The position numbers and the translations under genes are program-made. Positions 1 to 56,669 of a stretch of 56,669 nt of DNA are shown here, in pieces. The notes beneath the pieces are model-generated. The model worked only from the letters and a program-made list of their open reading frames with translations. It had not been told where the DNA came from and made no database searches. Positions within the stretch are counted from its first letter, which is position 1. Each line of letters starts with the position of its first letter. The DNA lies in contig JBDHCY010000015.1 of NCBI GenBank assembly GCA_039591795.1, positions 1 to 56,669 of the forward strand. Reading direction: 5' to 3'. Source of the DNA: Gemmatimonadota bacterium. Its GTDB lineage: Bacteria > Gemmatimonadota > Gemmatimonadetes > Gemmatimonadales > GWC2-71-9.

Positions 1-90
1 AGTGGTGAGGTTTTGGAAGAGGTGAGGTCACTTGCCACCGAGCTCCTCGTCTGGCTCGATCAACGGCTCAATGCGCCGGGAGTGGAGTGA
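1..90 (+). CDS. 3' end of a CDS running in from outside the window (…VLEEVRSLATELLVWLDQRLNAPGVE*)
   Basis: Frame 1 is open from base 1 to TGA at 88-90, followed by a small CTGCC/GGCAG hairpin. Product unknown. Confidence 0.45.
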   Translation, partial: SGEVLEEVRSLATELLVWLDQRLNAPGVE

Positions 91-149
91 CTGCCCCGTC
101 TGGCAGATCGAACCACCAGCCGTCGCGCGGCTGGGATCTCACGAGAAAA

Positions 150-222
<73 letters not shown>

Positions 223-274
223 CGAAACGGGGGAAGTATAGAGGGGTCGCCGGGCGCCCGCCAAGCCGGTACTA

Positions 275-928
275 TTGCTGCCCATGACCCCGCCAGCACC
301 TCCCAACGTCACGGTGCTCAAGCACCCACTCGTCCAGCACAAACTCACCCTGCTCCGCGACCGCCGCACTACGACCCGCGATTTCAAAGCCCTCGTGGGT
401 GAGCTCGCCCTGCTCATGGGCTATGAAGCGACGAAAGACCTCCCTACCGAACAGGTCGAAATCGAGACCCCACTCGAGGCAACGACGGGCCGGATCGTCG
501 CGGGCAAGAAGCTCGCCCTGGTCCCGATCCTTCGCGCCGGACTGGGGCTCGTCGAGCCGCTCCACGACCTCATCCCCTCCGCACGGGTCGGCCATATCGG
601 CCTCTATCGCGACGAAGAAACCCTGGAACCGCGGGACTACTACTTCAAGATCCCAGGCGACGAGAGCATCAGGCAGTTCTTCGTGCTCGATCCCATGCTC
701 GCGACCGGGGGCTCGGCGATCGCCGCCGTCACCGCGCTCAAGGGGGCCGGCGCAAAGGACATTCGGTTTCTCTGTCTCCTGGCTGCCCCAGAGGGGGTCC
801 AGCGCCTGAGTGAAGCACATCCTGACGTACGTATCTTCACGACGGCGATCGACCGACAGCTCAACGAGAAGGGGTACATCGTCCCAGGGCTCGGTGATGC
901 CGGGGACCGGCTCTTCGGTACCCGCTGA
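275..928 (+). CDS. upp: Uracil phosphoribosyltransferase
   Basis: [24 protein letters not shown] and [16 protein letters not shown] motifs. Confidence 0.97.
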
Positions 929-937
929 GGCAGGAGC

Positions 938-1108
938 ATGAGGGAATACCAAGTCGCGATCGTGAAGCTCGCCGGGAGGGGCCGCGACGACGAGGAAATC
1001 CTGACTGACCTCCTCAACGAACGGGAGCGCAGCGGCTGGGCCTACCACGAGATCGCGGGGCTCGGTGACGGGCGGGTGGCCGTCGTCTTCGCGCGCCACG
1101 CGCCCTGA
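938..1108 (+). CDS. Small hypothetical protein, 56 aa, DUF4177-like (not in ORF track)
   Basis: GGAG RBS then ATG 938. MREYQVAIVKLAGRGRDDEEILTDLLNERERSGWAYHEIAGLGDGRVAVVFARHAP* carries the Y-x-V…LN…GW…F-x-R pattern of DUF4177. Confidence 0.7.
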   Translation: MREYQVAIVKLAGRGRDDEEILTDLLNERERSGWAYHEIAGLGDGRVAVVFARHAP

Positions 1109-1114
1109 GTCCCA

Positions 1115-2056
1115 CTACCCTCTCCAGACCACCGAAGCCGCCTCCGAGCGCGTCGCGAGATCTGGAAACTGCCCAGGGTGGAACAACCCAGCCAAGAGCT
1201 CCGCGCTGTCCGCCAATCTCGGCCCGGGCCGGTTGAAATAGGCGTTCCCGTCGAGAACCCGGCACCGACCAGCCGTACTCGCGCTCACCCCGGCAAGACC
1301 TCTCGCAACCTGATCATTCGCAAGCTCTTCCAGCGTTCGCGCGATCGAGAAGCCGCACGGGAAGACGACGACCAAGTCTGGTTCGGCGCTCGCCACGTCC
1401 TCCCACGTGACGGCCTTGAATCGCTCCGGTGCGTCCACGATCAGCGGATCGCCACCTGCCGCCCGGACGAGCTCGGGCATCCAGCCCCCCGCGACCATTG
1501 GGGGATCGAGCCATTCGAGGCACACGACACGGGGTCGGCGTGCCCCCGCAGTGGCAGCTCGCAACACATCCAGTCGTTGGGCAAACCGCTCGACGAGTGC
1601 AGAGCCTCGTTTGGGCACGCCGGCCGCCTCGGCTACGCGCATGAAATCACGGGCCACGTCACCCAGGTCCTTTGGGTGAAGGGAGCACACGTCCGTGCCA
1701 GGCAGGTGGATCGCACATAAGGCATCTTCGACATCTCGCAACGACACGGCGCACACCTCGCAGTGGTCCTGTGTCACGATCAAGTCCGGCCGCAGACGCT
1801 CCAGCTCGCTCACCCGCACCCGGTAGACGCTCAGCCCGTCGCGGAGAATCTCGCGCACCCGGAGGTCGATCTCTCCACTGGGGCGCTCGGCTTTCACCTT
1901 GGGCGCTGAGAGCACGGGCAGTCCGCCGATGTCGGGCGGATAGTCGCACTCGTGGGAGACGCCGATCAGTTGGTCCCTGAGCCCGAGCGCGCAGACGATC
2001 TCTGTGGCGCTCGCGATCAGGGTCACGATCCTCGGTCGTTCGCGCATCGGCGTCAA
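1115..2056 (-). CDS. BtuF-like cobalamin/Fe-siderophore ABC substrate-binding protein
   Basis: RIVTLIASATEIVCALG, GVSHECDYP, LEWLDPP and YFNRPGPRL motifs. No signal peptide or permease is nearby. Confidence 0.85.
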   Translation of the reverse strand: MTPMRERPRIVTLIASATEIVCALGLRDQLIGVSHECDYPPDIGGLPVLSAPKVKAERPSGEIDLRVREILRDGLSVYRVRVSELERLRPDLIVTQDHCEVCAVSLRDVEDALCAIHLPGTDVCSLHPKDLGDVARDFMRVAEAAGVPKRGSALVERFAQRLDVLRAATAGARRPRVVCLEWLDPPMVAGGWMPELVRAAGGDPLIVDAPERFKAVTWEDVASAEPDLVVVFPCGFSIARTLEELANDQVARGLAGVSASTAGRCRVLDGNAYFNRPGPRLADSAELLAGLFHPGQFPDLATRSEAASVVWRG

Positions 2057-2210
2057 TCTAAGCCGAGCCTGTACAGAGGGCGCCGGCCCCCCACTCCCGC
2101 GTCCCCTCCATCGGCCGGAGGGTCACCCCTCGGGGGCAAGGTTGGATGATCGTATGGCGGATGGCCGAGCGATGGGCGTATCCTGAGAGGCCCCGGCCAC
2201 CGGAGCCGTC

Positions 2211-2768
2211 ATGACCCCGCGCATAACACCCATCGAGTCCCGCCGAGTCTACACCGGCCGGATCTTCGACGTGGCCGTCGATCGAGTCCGGTTCCCCGAC
2301 GGCAGCGACGGCGAGCTCGAGATCATTCGACACCCCGGCGCTGCCGCCGTGGTGCCCATCGCCTCGCCGATTGAGACAACCGACGATCCCACCGTACTGA
2401 TGCTGCGGCAGTTCCGTTACGCGGCCGATGGTGACCTTTGGGAAATCCCGGCTGGGCGCCTTGCCCCGGGCGAATCGCCTGCAGAGTGCGCCCAGCGAGA
2501 GCTCCTGGAGGAAGCCGGTGTCGAGGCCGAGCGGCTGGACCACCTCACCTCCATCTACACCACGCCGGGTTTCACCGACGAGCACATCCACTTGTTCGCG
2601 GCCTTTGGGCTGCAACCTCGGGAACCGAATCGGGACCCTGACGAGTTCATAGAGGTGAGCCCGATGCCGTTGTCGCAGATCCTCGAGCGAATCAGAACGG
2701 GCGAGATCTGTGACGGCAAGACGATCGCGGCGGTCCTCTTTCTGGCGGGTTTCCGGCTGGGGCTGTGA
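2211..2768 (+). CDS. NUDIX hydrolase (ADP-ribose pyrophosphatase-like)
   Basis: Nudix box GRLAPGESPAECAQRELLEEAG, plus HPGAAAV and DGKTI. Confidence 0.92.
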   Translation: MTPRITPIESRRVYTGRIFDVAVDRVRFPDGSDGELEIIRHPGAAAVVPIASPIETTDDPTVLMLRQFRYAADGDLWEIPAGRLAPGESPAECAQRELLEEAGVEAERLDHLTSIYTTPGFTDEHIHLFAAFGLQPREPNRDPDEFIEVSPMPLSQILERIRTGEICDGKTIAAVLFLAGFRLGL

Positions 2769-2883
2769 GGACACGGGTGTCCCCCGAACAGGACAGTCTC
2801 GGTGGGACACCGTCGATGGGTGAACGCAGTTAAGTAGTTGTATTACTATAGGTTGTGGCATTCTCAGCGAGATGAAGGACGCC

Positions 2884-2899
2884 GGGTATGACCTGTGCA
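2884..2899 (+). promoter_or_regulatory. Possible sigma54-type promoter upstream of the ECF sigma gene
   Basis: GGGTATGACCTGTGCA has GG-N10-GC spacing, but the -12 element is GTGC rather than TTGC. Confidence 0.3.
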
Positions 2900-2955
2900 A
2901 CCATTCCCTGGAGACCGGAATCATACTTTGTGGGCACTCGACGGGGGCTCGCCAC

Positions 2956-3603
2956 ATGAGTCGGACATCGACGGCACGGCAGGCCGAGCGAATCGAGTCG
3001 GAGCGGGCGATCGAACGCCGCCGCCTCGACGAGTTGGACGACTCGCGCGTGGTCGCGGCGCACCTCGCCGGCGATCCCCAGGCTTTCGGCATTCTCGTGG
3101 ACCGGTATCAGCACCGGCTCATCAGTTTCGTGCAGCGCACGATCGACGACCGCGAGCGAGCGGAAGACCTCATTCAGGAGGTCTTCATTCGGGTGCATCG
3201 GCACCTGCACCGGTTCGACCAGACGAAGAAGTTCTCGACCTGGATCTACACGATCGCTTCGAACCTGGCGAAGAACGAGCTCAGGAATCGAAGCCGGAAC
3301 CCGTTGGTGCTGTTCCAGACGATCAAGCGGAACTGGGAAGCTGACCATCGGCCGCTTCAGTTCGAGGACACCTCTACTCGGCCCGACGATCTCTACCGCA
3401 AGCGCCGCCTTCGCGAGCTCGTCGAATGGGCGGTAAAGCAGCTGCCGGAACACCATCGGGTGGTCTTCGTGCTGCGGGAGCTCGAGGGCAAGACCTACGA
3501 CGAGATCTCCGAGATCGTGGGCTGCAATCTCGGCACGGTGAAGAGCCGCCTCAACCGAGCCCGTAACCGGTTCGCCCAGGTCATCGGCCCCTACCTCGAC
3601 TAG
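2956..3603 (+). CDS. ECF RNA polymerase sigma-70 factor
   Basis: Region 2 (AEDLIQEVFIRV…FSTWIYTIASN) and region 4 (LPEHHRVVFVLRELEGKTYDEISEIVGCNLGTVKSRLNRAR). Start placed at ATG 2956. Confidence 0.95.
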   Translation: MSRTSTARQAERIESERAIERRRLDELDDSRVVAAHLAGDPQAFGILVDRYQHRLISFVQRTIDDRERAEDLIQEVFIRVHRHLHRFDQTKKFSTWIYTIASNLAKNELRNRSRNPLVLFQTIKRNWEADHRPLQFEDTSTRPDDLYRKRRLRELVEWAVKQLPEHHRVVFVLRELEGKTYDEISEIVGCNLGTVKSRLNRARNRFAQVIGPYLD

Positions 3604-3622
3604 CGCCCCAAGTGGAACCTCG

Positions 3623-3655
3623 CGCCGCTCCCCGTGGTACCACGGGCGAGCGGCG
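3623..3655 (+). other. Strong hairpin/palindrome between the sigma and anti-sigma genes
   Basis: CGCCGCTC-CCCGTGGTACCACGGG-C-GAGCGGCG contains a perfect 16-bp palindrome at 3631-3646. Confidence 0.6.
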
Positions 3656-3659
3656 TGCA

Positions 3660-4160
3660 ATGTCCATGAACTGCGGGGAATTCCTCTCTCTCTACTCGGA
3701 TTGGCACGACGGACTCGTCTTGGATGACGAGCTCCGTGTGCTGCTGAAACGGCATTGGGCCGCGTGCCCGTCGTGCGGCCGGCTGGATCGGGCCTTTCGT
3801 CGGGGGATCCTCGTGTTGCGCAACCTTGAGCCGCACGCCGATAGGCACTTCGGCGTGCGGCTCAAGGAACGGATCCGCTGCGGGGCAGCCCTGCCCGTTG
3901 ACGCCCCCGTCCCGTCGTGGGGGGGAAGAGCAGCCTTGATGCTCGTCGCCCTGGCACTCACCGTATTGGCGCTGGACGTCGCCAGCCGCCGTGGCAGCCG
4001 TGTGGCGCATGCGACACCAGAAGACACCCCGGCGCCAGTGGTCACTGCCGGAGCTCCCTTTGTGACATTTCAGGACCGGCATGTCACCGTGCTCGTCCAC
4101 ACGACGGGCCACGACGCTGTGGTTCCAGCCCTTCGGCCGCGCACGGCCGCCTTTCGGTAG
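3660..4160 (+). CDS. Zinc-binding anti-sigma factor (zf-HC2/ZAS) with one TM segment
   Basis: MNC…YSDWHDG…HWAACPSC (HxxxCxxC), a hydrophobic stretch AALMLVALALTVLAL, and position directly after the ECF sigma gene. Confidence 0.88.
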   Translation: MSMNCGEFLSLYSDWHDGLVLDDELRVLLKRHWAACPSCGRLDRAFRRGILVLRNLEPHADRHFGVRLKERIRCGAALPVDAPVPSWGGRAALMLVALALTVLALDVASRRGSRVAHATPEDTPAPVVTAGAPFVTFQDRHVTVLVHTTGHDAVVPALRPRTAAFR

Positions 4161-4188
4161 TCATTCTCGATCGGTACTTTTCGGCTAT

Positions 4189-5235
4189 ATGGGCTCCCTG
4201 CGCTACCCGGAGCTCGAGGCCGAACTCGCGCGCGGTCTCCTCCGCCCCGTCTACTACTTCGCCGGCGATGAGGACGTGCTCAAAAACGACGCCGTCACGG
4301 CTGTCGTTGGGCGCGCTCTCGATGCGGCGGAGCGTCAGTTCAACTGCGACGATCGATACGTAGGCGACCTCGATGCCGAGCGGCTCGCGACGCTCCTCTA
4401 TACACCGCCATTGCTCGCAGAGCGACGCGTCGTGGTGCTGCGAGGCGTGGAGGCGTTGCGCCGTAAACCGAAACTCCGCCGTTGGCTGGCCGAGGCGATC
4501 GCGTCGCCAGCATCCGAGATGGTGGTGGTGCTCGTCTCAGGTGCAGGTGAGAAACGCGACGAGCAGCTCACACCACACGCCGCTGTCACCGTCTTCGATA
4601 CACCGTCTCCAGAAGAAGCAGCGGTTTGGATAGAGCGCCGCGCCGAGACGCTCGGACTCAGGCTCGATCATGCCGCTGTCGTAGCGCTCTTCGAGGTCTG
4701 TGCTGGCTCGCTCGCCGCCATCGACGGTGAGATCGCCAAGCTTGCCGCCGCGTTGGGAGACGTTCCGGCCACCGCCGACGATGTGGTCTCCTTTGCGGGG
4801 ATCCGGCGCGGCGAGACGCTGGCCGACCTCGTCGAGGCAGTTCTGGCACGTGATACCGGCCATGCACTACAGTTGGTCGACTACGTTTTGGACCAGCCCG
4901 GCGTGAACGGGGTTCGCACTGTCATGGCGCTCGGCACAGCACTCGTGGGAACGCGCCTGGCCTTGGCGGCCGCGGCCGGCGGTGCGAAAGGACGTCGCCT
5001 CCATGATTCAGTGTTTCAGTCGATCCGGCGGGTGCGTCCCGCGGGCCTTGGCGCGTGGAAAGAGGTGGCAGATCAATGGGCTCGTTGGGCCAGGCGCTGG
5101 ACCGATCAGGAGCTGAAGATGGCCATCGCTCGCGCCCTCGAGGCCGATCGGGCACTCAAGTCCTCGGGCGTGGTGGGAGAGTCGGGGATCCTACGTCACT
5201 TCATCGTCGCCACGAGCAGGCGCGAGGCAGCATGA
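4189..5235 (+). CDS. holA: DNA polymerase III delta subunit
   Basis: PVYYFAGDED, PPLLAERRVVV, EIAKLA and ADRALKS. Start placed at ATG 4189. Confidence 0.9.
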   Translation: MGSLRYPELEAELARGLLRPVYYFAGDEDVLKNDAVTAVVGRALDAAERQFNCDDRYVGDLDAERLATLLYTPPLLAERRVVVLRGVEALRRKPKLRRWLAEAIASPASEMVVVLVSGAGEKRDEQLTPHAAVTVFDTPSPEEAAVWIERRAETLGLRLDHAAVVALFEVCAGSLAAIDGEIAKLAAALGDVPATADDVVSFAGIRRGETLADLVEAVLARDTGHALQLVDYVLDQPGVNGVRTVMALGTALVGTRLALAAAAGGAKGRRLHDSVFQSIRRVRPAGLGAWKEVADQWARWARRWTDQELKMAIARALEADRALKSSGVVGESGILRHFIVATSRREAA

Positions 5236-6038
5236 GCCGCCGTGCTTGGCTGGTCGCGCTGGTCGCGCTGTCGTATGCCTCACCCGCGCTGAGCCAACAG
5301 GATTCGCTCCTGCGAGCGGCGGTCCTGCTCTCGACCGAAGGCCGGGGCGACTCCGCGCGTGCTGTGGTGCGTCGCGTGCTCGCGATCACACCGCCGGGTG
5401 ACTCCCTCTACCCTGAGGCCCTCTACACGCTAGGAGTCGTGTCCGGAGACGCCGACGAGGCGACTCAGGCGCTTCGTCGCGTCGCGATCGAGTTTGGCCT
5501 TTCAGCCTGGGCCGACGAGGCGACCCTCCGCCTGATACAACTCAACTACGCCGCGGGCGATCCCGCATCTGCTTTGGGATGGCAGGACCGTTTCGAGCGC
5601 GACCACTTCTCGAGCCCGTTGCGTGCCGAGGCACTGTACTGGGGCGCGCGGGCCCACTTCGATCTCCGCGACGAGCCGGCGGGTTGCGCACTGCTCGATG
5701 CTGGAACGCAAGCGGATACGACGGACATCGAGCTGCAGAACCGATTTGCGTTCTACCGGCAGCGCTGCTCGGAGCCGACGGACTCGGTGCCGGCAGCTAC
5801 GTCGCGTCAGTCGTATTTCAGCGTGCAGGTGATCGCCGTGAAGAGCATCGCGGCGGCCGACGAAACACTCAGCAAGCTCTCCGAGGCCGGGTTTGAGGCA
5901 GCGGTGGTGCGCGATCGAGACGGCCTGATCAAGGTGCGCGTGGGACGCTATCGCACTCGAGCGCAAGCGTCCGAGACGGCGCGACAGATCCGAAGCAGAC
6001 TCGGGGGAGAGGCATTCGTGGTCGAGGTCACACCGTGA
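5232..6038 (+). CDS. Exported TPR + C-terminal SPOR domain protein
   Basis: Signal peptide, helical repeats and SPOR motif FSVQVIAVKS…KVRVGRY. ATGA overlap with the holA stop. Confidence 0.85.
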   Translation: MSRRAWLVALVALSYASPALSQQDSLLRAAVLLSTEGRGDSARAVVRRVLAITPPGDSLYPEALYTLGVVSGDADEATQALRRVAIEFGLSAWADEATLRLIQLNYAAGDPASALGWQDRFERDHFSSPLRAEALYWGARAHFDLRDEPAGCALLDAGTQADTTDIELQNRFAFYRQRCSEPTDSVPAATSRQSYFSVQVIAVKSIAAADETLSKLSEAGFEAAVVRDRDGLIKVRVGRYRTRAQASETARQIRSRLGGEAFVVEVTP

Positions 6039-8620
6039 GGGCGTCGCCGGTCGATACTCCGTTGATGCAGCAGTACCGAGAGATCAAGTCAAAGCACCCA
6101 CATGCCATCGTGTTTTTCCGAATGGGTGACTTCTACGAGATGTTCGAGTCCGATGCCCAGCTCGCTGCGCGCGAGCTGGGCCTCACGCTCACATCCCGCA
6201 ACAATGGTGGTGCCACCGAAGTCCCACTCGCCGGAGTCCCCGTTAAGGCGGCCGCCGAGTATCTACGACGGCTCCTCGCCAAGGGGCATCGCGTGGCCAT
6301 CTGCGAGCAGGTCGAAGACCCCCGGCTGGCCAAGGGTATCGTGCGGCGCGCGGTGGTAGAGACCCTGACGCCGGGGGCAGTGATCAGCGAGGAGTGGCTC
6401 GATCGTGCCCGTAACAACTTCCTGGTGGCTCTGGGCCCATCGGGAGACCGGTGGGGCGTTGCGGCGATCGACCTATCCACTGGCGAATTCGAGCTCGCGA
6501 CCGTCGACGCGAACGAGCTCGCGCCCACGCTCGCCCGATTCGACGCCGCCGAGGTGGTGGTGCCGGCTGGTGCTCGGGGGATCCCACCGACGGCCGCACT
6601 CCACACTGAGAGAGAGGCGTGGGAGTTTGACCCGACGATGGCGAGTGAAGAGCTCGAGCGGCGATTGGGTCTCGCAACACTCGACGGTCTGGGCCTGGAG
6701 CCCGCCGACGCCCCTGCCCTCGGCGCATCGGGTGCCCTCCTCCGCTACCTGGCCGAGCTCCGGCCGGATGGACTGCCTCATCTGGCGCGGCCACGCATCT
6801 GCCGCCCCGGGCACGTCGTGGCGATCGACGAGATGACCCGTCGCAATCTCGAGCTCGTCGAGCCGCTTCGAGCGGGTGCCAAAGGGACCACGCTGTTAGA
6901 GGTGCTCGACCGAACGGTCACCCCGATGGGCGCCCGTCTTCTTCGTCGTTGGCTCCTCGAGCCGCTCGCAGGCACCTCCGCGATTGGCGAACGCCTCGAC
7001 GCTGTTGAGGTGTTGGTTCGGGACGCCCTGAGTTGCGCACGCCTGCGCGAGGCCCTCGAAGGCGTGCGCGATCTCGAGCGGCTTGCCAGCCGAGCAGCGC
7101 TCGGTCGAGCCACCCCGCGTGAGCTTGGAGGCCTACGAGACTCGGTTCGACGCCTCCCCGATGTCCGTGAAGCGCTCGATGGCCTCGCCGGGCGCGAGAC
7201 GAGCGTCGCGCTCGAGTCCGATGCGGCCGCGTTGGACCTGCTGGCCGACGTCCAGTCGGAGCTCGGGGCCGCACTGGTGGACCGCCCGCCCGCGGTCCTC
7301 GGAGATGGCGATGCGGTGCGGCCCGGCTACGACTCCGAACTGGACGAGTTGACTCAGCTGCGCGACGGTGGAAAGCGCTACATCGCGTCGCTTCAGGCGC
7401 GCGAACGCGAACGGACGGGGATCAACTCGCTCAAGGTCGGCTTCAACCGGGTGTTCGGCTATTACATCGAGGTCACCAAGACGAACATCGCGGCGGTTCC
7501 GTCCGAGTACGAACGCCGTCAGACGCTCACCAACGCCGAGCGGTTCGTGACTCCAGAACTCAAGGAGTACGAGGCAAGAGTCTTGGGGGCAGAGGAGCGT
7601 ATCGCAGCGCGAGAGCGTGACGTGGTCGACACGATTCGTTCATTCATAGGTGACAGGGTCGGTCGCGTACAGGCAACGGCGGCCATCCTCGCTCGACTCG
7701 ACGTCTGGGCAGGACTCGCCGATCTGGCACGCCTCGAAGGTTATGCTCGGCCCGAGATCGACGATGGCTTCACGCTCGATCTCCGTGCCTCGCGACACCC
7801 GGTGCTCGAGCGTCTCATGGCGCGCGAATCGTTCATCCCCAATGACATTTTGGTGGACGAGGGCGGCCGCGTTGTCGTGATCACGGGCCCCAACATGGCG
7901 GGAAAGAGCACGATCCTCAGGCAGGTAGGCCTCTGCGTCCTACTCGCCCAGATCGGCTCATTCGTGCCCGCGAGCAGTGCCCGGATTGGTGTTGTCGACC
8001 GTCTCTACACGCGCGTCGGCGCGAGCGATGACCTCGCTCGTGGTCAATCTACGTTCATGGTCGAGATGGCGGAAACGAGTGCCATCCTGCACGGTGCGAC
8101 TCCGCGGAGCCTCGTCCTCCTCGACGAGATTGGCCGTGGCACGTCGACCTATGACGGGGTCGCCATCGCATGGGCGGTCACGGAGCACTTGCACAACACT
8201 GTGGGCTGCAAGGCGCTATTCGCAACGCACTACCACGAGCTGGTCCAGGTTACCGAAGAGCTCGCACACGCGCGTAACCTCAACGTCGCGATCCGCGAGG
8301 TGGATGGCCAAATCGTCTTCCAACATCGGCTGGAGCCCGGAGGGACCGACCGGTCCTACGGCATTCACGTTGCTCAACTCGCAGGGCTCCCGCCGGCCGT
8401 CGTCGGCCGTGCGTGGGAGCTCCTCGCGCTTCTCGAGGCCGGGCACCACGTCGCCGGTCTCGCTCCGCCTCCCGCTCCCACCCCACTCGACCAGCTCTCC
8501 CTGTTCACTGACAGCGGCCAGCAGGTTGTGAAGGCGTTACGCGAGCTTGAAATCGAGTCGCTCACACCACTCGAGGCGCTCAATCAGTTGGCGGTACTCC
8601 AGCGGAAGGCCACCCGGTGA
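6035..8620 (+). CDS. mutS: DNA mismatch repair protein MutS
   Basis: TPLMQQY, FFRMGDFYE, TGPNMAGKST, STFMVEM, DEIGRGTST and SYGIHVA. Confidence 0.98.
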   Translation: MRASPVDTPLMQQYREIKSKHPHAIVFFRMGDFYEMFESDAQLAARELGLTLTSRNNGGATEVPLAGVPVKAAAEYLRRLLAKGHRVAICEQVEDPRLAKGIVRRAVVETLTPGAVISEEWLDRARNNFLVALGPSGDRWGVAAIDLSTGEFELATVDANELAPTLARFDAAEVVVPAGARGIPPTAALHTEREAWEFDPTMASEELERRLGLATLDGLGLEPADAPALGASGALLRYLAELRPDGLPHLARPRICRPGHVVAIDEMTRRNLELVEPLRAGAKGTTLLEVLDRTVTPMGARLLRRWLLEPLAGTSAIGERLDAVEVLVRDALSCARLREALEGVRDLERLASRAALGRATPRELGGLRDSVRRLPDVREALDGLAGRETSVALESDAAALDLLADVQSELGAALVDRPPAVLGDGDAVRPGYDSELDELTQLRDGGKRYIASLQARERERTGINSLKVGFNRVFGYYIEVTKTNIAAVPSEYERRQTLTNAERFVTPELKEYEARVLGAEERIAARERDVVDTIRSFIGDRVGRVQATAAILARLDVWAGLADLARLEGYARPEIDDGFTLDLRASRHPVLERLMARESFIPNDILVDEGGRVVVITGPNMAGKSTILRQVGLCVLLAQIGSFVPASSARIGVVDRLYTRVGASDDLARGQSTFMVEMAETSAILHGATPRSLVLLDEIGRGTSTYDGVAIAWAVTEHLHNTVGCKALFATHYHELVQVTEELAHARNLNVAIREVDGQIVFQHRLEPGGTDRSYGIHVAQLAGLPPAVVGRAWELLALLEAGHHVAGLAPPPAPTPLDQLSLFTDSGQQVVKALRELEIESLTPLEALNQLAVLQRKATR

Positions 8621-9030
8621 GACGCTCCTGTCTGTTCGCGTGCGTGGTATCTGTTGCGCTCCTCGCTACCGCGTGCGGCCGTGGAGCCGAAGACGATGTA
8701 AGTAGCGGGAGTGCGGCGGCGCTAGAGGACCACCCGCCGGTATTGATCAACGCGGAGTCCCCCGTCGAGTATCCGCCAGAGCTGTACGAACTCAAGGTTG
8801 AGGCCGACGTCGTGCTCAGACTCTTCGTGGACGCGGAGGGCATCATCCAACCCGATTCGACGTCGGTAGCCGAGTCGAGCGGCCATCCAGCTCTCGATTC
8901 CGCTGCGCTCGCCGGTGTCACGCGCTTTCGTTTCGCGCCAGCTCTCCGCCGCGGCACCCCGACGGCCACAGCATTCCTCCAGCCAATTCACTTTCGGCAC
9001 CCAGAGGGCGCTGCTGGAGACAACCCGTGA
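8617..9030 (+). CDS. TonB C-terminal domain protein (lipoprotein-like signal)
   Basis: YP…VVLRLFVDAEG…ESSG…LDSAAL…FRFAPA, with LATAC lipobox. Confidence 0.85.
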   Translation: MRRSCLFACVVSVALLATACGRGAEDDVSSGSAAALEDHPPVLINAESPVEYPPELYELKVEADVVLRLFVDAEGIIQPDSTSVAESSGHPALDSAALAGVTRFRFAPALRRGTPTATAFLQPIHFRHPEGAAGDNP

Positions 9031-9064
9031 GCCACCCTCTCGCCGCCGTTCGCTGACCGGGATC

Positions 9065-9445
9065 ATGCCCTATCTCCTCTCGGCCGAGGCCAGCTTCTCC
9101 GCAGCACATACCCTCCCAGACGGAGGCGACTGTGCGCGACTTCATGGACACAACTGGCGGGTCCGTGTCACGCTTCGCGTCGGCGACGATGCACTCGATG
9201 AGTCCGGCATGGGGGTGGATTTCCGTGACCTCGAGGAGATGACACGGCACGCCGTATCCGATTTCGAGCACCGGTTTCTGAACGAGGTGCCGCCGTTCGA
9301 CCACGATGCCCCGTCAGCCGAGCGACTCGCCCGGGTGGTGTTCGACAGGATCGCCAAGCGGCTCGACGGCCGACCGGGCGTGGGCGTTGAGCAAGTAGAG
9401 CTGTGGGAGATGCCGCAGTTCCGCGCGATCTACCGGCCGCAGTGA
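9065..9445 (+). CDS. queD: 6-carboxytetrahydropterin synthase (QueD/PTPS family)
   Basis: FSAAH, CARLHGHNW, DF, H-x-FLNE and SAE motifs. Start placed at ATG 9065. Confidence 0.9.
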   Translation: MPYLLSAEASFSAAHTLPDGGDCARLHGHNWRVRVTLRVGDDALDESGMGVDFRDLEEMTRHAVSDFEHRFLNEVPPFDHDAPSAERLARVVFDRIAKRLDGRPGVGVEQVELWEMPQFRAIYRPQ

Positions 9446-10485
9446 AGGTCACGCTCCTCACAGGGGGCACCTCGAGCGAGCGCGCGGTGGCTATTGCCTC
9501 GGGCGCACAGATGACTGCCGCGTTGCGCGGCCTCGGTTACGAGGTGGCCGTGGTCGATACTGCCCGCGGCTTGGTATCGGCGGACGAAGAGCAGTCATTC
9601 CTACGAACGGACCCCGGCTCTGCCCCACCGTCGCTCGACGAGCTCCGTGTCCTCGAACGCGGAATGCTGCTCGGAGGCCTGGGGGAAATCCGCGCTGTCC
9701 GCGAAGCGGACGTGATCTGCCTCGCGCTCCATGGAGGCCAGGGCGAGGACGGTACGCTGCAAGCCGTGTTGGACGTGCTAGGCCGTCCCTACACGGGGAG
9801 CGGGCACCTGCCGAGCGCACTCGCTATGGACAAGGACCTAGCGAAGCGGGTCTTTCAGACACACGCCATCCCGGTGCCCCGCTGGTCGATGGGGCCCATC
9901 CCCACCCGCAAGGCGGCGGCACTCGGATGGCCTGTCGTGGTCAAGCCGTCCAAGCAGGGGTCCACCGTCGGACTGTCACTCGTCCACGAGCCAGCAGACC
10001 TCGAAGCGGCGTACGACCTGGCGCTCGCCTACGATGACGAGATCATGGTGGAGGAGTTCATCGCCGGCCGTGAGCTCACTGTGGCCGTCTTGGGTGGTCG
10101 AGCCCTCCCGGTTGGTGAGATCGTCCCGCGGCACGAAATTTTCGACTACGAATGCAAGTACGTTCCAGGAATGGCTGAAGAGATTTTCCCGGCCCGGCTC
10201 GACGAGAAGACAGCGCGCCGCCTCCAAGGGGTCTCGCTCACGGCCCACCGGGCGCTGAAGCTCGGGGGGTACTCGCGAATCGACTTCCGAATGAGCGACG
10301 ACGGGGACATCTTCTGCTTGGAGGCGAACACGCTCCCGGGAATGACTGGAACCAGCCTCGTCCCGCAGGCGGCCAGCGCGGCTGGTCTCGCCTTTCCGGA
10401 GCTCTGCGCCGAGATCTGCCGGCTCGCCCTGGGCGATGCAGGCACACTGAGGGACCCAGACGAGCCTCTCGGAGGTAGAGAGTAA
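9442..10485 (+). CDS. ddl: D-alanine--D-alanine ligase
   Basis: GGTSSER, LHGGQGEDG, KPSKQGST, FDYECKY and EANTLPGMT. GTG start overlaps the queD stop. Confidence 0.96.
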   Translation: MKVTLLTGGTSSERAVAIASGAQMTAALRGLGYEVAVVDTARGLVSADEEQSFLRTDPGSAPPSLDELRVLERGMLLGGLGEIRAVREADVICLALHGGQGEDGTLQAVLDVLGRPYTGSGHLPSALAMDKDLAKRVFQTHAIPVPRWSMGPIPTRKAAALGWPVVVKPSKQGSTVGLSLVHEPADLEAAYDLALAYDDEIMVEEFIAGRELTVAVLGGRALPVGEIVPRHEIFDYECKYVPGMAEEIFPARLDEKTARRLQGVSLTAHRALKLGGYSRIDFRMSDDGDIFCLEANTLPGMTGTSLVPQAASAAGLAFPELCAEICRLALGDAGTLRDPDEPLGGRE

Positions 10486-10502
10486 GAGCGAGCTCACTCA
10501 CC

Positions 10503-11336
10503 ATGTCTCCTCCGCGTCTTTTCCGGTTCACCCCTTGGGTGCGGCGAATTCTCGCCGCCAATGTGGGTGTGTTTTTTTTGCAGGAGACGATCTTCACGGG
10601 CCGATGGGCCGTCGAGACCTTCGGGTTCGCACCAACTCAAGCCCTCATGCGCCCGTGGAGCGCTTTCACGTACATGTTCCTCCACGGCGGTTTCTTGCAC
10701 CTCGCCGTCAACATGCTGATGCTGTTCATCTTCGGGGGTATGGTCGAGGAGCGGCTGGGGAGCCGGTCGTTCGCGCGCTATTACGTCATCAGCGGACTCG
10801 GGGGTGCCGCGCTCTCGCTCCTCCTGGGGCCCGCGCTCGGGGTCGGGCAGATCCCGGTTATTGGAGCCTCCGGCGCTGTGCTCGGCGTTGCCCTTGCGTT
10901 TGCCTATTTCTGGCCCGACGCACCGGTGTTCATTTTCCCCTTCCCCGTCCCCATCAAGGTGAAGTGGCTGGTCGCGTTCCTCGCTGTGACGAACCTCGTC
11001 TCCGCGATCAATTCGGCCCAGCATGGCGTCGCGTATCTCGCACATCTAGGCGGGTTCGCGGCTGGCTATCTCTTCCTCAAGCTTCGGGCCGGCGCTTCGG
11101 GAGGCACCCCGGGTCCCGTACCGCGGGTCGTACCGACCAAGGTCCTCGTTCATCCAGCTGCCCGCCGGCGCGCCCAGGCCCCACCAGCGCAGCCCGAACC
11201 CGACAGCCCCACGCAGCAACGCAAAGAGATCGACCGCGTGCTCGAGAAGATCTCCGCTGAGGGAGTGGGATCGTTGTCCGAACACGAGCGGCGACTTCTC
11301 CTCGAAGAGAGTGAACGGCTGCGGAAGAAGGAGTAG
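10503..11336 (+). CDS. Rhomboid intramembrane serine protease with C-terminal DUF6576-like tail
   Basis: TYMFLHGGFLHL..NM, GASG catalytic Ser, AHLGG catalytic His, and tail IDRVLEKISAEG. Confidence 0.93.
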   Translation: MSPPRLFRFTPWVRRILAANVGVFFLQETIFTGRWAVETFGFAPTQALMRPWSAFTYMFLHGGFLHLAVNMLMLFIFGGMVEERLGSRSFARYYVISGLGGAALSLLLGPALGVGQIPVIGASGAVLGVALAFAYFWPDAPVFIFPFPVPIKVKWLVAFLAVTNLVSAINSAQHGVAYLAHLGGFAAGYLFLKLRAGASGGTPGPVPRVVPTKVLVHPAARRRAQAPPAQPEPDSPTQQRKEIDRVLEKISAEGVGSLSEHERRLLLEESERLRKKE

Positions 11337-11459
11337 CGCGGAAGGGGTCTAGAATCGACGCCCTTGACAACCGTGCAAAAGCACGCCACCGGGCAGACAG
11401 ACGATTTCAATTCACATCTTGTCGCCCGCCAGCACACGAACCAAATTCTGCCCGGCACT

Positions 11460-12404
11460 ATGCTCATCAACCTCGTCCCCGAGTTCCTCGCCGTCCTCAG
11501 TGCCGGGGATCCCGTCGCCGCTTATCGAGACTATCTCGACCGCCACCGTCCCATCCTCGCCGCCTACTGGCACAACTACGTCCTGGACCTCGACGGCCCA
11601 CATGCTGAGGAAGTGATCCGGCGCACGGTTGCCGCCAACCGAAGAGATCTCCTCACGACCACGAACGAGGTCGACATCACGAAGGTCTGCGGGGAAGCGC
11701 TCGCTGCATCACTGCGCCTCTTCGAGGCGGACCGCCCGGTTGACTGTTACGTGATGGTCGGAGTAGGCGCAGCCAACGCGGGCGAGTTGGTGGTTGGTGG
11801 GCGCGGGATTGCCTTCGTGTGTGCCGAGCATTTCACCGGTCGAGCGAACCCCGAGACCATGGGGCTTGGGCTTCCCCCCGAGTTGCTACCTCTCTGGATC
11901 GCTCACGAGGTGGCACACACTGTTCGGTACACATCGCCGACGAGTCGTAGCGAGTTCGCGCGTGTGGTGGGCGAGAGCGGTGGGTTCTACGATTTTTGGG
12001 AGACGGGGACGCGGATCCCTCTACGGGAACAGCTTCTGAATGAGGGGCTCGCCGTGCGAGCCGCGATGGCGGCCGCTCCCGGGCACGCCATCTGGGAGTA
12101 CTACGGATACTCGCGCGGCCAGTACCGACGAGTGCGAGAACTCGACGCCTTTCTGCGACACGCGACCACCCCGGATCTCGATCGAGCAGGGCTCGGGCTC
12201 CGGCTGCGCTACCTTTCCGCTGGCATGAGCCCTTCAGCGCGACACGTGGCTGGCAGGGTCGTGCCCGAGCGCGCAGGCTACTACCTAGGCGCTCAACTCG
12301 CCGGCCCGTTCGTCGAGCGCCGGGGCATTGCCGCAGCACTGCGTGCCGCTCCGGACGAGTTCCGCAAGGCCGAGGAAGACGCTCACCGCATCGAGACTGC
12401 ATGA
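11460..12404 (+). CDS. Putative Zn-dependent protease (DUF2268/gluzincin-like)
   Basis: HEVAH (HExxH), downstream NEGLA third ligand, and AGYYLG. Confidence 0.7.
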   Translation: MLINLVPEFLAVLSAGDPVAAYRDYLDRHRPILAAYWHNYVLDLDGPHAEEVIRRTVAANRRDLLTTTNEVDITKVCGEALAASLRLFEADRPVDCYVMVGVGAANAGELVVGGRGIAFVCAEHFTGRANPETMGLGLPPELLPLWIAHEVAHTVRYTSPTSRSEFARVVGESGGFYDFWETGTRIPLREQLLNEGLAVRAAMAAAPGHAIWEYYGYSRGQYRRVRELDAFLRHATTPDLDRAGLGLRLRYLSAGMSPSARHVAGRVVPERAGYYLGAQLAGPFVERRGIAAALRAAPDEFRKAEEDAHRIETA

Positions 12405-12637
12405 AAACAACACGGCGATCTGCACAGCAGGGCAAAGAGTTCCCGGAGCGGCGGTCGAATTTCGAGCTTCGGGAGGTACTCGACGAGTTTCTACGGCTCA
12501 CGAGACATCTCGCGCGGCACGCGCGCGACCTGCCCGACGACGAACTGGCCGACATCGTCCGTCGCCTCGAGTGGCTCGCCGACGAGGTCGTCCGGATCAC
12601 GACCGCCATAACGGGATCGGATTTGACCCAGAGGTGA
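12401..12637 (+). CDS. Small helical hypothetical protein
   Basis: 78-aa ORF with ATGA overlap on the upstream stop. Amphipathic helical sequence (ELREVLDEFLRL…RLEWLADEV). Confidence 0.65.
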   Translation: MKTTRRSAQQGKEFPERRSNFELREVLDEFLRLTRHLARHARDLPDDELADIVRRLEWLADEVVRITTAITGSDLTQR

Positions 12638-12658
12638 CGACCGGTTAGGCGACAACAG

Positions 12659-14329
12659 CTACTTGCGCGCCACGACCCCCTGTCTCGCTGCTCGCTGACG
12701 CGCGATCAGCCATTGCTGCGGCAATGAGAAGATGTTCGTTGCTGCGTAGTAGAGATTCAATCCCGACGAGAACTTCAGGAACAAGACAGTCATCATTCCA
12801 GGCATGAAGTAAACCATCATCTTCGTCTGCGGGGTGGGCGGGGTCCCTCGTTGCCCGAGCTTCATTAGCGCAAACATCGAGAGCCCCATGAGGATCGGAA
12901 TGATGTAGATCGGGTCTGGGCGTGAGAGGTCCGGCAACCACAGGAACGGGACACCACGAAACTCGATGGTGTTGTTGAACACGAAGAAGAGAGCGAACAG
13001 GATCGGCATGGGGAGGAGCATTGGGAGGCACCCGCCGAGCGGGTTCACATTGTGCTCCTTGTAGAGCTTCATCATCTCCTGCTGAAGCCGCTGTTGGTCG
13101 CCCTTGTGCCGCTCTTGGAGCTCCTTCATGAGCGGTGCGACAGCCTGCATGCGGGAGCTTGACTCCATCGCTTTTTGGTTGAGGGGCCAGAGCAGCACTC
13201 GTATCCCGAGCCCAAACAGGATGAGCACCCAGCCGTAGGCGAGATTGAGTCGCTCGTGAAGCCACACGAGGATGTTCACCACGACTCCCGCGATGGGCCG
13301 AATGACCGGTCGCAGGAACCAGCCGTAGGGATTCACGTCTTCGAAATCGTCGCCGACTGACCTGAGGCGCCGGTGTTCCTGAGGCCCGACGTACACGTCG
13401 TAGCCGAACGTGCCCTGTTGGGAAACAGGTAGCGTGGCCACCGCGTCGAGGCGAGAAGCGACCTTGCCATCTCGGACTCCACCCGCGACCAAAACACCGC
13501 CGAAGGGCACGGCTCCCTCGTGATTGGCGAGCGCCGCGGCCACGAAGTACTTCGACTTCGTGGCAAACCACGTGAATGGTCCCGCCAGCGTGTCTACTTC
13601 GGCGGGCTGCACTTTGCCGAAGCCTACGCTCGAGGTGGAACGTGCCTTGGTGACGACGGCGTAGCTCCGGTGATCGCCTGACGTGTCGGATTCGCCGGAG
13701 CGGAGTCCCGCTCCGAGCCCAACCGTGAGGACGGCTCCGGTAGCAGGGAGTCCCTCGATCTGCCCTCGTACCTGGAATCGGTAGGCGTCGGGCGAGAAGC
13801 GATAGGTCAGCAGGACGCGGAGCCCGCCAAGGTCGCCGTCGAGCGTGACCTCTTCGTCTCGGTCTCCGACCTGCACCTGAGTGCGACTTGGCGTGAAGGC
13901 GTGTCCAGCAAAATGGAGCGTGTCGGCGCCCATCACGAGTGCATGATCGAGCAGTGGTGCGTCGTCTCGGACGAGCTGAAGGCTGCCACTATCTGTTGGA
14001 GCTAAGCTCTCGTAGTCGAGAAGCCATGCCTCTTCGAGCCGCCCCCCACCGGTGCTCACCTGATACCGATAGAGCGCAGACGAGATCGTCACCGTCTCCG
14101 CTTCCCGCTCTGGGGGCAGGACGTCCGGGGCCCCGCGAACCACCGGAACACGCTCAGGAGGAGGCGCAGGGACCTCCGGGACGGGTTCGGGACCCACCCG
14201 AGCCCGGTCCGCCGGCACGGTAGTCGTATCGGTGGGTCCGCCGGCAGGGGGCGTGGGCGGAAAGAGAAGGCTCGGCAGCACGGCCACGGCGATCATCAAA
14301 AGGACCGCCAAGATCAGGCGCTTTTCCAT
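12659..14329 (-). CDS. yidC: Membrane protein insertase YidC
   Basis: N-terminal anchor MEKRLILAV, periplasmic domain, NPLGGCLP, FLWLPDLSRPDP and GLNLYY. Start placed at ATG 14329. Confidence 0.97.
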   Translation of the reverse strand: MEKRLILAVLLMIAVAVLPSLLFPPTPPAGGPTDTTTVPADRARVGPEPVPEVPAPPPERVPVVRGAPDVLPPEREAETVTISSALYRYQVSTGGGRLEEAWLLDYESLAPTDSGSLQLVRDDAPLLDHALVMGADTLHFAGHAFTPSRTQVQVGDRDEEVTLDGDLGGLRVLLTYRFSPDAYRFQVRGQIEGLPATGAVLTVGLGAGLRSGESDTSGDHRSYAVVTKARSTSSVGFGKVQPAEVDTLAGPFTWFATKSKYFVAAALANHEGAVPFGGVLVAGGVRDGKVASRLDAVATLPVSQQGTFGYDVYVGPQEHRRLRSVGDDFEDVNPYGWFLRPVIRPIAGVVVNILVWLHERLNLAYGWVLILFGLGIRVLLWPLNQKAMESSSRMQAVAPLMKELQERHKGDQQRLQQEMMKLYKEHNVNPLGGCLPMLLPMPILFALFFVFNNTIEFRGVPFLWLPDLSRPDPIYIIPILMGLSMFALMKLGQRGTPPTPQTKMMVYFMPGMMTVLFLKFSSGLNLYYAATNIFSLPQQWLIARQRAARQGVVARK

Positions 14330-14334
14330 ACCGT

Positions 14335-14562
14335 CTAGGGCACTGGGTCGAAGCCACCGCGGTGGAACGGATGGCATCGGAGGAGGCGCCGCGCGCCCAG
14401 CCACGACCCTCTGGCCAGGCCGTGCCGCTCGATGGCTTCACAAGCGTAGGCGGAGCAGGATGGGCTGAAACGACATGTGGGTGGTAGGAGAGGGCTGACG
14501 GCGCGCTGGTAGGCACGAACTGCCAACACGCCACACCGTCTCGGGACGTCGGTCAAGCGCAT
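14335..14562 (-). CDS. yidD: Membrane protein insertion efficiency factor YidD
   Basis: YQRAVSP…[11 protein letters not shown]…[15 protein letters not shown]. Confidence 0.95.
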
Positions 14563-14891
14563 GGTGCCAGGGTTTCCAGCTCGCTGGAGAGCTCTGCGAA
14601 ACCCGCTCGGTAGGCAGCGGGGCGGGCACGGATCACGATGTCGAGGGAGCCCAACGAACCCAGGACGCGGCGCCGCGTGATTTCCCGGAGCCGGCGCCGG
14701 AGCCGGTTCCGGGCCACCGCGGTCTGGCGGTATCGGGGCACCACAATGGCGACCCGGGGGTGCCCAGATTCCGTCGGATGCCATGCCATCTCGACGAGCC
14801 TCGACCGGCGCCGCTTCCCCTCTGCCCAGCACTGCGCGATTTCTCGCTCGTGCCGCAACCGAAACGATGGGGGGAAGCGCTCGCCCGGCGT
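14553..14891 (-). CDS. rnpA: Ribonuclease P protein component (start codon uncertain: ACG 14891 or TTG 14858)
   Basis: RNR motif [13 protein letters not shown] and position between rpmH and yidD. The frame continues as [12 protein letters not shown] upstream of the TTG. Confidence 0.9.
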
Positions 14892-15055
14892 TAGTGCTTT
14901 CCTCGATGCTTGCTGGGGAGGCTGACTGCGATCCGTTTGCGGCCCTTTTTCCGCCGTCGTGAGAGTACGGCTCGGCCCCAGCGCGTTTCCATTCGCGCGC
15001 GGAATCCGTGACGATTAATGCGCCGCCGGTTCCGCGGCCGGTACGTCGGCTTCAT
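14891..15055 (-). CDS. rpmH: 50S ribosomal protein L34 (54 aa, short C-terminal extension)
   Basis: MKPTYRP…[21 protein letters not shown]. Confidence 0.97.
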
Positions 15056-15120
15056 GCAAAGTGATCCCTCCAACGGGGCCGAAAAGCTACTCAGGACAAG
15101 GGCTTGCGGTCAAGGTTGAC

Positions 15121-15129
15121 TTTTCCACA
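15121..15129 (+). promoter_or_regulatory. DnaA box in the rpmH/dnaA divergent promoter region
   Basis: TTTTCCACA fits TTWTNCACA and lies 60 bp upstream of the dnaA start. Confidence 0.7.
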
Positions 15130-15188
15130 CGGCGCCTGTAGCTTCGCCTCCGCCCTTGCAGTACGCCCCACCCAACGACGTCTGCGCT

Positions 15189-16571
15189 ATGGAGTTGTCG
15201 CCGAAGGAAGTCTGGAAACGCTTGCTCGAGGAGGCCCGCACAGAGCTGCCTCCCGCGACGGTCCGCACGTGGCTCGAGCCGGCGACACCGATCGCCCTCG
15301 ACGACGGGCGGCTGATCGTCGGTGCACCCGATCAGTTCGCCGTTGAATGGAACGAGTCAAAGCACGGTGGTCTGCTTTCGAGCTTGGCAGAGCGCGTGTT
15401 CGAACAGCCGCTCACCGTGGTCTTCCGAGTTCAGGAGGACCGCCAGCGACGGCCACAGATGGACTTTTTCGTGAGTCCCCAGGGCCAGTCCAGTCCGGCA
15501 GCCGCACGCCGCGGCACCGCTCCGCTCAACGACCGATACACCTTCGCCCATTTCGTCATCGGGAAGTCGAATGAGCTCGGTGCTGCCGCCGCGCATGCCG
15601 TCGCCGAGGCCCCCGGGAAGAGCTACAACCCCCTCTTCATCTACGGCCAAACCGGACTAGGCAAGACTCACCTGATGCAGGCGATCGCCCATGCTGTCCT
15701 TGCACGGGATCCAGCTGCCCAGGTTGCCTATCTTGGCGCCGAGCAATTCATCAACGAAGTGATCGAGTCAATCCATGCCCGGACGATGCCCGAGTTTCGG
15801 CGGCGCTATCGCACCGACATGGACCTGTTTCTCGTAGACGATGTGCATTTCCTCGAAGGCAAGGAGATGACGCAGGAGGAGTTCTTCCACACCTTCAACG
15901 CGCTCTTCGAGGCCCGGAAGCAAATCGTCCTCACGTCAGACCGTCCCCCGAAAGAGATCCCCGGCCTCGAGGCCAGGCTCGTCTCGCGCTTCGAGTGGGG
16001 GATGGTGGCAGACATCGGCCAACCCGACCTCGAGCATCGGATCGCCATCCTCCGCAAGAAGGCCGAGCAGGACCATCTCGAACTGACGATTCCGGACGAC
16101 GTGCTGCGCTTTATCGCCGAGCACGTGCGCTCAAGCGTGCGCGAGTTGGAGGGCTGCATCATCAAGCTCCTCCTCTTCGCCTCGCTGAAGCACCGCGAGG
16201 TCACCATCGACCTCGCCCGCGAAGCGCTGTCCGACCGCATCGGGGTCACCGGCGACGCTGCACCGACAGCCGGCTGGCCGATGCCATCGATCAGTCGGGT
16301 GCAGGAAGTCGTCGCGCGTCGATGGGGGGTTACTCCTGAGGGGCTCCGGTCGAAGACACGAACCAAGACGCTGACCGTGCCTCGTCAAGTAGCGATGTAT
16401 CTTGCCCGCGACACGCTGGGGATGCAGCTCGTCGAGATCGGGCAGGCTTTCGGAGGCCGAGATCACTCCACCGTGATCCACTCGGTCGACAAGGTCAACC
16501 GTCAGTTGCAGCGTGACCGGCATTTCCGTGAGCAGGTGGAACTCGCGAAGCGAGAGCTCGTCACCGCATGA
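15189..16571 (+). CDS. dnaA: Chromosomal replication initiator DnaA
   Basis: YNPLFIYGQTGLGKTHL, DDVHF, QEEFFHTFN, RLVSRFEWG, VRELEG and FGGRDHSTVIH. Confidence 0.99.
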   Translation: MELSPKEVWKRLLEEARTELPPATVRTWLEPATPIALDDGRLIVGAPDQFAVEWNESKHGGLLSSLAERVFEQPLTVVFRVQEDRQRRPQMDFFVSPQGQSSPAAARRGTAPLNDRYTFAHFVIGKSNELGAAAAHAVAEAPGKSYNPLFIYGQTGLGKTHLMQAIAHAVLARDPAAQVAYLGAEQFINEVIESIHARTMPEFRRRYRTDMDLFLVDDVHFLEGKEMTQEEFFHTFNALFEARKQIVLTSDRPPKEIPGLEARLVSRFEWGMVADIGQPDLEHRIAILRKKAEQDHLELTIPDDVLRFIAEHVRSSVRELEGCIIKLLLFASLKHREVTIDLAREALSDRIGVTGDAAPTAGWPMPSISRVQEVVARRWGVTPEGLRSKTRTKTLTVPRQVAMYLARDTLGMQLVEIGQAFGGRDHSTVIHSVDKVNRQLQRDRHFREQVELAKRELVTA

Positions 16572-16804
16572 CCCACATATCGACAACCGATGTGTGGGGA
16601 GTGCGGATTACTGGCGACACTGCGCGGCAACAGGTGAGTTGCTGACATGTCGTCATGGATTCCACAATCGGCTCGTGGCGCGCGCGCCCCGACAGCACAT
16701 GGAGTTAGGTCAGTTATGCGCATATCAGCCTTCCCTACTACTACGGCTAGCTTGTCTTATCTTGAAGTCGTAATAGGCCTTCTCCCACAACGGTGTGTGG
16801 AATG
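16569..16804. promoter_or_regulatory. Candidate oriC (dnaA-dnaN intergenic region)
   Basis: Degenerate DnaA boxes: TGACCCACA 16569, TGCGGATTA 16602, GATTCCACA 16658, TTATGCGCA 16714, TCTCCCACA 16781, TGTGGAATG 16796. DnaA-trio-like TACTACTAC at 16736-16744 followed by a more AT-rich tract. Confidence 0.6.
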
Positions 16805-17908
16805 AAGTTTACGATCACGCGGGAACAGCTGTTCGAGGGATTGGCGGCCGTCCAGGCCAGCATCCCCGCGAAGACGACGCTCCCAGTGCTATCCAACATC
16901 CTGCTCGAGGCGGGCACCGATAGCCTTCGGCTTTCCGGCACGGACTTGGACATGTCGGTCAGCACCGTCGTGCCAGCCGAGGTAGATGAGGGTGGCGCAA
17001 TCACACTTCCGGCTCGGAAACTCCTCGAACTGGTTCGTGAGCTTCCGGCGAGTGCCATCCGAGTAACATCAGCCGGCGAGCAGCGCGTGTCGCTTGAGTG
17101 TGGGCGAACACGCATCAAGCTCTTGGGGTTGCCCACGGAGGATTTTCCCGCATTCCCGCCCGTGCCGTTTGGAGAGGGCTGGCGGACGACAGCGGCCGAC
17201 CTACAGAAACTGATCGGCCATGTGGCTTTCGCCTCATCGACCGAAGAGAGCCGACCGATCCTGAACGGCGTCTTGTGGGAGCTCAGAAACAACCGGATGC
17301 GAATGGTCGCGACGAACGGTCATCGGCTGGCGCGGATGGATGTGCCCACGGAGGGTGCGTCCGATGCCGACCTGATCGTGCCTCCAAAGGCCCTCGAGCA
17401 GGTACGGAAGCTCTTTCCGGCGGACGCCTCGGTCGAAATCGCCCGGAGCGACAACCACATTGGCTTCGAGGCTGGGTCGACGTGGGTGTACAGCCGGCTC
17501 ATCGAAGGCCCCTACCCGAACTACGAGCAGGTCATTCCGCGAGAGAACGACAAGGTGGCGACGGTCGATCGAACTGCGCTCCAGGGTGCGCTTCGACGGG
17601 CCAGTGTCGTCGCAAGCGACCAAACACACCGTGTGCGACTGGGCTTTCAACCTGGGACGCTCAAGATCTCCGTGCAAACTCCAGATCTCGGCGAGGCGGC
17701 CGACGAGGTGTCGGTTACCTACGAGGGCGAAGCCATGGAGATCGGCTTCAACGCCACTTACGTGCTCGAGATCCTCAAGTATATGCCGACCGAGGAAGTA
17801 CGACTCAGCTTCAAAGCTCCGGAGCGCGCTGCGACGATCGAGCCGGTCGGTTGGGACGACCCAGCGAGCTATCTGTGTCTGGTGATGCCACTGCGGCTCG
17901 TGGACTGA
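16802..17908 (+). CDS. dnaN: DNA polymerase III beta sliding clamp
   Basis: TTLPVLSNIL, RPILNGVL, VATNGHRL, SRLIEGPYPNYEQVIP, IGFNATY and VMPLR. Confidence 0.98.
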   Translation: MKFTITREQLFEGLAAVQASIPAKTTLPVLSNILLEAGTDSLRLSGTDLDMSVSTVVPAEVDEGGAITLPARKLLELVRELPASAIRVTSAGEQRVSLECGRTRIKLLGLPTEDFPAFPPVPFGEGWRTTAADLQKLIGHVAFASSTEESRPILNGVLWELRNNRMRMVATNGHRLARMDVPTEGASDADLIVPPKALEQVRKLFPADASVEIARSDNHIGFEAGSTWVYSRLIEGPYPNYEQVIPRENDKVATVDRTALQGALRRASVVASDQTHRVRLGFQPGTLKISVQTPDLGEAADEVSVTYEGEAMEIGFNATYVLEILKYMPTEEVRLSFKAPERAATIEPVGWDDPASYLCLVMPLRLVD

Positions 17909-17922
17909 CGCGACCGGGCCCC

Positions 17923-18720
17923 TCAGCGCCCTACGAGCCGGGTTGATGAGCCCGAAACGCTGAGCAAATCCACGCGCTCGAACGATTTGGGCACGGTCGC
18001 GCCGAGCTGAACGAGATCCTGCCCGCCGAGACCGAATCCAAAACTGAGCCGAGCGTTGTCGGTGTCCTGTGGGACGTCAATCCGCGCAAGCAGCGTGATC
18101 GGAAGGCGCCCGCCGATGCGAAGCGTTGCCCCCGCCGCCCATTGCTCGAAGCGGTTCTCGGTGGCGGTCATGCCGCCAGAGATCGATAGGAAGCCGCCCG
18201 CCAGCCAGGTCGCGTCTGCCCGGAGCGTGAGAGGGAGCGGCGCACCTCCAATCGTCGGGCGCCCAATGTTGGACACATCAGCCGCCACCCGCAGGGAGGA
18301 CGAGAGAATATGCAGGAGACCTGCCTCCCACCCTGTCCCGCTTCCGTTGCCGCGATAGAACGTCGCTGCAAAGCCGAGCGACGTGCGACGGGCGGCGCGC
18401 CCGAAGGCGAGCCGGTAGGTGTCTCGGACTCCCTCGGGTTGGAGCAGATCGTGCTGGTATCCAAAACCGAGACCCCGCGAGCTCGCGGCGGCGCTCCACT
18501 GTGACGCTCGAGCTCCATCCTCGAAGGGCGTCATGATGCTCACGTCGGCAGCGACGGAGGCGTAGAGCGGGAGGCCAAGGGCGGCGGGATTCACCCACAT
18601 GGCGCGCGCGTCGGACAGATCGCTCGCAAACATCAGAGTCGTTGCACGATTCGGCACGGCGGTCTGGGCTGAGAGCGGCGCCCAGAGGCCGCATAAGACC
18701 AATGCCGCGGCGTGCCTCAC
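17923..18720 (-). CDS. Exported hypothetical protein, beta-strand rich (possible outer-membrane barrel)
   Basis: Signal peptide, N-terminal WVNPAALG (NPA-type motif) and alternating beta-strand pattern. Confidence 0.65.
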   Translation of the reverse strand: MRHAAALVLCGLWAPLSAQTAVPNRATTLMFASDLSDARAMWVNPAALGLPLYASVAADVSIMTPFEDGARASQWSAAASSRGLGFGYQHDLLQPEGVRDTYRLAFGRAARRTSLGFAATFYRGNGSGTGWEAGLLHILSSSLRVAADVSNIGRPTIGGAPLPLTLRADATWLAGGFLSISGGMTATENRFEQWAAGATLRIGGRLPITLLARIDVPQDTDNARLSFGFGLGGQDLVQLGATVPKSFERVDLLSVSGSSTRLVGR

Positions 18721-19589
18721 TGGGTCGGCAGGCGGCGGACGACGATCGAGGCGGTCTGAACGACCGGTACAACGATGCCGCTGGTTACCACGAGGACGGC
18801 GAGATCCGTCGAGTCCTGGGCGGTGCCTCCCAGGTAGTCGCCGTGCGAACTGAAATACGAGAGGGCGCTGCGCGTGCCGCTTCCCTGGAGATCGAGTTCT
18901 TGACCTCCCTGCGATCCTCGACCGGCGAGTTCAGCGCGCGAATCGGTCGTGATTTCCAACGCCCGTAGTCCCTCGAACTCCGTCCAGGCCGTCGCTCGAT
19001 GGTCGGCGAAGGTGGTCACGTCCAGTTGGATGCCGCGCATCGAGTTGGACTGGCTCGTCGTATCGGTCCAGGCAGTGCCGGGCGTCGCCCCGGTGGGTGG
19101 CAGGCTCGGGTAGAACGAGCGGAGGGCGACTTCAATCTGCTGCGCGATGGTGCTGGTCGTGTCTCCTCCTCCGAATTCGAGGACACGGCCCCCGGTGTCG
19201 AGCCGCGCCAGGAACTCGATGCCAACGACGGCCTCGTAGAGGTCGCGCACGTCGATCCCTTGGACGTTCGACGTAGAGTCTGGGACCACAGAATCGATTG
19301 TCAGCGTGACCGCGAACCCCTCGATCCCCTCGACCACGGTGGATTCGAGAAACGTCTGGGTGAGGAGCAGCTGCTCCTGGCGCTGGCCCATGAACTCCTG
19401 GGTGATGCGGGTTTCGGCTCCGATGACGTAGGAGCCGGTAGTGGGCCGGAAACGGATCGAATCTGGCTCGGTCGAGGTGGGCGCCTGGACCTCCTGGACG
19501 GTGGCTTCGGGAGTCGCCGGCGTGCTGGCCGGGCGCCCGGCACAGGCAACCACCAGAACCAGAGCTGCTGGTCGCAACAACAGTTTCAC
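18717..19589 (-). CDS. Hypothetical lipoprotein
   Basis: Lipobox VVAC, Pro/Thr linker and beta-rich body. 4-nt overlaps with both neighbours. Confidence 0.7.
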   Translation of the reverse strand: MKLLLRPAALVLVVACAGRPASTPATPEATVQEVQAPTSTEPDSIRFRPTTGSYVIGAETRITQEFMGQRQEQLLLTQTFLESTVVEGIEGFAVTLTIDSVVPDSTSNVQGIDVRDLYEAVVGIEFLARLDTGGRVLEFGGGDTTSTIAQQIEVALRSFYPSLPPTGATPGTAWTDTTSQSNSMRGIQLDVTTFADHRATAWTEFEGLRALEITTDSRAELAGRGSQGGQELDLQGSGTRSALSYFSSHGDYLGGTAQDSTDLAVLVVTSGIVVPVVQTASIVVRRLPTQ

Positions 19590-19807
19590 TGAGGTTCCCC
19601 GCTGGTCGGAGTAGCGACTCTGGGACGGCCAAACACGGCAGCGATTTCGTCCCCCTCACTGCTGACCTTGAGCAAACGCCACCCACGCCGGGTCATATCA
19701 CTGCGCCAACTGATGAGCTTCTCCCACTGTGAGGCTGGCGCTCGCAGCACCCGGATCTCAGCGCGGTCTTCCCAGGAAACCGGGTAAGGCGCACCGGGAG
19801 CGGTCAT
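19586..19807 (-). CDS. Small hypothetical protein (73 aa)
   Basis: ATG 19807, because the longer ORF-track start overlaps rnpB. …MTRRGWRLLKV…AVFGRP resembles the DUF4177 C-terminal pattern. Confidence 0.6.
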   Translation of the reverse strand: MTAPGAPYPVSWEDRAEIRVLRAPASQWEKLISWRSDMTRRGWRLLKVSSEGDEIAAVFGRPRVATPTSGEPQ

Positions 19808-19843
19808 CGCGAACCTCCGAGGGATCGGAGTGGGGTAGCGGGC

Positions 19844-20203
19844 GGTGAAGCCGTAAGCCGAGTTCTGTTCGCCCGTGTCCACGGGCGTGCGGTCATCTGT
19901 CTGGGATGGCGGTCGCCCGCCACCTCGTGCGGCCTACCCGCAGCTCAAGCGGTCCGGGCCGGACCTCGCTGCCTATTTGGCCTTGCTTCGACTGGGGGTT
20001 GCCGTGCCACGCCTGTTGCCAGGACGCGCGGTGGGCTCTTACCCCACCGTTTCACCCTTACCCCGACTTGTGGGGCGGTCTGTTTTCTGTGGCCCTTTCC
20101 ATCGCCTTACGGCGCCCAGGTGTTACCTGGCAGCCCTGCCCTGTGAAGCTCGGACTTTCCTCGGGGACTAGCATGCGCAGCCCCGCGACCGCCACACCTC
20201 ACC
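19844..20203 (-). ncRNA. rnpB: RNase P RNA (bacterial type A)
   Basis: Reverse complement contains GAGGAAAGTCCGAGC, GAAACGGTGGGGTAAGAGCCCACC, AGCAAGGCCAAATAGG and ACAGAACTCGGCTTA. Terminal P1 is GGTGAG/TTCACC. Confidence 0.97.
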
Positions 20204-20339
20204 AAACCCGCCACATGCAATCTAATCGAGCCACGGCGGGTTTGCCCTGTCGCGTGCCGGGTTTTGGCATCGCGGGGGGTTGATGGCGCGTTGAGCTGGT
20301 GTGCGCAGGGTGCCGTGGGCCACGAGTTGGGGGGAACGG

Positions 20340-21314
20340 ATGAGTGTGCCGACGGTGTGTACAGTACTGATGCCGGCCGAGCGTGCGCGCGTCGAGGCTG
20401 CGGGAAGCGGCTACTTCCACGCGGCGCACGCCGAGTCATTGCCGGCAGTCCTCCGGACAGTGCGAGGGCGGCACGTCGATGCGGTGCTCCTCTCGGTTCA
20501 CCGCTGTGACCGTGCTGCGCTCGGTGACATCGTCACCCTCGTGCGCGAGTTCCCGGCGATACCCACCGTGGCGCTCGTGTCACGCTACGATCCACGCGCT
20601 TCAACGGCCCTTCTCCAGCTCGGGGCAACGGGAGTCCGCGACGTGGTGGACCTCACAGCCCCGGCCGGCTGGTCCCGGCTGAGGGATGTCATCGCGCACC
20701 CGGCCTCACCGGTGGTCGCACGGATACTCGCGGGCGTACTGCCACGCATTGCCGAGGCTCCTGCCGGATCGAGGCTCTTCTTCGAAGCCGCGGCGCGTCT
20801 CGCCCCCGCAGTGAGTACCGTGCGGGCTTTGTGCCGCCATTTCGGTGTGCCGGCAAGTACCGTGATGTCTCGGTTCTTTCGCGCGGGACTGCCGTCGCCG
20901 AAGGTGTATTTGTCGGAACTGCGACTCTTGCATGCTGCCCATCTCTTCGAAACGCCGGGGTTGTCCGTCGCCGACGTTGCCTATCGGCTCGACTACTCGT
21001 CGCCTCAGAGCTTCGGTCGGCATCTCAAGACGACGCGCGGGATGACAGCAACAGAATTCCGGTCGCGGTTCCCATTCGATACCGCCCTCAGCCAGTTCGT
21101 GAACGCGATGGTCGAGCCGTATCGGGAGGTGCTGTGCCGTTTCCATCCCTTGAACATCGGGGCCTTGGACCATGGACGCGACGCAGTGGAGCGGCCAGCC
21201 CTCCCACCAGTCGTCCGCGCGTCAGGCGATGTCAGCTCTTGGAGTCGGCCGGTGGTGAGGATGGGTGATCGCGCGTCCCGGCGCGCTTCCCTACCACCGA
21301 GAAGCGCGAAATAG
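20340..21314 (+). CDS. AraC-family HTH transcriptional regulator with degenerate receiver-like N-terminus
   Basis: C-terminal …SVADVAYRLDYSSPQSFGRHLK…GMT AraC HTH. Start placed at ATG 20340. Confidence 0.85.
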   Translation: MSVPTVCTVLMPAERARVEAAGSGYFHAAHAESLPAVLRTVRGRHVDAVLLSVHRCDRAALGDIVTLVREFPAIPTVALVSRYDPRASTALLQLGATGVRDVVDLTAPAGWSRLRDVIAHPASPVVARILAGVLPRIAEAPAGSRLFFEAAARLAPAVSTVRALCRHFGVPASTVMSRFFRAGLPSPKVYLSELRLLHAAHLFETPGLSVADVAYRLDYSSPQSFGRHLKTTRGMTATEFRSRFPFDTALSQFVNAMVEPYREVLCRFHPLNIGALDHGRDAVERPALPPVVRASGDVSSWSRPVVRMGDRASRRASLPPRSAK

Positions 21315-22953
21315 ATGTGCGCAGACGCTCAGCGAGCTGCGCGAGTTGTTGGGAGGTTGCTGAGAGGTCGGCGAGCGAGGCGATCTGCGTTCTGGATGCT
21401 CCGGCGGTTGTGTCTGCGCCGTCACCGGCACGGCGCGAGATGGTAGCCACTCCGTCCATCGCCTCGGCCAGGCCGGCAAGCCGCTGCGCCTGGGCGCGCG
21501 AGATCTGGGCGGTAGCGTGGACGAGATCGCCTACGAGTGTTACGCCATCTTCGAGTTCTTGGAGCGCGGTATCGGCCTCTTCGGCAACGGCGCCGACATC
21601 GCGTACTCGCTCTTCGCCCACGTGCATCGCTCGCGCGACGACGCCGATTTCGGACCGCAGCTCGCTGATCAACTCCGCGGCTTCACGGGCTGAGCGGGCA
21701 GCCTCGGCTGCCAATGTGCGGACTTCGTCAGCAACCACGGCAAAGCCCTCGCCCTGCTCTCCCTCGGCCTGCGCCGCTTCAATCGCCGCGTTCAAGGCGA
21801 GGAGATGAGTCTGACGCGCGATACGCGCGATCGTGTCGGCGAACTTGCCGATGTGGGCCGACATGCCGGTCAGTGCGTTCACAGTCTGCGCAGTGCTTCG
21901 CACCTCGTCACCGACCGTCCGCAAAACAGTGCTTGCCCGCCGCACCCGCTCCCTCCCACGCTCCGCCGCTGCGAGCAATCGCTGCGCGTCCGACTCCATC
22001 ACTTCGGCGCGAACGCGCAAGGTCTCAGCCTGGTGAGCGGCTTTGACGCTTTCTCCACGGCCCTCTCCCGCCAGCGTACGCTGCTGCCGAAGTTCATCTG
22101 CTACGCCAGCCGCCGCGTGGCTGGCCTGCTCGCCCGCAGCGTGCAGTTCCTGGGTCGAGGCCGCTAGTTCCTCCGCGTACGCGGCTACCTCGTCGGCTTC
22201 GCGCTGCACGACGGAGATTGTCGCGGCGATCTGATCGAGCATGCGGTTGAGGCTCCGCTCGAGCGCTCCGAGCTCATCGCCGTGTGCCCCGCCCGCCCGG
22301 GCACTCAAGTCTCCCCGTTCGACGTCAGCCATCACGGCGCGCGCCTCACGAATCCGCTCCATCAAGGACGAAGGAATCTGCTTGAGCGCCATCGCGGCGA
22401 TGATGAATACCACCGTTTCGACGTACGCAGCGGTGGGGACTGCGGAGATAGGTCCATACAGTCGCGCATGCGCTGCGCTGGCCGCGAGGTAGGCGACGGC
22501 CGCGAGAACGATGACGAGATCACCGACTCGCCGCCCCTGTTCGAAGCCGTACGGCAGTACGGCCAGCAACAGTGCCGCGACCATCCCGCCATGGCCGAAG
22601 AAGAACACGAGGAGGGAGACGATGGAGACGTCGAGCAGCGCGAGGAGGTACACACTCCACCATCGAAATCGCCGCCGCCGTTGCGAGCCTGAGATCCCGA
22701 CATTCGCCAGTGCGGCGATGCCGAAAGCGGTGATCACCGCTTCCGGTGAGGCGGGCACCAATCCGCCGGCCCACCCCAGAAGCGTGATGCTGAATCCTCC
22801 AACGAGGAGTGGCCAGCGGCGGCGGTAGCCACGGTCGAACGTCGCCCTCTCTTGCTGTCGCTGCTCGGCGAACTCTCCCGCCTCGTGAGTTCGCCCGCCT
22901 ATCCAGGCCGCAAGAGCAGGGCGAGGGGTGGGTGGGGCGGGGTGGGCGGACAT
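21232..22953 (-). CDS. Methyl-accepting chemotaxis protein (multi-TM N-terminus, HAMP, MA domain)
   Basis: About 6 hydrophobic segments, HAMP DELGAL..SLN.M, and signalling tip LLALNAAIEAA…GFAVVADEVR.LA. Confidence 0.92.
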   Translation of the reverse strand: MSAHPAPPTPRPALAAWIGGRTHEAGEFAEQRQQERATFDRGYRRRWPLLVGGFSITLLGWAGGLVPASPEAVITAFGIAALANVGISGSQRRRRFRWWSVYLLALLDVSIVSLLVFFFGHGGMVAALLLAVLPYGFEQGRRVGDLVIVLAAVAYLAASAAHARLYGPISAVPTAAYVETVVFIIAAMALKQIPSSLMERIREARAVMADVERGDLSARAGGAHGDELGALERSLNRMLDQIAATISVVQREADEVAAYAEELAASTQELHAAGEQASHAAAGVADELRQQRTLAGEGRGESVKAAHQAETLRVRAEVMESDAQRLLAAAERGRERVRRASTVLRTVGDEVRSTAQTVNALTGMSAHIGKFADTIARIARQTHLLALNAAIEAAQAEGEQGEGFAVVADEVRTLAAEAARSAREAAELISELRSEIGVVARAMHVGEERVRDVGAVAEEADTALQELEDGVTLVGDLVHATAQISRAQAQRLAGLAEAMDGVATISRRAGDGADTTAGASRTQIASLADLSATSQQLAQLAERLRTSISRFSVVGKRAGTRDHPSSPPADSKS

Positions 22954-22957
22954 GATC

Positions 22958-23530
22958 CTACGGTGCGTCGTGGAGACCGAGGTCCGCCACGGTCAGAAGG
23001 ACAAACACGTCGCACTGGTCCGCCTCTAGCGTCTCTCGACCCCCCTCGAGCCGATCGACGACGGCGAGTACGCCGAGCGGGCGGCCTCCTGCTGCACGCA
23101 CGGCGGCGAGAGCGGCTTGCGCGGAAGCGCCAGTCGTAATCACGTCCTCCACCACAACCACATCACGGCCTCGGACGCTCGCGCCCTCGATGCGCCTCGC
23201 TCGGCCGTGTTCCTTTGCGGCCTTCCTCACTGAGAACGCGTCGATGACGGTCGAACGGTCGCACGAGGCCCGGGCGATCGCATAAGCGACGGGGTCGGCG
23301 CCGAGAGTGAGGCCGCCGACGACAGCCGGCGCCCAGCCGAGCCGGTCGAACGCCTGAAGTCCTAATGCCCCGATCAGCTGGAGACCCTTGGCGGTCATCG
23401 TGGTCCGCCGCGCGTCGATGTAGTATGAGGACTGCTTGCCCGACGACAGCGTGAAGTCACCCCGCGCGACCGACTGAGTGGCGATCAACGTGCGCAACTG
23501 CGCGAGGAGGTCGGTCTCGGCCTGGCTCAC
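22958..23530 (-). CDS. pyrE: Orotate phosphoribosyltransferase
   Basis: GDFTLSSGKQSSYYID, GGLTLGADP, RKAAKEHG and VVEDVITTGAS. Confidence 0.96.
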   Translation of the reverse strand: MSQAETDLLAQLRTLIATQSVARGDFTLSSGKQSSYYIDARRTTMTAKGLQLIGALGLQAFDRLGWAPAVVGGLTLGADPVAYAIARASCDRSTVIDAFSVRKAAKEHGRARRIEGASVRGRDVVVVEDVITTGASAQAALAAVRAAGGRPLGVLAVVDRLEGGRETLEADQCDVFVLLTVADLGLHDAP

Positions 23531-24438
23531 GTCCCTCGGCGGAAGAGCCCCCTGATCCCTCCCCAGACTCCCTTTTCGACCGGATCCGTTCCACCCTGGC
23601 TCACCGCTTGAGCGAAGTCCTCGGCGAACGCCTTGACGCTTGAGTGCCGAGCTGCTGGGTCACGCTCGAGGCTACGCATGACCGCGGCCTCGACGGCGGG
23701 GTGAAACTCCCGATCGTGGACCGCCTGGCTCAGGGGCCTCGGTGACTCTTGAAGGAGTTGCTGGAACAACACGCGAGGATTACGGCCCGTGTACGGGTGC
23801 TCGCCAGTGAGTAGGTAGTAGGTGATCGTGGCGACTGAGTAGATGTCGGCGGACTCACCTACCAGTTCGCCGCTGAGCGTCTCGGGAGCGACGTATTGGA
23901 GCGTGCCTACGAAAAAGCCAGCGCGTGTCAGTCGATCTGATGCTGCTTGCTCGGCATCGCGAGCAATGCCGAAGTCGAGGAGCTTCACATGCTCCTCGCT
24001 CGGGTCGAACATAATGTTCTCTGGCTTGAGATCACGATGGATGATCGCCGCAGCGTGTGCGGCAGCCAGCGCATCGGAGAGTTGGTTCACGATCGAGGCA
24101 GTGAGCTGTGGAGGGAGTGGACCGCGTCGTGCGACGTGCTCCGCCAACGATTCCCCGACTGCCCACTCGAGTGCGAGATAGTAGACACCGTCGGCGGAGC
24201 CGTAATCGTAGGTTCGCACCACGCCTGGATGCTCCACGCGAGACCCGTAGCCCGCCTCGCGCAAGAAGCGCTTCACAGCGGTCTGATCGCTACGCAACCT
24301 CTCCCGCAGAACCTTGACGGCGCACGTACCGTGCGACGGATGCTCCGCGCGGTACACCGTCGCAGTGCCGCCCTCGCCTATTCGCTCGGTCAGGCTATAG
24401 CCTTCGAGCGTCGTTCCAGACAGGTCTTCTTGAGCCAT
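23527..24438 (-). CDS. Hanks-type Ser/Thr protein kinase (catalytic domain only)
   Basis: IGEGGTATVY, AVKVL, HRDLKPEN, DFG and GTLQYVAPE. Start placed at ATG 24438. Confidence 0.95.
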   Translation of the reverse strand: MAQEDLSGTTLEGYSLTERIGEGGTATVYRAEHPSHGTCAVKVLRERLRSDQTAVKRFLREAGYGSRVEHPGVVRTYDYGSADGVYYLALEWAVGESLAEHVARRGPLPPQLTASIVNQLSDALAAAHAAAIIHRDLKPENIMFDPSEEHVKLLDFGIARDAEQAASDRLTRAGFFVGTLQYVAPETLSGELVGESADIYSVATITYYLLTGEHPYTGRNPRVLFQQLLQESPRPLSQAVHDREFHPAVEAAVMRSLERDPAARHSSVKAFAEDFAQAVSQGGTDPVEKGVWGGIRGLFRRGT

Positions 24439-24493
24439 AGAATGGGCGAAAGTAACGTAGTGACTTGGGCTTGAGCAAGGGTGACACCGGCCG

Positions 24494-25874
24494 ATGTCAA
24501 GGCTGACAAAGCATTTCCGCGTGACCGCTCTTCGGCACGGGGCGCTGATGCACACCGCCAGCTATCTGCTGCTGGCCGGCGCGTGTGCGCTGACCAGCCG
24601 GGCGTCGACGCCCGCAGCGGGCGGCCCTGCAGAACTGCGCGACCCGACCGCGCTGTATCACGACATGGGGCTCCTCGCCACCAGCGGAGCTCTCCCTTTC
24701 GTGGCGTCTCTTCGTGTCCTCGCCGGCCCAACCCCCGATTCAACGCTCTTGGTGCTCGCCATCTCGTTGGCAAGTGAATCGCTCGCATTCCGCCGCACTG
24801 ATACGACGTATGTCGCGAATTACCGGGTCAGCGTTGAGTTCGGCGCCGACCCCCGCTTGACGCTGAAGAGTGACGAGACTGTGCGAATTGGCAGTTACGA
24901 GGAGACACGGCGCGCGGGGGAGAGCATCCTATTCCAAAGGTTCCTGGCCGTGCCCTCAGGGACCTACGACGTGCGCGTGCGCGTGAGGGATCTCCGTAAT
25001 GACACGGAGGGCGTGAGTGAAGGGATTGTGACGGTGCCACCAGTCGGAGTGACTCCGGGGCTCGCGGCTCCCGTTCCCGTGTACCGCGGTACAGCGCGCG
25101 ATTCCTTCTCCGAAACACCCCGGCTCGTCGTGAACCCGCGAGGTTCCGGCGCGTACGGGGTCGATACGCTCCGGCTGTACCTCGAAGGCTATCAATTGCC
25201 TGTAGGATCGGTCGCCAGGGTGTGGGCCACTGACCCGCAGGGCAGGATCGTGTGGCGTGACAGCCTCACGGTCGAACGTGCTCGCGTCCTGAGCGGATGG
25301 GTGATCGACGTGCCGCCGCACGTACTGCCCGTGGGCAGGATCGACGTGAGGGCGCAGTGGCTCGACCGGCCGCCCAGCGATCGCCTCGCGCTACTAATGA
25401 GCCTCTCAGAGCGGTGGATCACGCTGACCTTCGAAGAGATGTTGAGCCTTCTGCGGTACTATGAGCATCCGGCGGCGGTGGATTCGCTCGAGCGGACGCC
25501 AGCAGATCAGCGAGCGGACGAGTGGTCCCGCTTCTTGCAAGCGACCGATCCGAACACGGACACTCCGGCGCACGAGGGCTTGGACGCCTATTTTCGACGT
25601 CTCGTCGACGCCAACCGGCGGTTCTCTGAGCGGGCAGCCGGGCTGGTTGAGCGAACGTGGAGAGGTATACATCACGCTCGGCCAGCCGGACGAGGTCGCC
25701 GAGACACGCGCGGAGTCTGCTTCAGGGAGGCCGCAGGGAATCAGGTGGGCCTATCACGACCTGCAAGTGCTGCTTCTCTTCCAGGATGAGACGGGCTTTG
25801 GGAGGTTCCGATTGACACCTGACTCGAGAATCGAGTACCAGCGCACCCTAAATCGCCTGCGCCGAAACCTGTGA
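24494..25874 (+). pseudogene. GWxTD-domain lipoprotein with a frameshift near 25631 (true pseudogene or sequence error)
   Basis: ORF 24494 reads …FLQATDPNTDTPAHE…ANRRFSE. The homologous continuation GQPGWLSERGEVYITLGQPD…W.Y is in the +1 frame ending at 25874. Confidence 0.75.
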
Positions 25875-28618
25875 CGGACGAGCGGCAGCGGCTCTTTCTG
25901 ATCGACGGCCACGCTCTCGTCTACCGGGCGTTCTTTGCCATGGCACGGCGCCCCCTCACGACGAGCCGAGGAGAGAACACCTCAGCGGCTTGGGGCATCG
26001 CAAACTTCCTGATCCGGCTTTTCAGAGAGCATCAGCCGCACCGCATCGCGTGGATCTTCGACAAGGGCGACTCTTTCCGCCACGAGATGTTCCCAGCCTA
26101 CAAGGCCACCCGTGAGAAGCTCGACGCGGCGCAGCAAGAGGACTTCGATCGCTCGATGGAGCGCACCGCCGAGCTGCTACGGGCCTGGCGGGTGCCAGTC
26201 GTCACCGTGGAGGGATACGAGGCCGACGACGTGATCGGAACACTGGCTTCGCAGGCAACACGTGCCGGGGTCGAGACGGTGGTCGTTTCTGGCGACAAGG
26301 ACTTCTACCAACTGATCAACGAGGACGTCACCCTCCTGAATCCAGGTCGGCGAGGCCCCGCGGCAGTGGACGAGGAGTGGGTCGATGAGTCGAACGCCAG
26401 CGAGCGCCTGGGCGTTCCCCCGAATCGGGTTGTCGATTTCCTGGCGCTCGTCGGAGATAGCTCCGACAACGTCCCGGGGGTCCCCGGTGTGGGCGCGAAG
26501 ACTGCGCGCCAACTCCTCACACAGTTCGGCGACCTCGATGCAGTGCTCGGGCAGGCCAGTGACGTTCCCTCGCGAAAGGTCCGAGAGGCGCTGCTCGGTC
26601 ACGCAGATACTGCGCGGCTTTCACGGGAGCTCGTCACGATACGGCGCGACGTGCCGGTGTCGCTCGACCTCGACGCGTTGACCGTTCAACCCCCGGATCA
26701 GGACGCCCTATTGCGCCTCCTCGCTGAGCTGGAGTTTCACACCCTCGTTCCACAGGTCGCGTCGGGAGGGGCGCCTGCCGAATCCCCTCCTGTGACCGTT
26801 GTGCAGGACGTTGCAGAGCTCGAACGAGCCGTCGCCGCAGCCCGCTCGAGCGGCCGCGTGACCCTGGCGGTCGAGGGAACCCAGAGCGATCCCATCTCCG
26901 CGGACCTCGTCGGTATCGCGATGGCCGTGAGTCCGGAACAGGTGTGGTACTTCCCGCTCGGGCATGAGCGAGAACCTGAATTACTCATGGCCGAAGTGCC
27001 GTGGTGCAACTTGCCGCCCCTGGGCGACACGAGCGTCGGCCCGCTCGTCGAGCTGCTCGAAGACGCGCGTGTTTCGAAGCTCGGCTACGACCTCAAGCAC
27101 TCCTGGCTCATACTTAGGGGTGCCGGTGCAGAATTGGGGGGCGCAACCTACGACGTGCTGCTCGCGAGCTTCGTGCTCGACCCGGGCCGGAGGTCACACG
27201 CACTCGGTGCCTTGGCACTTGAGCGTCTTGGACAGCCAGCCCCCGCAGACGGTGCGAACCGGGGGCGAGCCAGGAACACGACACCCCCGGCACAGAGAAC
27301 GCCAGCAGACGCCGGGGCTCGCCTTGGCGAAGCGTGCCGCCTGGCGTTCCAGCTGGCCGACGGATTCGAGTCCGAACTCGTGACTTACGGGTTGGGTGGA
27401 CTTCTGAACGATCTAGAGGTTCCGCTCATCGAGGTGCTCGTCGATATGGAGTGGCGCGGGATCGCCATCAATCCAGAATGGTTCGCCCGGCTCGCTCGAG
27501 AGCTCGCTGCGGAGCTCCGGGACCTGGAAGGTCGAATTCACGAGGCGGCAGGGGTCGAGTTCAACGTGAACTCAACGGCACAGCTGCGACACGTCTTGTT
27601 CGAGAAGCTGATGTTGCCGGTGGTGAAGCGGACCAAGACCGGCCCATCGACTGACGCCGACGTACTCGATCAACTTGCCACACAGGGACACGAGGTGCCG
27701 CAGTTGATTCTGCAGTACCGTGAGCTCGCGAAGCTCAAGTCCACGTACGTCGACGTCCTCCCGGCCAGGGTGAACAAGAGGACGGGCCGAATCCATACCC
27801 GCTTCAACCAAGCGGGAGCAGCGACCGGGCGAGTGTCGTCCTCAGACCCAAACCTGCAAAACATCCCGATCCGGACGGCGCGCGGGGAGGAGATCCGGCG
27901 CGGGTTCGTCGCTGCACCTGGCTGTTCGTTCATCGTTGCGGACTATTCGCAGATCGAGCTCCGTCTTCTGGCACATCTCTCCGGCGACCCAGGGTTCGTT
28001 GACGCCTTTTCCCGCGGCGGAGACATCCACCGCCAGACCGCGTCAGTCGTGTTCGGGGTGGAGTCTGAGAACGTGACAGCCGAGATGCGCGCCCGCGCGA
28101 AGACGATCAACTTCGCGACGATCTATGGACAGGGTCCCTACGCCCTCGCTCGCCAGTTGGGCATTGCGCAGGACGAAGCGCGGCAGTTCATTCGCGAGTA
28201 CTTCGAGCGCTTCGCCGGCGTCCGAGCCTGGCTCGACCGGACCGTTGCCGATGCTCGCGCGAATGGCTATGTCGAAACGATCCTGGGCCGTCGCCGGTAC
28301 ATCCCGGAGCTCAGGGATCAGAGTCACTCCGTGCGGAGCTTTGGGGAGCGTACGGCGACGAACTCCCCCCTTCAGGGGTCGGCGGCGGACATCATCAAGT
28401 TGGCCATGATCCGAATCCACCGAACCCTCAAAGAGCGCCAACTGGCGGCCTGGCTGCTGTTGCAAGTGCACGACGAACTGGTGCTCGAGGCAGAGCAAAG
28501 TGCGGTGGACATGACGCGAAGTGTCGTGCAGAATCAGATGGAATCGGTCACACAACTGCGCGTGCCGTTGGTCGTAAATGTCGGTGTGGCAACGAGTTGG
28601 CTCGAAGCCAAGGCGTAG
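25871..28618 (+). CDS. polA: DNA polymerase I
   Basis: LIDGHALVYRAF, EADDVIG, GDSSDNVPGVPGVG, SSSDPNLQNIP, DYSQIELR, AKTINF and LQVHDEL. Confidence 0.99.
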   Translation: MTDERQRLFLIDGHALVYRAFFAMARRPLTTSRGENTSAAWGIANFLIRLFREHQPHRIAWIFDKGDSFRHEMFPAYKATREKLDAAQQEDFDRSMERTAELLRAWRVPVVTVEGYEADDVIGTLASQATRAGVETVVVSGDKDFYQLINEDVTLLNPGRRGPAAVDEEWVDESNASERLGVPPNRVVDFLALVGDSSDNVPGVPGVGAKTARQLLTQFGDLDAVLGQASDVPSRKVREALLGHADTARLSRELVTIRRDVPVSLDLDALTVQPPDQDALLRLLAELEFHTLVPQVASGGAPAESPPVTVVQDVAELERAVAAARSSGRVTLAVEGTQSDPISADLVGIAMAVSPEQVWYFPLGHEREPELLMAEVPWCNLPPLGDTSVGPLVELLEDARVSKLGYDLKHSWLILRGAGAELGGATYDVLLASFVLDPGRRSHALGALALERLGQPAPADGANRGRARNTTPPAQRTPADAGARLGEACRLAFQLADGFESELVTYGLGGLLNDLEVPLIEVLVDMEWRGIAINPEWFARLARELAAELRDLEGRIHEAAGVEFNVNSTAQLRHVLFEKLMLPVVKRTKTGPSTDADVLDQLATQGHEVPQLILQYRELAKLKSTYVDVLPARVNKRTGRIHTRFNQAGAATGRVSSSDPNLQNIPIRTARGEEIRRGFVAAPGCSFIVADYSQIELRLLAHLSGDPGFVDAFSRGGDIHRQTASVVFGVESENVTAEMRARAKTINFATIYGQGPYALARQLGIAQDEARQFIREYFERFAGVRAWLDRTVADARANGYVETILGRRRYIPELRDQSHSVRSFGERTATNSPLQGSAADIIKLAMIRIHRTLKERQLAAWLLLQVHDELVLEAEQSAVDMTRSVVQNQMESVTQLRVPLVVNVGVATSWLEAKA

Positions 28619-28631
28619 CATACCTCTTGCA
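28616..28631 (+). promoter_or_regulatory. Sigma54-like promoter for the pilin gene, overlapping the polA stop codon
   Basis: TAGCATACCTCTTGCA has an ideal -12 TTGCA and correct spacing, but -24 is AG rather than GG. Confidence 0.35.
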
Positions 28632-28689
28632 ATCGGAGCCCACGGGGGCGTACGTACACCCTCGGCGGTTTGGACTTCAGAGGGGGCCG

Positions 28690-29088
28690 ATGCCCGGGTC
28701 GACAGAACGCGGTTTCACGCTCATCGAGCTCTTGATCGTGGTAGTGATCATCGGGATCCTCGCGGCGATCGCGATCCCGAAGTTCGCCAACACGAAGGAG
28801 AAATCCTTCGTGGCCACGATGAAGAGCGATCTGCGCAACCTCGCGGTGGCGCAGGAGGCTTATCTGTACGAGACAGGCATGTACACCGGGAACCTCGTGG
28901 CCCTGCGCGTCATTCCTTCGCGGGGTGTGACGATCACCGTCAACGAGGCAACGGCCGCCGGCTGGTCCGCCACACTCACCCATGCTCACCTGGAGGCGAC
29001 GCCGCCTGCCATGCGGTGTTACATGTTCGTCGGTGGTGCGGCACCGATCGGACCCGCCCTCACGGAAGGAATTCTCGTCTGCTCCTGA
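28690..29088 (+). CDS. Type IV pilin (class III signal peptide)
   Basis: RG|FTLIELLIVVVIIGILAAIAIPKF…KSDLRNL and a C-terminal Cys pair. Start placed at ATG 28690. Confidence 0.93.
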   Translation: MPGSTERGFTLIELLIVVVIIGILAAIAIPKFANTKEKSFVATMKSDLRNLAVAQEAYLYETGMYTGNLVALRVIPSRGVTITVNEATAAGWSATLTHAHLEATPPAMRCYMFVGGAAPIGPALTEGILVCS

Positions 29089-29169
29089 GGCGCCGGGTTG
29101 CGGCGACGAGTCCTGCTTGACGATACTCCCAGTCACTGAAACAACCGCTTAAAAGGCTTTGGAGGTCCC

Positions 29170-30666
29170 GTGAGCGTATTGTCCTGGCGCCGCGTCGCCG
29201 CCTGCGCACTGGTTGCCCTCGGGCTCGCGTGCCAGGATGGGTTCGAAGAGTTTGCAGTTCTCTACTTCGGGTTGGAAGTACAGGTCCAGGACTCAGTGAT
29301 CTTTCGCCAGCGGAGTCAATCGATGCTCGCGATTGCGCCGTGCTCACTGCCCAATCCGTGTCTCTTGCTCTCGAGTCAGGTATCGTGGTCGTCCACCAAC
29401 CCTGCGCGCGCCGCGGTGAGTGCCCAAGGAGTGGTGACAGGTGGGACGGACACCGGAGGCGTGTACATCAAAGCAACATTTCAGTCTTTCGTCGACAGCC
29501 AGTTCATGCGTGTGGTCGACCATGGCTCGTTCAGGTGGCGAGCACAGCTGACCGGCAACGTGTCGGCTTCCGCAGCGAGCGTCGGCTTCGCTGACACAGC
29601 CCTCGCGGTTCTCGTCATCCATGGTGGGGGAACGGGGTCGAGTCTCCTGCGCCGGTTGTCGCTCGATGGCAGCCAAGTGTGGGAGGTGGCAACCTGCCCT
29701 GCTGGATCCGTCGCACCGTCGTCGGCTGGGCTGATCCTGACATCGGGGGATGGGTGTACGCGTGCCCATGGGCCGGGGGACGGAGCTGAAGCATGGTCGT
29801 TGAGCCTGGGGCTGGCAGGTGCTGGAGCAGCCCAACGCCGTTCGTCGAGTTGGCTTGTGACCCACGTGGTGGCGTCTGGTGGAGCGGGGGAGCCCGAGGC
29901 GCTTGCTGTGAGCCGGTTCTCCTCGGTCGGGGCTGAGCTCCGACGGGATACTGTCTACACGGCGGCGTCGATAGCGCTTCCAACCACCACGCCAGCCGTG
30001 GCCGCGAACGGGGGACCCGTGCTCGCATGGCTCACGAACGGTACGCCCGTACTCGGCGCGTTCGACTCGCTCGGCGCCCAGATCTTCGTCGATACGCTGA
30101 CCGCGTCGCCGACGGGTCGTGCCGTGTCGTTTGGGGCGAACGGCGCTATCCTGGTCGGCACAGACGACGGCCTGTTCGCATTCAACGGGACTGGTGGCCT
30201 AGCGTGGTCGGCCGGTGCGGCCGGCGACATCGTCTCTACGCCCGTGGGCGACAGCGACGGAAACGTCTACGTGCTCACTGCCGGTGGTCTCGCGAGCTAC
30301 AGCTCCGACGGGCAGCTGCGGTGGCTGGCCGACTCGCTCGGCTCGGGAAGTGCCGGAGTGAGCCCCGCACCCGTTGCTCTCAGCAACGGGGAGGTACTAT
30401 CGCTCTGCAAGAGCAATCAGTTCCTCTGTTGGGTTGACCGAGCCACTGGCGCCGTGCTCGGAAGCGTCGATCTCGGCGCGCGCAGCTCGGCAACCCCGGC
30501 CGTTGCTTCCGACGGCACGACGATCGTGGTGCTGGGGAATGTCGGACAGAGCGGTACCGGCCTACCGGGGCTCCTCGCGGTGTACGGTCGCGAGGGTCCT
30601 CTCAACGTCGGCTGGCCGGCCGAGGGGCGCACTGCAACACTGCCACGGCCGGCGCAACCCCCATGA
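29170..30666 (+). CDS. Lipoprotein with Ig-like (Big_2) domain and PQQ-type beta-propeller repeats
   Basis: Lipobox LGLAC, WSSTNP..A.VS..GVVTG (Big_2), and repeated …STP…DG.vYV…L.a…G..W motifs. Confidence 0.8.
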   Translation: MSVLSWRRVAACALVALGLACQDGFEEFAVLYFGLEVQVQDSVIFRQRSQSMLAIAPCSLPNPCLLLSSQVSWSSTNPARAAVSAQGVVTGGTDTGGVYIKATFQSFVDSQFMRVVDHGSFRWRAQLTGNVSASAASVGFADTALAVLVIHGGGTGSSLLRRLSLDGSQVWEVATCPAGSVAPSSAGLILTSGDGCTRAHGPGDGAEAWSLSLGLAGAGAAQRRSSSWLVTHVVASGGAGEPEALAVSRFSSVGAELRRDTVYTAASIALPTTTPAVAANGGPVLAWLTNGTPVLGAFDSLGAQIFVDTLTASPTGRAVSFGANGAILVGTDDGLFAFNGTGGLAWSAGAAGDIVSTPVGDSDGNVYVLTAGGLASYSSDGQLRWLADSLGSGSAGVSPAPVALSNGEVLSLCKSNQFLCWVDRATGAVLGSVDLGARSSATPAVASDGTTIVVLGNVGQSGTGLPGLLAVYGREGPLNVGWPAEGRTATLPRPAQPP

Positions 30667-30854
30667 GTTGGGCAGTCAGGACGTCGGCAAAGGCGAAAGC
30701 GCCGCTGACGCAGAGAGTTCACAATCGAGTGGTGGCGCTTAACTTGCACCATTCGGTCTGGGCGCGACCGAGAAGCTGTCGCAAGAGCCGTGGGCAGCGT
30801 AAGCGTTCTTCCGCCGAGAGGGGTGTTGCCGTGGGACCGGAAGTAGTCTTGTGA
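30663..30854 (+). CDS. Possible 63-aa basic hypothetical protein
   Basis: ATGA and GTGA overlaps with both flanking genes. No recognisable motif. Confidence 0.25.
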   Translation: MSWAVRTSAKAKAPLTQRVHNRVVALNLHHSVWARPRSCRKSRGQRKRSSAERGVAVGPEVVL

Positions 30855-31990
30855 GCTTGGTGGCGGCGGTCCTCGTCGCGCAATTCGCTGGAGCCACAGG
30901 GACGCTGGATTCCGCAGTGAGCGCGGGGATTCGCCAGGGGGTCTATCCGGGCGCGGCGCTCGCGGTGGGACGCGGCGACTCACTTCTTTTCGCACGCGGG
31001 TACGGACGGCATACCTGGAACACATCGTCGGCGCCGATCACACCTGAATCCACGCTGTTCGACCTCGCATCGCTCACGAAGGTGATCGCGACCACGACTG
31101 CGGTCATGATATTGGTGGACGAGGGCCGCGTTGCGCTCGACGCGCCTGTTGTCGAGTACCTCCCGCGGTTTCAAGGTGGGAAGAAGACGACGGTTACCGT
31201 TCGGCAACTACTGGCGCATACCTCAGGGCTGCCGAGCTACCGCCCCTTTTTCCAACTGGCGGACACGCGCGACTCAATGCTGACCCTCGTCTACGCGGAG
31301 CCGTTGCGTGCGGTGCCTGGCGCGCGAATGGAGTACAGCGATCTCAACGCCATCCTGCTGGGTGAACTGGTTGCGGCTGTCGCGGGTGAACCGTTCGAAG
31401 AATTCGTCAAGCGCCGAATCTTCGCTCCGCTCGGGATGCGCGACGCTTGGTTCAGGCCGAGTCGCGCACTCTGGCCCCGCACGGTTCCTACTGGCCAATG
31501 GCGCGGTCACGCAATTCGCGGTGAGGTGAATGACCAAAACGCCGTGCGACTCGGCGGCGTCGCCGGACACGCAGGCCTCTTTGACACGGTGCTCGATATC
31601 GCGCGGTTTGCTCGTTGGGTGCTGGCCGGCGGGGAGCCCTTGGTGCGCGCTCAAACCCTCGATCAGTTTCTCACCCGACAGGACGGCGCCGGGAATCGCG
31701 CCCTGGGCTGGGAAACCGTACCGACGCTCGAAGAAACCAGCAGCGCCGGCCGCTGGCTGAGCCCAGGATCGGTCGGACACACGGGCTTCACCGGAACCTC
31801 GATCTGGATCGATCGAGAGCGTGATCTCTTTGTGATCCTCTTGACGAACCGCGTGTTTGGTCCTCGGGTCCGCAACTCGTTTACTGCACTCAAGCGTGTG
31901 CGCGGATCGGTTGCAGATGCTGCTGCGATCTGGGTCGATGCCGAGCTATGCGCGTCAGGGATGCGGAGCAGCCGGCTCACATGCGAGTGA
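30851..31990 (+). CDS. Serine hydrolase, beta-lactamase/AmpC-like family, exported
   Basis: SLTK (SxxK), YSD, GHAGLF and GHTGFTG. Confidence 0.92.
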   Translation: MSLVAAVLVAQFAGATGTLDSAVSAGIRQGVYPGAALAVGRGDSLLFARGYGRHTWNTSSAPITPESTLFDLASLTKVIATTTAVMILVDEGRVALDAPVVEYLPRFQGGKKTTVTVRQLLAHTSGLPSYRPFFQLADTRDSMLTLVYAEPLRAVPGARMEYSDLNAILLGELVAAVAGEPFEEFVKRRIFAPLGMRDAWFRPSRALWPRTVPTGQWRGHAIRGEVNDQNAVRLGGVAGHAGLFDTVLDIARFARWVLAGGEPLVRAQTLDQFLTRQDGAGNRALGWETVPTLEETSSAGRWLSPGSVGHTGFTGTSIWIDRERDLFVILLTNRVFGPRVRNSFTALKRVRGSVADAAAIWVDAELCASGMRSSRLTCE

Positions 31991-32101
31991 GTCAACCCGT
32001 CTCCAAGCGACAGCTCCGGAGCTTGCCAAGCTTCTTTGATTCGGCCGCGCGTGGGCGTTGAGGAAAGGCTTGTCCAGGGGTAGGTTGCTGGAGGAGGGTG
32101 G

Positions 32102-32398
32102 ATGCCCGAAACAGACGAGCTACAGCAAGCGCTGCGACAGGTCATAGACCCGGAGTTGGGGCTCAACATCGTTGAGCTGGGCCTGGTCTACGGCGTCGAT
32201 GCGCAGGAGGGCGACGTCGAGGTCCGCATGACGCTGACCTCGCCGGGCTGCCCAGCGGGTCCGCAGATCATGGACGACGTTCAGCGGACGCTCAAGATGC
32301 TCGATGGCGTGACGAGCGTAAACGTCGAGCTTGTTTGGGAGCCCTACTGGACTCCCGAGAGGATCGACCCAAAGGTCCGGGCAGTCCTCGGCCTCTAG
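32102..32398 (+). CDS. Metal-sulfur cluster assembly factor (DUF59/SufT-like)
   Basis: VIDPELGLNIVELGLVY, MTLTSPGCP and WEPYWTPE. Confidence 0.93.
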   Translation: MPETDELQQALRQVIDPELGLNIVELGLVYGVDAQEGDVEVRMTLTSPGCPAGPQIMDDVQRTLKMLDGVTSVNVELVWEPYWTPERIDPKVRAVLGL

Positions 32399-33534
32399 TT
32401 CCCCAGCGCGTCGAGGAACTTCGGGCCCAGCAAGTCGAGCTGCCACCGCCGGAGGTCGGGTACTCGCGAAAGATCGTGAGCGCTGCCTGGGCGCGCGCGC
32501 GCGATTGCCTCGAGCAGCGGTTTTCCGCACAAGACCCCCGAGTCCAGCCCCAATTCGTCAGCCAGCCGGTTTCGCACGCCTTTGAGTCGCTCGACTCGCT
32601 CCACGTGGTCGGGATCGTAGGTGGCTCTGGGAACGCGGACCCGTCGGGGCAAGTCGTCCTCATGCACTGCCAGCGCCTTGGCGACGGAGCGGATGAGGTC
32701 CGGGCCGTAGCGAGATCGGAGCGCGGCCGGAAGCTCGGTCACCTCGCCCAGCGCTTGTTTGGACCGGGGAAGCTTCCGGGCCAGCCCCAGGAGCGCGTCA
32801 TTGGAGACGATTCGGAACGGTGGCCGATCGCGGCGGCGGGCCTGCCCTTCCCTCCACTCGAATAGGTACTGGAGGGCGAGCCGTTCACGCGCCCCGAGCT
32901 GTCGGGCTCCTTTGATGCGCAGATGCGGGTCGGGCCGGGTGTCGGCGCCAGTCCAGCGGACCGCCTCGGCTCGCTCGAACTCCTCGAGAGCCCATTGGAG
33001 GCGGCCGCGTTCATCTAGAAGATCCTGGAGGACGTCGCGTAGCGCAATCAGGTGGGCAGTGTCGGCAGCGGCGTAGGAGATCATGTCGGCGGGCAGCGGT
33101 CGCTGCGACCAGTCCGCTCGTTGAAATCGCTTCGTTAGACGCACGCCGAGATGGCGCTCCAAGAGACCAGCCAAGCCAATGGCGGGCTCGCCAAGGAGTT
33201 GGGCGGCGATTCTCGTGTCGAACAGGTGGCGCGCGCGAAAGCCGTAGTCGCGGTCGAGAATCCGAAGGTCGTAATCGGCGTCGTGAAAGATGACTTCGAT
33301 GTCTGGGTCGGCGAGGAGCGCACCGAGCGGCTCGAGGTCGAGAACCGCCAACGGGTCCAGTACCGCGTTGGTGGCACGAGTCGAGACCTGCACCAGATAG
33401 ACCCGGTCAACGTAGCGATGAAAGCTGGCCGCCTCGGTGTCAATTGCGATGACCGGCTCGGCGCGAGCCAGATCGGTGAACGATTGAAGCGCCCCGGCGG
33501 ACTCGATCAGAATGACATCCTGCACGTCAGTCAC
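32395..33534 (-). CDS. rnd: Ribonuclease D (3'-5' exonuclease + HRDC)
   Basis: IAIDTE, LVQV, FHDADYD, FDTRIAA, ADWSQRPL, YAAADT and HRDC repeats. Confidence 0.92.
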   Translation of the reverse strand: MTDVQDVILIESAGALQSFTDLARAEPVIAIDTEAASFHRYVDRVYLVQVSTRATNAVLDPLAVLDLEPLGALLADPDIEVIFHDADYDLRILDRDYGFRARHLFDTRIAAQLLGEPAIGLAGLLERHLGVRLTKRFQRADWSQRPLPADMISYAAADTAHLIALRDVLQDLLDERGRLQWALEEFERAEAVRWTGADTRPDPHLRIKGARQLGARERLALQYLFEWREGQARRRDRPPFRIVSNDALLGLARKLPRSKQALGEVTELPAALRSRYGPDLIRSVAKALAVHEDDLPRRVRVPRATYDPDHVERVERLKGVRNRLADELGLDSGVLCGKPLLEAIARARPGSAHDLSRVPDLRRWQLDLLGPKFLDALGN

Positions 33535-33623
33535 GGCGTTCCTCGACCAATTCCCATCATCTGCTGCTGAAGCGACGGCGTAGGAACATAGCGGGACACG
33601 GCGGTGAAGGATAAGGTCGGCTG

Positions 33624-34415
33624 ATGGAGCGGCAAATCGACTTGGGCGATGCCAAGATCGCGTTCGACCGATTTGGCAAAGGGCCGGCGGTGCTCTTCGT
33701 CCACGGGTTCCCCTTCGACCGCTCGATGTGGCGGTCGCAGGTGCGCGCGCTCAGCCACCTCGAAAGGCTCGTTCCGGATCTTCGTGGGCTGGGAAACTCC
33801 GAGCTGGGTGCCGGGGTGGTGACGATGGCGTCGTACGCTGACGACCTCATTGGGCTATTGGACCGATGGGGGTTGAAAAGGGTCATCGTGTGCGGGTTGT
33901 CGATGGGTGGCTACGTCGCTCTCGAGATCATGCGCCGGCACCCCGAGAGAGTGCGCGGGCTCGTGCTGATGGACACCCGTGCGGAGGGGGACTCTCCGGA
34001 GGCTAGGCAAGCACGGGACGATATGGCGGCGGCTGCGAGTGAGGGGATGGGGTCGATTTTCCGAGAGATGGCGCCGCGACTGCTGGCGGAGGGCACAACC
34101 GAGCGGCGGCCGAAGGTCGTCGGAGAGCTGCGGGCGATGATCCTCGGAGCGCCGGTTCCTGGGGTGCTTGCCGCCCTGCGCGCGATGCGCGAGCGGGCAG
34201 ACGCCCGCGACTGGCTCGGTGAGATTCGGGTGCCTACGCTGGTCGTCGTAGGCGCGGAAGACCGTGTGACCCCGGTTGCCACGGCAACTGACCTGGCTCG
34301 ACGCATCTCCGAAGCGACGCTGGCAATCGTGCCCGGAGCCGGTCACCTGCCGCCGTTGGAGCGTCCCCATCTGACGACACGACTCCTCGCGGATTTTGTC
34401 AGCCGCGTGGGATGA
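33624..34415 (+). CDS. Alpha/beta-fold hydrolase
   Basis: HGFP, PDLRGLG, GLSMGG nucleophile elbow, GAED and GHL. Confidence 0.93.
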   Translation: MERQIDLGDAKIAFDRFGKGPAVLFVHGFPFDRSMWRSQVRALSHLERLVPDLRGLGNSELGAGVVTMASYADDLIGLLDRWGLKRVIVCGLSMGGYVALEIMRRHPERVRGLVLMDTRAEGDSPEARQARDDMAAAASEGMGSIFREMAPRLLAEGTTERRPKVVGELRAMILGAPVPGVLAALRAMRERADARDWLGEIRVPTLVVVGAEDRVTPVATATDLARRISEATLAIVPGAGHLPPLERPHLTTRLLADFVSRVG

Positions 34416-34470
34416 GCGCCCGAGGGGGGCCGGTGAATCTGAATGGGGTGTGGTGCGGAGCGGTTCGCGC

Positions 34471-34734
34471 TCAGTGTTGCGGAGGACCGGGTGGGTTCGG
34501 GCCCTCGAAGACCTCGCGGTTCTTGGCGATGTAGTCCTGCCATTGGGGTGGCACATCTTCCTCGGGGAAGATGGCAGTTACGGGGCACTCCGGCTCGCAG
34601 GCTCCACAGTCAATGCACTCGTCAGGGTGGATGTACAGCATGTCCTCCCCTTCGTATATGCAATCGACCGGGCACACGTCGACGCAGCCCCGATCCTTCA
34701 CATCGATACACGGTTCGACAATCACGTAGGTCAT
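34471..34734 (-). CDS. fdxA: Dicluster (7Fe-type) ferredoxin
   Basis: [26 protein letters not shown]…[12 protein letters not shown]. Confidence 0.93.
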
Positions 34735-34820
34735 GCAGGCTCTCTCCGATGCGCCACGCAGGCAATCGAGTAGAGCACAATCTCCTGTCGTAGGCCTTCC
34801 GTCAAGTGCATGTGGGCCAC

Positions 34821-35375
34821 CTAGTGTGACGCATGCTCGCGGGCAAAGGGTGCCCCGTAGCGGCCGGGTGGCTCGTAACGCTTGAGCCATTCGGACCGGA
34901 GACAAAAGGGATCGGCCCCGACTGGCTGGTCGATGGCAAGGACACCGTCGAGGTGGTCGATCTCGTGTTGCACGAGTTCTGCCATGTCACCACTGAGGTC
35001 GGTACGATGCTCGCGGCCGCGGAGGTCGAGGTAGCGAAGCGTGACATCGTGTGCGCGAGCGACGCGAACCATGAGCTGTGGGAACGAGAAACAGTCGTCC
35101 CAGACCTCGAAGTCGTCGGGACCGATATCGACGATCTCGGGATTCACCATGGTCATGCGGTGCTTCGAGAGTTCGACGAAGACAAGGCGCACGGGTGCGC
35201 CGATCTGAGGTGCCGCGAGGGCGCGGCCCATGTGAAATTGTTGTTTCGCGCGACGGAGCGTGTCGCGCAGGTCGTCGGCGACCAGCCGTACCGCCGGGCT
35301 CCGTGGATCGGAGGCGGGCGCGCAGCGGACGCGGAGAATTGGGTCGCCAAGCACTCGAATTCGGCGTCGGGCCAT
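34821..35375 (-). CDS. def: Peptide deformylase-like protein (variant motifs)
   Basis: [19 protein letters not shown] in place of EGCLS, and QHEIDHLDG. Start placed at ATG 35375. Confidence 0.85.
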
Positions 35376-35408
35376 GGCGCGAATATGGGAGAATGGCTCG
35401 AGAGGGCA

Positions 35409-36023
35409 ATGGGGAGTATCCTCCACGGCGTGCGCGTGATCGGTGTCGTGCTGGCAGCCGGGCGCTCGGTGCGCATGGGAAGGCCCAAGGCGCTCCTGGA
35501 TCTCGGCGGACGCTCGTTTCTCGAGGTCGTGCTGGCCGCCATGCATCGAGCCGGAGTCAAGTCACGGGTCGTGGTCGCAGGCCCGAATTCGCAGGCGTTT
35601 CAGGGCTTTGTGCCGGAAGATGTGCGCCTCGTCGCCGAGGGCACCGGGCCGGAGCCTATCGATTCGATTCGCGCGGCAATGGCGGTAGCCGACTGGGCGG
35701 AGGCCATGCTGGTTTGGCCGGTGGACCACCCGCACGTTGAGCCGGATACTGCTAGGGCACTGTTGGCCGCCTACGGCCGTGAAAGGGCCCCGATCGTGGC
35801 CCCGTCGTTCAGCGGTCACCGCGGTCATCCAATGATCTGGGGGCGTGAGACGTGGGAGGCATTGCGAAGCGACCCCGCGACGGAGCGCGAGGGGGCACGA
35901 GCGATCGCGCGACGCATTCCGGTGCTGCATGTCGACGTAGACGACGAGGCGGTGATTGAGGACATCGACACGCCCGCAGCCTACGCGCGGTTGGTGAAGC
36001 GGTGGGGAGGCCAGCCCGAATGA
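35409..36023 (+). CDS. MocA-like nucleotidyltransferase (NTP_transf_3)
   Basis: LAAGRSVRMGRPK, PVDHP, GHP and DIDTP..Y. Start is ATG 35409 or GTG 35430. Confidence 0.88.
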   Translation: MGSILHGVRVIGVVLAAGRSVRMGRPKALLDLGGRSFLEVVLAAMHRAGVKSRVVVAGPNSQAFQGFVPEDVRLVAEGTGPEPIDSIRAAMAVADWAEAMLVWPVDHPHVEPDTARALLAAYGRERAPIVAPSFSGHRGHPMIWGRETWEALRSDPATEREGARAIARRIPVLHVDVDDEAVIEDIDTPAAYARLVKRWGGQPE

Positions 36024-36961
36024 GTCACGCGGTCGTGCTGCTCGAAGGTGTGACAAAGCACTTCACAGAGCACAGAGCAGTTGATGCGCTTTCGCTGGGC
36101 GTTCGCGAAGGCATCGTCTACGGTCTCCTCGGGCCGAATGGTGCGGGCAAGACCACAACGATCCGCATGATTGTGCGTATCCTGCTCCCAGACGCCGGTC
36201 GGGTTGTTCTTTTCGGGCAGGAGGCCAGCCGTGATCTCTCGCATCTCATTGGCTACCTGCCGGAGGAGCGTGGGCTCTACCGGAAGATGCGTGTGCTCGA
36301 GGTGTTGGTATTCCTCGCAGAGGCGAGGGGGATCCGGCGCAGTGAAGCCGAACAGCGATCGCGTAAGTGGTTGCAACGAATGCACTTAGGGGATTGGACC
36401 AACCGTCGCGTCGAAGAACTCTCGAAGGGCATGCAACAGAAGGTACAGTTCATTGGGACCGTGCTTCACGACCCGCGCTTGATCGTACTCGACGAACCCT
36501 TCGCCGGGCTGGACCCGGTGAACGTGCAAGTACTCAAGGACACGGTGGTCGAGTTGAAACGTGGCGGCACCACGGTGTTGTTCTCAACGCACGTGATGGA
36601 GCAAGCTGAGAAGGTCTGCGATGAGGTGTGCATCATGGTAGGTGGTCGCAAGGTCGCTGAGGGGGGCATCGCGGACGTGAAGCGTGGCCACGGGGGAAGG
36701 CACGTGGTCGTCGGCTTTGAAGCTGGTGGTGACGCTGTCCCTCCCGTCTTTCGCGACCGGAGAATCGTCGCCCACGTTGACGATTACGGGAGCTATGCCG
36801 AAGTCGAGCTGGGCCCAGAGGTGCAACCACACGAACTCTTGGCGGAACTCGTTGCAGGCGGAGCGCGGTTGCGGCGATTCGAGGTGGCGGAGCCGACACT
36901 GCACAAGGTATTTGTCGACCTCGCTGGGGGCGACGGAGGAGTGGGCAGGGGGGAAGGGTGA
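36020..36961 (+). CDS. ABC transporter ATP-binding protein (NatA-like, DUF4162 tail)
   Basis: GPNGAGKTT, YLPEERGLY, LSKGMQQK, LDEPF and FSTH. Confidence 0.95.
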   Translation: MSHAVVLLEGVTKHFTEHRAVDALSLGVREGIVYGLLGPNGAGKTTTIRMIVRILLPDAGRVVLFGQEASRDLSHLIGYLPEERGLYRKMRVLEVLVFLAEARGIRRSEAEQRSRKWLQRMHLGDWTNRRVEELSKGMQQKVQFIGTVLHDPRLIVLDEPFAGLDPVNVQVLKDTVVELKRGGTTVLFSTHVMEQAEKVCDEVCIMVGGRKVAEGGIADVKRGHGGRHVVVGFEAGGDAVPPVFRDRRIVAHVDDYGSYAEVELGPEVQPHELLAELVAGGARLRRFEVAEPTLHKVFVDLAGGDGGVGRGEG

Positions 36962-38247
36962 CGGCCGCGAAGGCATGGGCGGTGATCCGGCGGGAGTTCG
37001 TCACGCGAGTGCGGACGCGGTGGTTTGTCATTTCAACGATATCCGTCCCAGCGTTGCTTTTTGGAACGCTTGTCATCCCGCTCTGGGCGGGTGGCAGGGA
37101 GGGGGGGAGTGTACGCCGCATCGCGGTGCTGGACGCGACACGCTCCAGTTTGGGACCCGCTCTGGAGCGGGAGCTGGCGCGCACGGGTCGGTGGGTCGTA
37201 AGCCGCATTTCCAGCGATGAGGGCGGGCGAGAGCGCATACTCGTCGATTCCCTGAGCGAGCTCGCCATCGGCGGGATTCTGGACGGATTTATCCTGGTGG
37301 GTGAACGGGCGATCACCGATGGGGCTATTGAGTACCACGGATCGAACGCTGGGTCGGTTCGGGAGATGCGAGAGCTGAAGGCTGTGGTCCAACAAACGGT
37401 CTCGTCGGTGCGATTGCGGGAAGCCGGAGTGAGCGCTGTGCTTCTAGCTGAGGCAACGGCCGAGGTGAAGCTCGCAGCGGTAGCTCTGGCTAGGCGGGGC
37501 GGGCGCGAGAGTTCTGGTGAGGGTGCCATCGTCCTGGCGTATCTTATGGCGTTTACGCTATATATAGCACTTTTTGTATATGGGCAGAGTGTGTTGCGGT
37601 CTGTGATCGAGGAGAAGACAACGCGAATCGTGGAGGTGCTTGCCTCGAGCATGCGGCCGGAGACACTGATGGTCGGCAAGGTGATCGGTGTAGGTGCGGT
37701 CGGGTTATTTCAACTCTCGATTTGGGTCCTCTGCGGCATCGTGGCCTACACACTCCGGAATCAGCTGGCGACGTTGCTCGACACGCCGGATGTTGCGTCG
37801 CTTGCCATACCCGGGGTCGGGCTTGGCGCTATGGCTGTCGCGGTTTGCTACTTTACGCTGGGCTTCTTTCTCTTTTCAACGCTCTATGCGGCCGCCGGGG
37901 CGGTTGTAACGTCCGAGCAGGAGGCTCAGCACGCGCAGCTGCCCGTGACGCTCTTGCTAGTTCCCGGAATCTTGGTGTTTCCCGCAGTGCTGGATGATCC
38001 TAGCGGAGGCCTCGGAACCGCGATGAGCTTCATTCCCTTCAGCTCACCGATCATCATGCCAGCCCGTTGGGTGGTCGGCGTTGTGGGGTTCGGAGAGCTC
38101 GCGTGGTCGATAGGGATTCTCATCGCCACGACCGGGATTGGGATCTTGATGGCGGCTAGGATCTACCGCATCGGGATTCTGATGTACGGGAAACGCGCCA
38201 CGGTTGGTGAGATTGCCCACTGGCTCATTACATCCTGGAGGACATAA
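36958..38247 (+). CDS. ABC-2 type permease (NatB/YhaP-like)
   Basis: RREFVTRV, EEKTTRIVEVL, GKVIG, PFSSPIIMP and IYRIGILMYGK. Confidence 0.92.
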   Translation: MTAAKAWAVIRREFVTRVRTRWFVISTISVPALLFGTLVIPLWAGGREGGSVRRIAVLDATRSSLGPALERELARTGRWVVSRISSDEGGRERILVDSLSELAIGGILDGFILVGERAITDGAIEYHGSNAGSVREMRELKAVVQQTVSSVRLREAGVSAVLLAEATAEVKLAAVALARRGGRESSGEGAIVLAYLMAFTLYIALFVYGQSVLRSVIEEKTTRIVEVLASSMRPETLMVGKVIGVGAVGLFQLSIWVLCGIVAYTLRNQLATLLDTPDVASLAIPGVGLGAMAVAVCYFTLGFFLFSTLYAAAGAVVTSEQEAQHAQLPVTLLLVPGILVFPAVLDDPSGGLGTAMSFIPFSSPIIMPARWVVGVVGFGELAWSIGILIATTGIGILMAARIYRIGILMYGKRATVGEIAHWLITSWRT

Positions 38248-38329
38248 GTTATTGTCCTCGAGTGTCTTTGGGCGATCTGAGCAGTAAACTGACACTGCAG
38301 AGAATCGGCTTCGAGTTCCACGTACCGCA

Positions 38330-38345
38330 CGTTTCACGTGAAACG
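38330..38345. promoter_or_regulatory. parS site 1
   Basis: CGTTTCACGTGAAACG, a perfect palindrome matching the parS consensus. Confidence 0.92.
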
Positions 38346-38385
38346 GTCCGAGGCACCAGCCGGCGGACTGCCCAATAACCACACT

Positions 38386-38401
38386 CGTTTCACGTGAAAC
38401 A
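38386..38401. promoter_or_regulatory. parS site 2
   Basis: CGTTTCACGTGAAACA. Confidence 0.92.
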
Positions 38402-38528
38402 GTGTGATTCGTGCTTTCCCGGTTTGTTCGGCTGGCCTATATTCGTGTGCGCTTGAGCTTATCCAGCCCGGCCGCTCCGGCACATGACTTACTATGTAAC
38501 CTGTTGTGGCACAACGAGTTAAGGTGTT

Positions 38529-39341
38529 ATGACGCGAATCGTCGCCATCGCCAATCAGAAGGGCGGCGTCGGCAAAACAACCACCGCCGTGAATCTCGCT
38601 GCGTCGCTGGCTGCGGCGGAGAAGCGCACGCTTCTCGTCGATGGCGACCCGCAGGCCAATGCGACAAGCGGCATCGGTGTCGAGCGTGCCAGTATCCGGA
38701 ACTCACTCTACGATGTCCTGCTCGATGGGAGAGCACTCGCCGAAGCGACGGCTCGCGCGACCCACTTCCCGTTCCTGGATGTCGTTCCGGCCACACAGGA
38801 CCTCGTCGGTGCCGAGATCGAGCTCGTCTCGCGGCCGGACCGTGAGAGCCTCGTCCGTGCAGCGCTCACCACAGTCCGAGACCGCTACGACTTCGTTCTG
38901 ATCGACTGCCCACCATCACTCGGTCTAATCACGCTGAACATGCTTGCTGCTGCCGACGGCGTGTTGATCCCGATTCAGTGCGAATACTACGCACTCGAGG
39001 GGCTTTCCAAGCTCTTGAACACGATTCGCCTCGTGCAACGCAATTTCAATCCGAACCTCGGGATCGATGGCGCCTTGCTGACTATGTATGACGCTCGCCT
39101 GAACCTCTGCAAACAAGTGGCTGCCGAAGCACGCGAATTCTTCGGTCCTAAGCTCTTCAAACACTCGATTCCCCGAAACGTGCGGCTTGCCGAAGCCCCC
39201 TCCTTCGGCAAGCCCATACTCCTCTACGACGTCCAGTCGATTGGCTCGCGGAGCTACCTCGCGGTGGCACAGGAGCTCATCGCGAGGACATTGGCGTTGC
39301 CTGAAGCAGAGCCGGTGAAGCCGGAGGAGGTGTCTGCATGA
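38529..39341 (+). CDS. parA: Chromosome partitioning ATPase ParA/Soj
   Basis: NQKGGVGKTTT, DGDPQANAT, IDCPPSLG, QCEYYALEG and PRNVRLAEAPSFG. Confidence 0.97.
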   Translation: MTRIVAIANQKGGVGKTTTAVNLAASLAAAEKRTLLVDGDPQANATSGIGVERASIRNSLYDVLLDGRALAEATARATHFPFLDVVPATQDLVGAEIELVSRPDRESLVRAALTTVRDRYDFVLIDCPPSLGLITLNMLAAADGVLIPIQCEYYALEGLSKLLNTIRLVQRNFNPNLGIDGALLTMYDARLNLCKQVAAEAREFFGPKLFKHSIPRNVRLAEAPSFGKPILLYDVQSIGSRSYLAVAQELIARTLALPEAEPVKPEEVSA

Positions 39342-40222
39342 CCGAGCGATCGGGAAAGCGCCGACTTGGACGAGGCCTCGAAGCGCTACTCGGCCCAACT
39401 GGGGAGGCCGCGCTTGGCGATGAGGCACATGGCGAGCTCCCCATTGCGGCCGTCGAACCCAATCCGTTTCAGCCGCGTCGAAGCCTCGGCGTTGGTGAGC
39501 TCAATGAGCTGACGGAGTCGATCCGAGTCTCGGGGCTGCTGCAGCCAATCGTGGTTCGGCCGGTAGCGGCAGACCGCTACGAGCTCATCGCCGGTGAACG
39601 GAGGCTCCGCGCAGCTCGAGCGCTCGGATGGACCACGATCCCTGCCTTGGTTCGCGAGGCGGACGACCGGACGCTGCTCACCCTGGCGCTGGTCGAGAAC
39701 CTCCAGCGCGACAGCCTTTCGCCCATCGACGAGGCGCTGGGCTACCGCCGGCTACTTGCGGAATTCGGACTCACCCAGCAGCAGATCGCGGAGACGGTCG
39801 GACGGGACCGGTCGACCGTGGCCAACGCCGTGCGCCTGCTCCGCCTGCCCGACCAGGTGCAAGCACTCGTGCACGAAGGGAAACTGAGCGTCGGGCACGC
39901 TCGCGCACTCGTGACGCTAGAGGACGCAGAGCTCGTCCGACGGCTGGCCGGTCAGGCTGTGGCGAACCAGTGGTCGGTGCGCGAGATGGAGGCGCGCGCG
40001 AAACCGGGCCCACGCCAACGTCGCCGCCCTCGCAAGACGGCCGACGGAAACTCCGCTCGGAGCCCGGAGGAACGCCAACTCGAAGATGGGCTGCGTAGGC
40101 GATTGCAAACCGACGTCCGTCTCGTCCTCCACGGCGAGAAAGGGCGAATCGAGATCGCGTTCTACTCGAACGACGACCTCGCCCGCGTGACCGAATTGAT
40201 ACTCGGAGCGCCGTTCGCTTGA
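39338..40222 (+). CDS. parB: ParB/Spo0J CTPase
   Basis: NPFQPR, GLLQPIVVR, IAGERRLRA, ALVENLQR and GRDRSTVAN..RLL. Confidence 0.97.
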   Translation: MTERSGKRRLGRGLEALLGPTGEAALGDEAHGELPIAAVEPNPFQPRRSLGVGELNELTESIRVSGLLQPIVVRPVAADRYELIAGERRLRAARALGWTTIPALVREADDRTLLTLALVENLQRDSLSPIDEALGYRRLLAEFGLTQQQIAETVGRDRSTVANAVRLLRLPDQVQALVHEGKLSVGHARALVTLEDAELVRRLAGQAVANQWSVREMEARAKPGPRQRRRPRKTADGNSARSPEERQLEDGLRRRLQTDVRLVLHGEKGRIEIAFYSNDDLARVTELILGAPFA

Positions 40223-41043
40223 GCAAGACGACCGACCCCCCCAAGAGCACCAAGCGGCAAACGCTCACACTGATCGTGCACCGGGACGGAGCGCTTGAGT
40301 CGCGCACGTTCCGTATCCCCGTGTGGGTCGCACGGTTCGCCCTTGGGCTGGCAATCGCCACGGGTGTCTTGGTGCTGCTCGGTGTGGCCTTCTACGGCCC
40401 GCTCTTGAGAACCGCGGCACGCGTACCTGCGCTCGAGCGCGATGTCGAGCGCCTGAGCGCAGAGAACGAGCGGGTCACGGCGCTTGCCGCGGCTCTCGAT
40501 CGCGCCGAAACCCGATACGTCGACCTGCGCCAAGTGCTGGGTGCCGACATCGTGCCCGCTGTCCAGACGGCCAGCAACGAACGACCGACCGTGGCGCCAG
40601 CAATCGTCGCGGCATACCCAAACGCTGCACCACGGTTCAGTGCCGGGCCGAACATTCCAACCTACTGGCCGGTTGCACTCGCGGAGGGATTCATTACGCG
40701 GGGCCTCATTGGGCCGGGTGGAGATGAGGAATCGCACTTCGGAATCGACATCGCCGTGCCGGGCGGTACCCCCGTTCGAGCCTCGGGCGGCGGCACCGTC
40801 GAAGAGGCCGGCAGCGATCCGGAATACGGTCTCTTCGTGCTTCTTGGGCACCCCGGTGGCTACCAGAGCATGTACGGACACGCTTCTCGCGTACTCATAA
40901 GCGTGGGAGACCGAGTCGAAGCCGGCCAAGTAATCGCGTTATCGGGTAATACGGGTCGCTCAACCGCCCCGCACCTTCACTTCGAGGTAAGACGGAGCGG
41001 CAGCCAACTCGACCCCATCACCGTTCTGAAGGAGGTTCCCTGA
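40219..41043 (+). CDS. Membrane-anchored M23 family peptidase (TM, coiled coil, LytM domain)
   Basis: HFGID (HxxxD), YGH, and GRSTAPHLHFEV (HxH). TTGA overlap with parB. Confidence 0.93.
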   Translation: MSKTTDPPKSTKRQTLTLIVHRDGALESRTFRIPVWVARFALGLAIATGVLVLLGVAFYGPLLRTAARVPALERDVERLSAENERVTALAAALDRAETRYVDLRQVLGADIVPAVQTASNERPTVAPAIVAAYPNAAPRFSAGPNIPTYWPVALAEGFITRGLIGPGGDEESHFGIDIAVPGGTPVRASGGGTVEEAGSDPEYGLFVLLGHPGGYQSMYGHASRVLISVGDRVEAGQVIALSGNTGRSTAPHLHFEVRRSGSQLDPITVLKEVP

Positions 41044-41486
41044 TGGCTCGCGCATCGGGCCGTGACGAGCGACACCCGCCAGTCGGCGAGGGAAGCCTCT
41101 CGATCATCGCCAAGGGAACCTCAGTCAAGGGCAACCTCACCGCCGACGGCGTCGTCAAGGTGGAGGGCGAGGTCGTGGGTGCTATCCACGCGGAACGCCA
41201 GGTACTTGTGAGCCGCGACGGCCGTGTCGAAGGTGATATCTACGCTCCCGAAGTGATCATCGGGGGTCACGTCCAGGGGTCGATATACGCAGACGATCGG
41301 GTCGAACTCCAGACAACGGGCTCCGTGGCCGGTGACATCTCCACGCGCCGGGTCTTAGTAGAGGAAGGCAGCCAGCTCAACGGCGCCCTGCGGATGGCAG
41401 ATTCTGCCGAAGCCCCCAAGCCAAGCCAGTCAACCAAGCTGCCAGAGCGCTCGGGCCACGCCCATCCTGAATTTGCCGAACCCTGA
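41043..41486 (+). CDS. Bactofilin (polymer-forming cytoskeletal protein)
   Basis: SIIAKGTSVKGNL..DG.VKVEG.V.G.I…GRVEGDI…V.GDI. TGATG overlap with the M23 stop. Confidence 0.93.
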   Translation: MARASGRDERHPPVGEGSLSIIAKGTSVKGNLTADGVVKVEGEVVGAIHAERQVLVSRDGRVEGDIYAPEVIIGGHVQGSIYADDRVELQTTGSVAGDISTRRVLVEEGSQLNGALRMADSAEAPKPSQSTKLPERSGHAHPEFAEP

Positions 41487-41489
41487 CCA

Positions 41490-41522
41490 TTATCCACAGG
41501 GGGGTGTGCAACCTGTGGATTA
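41490..41522. promoter_or_regulatory. DnaA-box cluster
   Basis: Perfect TTATCCACA at 41490-41498, degenerate TGTGCAACC at 41505-41513, and TGTGGATTA at 41514-41522 (1 mismatch). An AT-rich tract follows. Confidence 0.75.
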
Positions 41523-41557
41523 TTTTCTCACTGTCTGCTCACTATTTAGTTACTGTC

Positions 41558-42322
41558 ATGTCGGTTGCCGTTGATACCACCGCCGTTGTCGCTGCATTGG
41601 ACGAGATCCTCTCCTCGGCCACGACACCAGACTACCCCGACGCGCACAACGGACTTCAGCTGGCAAACACCGGAACTGTGACCCGCGTCGCCGCTGCGGT
41701 TGACGCAAGTGTCGCGACAGTAGAAGCGGCGGCAAGCGCGGCAGCCGACTTCCTCCTTGTTCACCACGGGCTCCTGTGGGGAGGCGGGCGCCCGTGGGTT
41801 GGACGTGACTATCGACGTCTCGCAACCCTCATCCGAGGAGACATCGCCGTCTACGGTGCCCATCTTCCGCTCGACGCACATCCTGACGTGGGGAACAACG
41901 CCCTTCTGCTGCGCGCACTCGGGGCTCTCCCAGGGGGCAGATTCGGGGCGTATCAAGACCTCGAGATTGGCTGGTGGGGACAGGCAGATCTCACGCGCGA
42001 CGAGCTGGTTGACCGCGTCCGAACGGCCGTGGGCCGCGATGTCTTCGTCATGCCGTTCGGGCCGAGTCAGGTGCAACGGATCGGAGTGGTGACCGGGGGC
42101 GGTGGCTCGATGATCTCGGAGGCCCACGCAGCCGGGCTCGACGCGTTTGTCACGGGTGAAGGCTCCCACCACACCTATTTCGATGCGCAAGAGCTGGGCA
42201 TCACCGTGATCTATGCTGGCCACTATGCGACGGAGACATTCGGTGTGAAGGCGCTCGCTGAACTCGTTGCCAAGCGCTTCGGTCTGCCCTGGAGCTTCAT
42301 CGACCTGCCGACGGGACTCTGA
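41558..42322 (+). CDS. Nif3-like dinuclear metal-centre protein (YbgI/GTP cyclohydrolase I type 2)
   Basis: NGLQ, LLVHHG, HLPLDAHP..GNN, TGE..HH and GHYATE. Confidence 0.93.
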   Translation: MSVAVDTTAVVAALDEILSSATTPDYPDAHNGLQLANTGTVTRVAAAVDASVATVEAAASAAADFLLVHHGLLWGGGRPWVGRDYRRLATLIRGDIAVYGAHLPLDAHPDVGNNALLLRALGALPGGRFGAYQDLEIGWWGQADLTRDELVDRVRTAVGRDVFVMPFGPSQVQRIGVVTGGGGSMISEAHAAGLDAFVTGEGSHHTYFDAQELGITVIYAGHYATETFGVKALAELVAKRFGLPWSFIDLPTGL

Positions 42323-42367
42323 CCATCAACTACAGGTCAGCGACCCATTATTCAGCGAAGTGCGGTC

Positions 42368-44185
42368 TCAGAACGCCCACGCCCCAGATAGGATCACCTG
42401 CCGGTAGCGGTAGTCGGCGTCTCCCGTCGCAAACGAGTTGAGGCCCGTGCTCGAGAACGCAAACGACATTCCGATCTCCCGGCTGGGGCCGATGAGATAC
42501 GCCAGTCGAGCCGATCCACGGGCGGCTGCCTTAAGGGAACCGCTTGACCCTACGCGCTGTAGGCCTGGCGCGAGCTCGGCGATGGCTACCCACGCACCGA
42601 ATTCGCGGATCCACCGCCCGCCGACCTCGAGAAGGCTGTAGAAATCCGGATTGAAGTAGCCGTCGTTTCGATCTGGCCGCATGAAGTCGACATTCGGCTC
42701 CGCGAAGCCGAAAGCGAGAAGGGTGGCACCGAAGGTCCAGGGCCGTCCCACTCGCCGGGTGACGCCGACATAACCACCGAAGCGCGAGTTCCCGAACGTG
42801 CCCTGGTAGTCCGCGTAGGCGACGCCTCCGACGAGAACCCAGCGGCGCGCCGGCTCGTAGCGACCTGACACCGCCCATTCACGTATCTCCACTCCGTTCG
42901 CTATCATCGGGGCAGTAGCGCCCAGCGAGCCGGAGCGGTAGCGCAGTGTGCCGCCCACTCCGACGTGGGTTGGGCTGGCGATCTCGGCTCGCAGCTCGGG
43001 AACGGTTCCTGAGGCGGTGGTGTCGTCACCGTCGCCAACACCTAGCCCCAGTGAGAAGGCCCATCCCCCAGCGGCATGGACCCGTCCGCTCACCAGGACT
43101 CGCCAGAAATCTCGTTCGCCTCCGAAGCCCTGTGCCGACCGTGCCGTGACCTCTGCTCCGACGTTTATCCGCGGCCGCACGTGCCAGTCTCCGCGAACGA
43201 CTACGGTTCGAATGCGATTCGAGTCGGAGTCACTCTCGTACAGCAGCGCCGGGGCGATGTGGGGCGCGAGAGCCGCAAGTGTCCACTGCCGCTCGATGCG
43301 CACATCCGGGTCGGACGGCGCGAGCCGATGCGCGTGTTCGATGACGTCGTACGCATCGCCAGGCCGTGCCTGCCACCGCAGGGTCTGGGCAAGGCCTACG
43401 AGCGAAGGGACGTCGTCGGGCCGATCACCGAGCACCGACAGCCACGCCTGCTCTGCGCCACGCAGATCGCCGCTCCAACTTCGCACGCGCGCCAGCCCAC
43501 GCTTGGCCTCTATGTTGTCAGCTTGCTGGGCCAGGACTTCGGTGTACACGGTCTCTGCGCTGTCGAATGCACCTCCCCAGGAGAGAACCTGTGCCAGGCC
43601 AAGCAGCGCCTCGAGGTCGTTTGGATCATTCGCCGCCAACGCTGCGAATGCAGTAGCCGCTTGTTCGAACCGTTTCGCCCATCCAAGGACTCGAGCACGA
43701 TCGCGGCCGATCGATCGATCGTCGGGAGCGACCTCGAGCACACGGTCGTAGGCGAGGAGCGCGACTTCAAAATCTCCGGTCCACGACGCGAACTGTGCGA
43801 GCGCCTTGTACGCCGGCAGATGGTCCGGCCGCTCGTCGATGATCTGCTCGACGGCCGCCACTGCGGCCTGCGGGTCACCTTGCCAGGCCAGCGTGCGCGC
43901 TCGATCGATTCTCCCCTCGAGGTTCTCGGGTGCGATGGCAACCAGTTGATCGAATAGTGCCAGGCTCTGGTCGTAGCGCTCAGCCCATGCGTGGATGATC
44001 GCCATTCGATGAAGCGCCCGCTGGTCTGTCGAGTCCGCGACAAGCCGCTGCGCGTACAGCCGGGCGGCCGTCTCGACGTCACCACTGTCCCAAGCCGAGT
44101 CGGCGGCCGTCTGCGCGGCGGCAGAAAGACAAAGCCCCACGGCGAGCGACAGCGCCATGGCCCCGATCCGCAGATGCCTCATCAT
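42368..44185 (-). CDS. TPR-repeat + C-terminal beta-barrel outer-membrane protein (putative polysaccharide export pore)
   Basis: Signal peptide, about 7-8 TPR-like repeats (LGLAQVLSW, GLARVRSW), a beta-strand C-terminal domain and terminal …GAWAF. ATGA overlap with the upstream stop. Confidence 0.75.
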   Translation of the reverse strand: MMRHLRIGAMALSLAVGLCLSAAAQTAADSAWDSGDVETAARLYAQRLVADSTDQRALHRMAIIHAWAERYDQSLALFDQLVAIAPENLEGRIDRARTLAWQGDPQAAVAAVEQIIDERPDHLPAYKALAQFASWTGDFEVALLAYDRVLEVAPDDRSIGRDRARVLGWAKRFEQAATAFAALAANDPNDLEALLGLAQVLSWGGAFDSAETVYTEVLAQQADNIEAKRGLARVRSWSGDLRGAEQAWLSVLGDRPDDVPSLVGLAQTLRWQARPGDAYDVIEHAHRLAPSDPDVRIERQWTLAALAPHIAPALLYESDSDSNRIRTVVVRGDWHVRPRINVGAEVTARSAQGFGGERDFWRVLVSGRVHAAGGWAFSLGLGVGDGDDTTASGTVPELRAEIASPTHVGVGGTLRYRSGSLGATAPMIANGVEIREWAVSGRYEPARRWVLVGGVAYADYQGTFGNSRFGGYVGVTRRVGRPWTFGATLLAFGFAEPNVDFMRPDRNDGYFNPDFYSLLEVGGRWIREFGAWVAIAELAPGLQRVGSSGSLKAAARGSARLAYLIGPSREIGMSFAFSSTGLNSFATGDADYRYRQVILSGAWAF

Positions 44186-46827
44186 CGCCCGTTTCCGCTG
44201 TGAACTGGGGAGTTCGAGCTCCCCTCGAAGACTTTCCTCAGGGCGTCGAACACCGGCCGACGCCGCTCCCGCCATAGCGGCTCGTTCCACGCCCGCCACG
44301 AGAACTCGGCCACGTCGAACGACGACCCAGAGCGAGGCCAAGCATACCACGCACCCTTCGACTGCACGGCCGCCACGACGCGGATGCCCGTGACCGGTTG
44401 TGCCGCCTCTTCCTCTGACAGCGTTCCGATCCAACCGCCGTCATTCACCCAATCCGGTGCGTGCTGAAGGACTCGCCGTGAGCTCGGGTCGGTCACGTTG
44501 AGGAACGCCCACGGGATGCGAATCTCGATGACCCCAGCGTCGGGCAAAGACTCCCAGAAACCGTCCGCGACAGGTGCCGACCGGAGCACGCCACGATCGT
44601 AGCCAATCGTCGCATACTCGGTCGTGTCGCGACCCACCCGCCTCCTGTTCGTGATGACCCGCAATGAGTCGAATTGGCCGTCGCTTCGCGGCGCCGACAG
44701 AAAAGGCGCATTCATCTCCCATATCAGCCGCCCGGAGAAGAAGCCTGGGGGCTCCGAACCCTCGGCCAAGGGCATGACCTGCAACCTCTCCTCGGCGGCG
44801 GGTCCAACCTCGATCGGGAGGTACCGGAACAGGCTCGCGGCCGGATCGGCCAGGAGCCGGACCCCCTCAGCCGTGGCGTGTAGCACGAGCTCCACCCCTA
44901 CGGGGAGGATCGGCCCCCGTCGGCCGGGCCAGCTGAACGATCCCGCGTCGGCCCGTATCACGTCGAAGCCGATGAAGAGGTCCTCCGGCTGCCCGTCACC
45001 GGCCTCGAAAAGGAGCCAGACCGCTGCCTCGTCAGCGAACGCGCGCAGCCCCGCTCCCGTGGAATCGGCGTAGAGGGGCTCGATCGTCTGCCATTCACCG
45101 AGCCGTTCGGCGAGCGACTCTCCTGGGAGTCGCGGCTCCGGCTCCATCGCGACCACCCCGTACGCCTGCTCGGGGTCGAGCGTGTTCAGCCAGAGCCGAT
45201 TGCGCTCCGCGGGGAGAAGAAAATCGTTGAAGAGCCAACTCTTTTTGAACCACTCGTCGATCCATGCGAAGACGACCCCACCTGCCATTCCCGCCGCGGC
45301 GATCTCGCGTGTCATGCGCACGTCGAGGTCAGCCATCGCCTGCTCGGTGTGCCCCCCGTGGTGCCAACCATCCGGGTGGAGGTGCGCAATGCCCAGACTG
45401 GCCGGTACTCCGTACTCCGCGACGAGGACCGGCAGATCGTCATGATGGCTCTTGAGATCGACCAGATACCCGAAATAGGAAGAGGGGCCTTCGGCCGAGT
45501 ATGCAGCGGCATAGCCCGGGTCGAGCACCATGAAGTCCGGGTAGTATGGATAGACGTGATATGCGGCGAAGTAGCCCGCTGGGAACGAGAAGGTCGTACG
45601 AACGAGTGACGGGTCCAGCGTCACTCCGTCATTGTCGTACTCGGCGGTCGCGGTGGGGGACGGTTCACCGAGAGCCACGCGCAGCTGCACTTCCTCCTGT
45701 GCCGTGGGCTCAGTCGGGTGCGTGAGCGGGTCGAGCGTGGGCCAGTTGGTGTAGGCGATTGGCCGTTGGGCTCCATACGTCGTCATCTCGTGCGCAATCA
45801 TCGTCTCGCACTTGGCCGCGAGCCAGACGTCCATCGCCGTCCCACCTTCGAGCCGCAGAAAGCGGCCAGACCACGCAGAAGTATCCGGCTGCCGCTCGTT
45901 ATAGACGGCCACTGAGTGAGGCTCCCACTCGCGGCCGACCACGTAGGCAAGCGTCCAGCGCGACACGTCCGCTTGGTAGCGTCCTGAGGCATGACCACGG
46001 CGCGGCTCGATGCGTGCGCGCCCGTGCACGAGGTCCACCACGCGACGGATCTCATCATCGACCTCCTGGTTCCACTCGAGGTCGTCGTAGTCGTCGTCGG
46101 GGGGGAGCTCGATCCAGACACCGTGGAGTAGCCACAGTGGGCGATCCGGGTGGGCGAGATTGTACTCCCGCAGCACCTGGTAGAAATGCGGCGGATGAAT
46201 CGTATAGAGGCGAATCGTGTTGGCGCCCATCTCACCGATAGCGGCGATCCACCGAGCGTAGACCGCCGAATCGGGGAATTGGCTCGGGAATCGCCCGGGG
46301 ACCGCGGCACCGAGGTTGACGCCATTGACGTAGAACGGCGTCCAGCCCTCGTCGGTGCGCACCTCAAACCGGTCGCCGCTCACGCGAGCGGGGTAGGTGA
46401 GGGGTGCGAGCCTCGGGAGGTATGACCGCGCCTCGGCGTTCGCCGGGTCGATGGCGAGTGTACGTTCAAAGGCGGTCCGGGCAGCTGCGTGGTCGGCCTC
46501 GCGCCACGCGATGAGACCGATCCCAACCAGAGCATCCACGACATCCGGTTCATCAGCGAGTACACCCTCGAACCAGGTGCGGGCCTCGCCGAGTTGGTTC
46601 CGACGCAGGGCTGCGTAGCCCAGTCCCGTCCGCGCCCCGGAGTGAGTCGGGCAACGGGTCGAGGCCACGGTGAATGCCTCGGTCGCGACGGTGATCTCCC
46701 CTGCCCGGTACGCCATCCACGCACTGTCGACGAGCACATCGACCAGGTAGCCACAGCCTTCCTGGGCCCTGGCAATCCCGGCGCCGAGCAGGGTGGCGAG
46801 GAGGAACACGACCGAAGCGCGGCCCAT
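44182..46827 (-). CDS. Exported TPR + clan GH-A-like TIM-barrel glycoside hydrolase
   Basis: Signal peptide, three TPRs, then GVNLG, GANTIRLYT, VGREWEP, AYHVYPYYP, VLVAEYG and FAWIDEWFK. Start placed at ATG 46827, just after the GT2 stop. Confidence 0.7.
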   Translation of the reverse strand: MGRASVVFLLATLLGAGIARAQEGCGYLVDVLVDSAWMAYRAGEITVATEAFTVASTRCPTHSGARTGLGYAALRRNQLGEARTWFEGVLADEPDVVDALVGIGLIAWREADHAAARTAFERTLAIDPANAEARSYLPRLAPLTYPARVSGDRFEVRTDEGWTPFYVNGVNLGAAVPGRFPSQFPDSAVYARWIAAIGEMGANTIRLYTIHPPHFYQVLREYNLAHPDRPLWLLHGVWIELPPDDDYDDLEWNQEVDDEIRRVVDLVHGRARIEPRRGHASGRYQADVSRWTLAYVVGREWEPHSVAVYNERQPDTSAWSGRFLRLEGGTAMDVWLAAKCETMIAHEMTTYGAQRPIAYTNWPTLDPLTHPTEPTAQEEVQLRVALGEPSPTATAEYDNDGVTLDPSLVRTTFSFPAGYFAAYHVYPYYPDFMVLDPGYAAAYSAEGPSSYFGYLVDLKSHHDDLPVLVAEYGVPASLGIAHLHPDGWHHGGHTEQAMADLDVRMTREIAAAGMAGGVVFAWIDEWFKKSWLFNDFLLPAERNRLWLNTLDPEQAYGVVAMEPEPRLPGESLAERLGEWQTIEPLYADSTGAGLRAFADEAAVWLLFEAGDGQPEDLFIGFDVIRADAGSFSWPGRRGPILPVGVELVLHATAEGVRLLADPAASLFRYLPIEVGPAAEERLQVMPLAEGSEPPGFFSGRLIWEMNAPFLSAPRSDGQFDSLRVITNRRRVGRDTTEYATIGYDRGVLRSAPVADGFWESLPDAGVIEIRIPWAFLNVTDPSSRRVLQHAPDWVNDGGWIGTLSEEEAAQPVTGIRVVAAVQSKGAWYAWPRSGSSFDVAEFSWRAWNEPLWRERRRPVFDALRKVFEGSSNSPVHSGNGR

Positions 46828-46829
46828 TC

Positions 46830-48236
46830 TCAGCCCCGGAACCCGCGGCGTCGCATCTCGCCCCAACGCTGCTCGCCACGGAGTGCATTCCAAAACCCCT
46901 TCAGGCGCCAAAAGACAGTCAACTGGCGGTACCCGAAAGGCTCGAGGAATGCGTAGAACAGCATGCGCATGAAATCGCCGAAGCGTGGATAGACACGGAA
47001 CGTGCTTTCCTCGAGAATGACAGCCCACACCGAGAGGAACATCTGGTAGCCGAGGGCCACCACGAGGAAGAGGAGCGCCACCTCGGTGTTGATGATGCCA
47101 AAGAGGGCGGCGAGAAGCGTCAGGAAGTAGCCCAGGACCTCGATGACCGGCGCGATCATTTCGCCGAAGACGAAGAATGGGAACATGACGAGTCCAGCGA
47201 GACCATAGCGCCGGTTGAGAAGCATTCCGCGGTGGGTGAGCATGGTCAGCACGAGACCACGATGCCAGCGCTCTCGCTGGCGGCCCAGCGTGCCGACGTC
47301 GGTCGGCACCTCGGTCCACGCGACGGGATCCGGAATGAACGGGATCTGGTACGGCACGCGCGTATTTCGGAGGTGCTTGTGCAACCGAACGACGAGGTCG
47401 AGGTCCTCGACGACGTTGCCAGTGGTGTACCCGCCGATCTCGAGGAGGTAGTGGCGCTGGAAGAGGCCAAACGCGCCCGAGACGATGAGGTTGCCACCGA
47501 GGCGGTTCCAGCCGAGTCGGCCGAAAAGAAACGCTCTCAGGTACTCCGGTACCTGCACGGCGGCGAGGTACTCGCGTGGGAGACGGGCGTCCGTGACCCG
47601 TGCGTGCTGAATCGCGCAGCCGTTCGCCACGCGGATCGTGCCGCCGGCAGCAGCCACGCGTGCGCCGAGGAGGAACGGGCGCGCGAGTCGAACGAGCGCG
47701 TCGGGTGTGATGATCGTGTCGGCGTCGGCAGCCACGACGAGGGGGTAGCGCGCCGCGCTGAGTCCCACATTGAGAGCGTCCGCCTTACCGCCGTTCTCCT
47801 TGTCGACGACGAGGAGATTCGAATGGGTCCGAGAGCGATAATAGCCATGGACAGGCCGCGTTTTGAGCCGACGCGGAAAGGCCGGCGGCACCTCGAAGAG
47901 CTCGAACGCCTCCATGAGGCGCTGCATCGTCCCGTCCCGCGATCCGTCGTTGATGACGATCACTTCGTGTTGGGGGTACTGCAACGACAGCTGGGCGGCG
48001 ACGCTGTCGCGGATGTTGGCCTCCATGTTGTAAGCCGGGACGATCACCGAGACCGGGGGCAGGGCCTGCGATCCGAGGTAGCGGGAGAGGTCGTCGTCGT
48101 GCGTGATCTGCCAGTGCTTCCAGATCTCGGGAATCGCGAGAAACAGCAGCAGCGCATAGAACGAGTTCAGGCCCAGGAAGTACCAGATGATGGCCCCATC
48201 GACCGTCGGTAGCAGCGCTTCGCGGATCCAGTCCAT
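46830..48236 (-). CDS. Processive membrane GT2 glycosyltransferase (PgaC/IcaA/BcsA-like synthase)
   Basis: N-terminal TM, VPAYN, NDGS, KENGGKADALN, DAD, VED, QRERW and C-terminal TMs. Start placed at ATG 48236. Confidence 0.92.
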   Translation of the reverse strand: MDWIREALLPTVDGAIIWYFLGLNSFYALLLFLAIPEIWKHWQITHDDDLSRYLGSQALPPVSVIVPAYNMEANIRDSVAAQLSLQYPQHEVIVINDGSRDGTMQRLMEAFELFEVPPAFPRRLKTRPVHGYYRSRTHSNLLVVDKENGGKADALNVGLSAARYPLVVAADADTIITPDALVRLARPFLLGARVAAAGGTIRVANGCAIQHARVTDARLPREYLAAVQVPEYLRAFLFGRLGWNRLGGNLIVSGAFGLFQRHYLLEIGGYTTGNVVEDLDLVVRLHKHLRNTRVPYQIPFIPDPVAWTEVPTDVGTLGRQRERWHRGLVLTMLTHRGMLLNRRYGLAGLVMFPFFVFGEMIAPVIEVLGYFLTLLAALFGIINTEVALLFLVVALGYQMFLSVWAVILEESTFRVYPRFGDFMRMLFYAFLEPFGYRQLTVFWRLKGFWNALRGEQRWGEMRRRGFRG

Positions 48237-48247
48237 GGTGGGCCCGG

Positions 48248-49309
48248 TTATGCCGCGTAGTCGGCGACGGCCGCCGCGCTCAGGCCGAGGATGTAATTCG
48301 CCATCTCTCGGGCGTATCGGTCGTCGCCGGCCTGGACGGCGGCGAGGATTTCGAGGCCGGGCTGGCCCAGCTGCCGCAGGGCGATCGCCGCGCGCAGCCG
48401 CACCCACCAGTTCTCATCGCTCAGAGCGCGGTGCAGCGCCGGGCACGCTTCGACGGCGCCGATCGCGCCGAGGGCTGCAGCTGCCTGTGTGCGCACCTGC
48501 CACGCGGCATCACCGAGCAGCGTGAGGAGAGCCTTCGTCGCGGCCGGATGCGGGAAGCTTCCGAGCGTTCGTGCTGCAGCGACGCGAACCTCGAGGTTCT
48601 CGTCCTTGGCGTACGGCAGCACGTACTGAAACAGCTCAGGAACGGCGAGCTCGCCCGCCAGGGTCACCCACGCCTGCCGCTGCACGGCGGCGTATTCTCC
48701 CTTGAGGCGCTCGATGAGCATGGGCCCCAGCGGCCCTCGTAGAGAGACCAGGGTGTCGAAGACAAACCCCCGCACCACCCTGGGCGCGGTGACGGCCTTG
48801 TCGAGGATCGTCGCCAGGAGATCGGGAGTGCGCACGCGAGTGAGCGCGGAGATCGCGGCGATCTGGATGGCCGGGTTTTCATCGGCCACGAGTGCACGCA
48901 CCAGATCGAGGTCGTCCTCGGTCGCCACACCCGCGAGGAGCCGAGCCGATCCGAGCCGCCGCCACCACAGGCGAGAGCGAGCATTGCGCCGAATGCGTCT
49001 CGACCATTTAGTCGGGCGGATCACGCTCACCAACTGTTCCCACTGCTCACCCTCGATCTGCGCCCCATACTGTTGGAACACCGAGGCGACCGTCGCAGGG
49101 CCCCGGCCGTCGATGTCGGCGCGGAAGTCATCGGCGCTGAGCTCACCCGCGAGCCACGCTCGGACTACTCCGACGAACTGTCCTTCGTCGACCATCGTTC
49201 GCTCGAACCGACGACGGAGCAGCCATCGGTGGGCGATCAAGAGAAACAACGTGCCGCCGAGGAAGGCGAGCTGGACCACGGCGATCACGAGGAGGACGGA
49301 GGCCTTCAT
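48248..49309 (-). CDS. Membrane-anchored HEAT-repeat protein
   Basis: N-terminal TM, then repeats D..LEVRVAAARTLG, D.AWQVRTQAAAALG and DENWWVRLRAAIAL. ATGA overlap with the regulator stop. Confidence 0.88.
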   Translation of the reverse strand: MKASVLLVIAVVQLAFLGGTLFLLIAHRWLLRRRFERTMVDEGQFVGVVRAWLAGELSADDFRADIDGRGPATVASVFQQYGAQIEGEQWEQLVSVIRPTKWSRRIRRNARSRLWWRRLGSARLLAGVATEDDLDLVRALVADENPAIQIAAISALTRVRTPDLLATILDKAVTAPRVVRGFVFDTLVSLRGPLGPMLIERLKGEYAAVQRQAWVTLAGELAVPELFQYVLPYAKDENLEVRVAAARTLGSFPHPAATKALLTLLGDAAWQVRTQAAAALGAIGAVEACPALHRALSDENWWVRLRAAIALRQLGQPGLEILAAVQAGDDRYAREMANYILGLSAAAVADYAA

Positions 49310-50835
49310 GCGGCCCCCCCGGGGCGGAACAGTCGCTCGACTTTTGCCACCACGACCGGAATGCTCACCGGCTTGACGAGGTAATCGGCCGCGCCACAAC
49401 GAAGCGCTTTGATCTGCTCGCGCTCGCCGGAGTGGACGGTCACGATGACAATCTGGAAATCCCCGGGCCGAGCACGGTGGATCTGCTGCAGTGCGCTGAA
49501 ACCGTCGAGGCCCGGCAGGTCGACGTCGAGGAGCACCACCGGCTTCCGGTCCTGTGTATCGCTTGCGAGGAGCGCATCGAGCGCTTCGCGACCGTTCGTG
49601 AATGCCTGGCACCGGAAGCCACGGTTCGTGAGTGCGTACTCGAGCATTTCGAGGAGGGCGGTGTCGTCCTCGATGAGGTAGACGTCAACCTCTGCCGTCG
49701 TCCCTCGGTGGGAGGGCGCCGCCGAGAATACATCGAGACTGCGGCCCCTCCGCACTCCCGCCAATACGGCCGCTTTGAGCTCATGTGCCCGAACGGGTTT
49801 CACCAACACTCGGTCCGCTCCTGCCTCGAACGCTTCCAGTCGGCGATGGGGATCTTCGTGGCCTGTGACCACCACGGCGGGGAGATCGCGCCATTCCGGT
49901 GAGCTGCGGAGTGCTCGGAGGATCTCTGGGCCCCGGGCGGTCGGCATCTCGAGGTCGAGGATGAGCAGGTCGGGAGGCGCGTCCGCGGCTCGGGCGAACA
50001 CCTGGAGCGGGTCGTCGAGCACTTCGACTTCCAACCCCCAGGACTCGAGCGCCGTGCGGAGGAACTTCTGGAAGCCCGGGTCGTCGTCGATCAGGAGTAC
50101 GCGCTCGCCGAGAACCTGTGTCGGGGAGAGAAGACGGGCCCACCCGTCGAAGAGGGCGTGCCCGTCGTGCGGGCCGGCGAGGACGAGATCGGCCCCGGCC
50201 CCGGCCGCCGCGATTCGCTCGGTCGCGCTGTTGGTCTCGAGCAGGGCAACGATCGGGACACCCCGCGCGGCCTCACGGAGCTTGCTGATCCAAGCGGAGT
50301 TCCCGGCAGCAGATCCCCCTCCACCCACAGCGATCAGTTGCACGCCGGCGAGCGAGCGTGAAACGGCCGCTTCGACGGAGTCAGCTGTCTCGAGTCGCCA
50401 GCCCCGAGTCGAGACGGTCTCCCAGACCATGCCGCGGACCTCGGGATCGTCGTGCACCAAGAGCGCGTGGACGCCGAGCGGTACGGCGCCATTCCCCTCC
50501 GGGCCGGTGGCAGCCGCAGCCTCTAGGGCCTCGAGCTCTGCTCGAAGGGCATCCACCTGCGTTTCGACGGGACGGTTCGTCCCGCCGTCGACCCAGCCTC
50601 CCACGAGCGTCTCGATTCGTCCGGCCACCTCACCGACCTGCCCAAAGCCCCAGGTGCCGGCGGAGCCGTGCAGCTTGTGCAGGTCCCGCCGCAAAGCGTC
50701 GAGTCGATCACGCTCGGCGCCGTGTTCGTCGCCGCTCAGCGCCTCGAGGAGCGAGCGCACCTCGGCAATCCGATCCCCAATGGACCGGCGATAGCCGTCC
50801 TGCATCCGCTTCCAATCCGTTCCAGTTGCCTGCAT
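49306..50835 (-). CDS. Hpt + three receiver-domain phosphorelay protein (no output domain)
   Basis: LHKLHGSAGTWGF (Hpt). REC1 lacks the acceptor Asp (LIAVG). REC2 LILDLEMP…KP and REC3 VLLDVDLP…KP are intact. Confidence 0.9.
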   Translation of the reverse strand: MQATGTDWKRMQDGYRRSIGDRIAEVRSLLEALSGDEHGAERDRLDALRRDLHKLHGSAGTWGFGQVGEVAGRIETLVGGWVDGGTNRPVETQVDALRAELEALEAAAATGPEGNGAVPLGVHALLVHDDPEVRGMVWETVSTRGWRLETADSVEAAVSRSLAGVQLIAVGGGGSAAGNSAWISKLREAARGVPIVALLETNSATERIAAAGAGADLVLAGPHDGHALFDGWARLLSPTQVLGERVLLIDDDPGFQKFLRTALESWGLEVEVLDDPLQVFARAADAPPDLLILDLEMPTARGPEILRALRSSPEWRDLPAVVVTGHEDPHRRLEAFEAGADRVLVKPVRAHELKAAVLAGVRRGRSLDVFSAAPSHRGTTAEVDVYLIEDDTALLEMLEYALTNRGFRCQAFTNGREALDALLASDTQDRKPVVLLDVDLPGLDGFSALQQIHRARPGDFQIVIVTVHSGEREQIKALRCGAADYLVKPVSIPVVVAKVERLFRPGGAA

Positions 50836-50895
50836 CAGGCTCCGCGCTTGTCATCGTTGCGTACGCGCAAATGATGCGATTTGCGAGATCCAGCG

Positions 50896-50910
50896 GCAAT
50901 GCGTATGCCA
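50896..50910 (-). promoter_or_regulatory. Sigma54 (-24/-12) promoter of the regulator-HEAT-GT2 operon
   Basis: Minus strand TGGCATACGCATTGC (GG-N10-GC). Predicted +1 is about 50 nt before the ATG at 50835. Confidence 0.8.
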
Positions 50911-51272
50911 CGCTCTAAGGGATAGGGATCTGTGACAACGTCGGTTTCCAGCGACATTTCAAAGCTTTATATGACAACGACTTGACACGCGCCCAGCTCG
51001 CGGCTGGCCCACCCGGTCTTGGGGGACGATCAGAACCGCGGACGCATCCCCGAAACGGTCGTTGCAAGGTGCACATGGTCATTGCGCGAAGCCTTCTCGA
51101 GGACCTGGGTGTGGCTGGCACACTACAACGATGTCCTCCGGCGTCGCTCCGAATGCTGCAACCATCCGACATTCGCGTCGAGAAACTCATCGGTTTGTTG
51201 AGCGTCTGCTGCGCTCTAATGCCCAATCCGTGCTGTTTTCATACCGATCATGGCATTTGGCACGGTCTCTCC

Positions 51273-51288
51273 TGGAATGACAGTTGCA
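51273..51288 (+). promoter_or_regulatory. Sigma54-type promoter for flp copy 1
   Basis: TGGAATGACAGTTGCA (GG-N10-GC). Confidence 0.7.
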
Positions 51289-51457
51289 ACTCGTCGCAGT
51301 CGACCGAGCGAGAACGCTGTGGCTGGCGAGATCGGTCTCGCCAATCGCCAATCGGCGACGGCCTCGTCGGTCGCAGTAACTGGGGAGGGGCGCAACCCCG
51401 AATTGGGTCGGGCGCGACCCGTTCTCACCACCGGCTGGACGGCCAGGAGGCATCATC

Positions 51458-51655
51458 ATGCAGGAGCTGTGGAACCGACTGTGGAGCGACGAGTCAGGCC
51501 AGGGGATGGTCGAGTACGCCCTCATCGTCGCGCTGGTCGCAATTGGCCTAATCGCGGTGTTCCTGTACCTCCGCAATTCCGCGGGACAGGTGCTGGACAC
51601 GGCGGCCGACTCGTTGGCGGCGCAGCCCACGGCGGGCTACGTCCCGACCCCGTAG
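51458..51655 (+). CDS. flp: Flp/Fap type IVc pilin, copy 1
   Basis: AGGAGG RBS and SG|QGMVEYALIVALVAIGLI motif. Confidence 0.95.
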   Translation: MQELWNRLWSDESGQGMVEYALIVALVAIGLIAVFLYLRNSAGQVLDTAADSLAAQPTAGYVPTP

Positions 51656-51673
51656 CTGGGTCGAAGATCGGTC

Positions 51674-51720
51674 GCGCTCTCTAGGGGGGGCTGGCCATCG
51701 CCAGTCTCCCCTGAGTGCGC
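51674..51720 (+). terminator. Strong GC hairpin after flp1 (terminator or stabiliser)
   Basis: GCGC…AGGGG…CTGGC-CATC-GCCAG…CCCCT…GCGC, with no U-tract. Confidence 0.45.
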
Positions 51721-51788
51721 CAGGTCACCGAGACGCTGCGAGGTATGTCGTCGTCTCAAATGGCGCGAGACCGCCGGATGGCGGCGTG

Positions 51789-51804
51789 GGGAACAGGAGT
51801 TGCA
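51789..51804 (+). promoter_or_regulatory. Sigma54-type promoter for flp copy 2
   Basis: GGGAACAGGAGTTGCA (GG-N10-GC), at nearly the same distance from the flp ATG as copy 1. Confidence 0.6.
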
Positions 51805-51978
51805 TTGAGTCCACGATTGGCCGTGTGAGTTGTCGTGGCGGAGGGCGGAATCAGGTTCGCCCAAACCCGATGGCGTGGACTCCGCGGCTTGCAGCGCGAA
51901 GGCAGGTTGGAAAGCCCGAACTGGGTCGGGCGCGCAACCGATCTTCACCAACGGCCTGACGGGCCAGGAGGCATCACC

Positions 51979-52176
51979 ATGCAGGAGTTGTGGAACCGAC
52001 TGTGGAGCGACGAGTCAGGCCAGGGGATGGTCGAGTACGCCCTCATCGTCGCGCTGGTCGCAATTGGCCTAATCGCTGTGTTCCTGTACCTCCGCAATTC
52101 CGCGGGACAGGTGCTGGACACGGCGGCCGACTCGTTGGCGGCGCAGCCCACGGCGGGCTACGTCCCGACCCCGTGA
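51979..52176 (+). CDS. flp: Flp/Fap pilin, copy 2 (protein identical to copy 1)
   Basis: Same 65-aa sequence, with two synonymous differences and a different stop codon. Confidence 0.95.
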   Translation: MQELWNRLWSDESGQGMVEYALIVALVAIGLIAVFLYLRNSAGQVLDTAADSLAAQPTAGYVPTP

Positions 52177-52208
52177 GTCGGGTTTATCGATGCGGAATCG
52201 TCGGGTTT

Positions 52209-52238
52209 CCGGAGGCCGGGCCGTGGTTCGGCCTCCGG
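52209..52238 (+). terminator. 10-bp GC hairpin after flp2
   Basis: CCGGAGGCCG-N10-CGGCCTCCGG, with no U-tract. Confidence 0.45.
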
Positions 52239-52264
52239 CCCGCGACCGTGCACTGGGGGATTGA

Positions 52265-52789
52265 GTGCTCTCGATAGTAGCCAGCGTCGTGCTCGTCGGA
52301 GTGCTCCTCGGAGCGTGTTGGTTCGACGTTCGTGCGCGACGCATCCCCAATGCCCTCACGGTGGTCGGGGTGATTGCTGCGCTCGTCTTGCGCGGCTTTC
52401 TGGGTGCGGGGGCGGTGTTCGAGGGAATCGGGGGAGCTGGACTGGCGCTGCTCGTGGCGCTGCCGCCGTTTGCGCTTGGGATGCTGGGAGGGGGGGACGC
52501 GAAGTTGCTCGCGGCGGTCGGTGGGTTCATGGGCATCGACCATCTCCTTGGAGCACTGCTGGCGATTGCGGTGCTCGGCGGAGGCCTGGCTGTCTTCGAG
52601 GCATTGCGACGCCGCGTGCTGATCAAAGCCGTGGCGAACACATACGGCTTTGCAAAGCAGTGGTTGCTCCTGGGGCGCGCTGGCGGCGCCCCGACGATTG
52701 CTTCGCCGCACGCGCTCACGGTGCCGTACGGTGTGGCGATCGCAGGAGGGGCGCTGACGTGGTGGTTTCTGACGGGAGCGCAGTTATGA
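52265..52789 (+). CDS. cpaA: A24 prepilin peptidase (CpaA/TadV)
   Basis: FD…RRIPN, LGGGDAKL and VPYGVAI. Confidence 0.92.
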   Translation: MLSIVASVVLVGVLLGACWFDVRARRIPNALTVVGVIAALVLRGFLGAGAVFEGIGGAGLALLVALPPFALGMLGGGDAKLLAAVGGFMGIDHLLGALLAIAVLGGGLAVFEALRRRVLIKAVANTYGFAKQWLLLGRAGGAPTIASPHALTVPYGVAIAGGALTWWFLTGAQL

Positions 52790-53202
52790 GGATGTTCAGA
52801 CGTCGGAGTGAAGACAGCGGACAGGCGATGGTCGAGTTCGCGATCGTCCTGCCTCTGCTGCTGATGCTCATGGTAGCAGTGTTCGAGTTCGGCCGGGCAT
52901 GGAACGTCTATCAGGTGCTGACCGACGCGGCGCGGCACGCGGCTCGCAGTGCAACGGTTGCAGACCCCACGGTGACCCAGGATTCCGTCATCCAGATCGC
53001 GCAGAACGCAATGGCGCGTGGCGCAATCAACGTGAGCAAGGCCACCGTGACGGTAACGGGCTTTCGGACTGGGACAGGAACACCGGCGACGGTGACGATT
53101 CAGTTGCCGTATGAGTTCGTTGTCCTCCGGCCCTTCATGGGCTGGACCGCCGCCGAGTCCAATTTCACGCTCACGACGATGTTCACCATGCGGAACGAGT
53201 AG
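52786..53202 (+). CDS. tadE: TadE/TadG-like pseudopilin
   Basis: SG|QAMVEFAIVLPLLL…EFG…AAR.AAR. ATGA overlap with cpaA. Confidence 0.9.
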   Translation: MRMFRRRSEDSGQAMVEFAIVLPLLLMLMVAVFEFGRAWNVYQVLTDAARHAARSATVADPTVTQDSVIQIAQNAMARGAINVSKATVTVTGFRTGTGTPATVTIQLPYEFVVLRPFMGWTAAESNFTLTTMFTMRNE

Positions 53203-53213
53203 AGGGCTGCCCA

Positions 53214-54038
53214 ATGCGACAGCGACGATTGTGGGTGATCATGGTTTTGGCACTGGGCTCGGGCGGCTTCGCCGCCTTCTTCGCCCTACGCTACCTGCGT
53301 CAACAGACGCCACGGTTCATCGCGTCCGAAACGCCGCGTGCGAGCGTCGCGATCGCGGCGCGCGACATGAACCTCGGTACGATTCTCGGGCCGGAGGACG
53401 TGAAGCTCATCGACTGGCCGGAGGAGGCGGTGCCGCCCGGGTACGTGTCTTCGGCCGAGGCGATCGTGGGCCGTGGGTTGATCGCGCCGGTACGGGCCAA
53501 CGAAGTGCTTCTCGAGACGAAGCTCGCCACGAAGGATGCAGGAGGCGGCCTCGCGATCTCGATCCCGGAGGGCATGCGAGCGGTCAGCGTGCGGGTGGAC
53601 GAGGTCATCGGCGTCGCGGGCTTCGTCCTGCCCGCGACCAGGGTCGACGTCATGGTGACGCTTCCGCCCAGGCCGCCTCGCAGCGAGACGATGACGCAGG
53701 TGTTCCTCCAGAACATCCAGGCGCTCGCTGCTGGGCAGCTCGTGCAGCAGGATGCGGAAGGCAAGCCGGTGATTGTCGCAGTGATCACACTCCTCGTGAG
53801 CCCCGAACAGGGCGAGCTCCTCGTCCTCGGCGCGAACGAAGGCAAGATCCAGCTGGCACTTCGCAACACACTGGACTTGGACGATATCGAAACGCGGGGT
53901 GCGCAGGTGAGCGATCTGCTGCGCCGAATCCCGCGCGCGCCGCGCCCCAACAACACGGCACGTGTAGTGGCACGCGGCGATACGTCGACCGTCGTCGAAG
54001 CATACAAGGGCGGCGTCCGAACTCTCATCAAGTTCTAG
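53214..54038 (+). CDS. cpaB: Flp pilus assembly protein CpaB/RcpC
   Basis: SAF domain (IAARDM..G), GMRAVSV, GVAGFVLP..RVDV and LALRN. Confidence 0.95.
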   Translation: MRQRRLWVIMVLALGSGGFAAFFALRYLRQQTPRFIASETPRASVAIAARDMNLGTILGPEDVKLIDWPEEAVPPGYVSSAEAIVGRGLIAPVRANEVLLETKLATKDAGGGLAISIPEGMRAVSVRVDEVIGVAGFVLPATRVDVMVTLPPRPPRSETMTQVFLQNIQALAAGQLVQQDAEGKPVIVAVITLLVSPEQGELLVLGANEGKIQLALRNTLDLDDIETRGAQVSDLLRRIPRAPRPNNTARVVARGDTSTVVEAYKGGVRTLIKF

Positions 54039-54057
54039 GGGAAGGGGATAACCGATC

Positions 54058-55356
54058 ATGCATCGCGTAGCAGTCGAGCGTAACCCGCGCGGGCGCGGCC
54101 GCGCGTGGTGGCTCGCCCTGACGGGGCTCGGGCTCCTCGTGAGTCCTGTGACGGCGCTGGCACAGCGCGTCGTTACCGAGCCACAACAGGTGATCACTGT
54201 GTCGCTCGGCGAGTCCGCGTTGCTCGTCGAAGTGACGGCGATGCAACGGTTCTCGATCGGCGACCCATCGGTGGCGGACGCGGCCGCAGTTTCACCGAAT
54301 GAGCTCCTCATCACGGGGAAGAAACTCGGAACGACGAGCTTGCTCGTGTGGGACGCCAGCGGTGACGTGCGGATGTATTCGATTCAGGTCACCGCCGACG
54401 CACCGGCACTCGAGCGCTATCTCCGAGGCCTGTTCCCCGACGACACTGTGGCCGTCGCAGCAAGCGGCAACACGGTCACGCTGTATGGGCGCGTGCGCTC
54501 GGCCAACGTGGCCCGGCAGATCGTGCAAATCGCGGAAGGGACCGGCGCTACGGTCGTAGACCGCCTCCAGGCCCCACCGGCGAGACAGGTGGCGCTCAAG
54601 GTGCGCTTCGCCGAAGTCAGCCGTAGTGCGTCCAAGGAGATGGCTTCCCAGCTCGCGACGCTCAACCCGCACAAGCTGACAAGCGACGGCGACTGGTTCG
54701 GCGAGACGATCTCCGACGGGTTCATCAATTTTCTCCTGTCCAACGACAACGCCAGTTTCCTGGCGGCGATCAAGGTCCTGCAGTCCAACGGTCAGTTCAA
54801 GACGCTGGCCGAACCGACGCTGCTGGCCCTTCCGGATGAAGAGGCGTCATTCCTCGCGGGCGGCGAGTTCCCGTTCCCGATCGTGCAAGGCGGCACCAAC
54901 AACACGGTGACGATCCAGTTCAAAGAATTCGGCGTGAAGCTGACGTTCACTCCGAACGTGACCGAGAGCGGGAACATCCGGCTCAAGGTGGCGCCCGAGG
55001 TGTCGTCCCTCGACTTCGCCAACGGCCTGTCATTCCAGGGCTTTCAGATTCCGACGCTGCGTACACGGAAGGCGGAAACGTCAGTCGAGTTACGCGAGGG
55101 CCAGCACCTGGCGATCGCCGGCCTCATGGACAACACGCTGACCGACAACGTGACGAAGATTCCGCTCCTCGGTGACATCCCAATCCTGGGCGCGTTCTTC
55201 CGGTCACACGACGCACAACAGAACCGATCGGAACTGCTCATCGTGGTGACTCCCGCGCTCGTGACGGCCACGGCTACGGCGCCGGAGATGCCTACAGGCG
55301 AGCCGGGGACGTGGGATTGGTACGGGGCGCTCAAAGACGGACGCACTCGCAAGTAG
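54058..55356 (+). CDS. cpaC: Tad secretin CpaC/RcpA
   Basis: GKKLGTTSL, QVALKVRFAEV, LAEPTL, FLAGGEFP, FKEFGVKL and IPLLGDIPILG.FF. Confidence 0.95.
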   Translation: MHRVAVERNPRGRGRAWWLALTGLGLLVSPVTALAQRVVTEPQQVITVSLGESALLVEVTAMQRFSIGDPSVADAAAVSPNELLITGKKLGTTSLLVWDASGDVRMYSIQVTADAPALERYLRGLFPDDTVAVAASGNTVTLYGRVRSANVARQIVQIAEGTGATVVDRLQAPPARQVALKVRFAEVSRSASKEMASQLATLNPHKLTSDGDWFGETISDGFINFLLSNDNASFLAAIKVLQSNGQFKTLAEPTLLALPDEEASFLAGGEFPFPIVQGGTNNTVTIQFKEFGVKLTFTPNVTESGNIRLKVAPEVSSLDFANGLSFQGFQIPTLRTRKAETSVELREGQHLAIAGLMDNTLTDNVTKIPLLGDIPILGAFFRSHDAQQNRSELLIVVTPALVTATATAPEMPTGEPGTWDWYGALKDGRTRK

Positions 55357-55385
55357 CCGACGTGGGATTGGAGGAGGGCCGCACG

Positions 55386-56600
55386 ATGAAATGCTGGACG
55401 TCGATGGTACGCAACGAGCGAGGTGCCGCCGCCGTACTGATCGCGGTGTCAGTCGCTGCGATGCTCGGCTTCGCGGCCCTCGCCATCGATCTCGGGATGC
55501 TCTTCAAAGCCCGGGTCGACGCGCAGCGTGCGGCCGACGCGGCGGCCCTGGCCGGAGCCAGCGCATTTCTGGATTTCGACCAGATCACGGCGGTCACGCC
55601 GGCGCGGAATCGCGCAACGGAATATGGTCTACGGAACACGTTCCTCAATGGCCCCATCGACACCGGCGAGATCTACATCAAGGTCATACCCGACAGCTTC
55701 AAAGTCGGTGTGTACGTGTATCGCGACTCGGTTCAGACCTGGTTTGCCAGAATCTTCGGTATCCGGTATGTGCCGATTGGAGCATTCGCCGCCGCCGCCG
55801 CCGTGAGCGCGGGCCAGGCCAAGTGCCTCAAGCCCTGGGCCGTGCCCGACGTCTGGCACGACTACAACAGCGACACGAACAACAACCGCATGTGGGACCC
55901 GGGCGAAGAGTGGGTCTTCGGCGACGACCCCGGGGACGTCTACAAGCCGTTCAGCGGCCCTGGCGGCGCCGCTGACGAGACTGGCTACGGGAGCGAGTGG
56001 CGGAATCCGCCGTACACGCAGCCCGTCGATGACTACGGCCGGCAGATCCAGATCAAGTCGCCCGACCCCAATGACGAGTACTCCGCGGCCCCGGGGATTT
56101 TCTACCCGTGGCGGCTCCCCATCGACCCCGATCAGGAACCGTGCGACAATGGGGGCGGCGGCGGACAGGACGCCGGCGGTGCGGTATACCGGCAGAACAT
56201 CTGTAGCTGCAACAACAGCCCGGTCCAGCTCGGTGTCCCTTACGAGGTGGAGCCAGGCAACATGATCGGGCCGACGGCACAGGGAGTTGACGAGCTCATT
56301 AACGAAGATCCCAACGCCTCCTGGGACGACGCGACGAACCAGATCGTCAATTCGGATCCAAAGTTTGGGGATGCGATGAACAGCCCTCGGGTGATCAAGA
56401 TCGCGCTGATCGACCCGACGCAGATTCAGGGCTCGGGGATGCAGACGATCATGTTCAACAATTTCGCGCTGCTCTTTCTCGAGGAGCAGGCGAACAACCA
56501 GGCTCCTGTAAAGGCGCGTTTTCTGTATTACGCGTCGGGCGAAGGCTCGCCTGGATCGACGACCGGCTCGCTGGTCAAGGTCCTCCAACTCGTCAAGTAG
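55386..56600 (+). CDS. tadG: TadG-like pseudopilin/adhesin with large C-terminal domain
   Basis: ERG|AAAVLIAV…ALAIDLG…AQRAADAAALAGA. Start placed at ATG 55386. Confidence 0.85.
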   Translation: MKCWTSMVRNERGAAAVLIAVSVAAMLGFAALAIDLGMLFKARVDAQRAADAAALAGASAFLDFDQITAVTPARNRATEYGLRNTFLNGPIDTGEIYIKVIPDSFKVGVYVYRDSVQTWFARIFGIRYVPIGAFAAAAAVSAGQAKCLKPWAVPDVWHDYNSDTNNNRMWDPGEEWVFGDDPGDVYKPFSGPGGAADETGYGSEWRNPPYTQPVDDYGRQIQIKSPDPNDEYSAAPGIFYPWRLPIDPDQEPCDNGGGGGQDAGGAVYRQNICSCNNSPVQLGVPYEVEPGNMIGPTAQGVDELINEDPNASWDDATNQIVNSDPKFGDAMNSPRVIKIALIDPTQIQGSGMQTIMFNNFALLFLEEQANNQAPVKARFLYYASGEGSPGSTTGSLVKVLQLVK

Positions 56601-56616
56601 CGGAGCCAGAGACCCT

Positions 56617-56669
56617 ATGCAGCTGGACGGGAATGGACTCATGGACGGTAACCATCTACGAAGCGCCGT
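56617..56669 (+). CDS. 5' end of the next tad-cluster gene (truncated by the window)
   Basis: ATG 56617 is open to the window end. Identity (perhaps CpaE) is inferred from gene order only. Confidence 0.3.
   Translation, partial: MQLDGNGLMDGNHLRSA

Follow-up and report, generated by a model that had tools for sequence, protein, structure and literature searches.

The stretch of DNA analysed here (56,669 nt, hereafter the window) derives from a sediment Gemmatimonadota bacterium and carries on its minus strand, at nt 42368–50835, an operon of five genes predicted to code, in order along the operon, for a phosphorelay regulator, a membrane protein with HEAT repeats, a GT2 synthase, an exported glycosidase-like protein and a TPR-porin (Table 1). 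The stretch was present in only two sequencing runs, both of sediment DNA, and no RNA run containing it was found.

Table 1. Features of the operon and its leader, with positions in the window.
Feature	Length	Position (nt)	Strand	Basis
Sigma54-like -24/-12 motif, TGGCATACGCATTGC		50896..50910	-	Read from the sequence; 60 nt upstream of the regulator ATG
Predicted cytoplasmic phosphorelay protein (regulator)	509 aa	49306..50835	-	Pfam Hpt 1e-12, Response_reg 1e-50 (two stretches)
Predicted single-pass membrane protein with cytoplasmic HEAT solenoid	353 aa	48248..49309	-	Pfam HEAT_2 3e-28
Predicted inner-membrane processive GT2	468 aa	46830..48236	-	Pfam Glyco_tranf_2_3, Glycos_transf_2, Glyco_trans_2_3
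Predicted exported TPR and clan GH-A-like glycosidase	881 aa	44182..46827	-	AlphaFold model, Foldseek, conserved residues
Predicted exported TPR scaffold with 16-strand outer-membrane beta-barrel (porin)	605 aa	42368..44185	-	Pfam TPR families, structure model

The tight coupling of the five genes, claimed by the first-pass annotation, was confirmed at all four junctions. An ATGA at nt 49306–49309 is common to the regulator and the HEAT gene, and a second one, at nt 44182–44185, joins the stop of the glycosidase-like gene to the ATG of the porin; in between, the TAA of the HEAT gene is followed after 11 nt by the GT2 ATG (nt 48236), and the GT2 TGA after 2 nt by the ATG of the glycosidase-like gene (nt 46827). 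No terminator scoring above chance was found inside the operon, and none of its five genes is a sugar-nucleotide or modifying gene. A Tad pilus cluster adjoins the operon back to back, a position that fits a role in attachment. The sigma54-like motif reported in front of the operon is indeed present, and the source genome encodes RpoN. On the other hand, the window holds 6 matches to the motif at one mismatch or less, against about 2 expected, and the motif is absent upstream of the orthologous regulators in 10 relatives, thus only weakly suggesting a putative promoter element. A match of the leader to the c-di-GMP riboswitch model was below threshold and did not cover the 34 nt in the middle of that model; it was judged not credible.

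The GT2 protein has the features of a processive synthase as far as its sequence can tell, with one N-terminal TM segment (aa 15–38), a cytoplasmic GT-A domain and a C-terminal hydrophobic block (aa 347–407). The motifs previously read in it, D97, D171-A-D173, E277-D278 and Q320-R-E-R-W324, proved invariant in 33 homologues, and a WGEMxRxGF motif is conserved at the C-terminus. Its relationship with characterised synthases is distant. Among the curated models the best score was obtained with TIGR03937 PgaC_IcaA, at 127 bits where the cut-off is 422.3, the other NCBIfam synthase models scoring far lower (e.g., CelA TIGR03030, 44.6 bits against 699). BLASTP against E. coli proteins retrieved PgaC (26.5% identity, E 1e-26), YaiP (E 3e-10 over 234 aa, i.e., half its length) and BcsA (E 1e-6), while the match with NfrB was not significant (E 1.2). 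In the GT2 tree the branches of the four E. coli references measure 5–10 changes per site, with PgaC on a long separate one, and none of the four is nested in any supported subclade of the tight group formed by the HEAT-linked GT2s; NfrB joins a polytomy that contains this group and is weakly supported (70/9). A profile of the GT2 family matched, among PDB sequences, only a short N-terminal GT-A segment of unrelated GT2 enzymes and, by sequence, no solved synthase is closely related to it. These results place the synthase outside the characterised families.

At the other end of the operon, the porin begins with a signal-peptide-like N-terminus (aa 1–25), followed by 17 TPR helices (aa 27–306) and a barrel (aa 309–604), and terminates with ...GAWAF, the last residue being Phe. 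Its structure model is confident (pLDDT 90.5) and predicts, together with the 17 helices, a barrel of 16 strands, best matched in Foldseek by BcsC (9b8a, 9b8h, 6tzk) and PelB (9h80_M), that is, a predicted outer-membrane barrel with a periplasmic TPR part, in agreement with the earlier description of a TPR protein with a barrel ending in Phe. Sequence comparison was far less informative, since the PgaA models scored 51 bits (TIGR03939, cut-off 367) and 26 bits (cut-off 1043), and a Pfam search of the barrel at E up to 10 gave only a sub-threshold porin match, with no match to PF19413 (YaiO).

The protein encoded between them had been taken from its sequence for an exported TPR-glycoside hydrolase, a guess now backed by an AlphaFold model (pLDDT 87) in which a signal-peptide-like N-terminus (aa 1–21) and a TPR region (aa 27–140) precede a predicted (beta/alpha)8 barrel of the clan GH-A fold (about aa 165–560) and beta-sandwich domains (about aa 560–870). 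Foldseek best matches were the GH157 structure 9g5g (7e-14) and the GH5 structures 4qp0 and 1uuq, followed by GH2 and GH72. Outside the TPR the protein has no match in Pfam, NCBIfam or PDB sequences; in particular, the core retrieved nothing from Pfam at E up to 10, and phmmer against PDB sequences retrieved TPR proteins only. As placed through the secondary structure of the model rather than by superposition, the residues of the putative active site are R206, H235, E300-W-E302-P303 after strand 4 (strand at aa 292–297), H424/Y426, E471 at the end of strand 7 (aa 467–472) and W522. Both candidate catalytic Glu, as well as the Arg, His, His/Tyr and Trp, are invariant or nearly so in 40 homologues (~55% identity), E300-W-E302 and E471 being invariant.

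Taken together, these features make it probable that the operon encodes a synthase-dependent exopolysaccharide secretion machine belonging to a family undescribed in the searchable literature. A complete export machine of this type was the first-pass interpretation, and three outcomes set beforehand as speaking against it did not occur: the synthase lies outside characterised families, the C-terminal part of the porin does model as a barrel, and the genes co-occur in other genomes (see below). In such a machine the GT2 would polymerise a nucleotide sugar at the inner membrane and thread the chain across, the exported TPR-glycosidase would trim, clear or remodel the chain in the periplasm, and the TPR-porin would take it over and release it through its BcsC/PelB-like 16-strand barrel. 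We infer that a polymer is exported in this way; its linkage is probably beta, considering that GT2 enzymes are inverting and that the partner glycosidase has a predicted fold of the retaining clan GH-A.

As to how the synthase might be switched, the regulator, for which no TM segment was predicted, shows the hallmarks of a phosphorelay protein in its sequence: an Hpt domain (aa 18–107) with a putatively phosphorylatable His (H53, within HKLHGSAG), and two receivers carrying the Asp/Thr/Lys triad, REC2 (aa 246–357; D293/T323/K346) and REC3 (aa 384–504; D437/T465/K488). Of the three receivers originally counted, these two score as such, while the first REC-like domain (about aa 120–235) has Gly instead of Asp at the acceptor position, so that the protein is better described as Hpt-pseudoREC-REC-REC. 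The statement that PilZ, GGDEF and deacetylase domains are missing from the system holds for the five proteins of this operon, in which Pfam and NCBIfam models detected none of them, but GGDEF does occur in the relatives. Their orthologous regulators have the architecture (REC-)Hpt-REC-GGDEF-REC, and alignment with those of 826, 784 and 796 aa locates the GGDEF domain between REC2 and REC3, from where it has been cleanly deleted here. The domain is intact (GGEEF) in the relative locus L095, L002 and L089 have a degenerate one, and all that remains of the regulator in the closest relatives is a single REC. C-di-GMP has thus been part of the history of the family. The constant part of the regulator family is the last receiver domain, adjoining HEAT: REC3 orthologues lie directly upstream of the HEAT gene in the relatives, and the acceptor Asp, together with T/S and K, is kept in 32 out of 34 aligned sequences, the acceptor site being Asn in L092, the closest syntenic relative.

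The HEAT protein starts with a TM helix (aa 7–25) followed by RWLLRRRFER, and the alignment of 17 homologues from several lineages revealed two family motifs, ARSRxWWRRL and DxxWWVRLRAAxALRQLG. In the relatives its gene is always immediately upstream of the GT2 gene, usually overlapping it by 1–4 nt, and this adjacency extends over three phyla in loci that were found via the GT2 alone. A word-indexed search with the HEAT protein gave only 79 matches, and the output of a family profile run against a library of 1.8 billion representatives was dominated by giant HEAT-repeat proteins and is uninformative on family size. On the ground of the gene linkage, we propose that the synthase has in the HEAT protein an obligate partner on the cytoplasmic side.

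A phosphorelay route to the synthase can be drawn from these observations. A hybrid histidine kinase encoded elsewhere would phosphorylate H53 of the Hpt domain, the phosphate would move to the receiver domains, and the last receiver (D437) would dock on the HEAT solenoid, thus switching the synthase on; HEAT would then fill the role that PgaD, PilZ, Alg44 or PelD have for c-di-GMP. We advance this path from receiver to HEAT to GT2 tentatively. All the components of the path, from kinase to porin, are encoded in one gene cluster of L095, which comprises a hybrid kinase, a REC-Hpt-REC-GGDEF-REC protein, HEAT, GT2, the glycosidase-like protein and the porin, and a precedent is offered by Myxococcus EpsW-EpsZ, where a receiver domain activates an EPS enzyme post-translationally (PMC12802240). 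The stronger version, in which HEAT is a new membrane adaptor that reads receiver phosphorylation and gates a processive synthase, as a direct His-Asp phosphorelay switch without c-di-GMP, is possible although we hold it doubtful. If it were true, the relatives would preserve successive stages of the change, with the GGDEF domain intact, then degenerate, then deleted.

The same secretion machine could instead still be switched by c-di-GMP, bound by the HEAT protein or by the conserved C-terminus of the GT2 and supplied by cyclases encoded elsewhere, with the Hpt-REC protein left as a tuning or scaffolding remnant. To our knowledge, every well-studied synthase-dependent system is gated by c-di-GMP, and the series from intact to degenerate GGDEF in the relatives recalls the degenerate-GGDEF receptors of other EPS systems. 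The GGDEF domain of the orthologous regulators, an EAL gene beside the HEAT-GT2 pair in L091 and the 8 GGDEF genes of the source genome leave room for a c-di-GMP activator. Against this, domain models recognised in the five proteins neither PilZ nor a GGDEF I-site nor MshEN, and no other domain known to bind c-di-GMP. GGDEF has also been dispensable in evolution, being degenerate in some relatives, deleted here and gone from the closest ones, which retain a single REC; the receiver beside HEAT and its acceptor Asp have been conserved in the family. We regard control by c-di-GMP as unlikely.

A further question is whether the GH-A-like protein is a hydrolase, since it could remodel or guide the chain as a transglycosylase or as a non-catalytic glycan-binding chaperone. 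Its GH72 matches include the glucanosyltransferases Gas2 and Gel4, its C-terminal beta-sandwich part is large, and the Asn-Glu-Pro motif usual at the acid/base site is replaced by G-R-E-W-E-P, invariant in the 40 homologues, with Trp (or Arg) in place of Asn; given WEP there instead of NEP, catalysis is putative. The near invariance of the two candidate Glu and of the other clan GH-A residues at ~55% identity counts against these alternatives, as does the presence of a true hydrolase or lyase in the majority of synthase-dependent systems. A role other than hydrolysis seems quite improbable, and the protein may be considered, from its model, a candidate active glycosidase.

The genes were then followed across genomes, where the co-occurrence expected at the outset was found. 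The GT2 is present in 36 of the 120 further genomes of the phylum that were sampled (~30%) and in at least two other phyla. In the same 120 genomes the glycosidase-like protein and the GT2 occur together in 20, the former alone in 4, the latter alone in 16 and neither in 80 (odds ratio ~25). The same four genes run in one direction in the window, in L092, L093 and L095, and also in L096, from another phylum, in the order HEAT, GT2, glycosidase-like, TPR-barrel. In most of the 80 loci with the glycosidase-like gene that extend far enough downstream, the porin gene adjoins it, usually as the next gene. Fusions were also found, of GT2 with the glycosidase-like protein (P0190) and of the latter with the porin (P0212 and about 15 further clusters). 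Although about half of the 80 loci have no GT2 within 10 kb, either gene can occur in a genome without the other, and HEAT-GT2 pairs are found in other phyla with neither the glycosidase-like protein nor the porin as partner, it is very unlikely that two separate systems merely adjoin here, namely REC-HEAT-GT2 for a cell-bound or periplasmic glycan and the TPR-glycosidase with the TPR-porin for uptake or degradation of an external one, given the strong association at genome level, the co-directional loci in two phyla, the fusions, the overlapping or 2 nt-spaced stop and start codons of the window, and a TPR plus 16-strand barrel that has the export-porin architecture of BcsC, PelB and PgaA, unlike an uptake porin. 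The operon is one member of a large and widespread family and no one-off.

The synthase-dependent systems that are understood are few, namely cellulose, PNAG, alginate, Pel and, lately, Nfr. To these the secretion machine proposed here would add a clade of synthases that have a HEAT-repeat protein as obligate partner, a family of glycosidase-like proteins without sequence matches in Pfam, NCBIfam or PDB, and a phosphorelay as input to synthase-dependent secretion, and it would provide a test case for synthase activation shifting from a second messenger to direct phosphotransfer. Gemmatimonadota are an abundant and little-studied phylum of soil and sediment; as the synthase is common among their sampled genomes and reaches other phyla, it could supply matrix or adhesion polymers in those communities.

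Among known systems, PgaABCD/IcaADBC is the one whose synthase, PgaC, comes nearest to the GT2 among both curated models and E. coli proteins. In that system, too, the gene next to the synthase gene encodes a small membrane partner, and there are a glycosidase in the periplasm (a candidate one in our case) and a porin made of TPRs and a 16-strand barrel. The operon described here, however, misses all the curated cut-offs widely and has no deacetylase; its partner is a 353-aa HEAT solenoid whereas PgaD has two TM segments, its glycosidase has a predicted GH-A fold with a TPR of its own whereas PgaB has a GH153 domain, and among its products there is a phosphorelay protein and none with a known c-di-GMP-binding domain. 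PgaB, PgaD, BcsB and BcsZ gave no BLASTP match with the operon proteins. Bcs (BcsA/B/Z/C) resembles it in having a processive GT2 with the QxxRW motif at the inner membrane, a glycanase in the periplasm (again a candidate one here) and a TPR-porin in the outer membrane, for which BcsC gave the best fold match (E 7e-12). However, there is neither PilZ nor BcsB, the glycanase is not of GH8 as BcsZ is, the porin reaches only 22 bits with the BcsC model, whose cut-off is 858, and its 8 TPR pairs are far fewer than those of BcsC. The barrel and TPR of PelB also match well in structure (TM 0.67 over the target), and degenerate GGDEF domains occur in the regulators of the relatives as in PelD; Pel, on the contrary, has no GT2 and relies on the GT4 PelF together with a separate membrane complex, and the window operon has no GGDEF at all. 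In E. coli, YaiP-YaiO and NfrB-NfrA-YbcH each combine a GT2 with an outer-membrane barrel, and in the Binatia relative L002 the porin is a protein with TPR and a YaiO domain (PF19413, 5e-44), but those E. coli loci have no HEAT partner or phosphorelay protein, and the barrel of the window does not match the YaiO model. In Myxococcus xanthus, the activation of EpsZ by the phosphorylated receiver EpsW after translation is the mechanism proposed here for REC3, although it operates in a Wzx/Wzy-dependent pathway on a phosphoglycosyl transferase, with no HEAT adaptor and no homology (PMC12802240). As already suspected from the first reading, no named pathway fits: the hallmarks of Pga, Bcs, NfrB/NfrA and YaiP/YaiO are missing and no part reaches a curated cut-off. 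No description of a HEAT-partnered synthase system was found in the literature searched, outside which most subscription journals fall, and the operon apparently represents an undescribed, widespread variant of synthase-dependent secretion.

The window has a G+C content of about 65% and is assigned to Gemmatimonadota by its named homologues; its minus strand is filled between positions 42368 and 50835 by five ORFs, listed below. The junctions read in the first-pass annotation were all found in the sequence: the stop codon of the regulator overlaps the start of the HEAT gene in gccgcATGAagg (49306–49309) and that of the GH-like gene overlaps the porin start in cgATGAtg (44182–44185), while HEAT and GT2 are joined by TAA, 11 nt and ATG, and GT2 and GH-like by TGA, ga and ATG. 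Terminator-like sites within the operon were no more than expected by chance. The operon is real and tightly coupled. Its most plausible interpretation is that it belongs to a widespread type of synthase-dependent polysaccharide secretion, a variant apparently not yet described; that it works as a secretion machine, as previously proposed, we consider probable. The stretch was found in two sediment metagenome DNA runs only and in no RNA run.

Genes of the operon, with the evidence for each assignment
Gene	Position	Strand	Basis
Regulator	49306–50835	(-)	Pfam and orthologue alignment
HEAT protein	48248–49309	(-)	Pfam HEAT_2 and TM prediction
GT2	46830–48236	(-)	Motifs and TM segments
GH-like protein	44182–46827	(-)	Predicted structure and Foldseek
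Porin	42368–44185	(-)	Predicted structure and Foldseek

A Tad/Flp pilus cluster (TadE-like, RcpC/CpaB, secretin and TadG-like genes; 51250–56669, plus strand) is divergent from the operon, a pairing that suggests a joint attachment locus. Directly downstream, on the opposite strand, bactofilin and NIF3/DUF34 genes (41043–42322, plus strand) are housekeeping context, outside the secretion system.

The HEAT protein (HEAT_2, 3e-28 in Pfam) has a single TM helix (aa 7–25) followed by a run of Arg, so that, by the positive-inside rule, its solenoid would be cytoplasmic; its homologues share the motifs ARSRxWWRRL and DxxWWVRLRAAxALRQLG. The GT2, with an N-terminal TM segment and a C-terminal hydrophobic block, carries the motif set originally assigned to it: D97, D171xD173, E277D278 and Q320RERW324, all invariant in 33 homologues (59–74% identity). 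The exported glycoside hydrolase called from the sequence gained support from its predicted fold. Behind a signal peptide and TPR, its 740 residues gave no match in Pfam, NCBIfam or PDB sequences; the model (pLDDT 87, from a 40-sequence alignment) retrieved by Foldseek the GH157 endo-beta-1,3-glucanase 9g5g (E 7e-14), then GH5 mannanases, GH2 and GH72, all families of clan GH-A. Invariant residues fall on modelled strands 2 (R206), 3 (H235), 6 (H424/Y426) and 8 (W522), with E300-W-E302-P303 after strand 4 and E471 at the end of strand 7; on the model these make up the clan GH-A set, save the Asn of NEP, which is replaced. The porin (signal peptide, 17 TPR helices; pLDDT 90.5) was likewise modelled with the barrel proposed, of 16 strands and ending in Phe, and its best fold matches were E. 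coli BcsC (9b8a, 7e-12; 6tzk) and PelB (9h80_M, TM 0.67 over target). From these enzyme folds, our best guess is that the polymer may be a beta-linked glycan.

The gene set recurs elsewhere, in line with the neighbourhood search the first-pass annotation had called for. HEAT lies directly upstream of GT2, the two genes overlapping by 1 or 4 nt in most cases, in all three relatives' loci found through GT2 alone (L001, in a 5.1-Mb genome; L002, in a Binatia MAG; L004), and at or near it in 8 or 9 of ten further GT2-sampled loci, drawn from the window's phylum and the phyla of genomes G121 and G122. The GH-like gene was detected at 586 or more loci when one genome per species was scanned; among the 80 kept, nearly all from Gemmatimonadota, a TPR-barrel gene adjoins it, usually directly 3', in most of those with enough downstream sequence, and about a third to a half of them have REC-HEAT-GT2 no more than 10 kb away. 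Among 120 other genomes of the phylum, 20 have both GT2 and GH-like, 16 only GT2, 4 only GH-like and 80 neither (odds ratio ~25); in two further phyla the GT2 family was found as well, in 4 of 60 other genomes each. Locus L096, from the phylum of the Binatia MAG, has the window's order of HEAT, GT2, GH-like (32% identity) and TPR-barrel. Fusion proteins also link the parts. GH-like+porin fusions are many and independent (P0212 and ~15 other clusters, 1400–1530 aa), whereas the GT2+GH-like fusion (P0190; 50% and 57% identity) is a single record that might stem from misassembly or faulty gene calling.

Variants were also observed. In L094 (4027–5668 on G060:C15) the 1.6-kb gap between porin and GT2 shows no GH-like match and, on the operon strand, one ORF only (209 aa, no Pfam match); replacement or decay of the GH-like gene may account for this. 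In a distant GT2 subclade of ~38% identity (L104 and L105, on G053:C4 and G045:C3), ~2 kb separates HEAT from GT2, and this type may carry an extra gene between them. In L002 (1886–3100 and 9407–10837) the barrel is a TPR-YaiO-domain protein (PF19413, 5e-44), and a 476-aa protein with a weak dockerin-like match only stands where the window has its GH-A-like protein and 16-strand porin; periplasmic and outer-membrane parts are therefore interchangeable across lineages.

The regulator, with no predicted TM segment, has an Hpt domain (H53 within HKLHGSAG) and two receivers in Pfam (REC2, D293/T323/K346; REC3, D437/T465/K488), while orthologue alignment places a further REC-like domain at aa ~120–235, with Gly at the acceptor Asp position. 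The gene before HEAT varies among relatives, from a single REC in the two closest syntenic ones (L092, L093) to Hpt-REC-GGDEF-REC (784 aa) in L089, beside which GH-like and porin genes are convergent, and REC-Hpt-REC-GGDEF-REC (826 aa) in L002; its final domain is always a receiver orthologous to REC3. The fullest cluster, L095, from another class of the phylum (336–13000 on G106:C2), runs in one direction through a CHASE3-PAS hybrid histidine kinase, REC-Hpt-REC-GGDEF-REC, HEAT, GT2, GH-like and TPR-porin, and is a good reference for experimental work. The REC3 acceptor Asp, T/S and K are kept in 32/34 aligned sequences; the acceptor is Asn in L092 (9301–9660), the closest relative by synteny, and Glu in L024 (13515–13865), which may be locked-off or phosphomimetic versions in some lineages.

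We tentatively propose, as a possibility somewhat short of even, that REC3 would act through HEAT on GT2, the receiver directly gating the synthase; EpsW-EpsZ, in which a receiver activates an EPS enzyme post-translationally (PMC12802240), is a precedent. The main rival is control of the synthase by c-di-GMP. The absence of GGDEF noted originally is true of the window operon, whose regulator lacks the entire domain and joins REC2 to REC3 by an 18-residue linker, but c-di-GMP did feature earlier in the family's evolution: the motif is intact in L095 (GGEEF) and degenerate in L089 (VGDRL) and L002 (SGAVF). We retain this rival because of these GGDEF regulators, an EAL gene adjoining HEAT-GT2 in one relative and eight GGDEF genes in the window's own genome.

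Upstream of the regulator, the sigma54 motif first noted can indeed be read in the sequence, and the genome has a gene for RpoN, but the motif is statistically weak within the window and absent before the orthologous regulators (10/10 examined), and is kept as an unverified, putative promoter element only. A c-di-GMP-II-GAG riboswitch match on the operon strand (51321–51372, ~490 nt upstream of the operon ATG) is exact over the stretch UGGCGAGACCGA; it is probably due to chance, scoring 22.3 bits against a gathering score of 40, with 9 nt standing for the central 43 model positions.

No description of a HEAT-partnered GT2 synthase was found in the searchable literature. Curated models of named systems scored far below their cut-offs, both with the GT2 (PgaC_IcaA, 127 bits against 422; CelA, 45 against 699; NodC, 40 against 550) and with the porin (PgaA, 51 against 367; BcsC, 22 against 858). 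When E. coli K-12 loci were compared, the operon proteins had no match with PgaB, PgaD, BcsB, BcsZ, YbcH or YaiO, and the GT2 none of significance with NfrB; it matched PgaC (26.5% identity, E 1e-26) and, more weakly, YaiP (3e-10) and BcsA (1e-6). The maximum-likelihood tree, for which such references had been suggested beforehand, groups HEAT-linked GT2s of several phyla compactly, with PgaC, YaiP, BcsA and NfrB on branches of 5–10 changes per site and none inside any supported subclade of that group, the placement of NfrB being unsettled. The tree has few references (without IcaA, HasA, Alg8 and CrdS), and branches of such length are not reliable; non-membership is more firmly supported by the curated-model scores. 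Judged on these sequence comparisons, the operon appears to stand outside every named system compared, with PgaC as the strongest E. coli match of its synthase.

What the first reader, a model, noticed from the sequence alone, without database searches (positions are those of the whole stretch)
50836..51457. Divergent sigma54 promoters couple the polysaccharide operon and the Tad pili
Seen: TGGCATACGCATTGC on the minus strand (50896-50910) and TGGAATGACAGTTGCA on the plus strand (51273-51288) face away from each other across about 360 bp. Established: sigma54 promoters need an upstream-bound enhancer-binding ATPase. Inference: one shared enhancer region may co-activate adhesive polymer and adhesive pili, making a single attachment switch. 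No such activator is encoded in the window.
Basis: partly seen in the sequence, partly recalled or inferred. Interest (0 to 1): 0.62.

Follow-up and report, generated by a model that had tools for sequence, protein, structure and literature searches.

The report
Back-to-back sigma-54 promoters, polysaccharide and Tad pili
In this uncultured Gemmatimonadales bacterium, a 622-bp gap between a polysaccharide-synthesis operon and the Tad/Flp pilus genes holds two outward-facing sigma-54 promoters and a conserved central element, a known control layout that probably switches both on together.

Summary
They fit the sigma-54 -24/-12 pattern with exact spacing. Only 36 sites in the 4.76-Mb genome score as well as the weaker one, and the flp site ranks sixth. 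The genome has an intact rpoN and about 13 enhancer-binding proteins, none of them in the window.

Two orthologous metagenomic loci (first-gene protein 77% and 84% identical) keep the same back-to-back layout. In an otherwise diverged spacer, the only invariant islands are the two promoters, a central pair of 11-bp direct repeats 20 bp apart (51062-51092), the flp ribosome-binding site and the start of the minus-strand leader. Distances between the islands are fixed to within 1 nt.

The flp promoter is old. A GG[C/A]A[C/T]-N5-TTGC motif lies about 130-200 nt upstream of flp in most Gemmatimonadota loci examined, but not in Chloroflexi, Firmicutes or Actinobacteria loci. The polysaccharide-operon promoter, its 509-aa Hpt/receiver first gene and the adjacency to flp are confined to this narrow lineage.

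No activator gene lies near flp in relatives. No transcript data could be obtained.

Verdict: both are very probably real sigma-54 promoters. A shared enhancer is plausible, at about even odds. The layout is already known (orp1/orp2, hyc/hyp, zraP/zraSR), and sigma-54 control of Flp pilin genes is also known, so novelty is modest.

The parts
50895..50910 (-). Sigma-54-type promoter of the polysaccharide operon (P_hpt): TGGCATACGCATTGCC, with GG at -25/-24 and GC at -13/-12
   Evidence: Sequence read. Scores 14.5 bits; 36 sites in the genome score as high. 16 of 17 positions are invariant in three orthologous loci.
50836..50884 (-). Predicted 49-nt leader of the Hpt/receiver gene. Positions +1 to +9 (GCAAATCGC, 50884-50876) and GCAACGA (50860-50854) are invariant. 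GCAAAT...ATTTGC could form a 5'-terminal hairpin (50884-50867). GGAG lies 5 nt before the ATG.
   Evidence: Start site inferred from the -12 position. Conservation. The hairpin is seen by eye and was not tested.
51062..51092 (.). Central conserved element, the candidate enhancer (UAS): TTGCAAGGTGC-N9-TTGCGCGAAGC, two TTGCnnGnnGC direct repeats 20 bp apart. Its centre is about 193 bp upstream of the minus start and about 222 bp upstream of the flp start.
   Evidence: Apart from the promoters, the RBS and the leader start, these are the only invariant runs of 6 nt or more in the three-way alignment. Distances to both promoters are 196/196/197 and 162/162/162 nt in the three loci. The paired element is unique in the genome. 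It is absent upstream of flp in 19 other Gemmatimonadota loci.
51273..51288 (+). Sigma-54-type promoter of flp1 (P_flp): TGGAATGACAGTTGCA
   Evidence: Scores 17.2 bits, rank 6 in the genome. 16 of 16 positions are invariant in three loci. A homologous GG[C/A]A[C/T]-N5-TTGC motif lies about 130-200 nt upstream of flp across the Gemmatimonadota sampled.
51299..51457 (+). Predicted leader of flp1, about 159 nt. The 3' 70 nt are conserved and include a GGCUG...GCCAGGAGG hairpin next to the RBS.
   Evidence: Fold energy z = -2.2. Consensus structure is weak, with no net covariation support. A long leader is kept in relatives, 128-217 nt.
51458..51655 (+). flp1, a 65-aa Flp prepilin
   Evidence: PF04964, E = 5e-9.
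51789..51804 (+). Weaker sigma-54-like motif in front of flp2: GGGAACAGGAGTTGCA (11.9 bits), 175 nt before the flp2 ATG
   Evidence: L034 also has a motif (TGGCCTTCCGGTTGCA) upstream of its second flp.
51979..52176 (+). flp2, a tandem duplicate encoding the identical 65-aa protein. The DNA is 95% identical over 51394-51653 versus 51912-52174.
52265..56600 (+). Start of the Tad cluster: prepilin peptidase (52265-52789), TadE-like (within 52261-53202), CpaB/RcpC (53214-54038), secretin CpaC/RcpA (54058-55356), TadG-like (55311-56600). The contig ends at 56669.
   Evidence: Pfam hits.
49306..50835 (-). First gene of the minus operon: 509-aa Hpt + receiver-domain protein with no output domain
   Evidence: PF01627 and PF00072 (two receiver stretches matched). 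Only two orthologues were found among 5.8 billion proteins.
42368..49309 (-). Rest of the polysaccharide operon: HEAT-repeat protein (48248-49309), GT2 synthase-like glycosyltransferase (46830-48236), 881-aa TPR protein (44182-46827), TPR protein (42368 to about 44185)
   Evidence: Pfam. The same gene order is found in L034. A REC/HEAT/GT2 core recurs in every fetched locus but one, which has REC and GT2 without a HEAT match; GT2 homologues occur in 219 of 401 family genomes.

Best explanation
The 622-bp gap is a bidirectional sigma-54 control region. RNA polymerase carrying RpoN binds two outward-facing -24/-12 promoters. One (50910-50895, minus strand) drives the Hpt/receiver - HEAT - GT2 - TPR - TPR polysaccharide operon from about 50884. 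The other (51273-51288, plus strand) drives flp1, and probably flp2 and the Tad genes, from about 51299 through a leader of about 159 nt. Both promoters stay closed until an AAA+ enhancer-binding protein opens them. That protein most likely binds the central pair of 11-bp direct repeats (51062-51092) and loops to both promoters, so polymer synthesis and pilus production come on together. The activator is encoded elsewhere in the genome. Eight of the ten activators tested are NtrC-type proteins with a receiver domain, so the Hpt/receiver protein made from the minus promoter could feed phosphate back to it. Shown here: the motifs, their conservation, the fixed geometry, and the presence of rpoN and activator genes. 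Inferred: the start sites, sigma-54 dependence, that the central element binds an activator, co-activation, and any feedback. My odds: both promoters real, about 0.85 (flp about 0.9, the hpt promoter about 0.8); the central element a shared enhancer, about 0.5.
For: Motif quality and rarity. Intact RpoN with activator-interaction, core-binding and DNA-binding domains. About 13 PF00158 genes; 8 of 10 tested are REC-AAA+-HTH_8. No sigma-70-like promoter faces either gene. Other high-scoring sites in this genome precede plausible sigma-54 targets, namely a type IVa pilin gene and a REC-type activator gene, so the motif appears to be in use. Footprinting: in the alignment of the window with L034 and L035, the promoters and the central repeats are invariant while the spacers are 47-64% identical when aligned and 33-47% in register, against 27% for random sequence. 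Spacer lengths are 180/180/181, 9/9/9 and 151/151/151 nt, whereas the two transcribed leaders in the same loci vary by 5-6 nt. The flp motif is present at 128-217 nt upstream in 11 of 21 family loci and at 98-306 nt in 10 of 13 further Gemmatimonadota loci. The chance rate is 0.7% per 100 nt per strand. It is absent from almost all Chloroflexi, Firmicutes and Actinobacteria flp loci. In the genus with the closest flp within the sampled family (G003), flp is again back-to-back with a strong sigma-54 motif, there in front of a secreted SLT lytic transglycosylase. Precedents for one activator serving divergent sigma-54 promoters: orp1/orp2 (PMC3897727), and hyc/hyp and zraP/zraSR (PMC3844500). 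Precedent for a sigma-54 regulator targeting Flp-type pilin genes: PMC3333781.
Against: There are no transcript, start-site or binding data. Only three loci carry the junction, so the footprint is thin, and equal spacer lengths could partly reflect limited time for indels. The central element is a direct repeat, whereas many activators bind inverted repeats. It is not found upstream of flp in other Gemmatimonadota, nor upstream of any other sigma-54 site in this genome, so it could serve only one promoter or bind a different kind of regulator. The flp -24 element reads TGGAAT, with A where C is usual, and the minus-strand site has C after TTGC where A or T is usual. No activator gene is linked to the locus. 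IHF-like matches in the spacer (50957-50987) are not conserved in position.
Confidence: 0.6

Rival explanations
1. Both are real sigma-54 promoters but are controlled independently. The central repeats serve only one of them, or bind a repressor or another response regulator, and the other promoter uses a poorly conserved site or a different activator. Adjacency would then not mean co-regulation.
For: The flp promoter is order-wide, but the central element is lineage-specific. The polysaccharide-operon promoter is a recent acquisition. The genome has about 13 activators. The element is a direct repeat rather than a palindrome.
Against: Only one conserved block lies between the promoters, and its distance to both is fixed. 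An activator bound about 190-220 bp from two open-facing sigma-54 promoters normally reaches both, as in orp, hyc/hyp and zra (PMC3897727, PMC3844500).
Confidence: 0.25
2. One or both motifs are non-functional look-alikes, and transcription starts from unrecognised sigma-70 or ECF-type promoters of this phylum.
For: Promoter rules for Gemmatimonadota are not established. The sigma-70 scan is a simple E. coli-type consensus. Each motif departs from the consensus at one position.
Against: Both motifs are invariant in three loci amid diverged sequence. The flp motif is conserved across the order at a consistent distance, against a 0.7% chance rate. The orientation is correct and rpoN is present.
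Confidence: 0.1
3. The recurring GGCA-N8-TGCC upstream of flp is a palindromic binding site for a dimeric transcription factor, not a sigma-54 promoter.
For: Many relatives read GGGCAT-N5-TTGCC, which is nearly symmetric, and their reverse strands also score moderately.
Against: Conservation is asymmetric: the left half is GGCA[C/T] and the right half TTGC[C/G/A]. The window's lineage has TGGAAT...TTGCA, which is not palindromic yet is invariant. Forward scores exceed reverse scores in all but two loci (mean 10.0 against 6.4 bits).
Confidence: 0.05

Closest known systems
Divergent orp1/orp2 operons of Desulfovibrio vulgaris Hildenborough, co-activated by sigma-54 and the single activator DVU2106/OrpR (PMC3897727)
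   Same: Two outward-facing sigma-54 promoters share one intergenic region, with activator sites between them, so two operons are expressed together.
   Different: In orp the activator gene lies in the cluster, its sites are palindromes, and IHF sites were shown by experiment. Here the activator is unlinked and unknown, the candidate site is a 20-bp-spaced direct repeat, no IHF site is conserved, and the cargo is a polysaccharide operon and Tad pili.
hyc/hyp (FhlA) and zraP/zraSR (ZraR) divergent sigma-54 promoter pairs of E. coli and Salmonella (PMC3844500 and the references it cites)
   Same: Back-to-back -24/-12 promoters a few hundred bp apart, or fewer, are driven by one activator.
   Different: The functions differ (hydrogenase; zinc and envelope stress). 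The activators are known and, for zra, encoded in one of the two operons. The phylum is different.
DVU2114-dependent Flp-type pilin promoters of Desulfovibrio vulgaris (PMC3333781)
   Same: A sigma-54-dependent regulator targets Flp-type pilin genes that lie ahead of cpa/tad-like assembly genes.
   Different: The DVU2114 gene number places the activator close to its pilin targets. In Gemmatimonadota no activator gene lies within about 40 kb of flp, and the leader is unusually long at about 130-200 nt.
PilR/PilS-sigma-54 control of type IVa pilin genes (Pseudomonas, Myxococcus, Geobacter; cited in PMC3333781)
   Same: A pilin gene sits behind a -24/-12 promoter with upstream activator sites. 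This genome also has a sigma-54 motif before a type IVa pilin gene.
   Different: The pilus class differs (Flp/Tad, type IVc), and no PilS/PilR pair is adjacent.

Membership tests
Sigma-54 (-24/-12) promoter | GG and GC dinucleotides separated by exactly 10 nt within a TGGCAC-N5-TTGCW-like sequence | tested here: met
   TGGCATACGCATTGCC and TGGAATGACAGTTGCA, scoring 14.5 and 17.2 bits with an approximate matrix. Each departs from the consensus at one position.
Sigma-54 (-24/-12) promoter | The organism encodes RpoN with activator-interacting, core-binding and DNA-binding domains | tested here: met
   A 485-aa ORF on contig C83 carries PF00309, PF04963 and PF04552.
Sigma-54 (-24/-12) promoter | AAA+ enhancer-binding proteins are present in the genome | tested here: met
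   About 13 strong PF00158 hits. Eight of ten tested are REC-AAA+-HTH_8. None is in the window.
Sigma-54 (-24/-12) promoter | Intergenic position, oriented towards a downstream gene, and conserved in orthologous loci | tested here: met
   The minus site is 60 nt from its ATG and the plus site 170 nt from its ATG. Both are invariant in L034 and L035. The flp site is conserved across Gemmatimonadota.
Sigma-54 (-24/-12) promoter | Transcription starts about 12 nt after the GC and depends on rpoN and an activator | not testable with these tools
The organism is uncultured.
Bidirectional sigma-54 control region with a shared enhancer (orp, hyc/hyp, zraP/zraSR type) | Two outward-facing sigma-54 promoters in one intergenic region | tested here: met
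   362 bp lie between the motifs. The arrangement is kept in L034 and L035 with 361 and 362 bp.
Bidirectional sigma-54 control region with a shared enhancer (orp, hyc/hyp, zraP/zraSR type) | Activator-binding sites between the promoters that are needed by both | tested here: inconclusive
   A candidate exists: invariant 11-bp direct repeats at 51062-51092 at fixed distances from both promoters. Binding and function are untested, and the element is not seen at other flp promoters.
Bidirectional sigma-54 control region with a shared enhancer (orp, hyc/hyp, zraP/zraSR type) | Cognate activator encoded in or beside the regulated cluster (usual, not obligatory) | tested here: not met
   No PF00158 hit falls on contig C15. 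There is none within about 40 kb of flp in six relatives where an activator gene shares flp's contig, and none on the flp contig of two more.
Bidirectional sigma-54 control region with a shared enhancer (orp, hyc/hyp, zraP/zraSR type) | IHF or other bending site between enhancer and promoter (common, not obligatory) | tested here: inconclusive
   Two one-mismatch IHF-like matches at 50957-50987 are not conserved in position in L034 or L035 (alignment).
Tad/Flp pilus locus | Flp prepilin with the G/xxxxEY motif, followed by prepilin peptidase, TadE/TadG pseudopilins, CpaB and a secretin | tested here: met
   PF04964, PF01478, PF07811, PF13400, PF16976 and PF00263. The ATPase and platform genes lie beyond the contig end.

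The most novel reading that the evidence does not exclude
In one narrow Gemmatimonadales lineage, a widespread REC-HEAT-GT2 polysaccharide operon was placed beside flp and drawn into the ancient sigma-54 control of the pilus. It gained its own -24/-12 promoter, and the region gained one central enhancer held at fixed distances from both promoters. The operon's first gene also grew into a 509-aa Hpt/receiver protein. Because that protein is made from the activated promoter, it could pass phosphate back to a receiver-type activator. That would make a self-reinforcing, possibly bistable, attachment switch for pili and matrix together.
Probability: 0.15. Interest if true: 0.6.

Novelty: new member of a known kind. 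Interest (0 to 1): 0.38.

Why it matters
Gemmatimonadota are abundant soil bacteria about whose gene regulation almost nothing is known. This locus yields a concrete, testable model: two promoters, one 31-bp candidate enhancer and fixed distances, linking pilus production and matrix synthesis. It also shows that sigma-54 control of flp, with a long leader, is a trait of the whole order. The comparison with relatives appears to catch regulatory rewiring in progress: a common polysaccharide operon seems to have gained a sigma-54 promoter only where it sits beside flp. The general principles are already established (sigma-54 governs the cell exterior, PMC3162934; divergent sigma-54 pairs share activators), so the gain is a new example in a little-studied phylum, not a new mechanism.

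Tried and rejected

(2) More syntenic loci. An exact-pattern scan of metagenome contigs for the central element found nothing. A protein-guided scan with the three Hpt/receiver orthologues also found nothing. The search of 5.8 billion proteins gave only two orthologues. The footprint therefore rests on three loci.

(3) A linked activator: none in the window or near flp in relatives.

(4) A shared upstream motif among flp promoters of the order. K-mer counting gave only generic GC-rich words, and the TTGCnnGnnGC repeat does not recur.

(5) Copies of the central element elsewhere in the genome. The paired element occurs nowhere else. The single 11-mers also occur at one and five other places, counts of the order chance allows for 11-mers in 9.5 Mb (about 2), and no copy lies beside one of the listed high-scoring sigma-54 sites.

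(6) Sigma-54 promoters in front of homologous REC-HEAT-GT2 operons in 20 other genomes: none convincing, except a variant (GGCAYGRAACGTGCG) in one genus.

(7) A conserved RNA structure or riboswitch in the flp leader. The only Rfam hit is a sub-threshold c-di-GMP-II match on the wrong strand (E = 0.22). The consensus fold has no net covariation support.

(8) Compensating indels in the spacers. In-register identity is too uniform to tell indels from substitutions, so I claim only that length is preserved.

(9) Naming the polymer: PDB matches to the GT2 and TPR proteins were uninformative.

(10) A 9-mer shared with the upstream region of the short Hpt-REC operon of G417 did not recur in 19 other loci, so I treat it as chance.

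Full report
**The observation**

The window is the whole of contig C15 of a 4.76-Mb, 554-contig assembly with 65% G+C. Record titles of the closest flp loci place it in Gemmatimonadota, order Gemmatimonadales.

TGGCATACGCATTGC(C) runs on the minus strand from 50910 to 50895. TGGAATGACAGTTGCA lies on the plus strand at 51273-51288. They face outward with 362 bp between them. Both sit inside the 622-bp gap between the ATG of a minus-strand gene (50835) and the ATG of flp (51458). Each has GG and GC separated by 10 nt, as in TGGCAC-N5-TTGC. The predicted starts are therefore 50884 and 51299.

**Is it more than chance?**

- The 1-mismatch consensus gives 6 hits in the window, against 2.0 +/- 1.3 in shuffles.
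- I wrote an approximate weight matrix from my own knowledge of the published consensus. With it, only 36 sites on both strands of the genome reach the score of the minus site, and the flp site ranks sixth.
- Other top sites precede plausible sigma-54 targets: a type IVa pilin gene and a receiver-type activator gene. Further top sites precede lon, dnaK and an FtsX-like permease gene.
- The genome has an intact 485-aa RpoN with all three domains.
- It has about 13 enhancer-binding proteins, and 8 of 10 tested are REC-AAA+-HTH_8. None is on this contig.
- A simple scan found no sigma-70-like promoter facing either gene.

**The genes**

The minus strand carries five genes:
- a 509-aa protein with an Hpt domain and receiver domains (Pfam matches two receiver stretches);
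- a HEAT-repeat protein;
- a GT2 glycosyltransferase with hits to the processive-synthase families;
- two TPR proteins.

The plus strand carries flp1 and a tandem duplicate, flp2, which encodes the identical protein. These are followed by a prepilin peptidase, a TadE-like protein, CpaB/RcpC, a secretin and a TadG-like protein. The contig ends there.

**Conservation at the junction**

A search of 5.8 billion proteins found only two orthologues of the 509-aa protein, at 84% and 77% identity.

- The contig of one orthologue (L034) shows the same divergent flp and the same five-gene operon.
- The other contig (L035) is short but covers the whole gap.

In the three-way alignment, the invariant runs of 6 nt or more within the gap are these:
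- the flp ribosome-binding site and an adjacent 6-nt run (CGGCTG, 51432-51437) in the flp leader;
- the flp motif (16 of 16 positions);
- two 11-mers, TTGCAAGGTGC (51062-51072) and TTGCGCGAAGC (51082-51092), which are direct repeats of TTGCnnGnnGC 20 bp apart;
- the minus-strand motif (16 of 17 positions);
- the first nine bases of the predicted minus-strand transcript;
- a GCAACGA in that leader.

The sequence between these islands is 47-64% identical when aligned. In register it is 33-47% identical, against 27% for random sequence.

Yet the distances are fixed:

| Segment | Window | L034 | L035 |
|---|---|---|---|
| flp motif to first repeat (start to start) | 196 | 196 | 197 |
| repeat to repeat (start to start) | 20 | 20 | 20 |
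| second repeat to minus-strand motif (start to start) | 162 | 162 | 162 |
| flp leader (motif start to ATG) | 172 | 177 | 172 |
| minus-strand leader (motif start to ATG) | 74 | 71 | 77 |

The two transcribed leaders in the same loci vary in length, while the upstream spacers do not. With three loci this suggests a length constraint but does not prove one. I could not show compensating indels.

**The flp promoter is old**

Across the family, 11 of 21 flp loci from other genomes carry GG[C/A]A[C/T]-N5-TTGC at 128-217 nt before flp. A match of that strength is expected by chance in 0.7% of 100-nt stretches per strand.

Among named species representatives, 10 of 13 Gemmatimonadota loci have such a motif at 98-306 nt. 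Chloroflexi, Firmicutes and Actinobacteria flp loci almost never have one.

The conservation is asymmetric, and the window's sub-lineage keeps a non-palindromic TGGAAY variant. Both points argue against a palindromic transcription-factor site.

In G003, the genus with the closest flp among the sampled family genomes, flp is again back-to-back with a strong sigma-54 motif (TGGCACAGCGGTTGCC). There it precedes a secreted SLT lytic transglycosylase gene.

**The polysaccharide side is recent**

GT2 homologues are common in the family: 219 of 401 genomes. I examined 20 homologous loci. Nearly all have a smaller REC or Hpt-REC gene followed by HEAT and GT2, and none has flp nearby.

Most have no convincing sigma-54 motif. 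The exception is a variant, GGCAYGRAACGTGCG, in one genus.

The genome with the closest flp overall (88% identical) has only the short Hpt-REC form, not next to flp and with no motif.

So three features go together in this lineage alone: the sigma-54 promoter, the enlarged first gene and the adjacency to flp. The central repeats are likewise absent upstream of flp in 19 other Gemmatimonadota loci, and the pair occurs nowhere else in this genome.

**Mechanism**

The best reading is a bidirectional sigma-54 control region. Closed RpoN-polymerase complexes sit at both promoters. An unlinked activator, probably of the NtrC type, binds the central repeats about 190-220 bp from each start and opens both by looping.

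An activator bound there would be expected to reach both promoters, as in the orp1/orp2, hyc/hyp and zraP/zraSR pairs (PMC3897727, PMC3844500).

My odds:
- both promoters real: about 0.85;
- the central element is a shared enhancer: about 0.5.

The main rival is independent control, in which the central element serves one promoter or binds another kind of regulator.

The long flp leader may add post-transcriptional control, but the structural evidence is weak.

**Comparison with what is known, and novelty**

- Sigma-54 as a controller of pili, exopolysaccharide and other surface structures is an established theme (PMC3162934).
- A sigma-54 regulator that targets Flp-type pilin genes is known in Desulfovibrio (PMC3333781).
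- Earlier notes from this scan report similar flp promoters in other phyla (unchecked leads).
- Divergent sigma-54 pairs sharing one activator are well known.

New here are the phylum, the cargo pairing (matrix polymer with Tad pili), the absence of a linked activator, and the comparative evidence that the polysaccharide operon was drawn into the system only where it sits beside flp. I rate it a new member of a known kind, of moderate-to-low interest.

**Limits**

- Two metagenome scans added no loci.
- The weight matrix is approximate.
- The polymer made by the GT2 enzyme is unknown.

Noticed in passing
window 51394-51653 and 51912-52174: flp is tandemly duplicated. The two copies encode identical 65-aa prepilins and are 95% identical in DNA, including about 65 nt of leader. 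Each copy has its own sigma-54-like motif about 170-175 nt upstream. No terminator is predicted between them.
   Followed up: partly
L036 (G003:C125) 10195-10210 (-) and 10791-10806 (+); gene 10915-11472: In a related genus, flp is back-to-back with a strong sigma-54 motif (TGGCACAGCGGTTGCC) in front of a 185-aa secreted SLT-domain lytic transglycosylase. This may be a pilus-dedicated cell-wall hydrolase co-regulated with flp.
   Followed up: partly
genome contigs C76:21267-21282 (+) and C69:3082-3097 (-): Sigma-54-like motifs (15.3 and 16.0 bits) lie 55 and 20 nt upstream of dnaK and lon. This hints at sigma-54-dependent heat-shock or protease genes in this organism.
   Followed up: no
genome contig C1:74750-74765 (-): The sigma-54-like motif CGGCATGAGCGTTGCT lies 58 nt upstream of a type IVa pilin gene (GFTLIELLIVV N-terminus). 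Both pilus classes may therefore be under sigma-54 control.
   Followed up: no
window 30733-30748 (+): TGGCGCTTAACTTGCA lies in the intergenic gap 102 nt upstream of a PF00144 (serine beta-lactamase family) gene at 30851-31990. It could be a third sigma-54-type site in the window.
   Followed up: partly
window 50867-50884 (-): The predicted 5' end of the minus-strand transcript can form a terminal hairpin, GCAAAT-CGCATC-ATTTGC. Its first nine bases are invariant in the three loci. It may be an mRNA-stabilising 5' stem-loop or a promoter-proximal element.
   Followed up: no
L138 4846-4861 and L141 4396-4411 (genus g14 of the family): The homologous REC-HEAT-GT2 operons of two species of one genus share GGCA[C/T]G[G/A]AACGTGCG about 230 nt upstream of the REC gene. 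This has sigma-54 spacing with GTGC at the -12 element, so some other lineages may also use sigma-54 for this operon.
   Followed up: partly
window 50957-50987: An AT-rich patch between the central element and the minus-strand promoter holds two one-mismatch IHF-like matches. These are 2 of the 10 matches in the whole window, but they are not conserved in position in the two orthologous loci.
   Followed up: partly
L069 (Candidatus Riflebacteria MAG), 51 nt upstream of flp: A strong sigma-54 motif (TGGTACGTCACTTGCA, 16.6 bits) precedes flp in a Riflebacteria genome. This is another phylum with probable sigma-54 control of flp.
   Followed up: no

What the first reader, a model, noticed from the sequence alone, without database searches (positions are those of the whole stretch)
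51299..51978. Conserved structured ~160-nt leaders in front of both flp genes
Seen: both flp copies have a leader of about 160 nt between the sigma54 motif and the ATG, alignable from GTGGC onward. Shared hairpins are GGCGAGA-TCGG-TCTCGCC versus GGGCGGA-ATCAGG-TTCGCCC, CCCGA-A(T/C)TGGG-TCGGG in both, and a GGCY-loop-GGCC stem abutting the AGGAGG RBS in both. Stems are kept while the sequence has diverged. Inference: this may be an undescribed cis-regulatory RNA (riboswitch, protein-binding or stabilising element) controlling pilin translation. It does not match a riboswitch class I recognise.
Basis: partly seen in the sequence, partly recalled or inferred. Interest (0 to 1): 0.62.

Follow-up and report, generated by a model that had tools for sequence, protein, structure and literature searches.

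The report
Structured leaders before two pilin genes
Two neighbouring Tad-pilus subunit (flp) genes of an uncultured Gemmatimonadales bacterium each have a sigma-54-type promoter and a roughly 160-base folded untranslated leader; it is real and undescribed, but looks like an ordinary leader that tunes or stabilises the message rather than a riboswitch.

Summary
flp1 (51458-51655) and flp2 (51979-52176) encode identical Flp pilins. Each is preceded by a GG-N10-GC sigma-54 motif and a leader of 159 or 164 nt. The leaders are 61% identical in the 5' half and 85% near the ribosome-binding site, yet keep the same hairpins: four compensatory and six one-sided changes, and far fewer broken pairs than chance (P about 0.0005).

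Across 56 Gemmatimonadota flp loci, 75% carry the sigma-54 motif (background 11%) with leaders of 72-230 nt. Only the last 35 nt or so are widely conserved: a G-poor C/A-rich linker, a 4-7 bp GGCC-type hairpin touching the Shine-Dalgarno sequence, and the Shine-Dalgarno sequence itself.

Rfam gives no match. There is no conserved core of the riboswitch kind. Shine-Dalgarno accessibility equals that of shuffled leaders. The genome has no CsrA or Hfq. Similar hairpin-plus-Shine-Dalgarno arrangements occur before some unrelated genes. The closest relatives have a shorter (about 90 nt) three-hairpin leader, and the window's leaders do not fit its model.

Best reading (about 45%): a constitutive expression leader for an abundant pilin mRNA, working with strong 3' hairpins. 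A regulated switch is not excluded.

The parts
51273..51288 (+). sigma-54-type -24/-12 motif of flp1 (TGGAAT-N5-TTGCA)
   Evidence: The equivalent motif is present in 42 of 56 Gemmatimonadota flp loci, against 11% of random genome windows. rpoN and at least 12 enhancer-binding ATPases are present in the genome.
51299..51457 (+). leader 1, from the predicted transcription start to the base before the ATG (159 nt)
   Evidence: The transcription start is inferred from the promoter motif only.
51301..51373 (+). 5' domain of leader 1: outer stem 51301-51312 with 51363-51373, enclosing hairpin GGCGAGA-UCGG-UCUCGCC (51325-51342)
   Evidence: Fold. The inner hairpin keeps all 7 pairs in flp2, with 2 compensatory changes and 1 one-sided change.
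51382..51426 (+). extended middle hairpin (hp2), with core CCCGA-AUUGGG-UCGGG at 51397-51412
   Evidence: helices 3 and 4. The core plus its CG(C)GCAACC flank recurs only in L030 among the loci held.
51423..51432 (+). G-poor C/A-rich linker UCUCACCACC
   Evidence: A CCAC-type tract is seen in most homologues. The G fraction is 0.28 against 0.32 in the rest of the leader, p 0.0005.
51433..51444 (+). hp3: GGCU-GGAC-GGCC hairpin touching the Shine-Dalgarno sequence
   Evidence: Model R1 scores it at 33.5 bits, the best in the genome together with its flp2 twin.
51445..51450 (+). Shine-Dalgarno sequence AGGAGG of flp1
51458..51655 (+). flp1, a 65-aa Flp/Fap prepilin
   Evidence: Pfam PF04964, E 5e-9.
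51683..51712 (+). 13-bp G+C-rich hairpin after flp1 with no U tract (3' end-protecting or terminator-like)
   Evidence: Fold. It does not meet the hairpin-plus-U-tract criterion.
51789..51804 (+). sigma-54-type -24/-12 motif of flp2 (GGGAAC-N5-TTGCA)
51815..51978 (+). leader 2 (164 nt)
51819..51889 (+). 5' domain of leader 2: outer stem 51819-51831 with 51877-51889, enclosing hairpin GGGCGGA-AUCAGG-UUCGCCC (51843-51862)
51898..51946 (+). extended hp2 of leader 2, with core CCCGA-ACUGGG-UCGGG at 51915-51930
   Evidence: Model R2 aligns it to the hp2 position of the short-leader family.
51943..51952 (+). C/A-rich linker CUUCACCAAC
51953..51965 (+). hp3 of leader 2: GGCC-UGACG-GGCC, touching the Shine-Dalgarno sequence
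   Evidence: 30.3 bits.
51966..51971 (+). Shine-Dalgarno sequence AGGAGG of flp2
51979..52176 (+). flp2. The protein is identical to flp1; the DNA differs at 2 synonymous sites and in the stop codon.
52209..52238 (+). G+C-rich hairpin after flp2 (CCGGAGGCCGGGCC-GUGG-UUCGGCCUCCGG), upstream of the prepilin peptidase gene
   Evidence: The peptidase gene lies at 52265-52789.

Best explanation
The two stretches are the 5' untranslated leaders of two separately transcribed, sigma-54-dependent flp genes, which encode the major pilin of the Tad pilus.

Each leader is built from self-contained G+C-rich hairpins:
- a large 5' domain that starts 3-5 nt after the predicted transcription start;
- an extended middle hairpin;
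- a short clamp hairpin touching the Shine-Dalgarno sequence.
A G-poor C/A-rich single-stranded linker sits between the middle hairpin and the clamp.

I read this as a constitutive cis-acting expression element. The 5' structures, together with the strong hairpin after each flp, would protect a very short monocistronic mRNA from end-dependent decay. The linker-clamp-Shine-Dalgarno arrangement would fix the geometry of ribosome loading. The result would be pilin made in large excess over the assembly proteins encoded downstream.

Shown here: the structures, their conservation between the two copies, the family-wide promoter motif, and the hairpin next to the ribosome-binding site.

Inferred: the transcription start, any effect on mRNA half-life or translation, and the absence of a trans-acting partner.
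For: Promoter:
- A sigma-54 motif with 8 or more of 11 matches occurs in 42 of 56 flp loci, against 11% of background windows. Nine or more matches occur in 24 of 56, against 1.3%.
- rpoN and enhancer-binding proteins are present.
- No sigma-70-like site lies in the leaders.

Structure shared by the two copies:
- Preserved despite 32% divergence, P about 0.0005, with 4 compensatory pairs.

Structure across homologues:
- The sense strand has an excess of structure over shuffles and over the antisense strand in 42 leaders.
- The window next to the ribosome-binding site is more stable than other leader windows (-6.7 against -4.7 kcal/mol, p 0.003), and 30 of 42 show a clear hairpin.
- The 6-bp hp3 helix is 82.6% paired in 28 sequences, with GC/UA/UG variation at its outer pairs.
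- The same linker-hairpin-Shine-Dalgarno module sits in the 35-45 nt spacers between tandem flp genes of other families.

Gene organisation:
- Both window leaders start with a stem 3-5 nt from the predicted 5' end.
- Each flp is followed by a 13-bp G+C-rich hairpin.

Precedent:
- Sigma-54 control of Tad-type pilin genes is reported in Desulfovibrio vulgaris (PMC3333781).
- From my own knowledge, not checked here: a 5' stem-loop prolongs the life of papA pilin mRNA in E. coli, and of ompA mRNA.
Against: - No transcript data.
- A hairpin at the 5' end is not a general feature of the homologues. Hairpins anchored at the predicted start average -13.9 kcal/mol, against -16.8 at control offsets.
- Shine-Dalgarno accessibility is the same as in shuffled leaders (0.333 against 0.331, p 0.94), so no translational benefit shows in the thermodynamics.
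- Most stems in close relatives never vary, so covariation support is thin.
- The statistical tests across loci ignore shared ancestry.
Confidence: 0.45

Rival explanations
1. A regulated translational switch. The C/A-rich CCACC tract, the clamp hairpin and the purine tract upstream of hp2 would form alternative pairings with the Shine-Dalgarno sequence. A protein, a small RNA or temperature would shift the balance between them.
For: - In flp1 the clamp can be extended to CC-A-CC-GGCU/GGCC-A-GG-A-GG, which covers AGGAGG.
- In L023 and L021 the pyrimidine tract pairs with the whole Shine-Dalgarno sequence in the minimum-free-energy fold.
- In the short-leader relatives, a CAUCC(C)G tract can pair either with an upstream GGAUGG/GGGAG tract (helix 1, 2 compensatory pairs) or with GGGAGGAU.
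Against: - The predicted probability that the Shine-Dalgarno sequence is unpaired does not differ from dinucleotide shuffles in 42 leaders (p 0.94).
- The proposed anti-Shine-Dalgarno tract sits at different positions in different clades.
- No CsrA or Hfq gene was found in the genome, which is 91% complete.
- No ROSE or fourU family match in Rfam.
- 4-5 nt matches between purine and pyrimidine tracts are expected by chance at 66% G+C.
Confidence: 0.2
2. Mostly non-functional sequence. Only the promoter and the ribosome-binding site matter. The hairpins reflect G+C-rich composition and the common descent of two duplicated copies.
For: - Single-sequence z-scores are weak (-1.2 to -1.5).
- Leader length and sequence vary widely between genera, from 72 to 230 nt.
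- The closest relatives by pilin identity (70-88%) have leaders half as long.
- Hairpin-plus-Shine-Dalgarno matches at 28-39 bits also lie before unrelated genes.
Against: - Substitutions between flp1 and flp2 avoid breaking pairs far more than chance allows (P about 0.0005).
- The sense strand is more structured than the antisense strand across 42 leaders.
- hp3 and the linker persist across five families of the class.
- In the window's own genome, only the two flp leaders exceed 30 bits with R1, and the next best hit is 21.9 bits.
Confidence: 0.25
3. A small-molecule riboswitch, for example for c-di-GMP or another second messenger that governs adhesion.
For: - Pilin genes in other phyla are reported to follow c-di-GMP-I riboswitches. 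These are earlier AI notes e1-1079945 and e1-1078535, and are leads only.
- The leader is long enough to hold an aptamer.
Against: - No Rfam family reaches threshold in the window.
- The only riboswitch-like match is below threshold, on the opposite strand and lacks the core.
- No conserved junction or loop nucleotides beyond the Shine-Dalgarno-proximal 35 nt.
- The short-leader family model is confined to two genera.
- The two copies in one genome differ by 39% in the 5' domain.
Confidence: 0.04
4. The palindromes act on DNA, as operators for a repressor or as sites for an enhancer-binding protein downstream of the promoter. They would not act as RNA.
For: GGCC-N4-GGCC and the other stems are inverted repeats in DNA as well. 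The locus is under sigma-54 control, which depends on DNA-bound activators.
Against: - G-U pairs, which would be C-A mismatches on the other strand, are common in the stems: U-G in 7 of 11 and 5 of 11 sequences at two pairs in A3, and UG in 6-7 of 28 in A4.
- The sense strand folds better than the antisense strand.
- The same hairpin lies in intercistronic spacers between tandem flp genes, where no promoter is expected.
Confidence: 0.06

Closest known systems
5' stem-loop stabilisers of abundant surface-protein mRNAs (E. coli papA pilin and ompA 5' UTRs); named from my own knowledge, not retrieved here
   Same: - A long untranslated leader in front of a highly expressed structural protein.
- A stem-loop at or near the 5' end.
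- A second hairpin next to the ribosome-binding site, separated by single-stranded linkers.
- The major pilin is expressed apart from the assembly genes and bounded by a 3' hairpin.
   Different: - No sequence relationship.
- The promoter is sigma-54 type.
- The 5'-terminal hairpin is not general among homologues.
- No half-life data exist. In pap the stable 5' end is made by RNase E processing, which cannot be assessed here.
Short (about 90 nt) three-hairpin flp leader of related Gemmatimonadales genera (model R2, built here)
   Same: - Same gene, and the same promoter type.
- Same order of elements: middle hairpin, CCAC-type linker, GGCC-type clamp, GGAGG.
- R2 aligns hp2 and hp3 of flp2 to its own hp2 and hp3.
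   Different: - The window's leaders are about 70 nt longer.
- They carry a different 5' domain and a different hp2 sequence.
- They score 15.6-16.6 bits, whereas members score 67-95 bits.
Sigma-54-dependent pilin promoters (PilR-type control of pilA; DVU2114 control of Tad-type pilin genes in Desulfovibrio vulgaris, PMC3333781)
   Same: A GG-N10-GC promoter in front of a pilin gene, in a genome that has rpoN and many enhancer-binding proteins.
   Different: No activator gene was identified next to this locus: the window ends inside the tad cluster. Those papers concern transcription and do not describe a structured leader.
c-di-GMP riboswitches upstream of pilin genes (Rfam RF01051, RF01786, RF03169)
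   Same: Position upstream of a pilin or adhesion gene.
   Different: No match at threshold. The one sub-threshold match is antisense and lacks the core.

Membership tests
c-di-GMP-I/II and all other Rfam riboswitch families | Covariance-model score at or above the family's gathering score, on the transcribed strand | tested here: not met
   The whole-window scan finds only RNase P and a tRNA. A permissive scan of 51150-52300 gives c-di-GMP-II-GAG at 22.3 bits against 40, on the minus strand, with 43 core positions replaced by 9.
Riboswitch (generic) | Conserved ligand-binding core (junction and loop nucleotides) retained across distant homologues | tested here: not met
   Only about 35 nt next to the Shine-Dalgarno sequence can be aligned across genera. 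The 97-position model R2 is confined to 2 genera out of 401 genomes.
RNA thermometer or Shine-Dalgarno-sequestering hairpin (ROSE, fourU type) | Shine-Dalgarno sequence held in an imperfect helix, and so less accessible than expected | tested here: not met
   The mean probability that the Shine-Dalgarno sequence is unpaired is 0.333, against 0.331 in shuffles, p 0.94, n = 42. No Rfam ROSE or fourU match. Temperature response is not testable here.
ompA/papA-type 5' stabiliser | Stem-loop beginning within a few nucleotides of the mRNA 5' end | tested here: inconclusive
   The window's leaders have stems from +3 and +5 of the predicted start. Across 42 homologues, hairpins anchored at the 5' end are no stronger than at control offsets. 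The start site is unverified.
ompA/papA-type 5' stabiliser | The leader prolongs mRNA half-life | not testable with these tools
   This needs a rifampicin chase or reporter assays.
Sigma-54-dependent promoter | GG and GC dinucleotides spaced by 10 nt within a TGGCAC-N5-TTGCW-like context, conserved upstream of orthologues, with rpoN and activators present | tested here: met
   Each motif has 2 mismatches to the consensus. Enrichment is 75% of loci against 11% of background. rpoN lies on contig C83. There are 12 or more Sigma54_activat genes. Dependence on RpoN itself is not testable here.
   The window's leaders score 16.6 and 15.6 bits with filters off, and gave no hit in the genome search.
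Intrinsic terminator or transcription attenuator | G+C-rich hairpin followed by a U tract inside the leader | tested here: not met
   No terminator-like site in 50850-52300.
CsrA- or Hfq-controlled leader | The binding protein is encoded in the genome | tested here: not met
   PF02599 and PF17209 find nothing in the genome, while the controls respond. The genome is 91% complete, so absence is probable, not certain.

The most novel reading that the evidence does not exclude
The linker-clamp-Shine-Dalgarno module and the domains upstream of it form a new, lineage-specific regulatory RNA. It would couple translation of the Tad pilin to a signal sensed by an unknown protein, small RNA or ligand. 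It would have spread with sigma-54-driven flp genes through the class Gemmatimonadetes, and the window's long leaders would be an elaborated form of it.
Probability: 0.12. Interest if true: 0.6.

Novelty: new member of a known kind. Interest (0 to 1): 0.3.

Why it matters
Gemmatimonadota are abundant in soil and sediment, but almost nothing is known about how they regulate genes.

This work shows that their Tad pilin genes are, as a rule, sigma-54 dependent. It also shows that these genes carry long structured leaders with a conserved hairpin next to the ribosome-binding site. That gives a concrete handle on how adhesion pili are controlled in the phylum, and a defined RNA element to test.

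If the leader only stabilises or tunes the message, it is one more example of a familiar solution for making a structural subunit in excess. The finding would deserve wider attention only if it turned out to be a regulated switch.

Tried and rejected
- **Rfam.** Scanned at gathering and at permissive thresholds. Nothing relevant was found, and the antisense c-di-GMP-II-GAG match was rejected.
- **Closer relatives with the long leader.** Scans of genome contigs and metagenome contigs returned only short-leader relatives. No other species of the same genus is held.
- **5'-terminal hairpin as a general rule.** Not supported.
- **Shine-Dalgarno sequestration, or Shine-Dalgarno insulation.** Neither is supported.
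- **CsrA or Hfq control.** The genes are absent.
- **Attenuator or terminator in the leader, or sigma-70 promoters near the ribosome-binding site.** None by consensus scans.
- **Coding potential.** The indels between the leaders are 1-2 nt. The in-frame GTG upstream of flp2 (51835) has no counterpart at flp1.
- **Model R1 (linker + hp3 + Shine-Dalgarno sequence + ATG) as a flp-specific marker.** It is specific in the window's own genome. Across the family and class it also hits a few unrelated gene starts at 28-39 bits.
- **Model R2 as a family that might include the window.** It does not.
- **Literature.** Searches found no described flp leader RNA.

Full report
**What is there.** The window is contig C15 of a Gemmatimonadales metagenome-assembled genome: 554 contigs, 91% complete, 66% G+C. 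Positions 51458-56600 hold the start of a tad (Flp pilus) cluster:
- two 65-aa Flp/Fap prepilin genes (51458-51655 and 51979-52176, PF04964);
- a prepilin peptidase, a TadE-like protein, CpaB/RcpC, a CpaC secretin and a TadG-like protein.

Upstream and divergent lies an Hpt-REC-REC gene, followed by HEAT-repeat, glycosyltransferase and TPR genes.

The two flp coding sequences differ at two synonymous sites and in the stop codon. The upstream regions are 85% identical over the last 68 aligned columns and 61% over the first 80.

**Checking the observation.**
- The GG-N10-GC motifs are at 51273-51288 and 51789-51804.
- With GC at -13/-12, the predicted starts are about 51299 and 51815, and the leaders are 159 and 164 nt.
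- The two leaders align with 51 differences in 161 columns. The indels are 1-2 nt, so the region is not coding.

Each leader folds on its own into the same architecture:
- an extended middle hairpin, whose tip is CCCGA-AYUGGG-UCGGG;
- a C/A-rich linker;
- a 4-5 bp GGCY/GGCC hairpin directly before AGGAGG.

When the flp2 fold is laid on flp1, 27 pairs are unchanged, 6 change on one side, 4 change on both sides and 8 break. Placing the observed substitutions at random breaks 16.3 on average (P about 0.0005). The pair-counting tool gives 91.6% of cells paired, against at most 53% after sliding partners.

Folding energy for a single sequence is only modestly better than for shuffles (z -1.2 to -2.8). 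So the claim 'stems are kept while the sequence diverged' is right, and beyond chance. It rests, however, on two paralogues.

**Relatives.** I collected flp loci from four sources: 301 genomes of the same family, 301 of the phylum, the species-representative genome set, and JGI metagenomes. In total 56 upstream regions were analysed.
- A sigma-54 motif matching 8 or more of 11 consensus positions lies within 260 nt upstream in 42 of them. Random 220-nt windows of the window's genome reach this in 11% of cases. Nine or more matches occur in 24 of 56, against 1.3%.
- The genome has rpoN and at least a dozen enhancer-binding ATPases.
- Sigma-54 control of Tad-type pilin genes has a precedent in Desulfovibrio vulgaris (PMC3333781).
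- Predicted leaders range from 72 to 230 nt.

**What is conserved.** Across genera, only the last 35 nt or so before the start codon can be aligned. This stretch holds three things:
- a G-poor C/A-rich tract, often containing CCAC (G fraction 0.28 against 0.32 in the rest of the leader, p 0.0005);
- a 4-7 bp hairpin, usually (Y)GGCC-N3-6-GGCC(R), that ends at or one to two bases into the Shine-Dalgarno sequence (clear in 30 of 42 loci; this window is more stable than other leader windows, -6.7 against -4.7 kcal/mol, p 0.003);
- the Shine-Dalgarno sequence.

Variant stems exist: UGGC/GCCA, GGCA/UGCC, GCCG/CGGC and GCCGG/CCGGC. Some loops are GNRA tetraloops. In the 28-sequence alignment, however, the four inner pairs are almost invariant. 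Covariation is limited to the outer pairs (GC 10, UG 6, UA 4), and 7-8 of 500 shuffles reach the observed score.

The same linker-hairpin-Shine-Dalgarno module also sits in the 35-45 nt spacers between tandem flp genes in other families of the class (L108, L109, L110, L113). It therefore travels with the flp ribosome-binding site rather than with the promoter.

**The closest relatives have a different leader.** Loci whose pilins are 70-88% identical to the window's have leaders of only 85-95 nt (L042, L017, L018, L020, L022, L065-L070). These leaders have three hairpins. That structure is 92% paired, against at most 47% when slid, with two compensatory pairs in the first helix.
- A covariance model of it (R2) finds members only in two genera among 401 family genomes, at 67-95 bits.
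- R2 scores the window's leaders at 16.6 and 15.6 bits. It aligns their middle and clamp hairpins to its own.

The window's leaders are therefore an expanded, diverged relative of that element and not a member of it. No closer relative with the long form was found.

**Is the structure RNA or DNA, and is it specific?**
- G-U pairs are frequent in the stems.
- The sense strand of 42 leaders is more structured than shuffles (mean z -0.88, p 3e-5) and more than the antisense strand (-0.36, p 0.001).

Both points favour RNA on the sense strand.

A model of the linker-clamp-Shine-Dalgarno-ATG module (R1) scores only the two flp leaders above 30 bits in the window's own genome, and the next hit is 21.9 bits. 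A plain pattern search gives the same picture. Across the family and class, nearly all hits of 33 bits or more are flp leaders. The exceptions are a membrane-protein gene at 39 bits and a lipoprotein gene at 34 bits. Several unrelated gene starts score 28-31 bits. The clamp is thus characteristic of flp but not exclusive to it.

**Mechanism tests.**
- Riboswitch: no Rfam family reaches threshold. The only riboswitch-like match is antisense and lacks the core. There is no conserved core across genera.
- Shine-Dalgarno sequestration, or the opposite (insulation): the predicted probability that the Shine-Dalgarno sequence is unpaired is 0.333, against 0.331 in dinucleotide shuffles of the upstream leader (p 0.94).
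- 5'-terminal protective hairpin: present in both window leaders, but not enriched across homologues.
- Attenuator: no hairpin with a U tract. No sigma-70-like promoter lies closer to the gene.
- CsrA or Hfq: no gene in the genome.
- 3' ends: each flp is followed by a 13-bp G+C-rich hairpin without a U tract (51683-51712, 52209-52238). Each pilin gene therefore looks like a short unit bounded by structure on both sides.

**Conclusion.** The leaders are real, share their structure and are undescribed. The evidence fits a constitutive expression element for an abundant pilin message better than a sensor. This is my best explanation at about 45%. About 20% goes to a regulated translational switch, 25% to largely non-functional structure, and small shares to a riboswitch or a DNA operator. 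All functional statements are inferences.

The cross-locus statistics treat loci as independent and so overstate significance. The model E-values are rough.

They cover the divergent sigma-54 promoters in this intergenic region, and c-di-GMP riboswitches or other leaders before flp genes in other phyla.

Noticed in passing
window 51458-51655 versus 51979-52176, and the leaders upstream: The two flp coding sequences are 196/198 identical (2 synonymous sites plus the stop codon). Identity drops to 85% in the proximal leader and 61% in the distal leader. This suggests gene conversion or concerted evolution confined to the coding sequence and the ribosome-binding-site-proximal leader.
   Followed up: partly
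window 51683-51712 and 52209-52238: There is a very stable 13-bp G+C-rich hairpin after each flp gene, without a U tract. These may be U-less terminators or 3' end-protecting structures. They would give a pilin-versus-machinery expression step like the termination cascade described for the Aggregatibacter tad locus (recalled from my own knowledge, not checked).
   Followed up: partly
L036 1740-1842 (G162:C142), and L035: The flp leader of another Gemmatimonadales genus contains a 7-nt tandem array (CAGCTCA on the flp strand, 14.7 copies, 91% matches) between the sigma-54 motif and the pilin gene. A related genome has a degenerate version. Slipped-strand changes in leader length are conceivable.
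   Followed up: partly
L030 about 1462-1500 (G286:C20): The hp2 tip and its flank (CCCCUACUGGGUCGGGGCGGCAACC) closely match hp2 of the window's flp2. The pilin is only 52% identical, and here the motif lies directly before the Shine-Dalgarno sequence with no clamp hairpin. It was found in no other locus held.
   Followed up: partly
L125 (G261:C141:26150-26200), L166 (G488:C3:1076326-1076376): Non-flp genes (a small membrane protein and a lipoprotein-like protein) carry a C/A tract, a GGCC hairpin and a Shine-Dalgarno sequence that score 39 and 34 bits with the flp-derived model R1. trpB-like and dcd-like genes score 28-30 bits.
   Followed up: partly
Its roughly 50-nt leader has a CGCAAAU/AUUUGCG hairpin near the predicted start.
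   Followed up: partly
window 51835-52176: An in-frame GTG 144 nt upstream of the flp2 ATG would give a 113-aa extended product. flp1 has no equivalent open frame, so it is probably spurious.
   Followed up: partly
whole genome G000: No CsrA (PF02599) and no Hfq (PF17209) homologue was detected in this 91%-complete genome. It does have one rpoN and 12 or more sigma-54 activator genes.
   Followed up: yes
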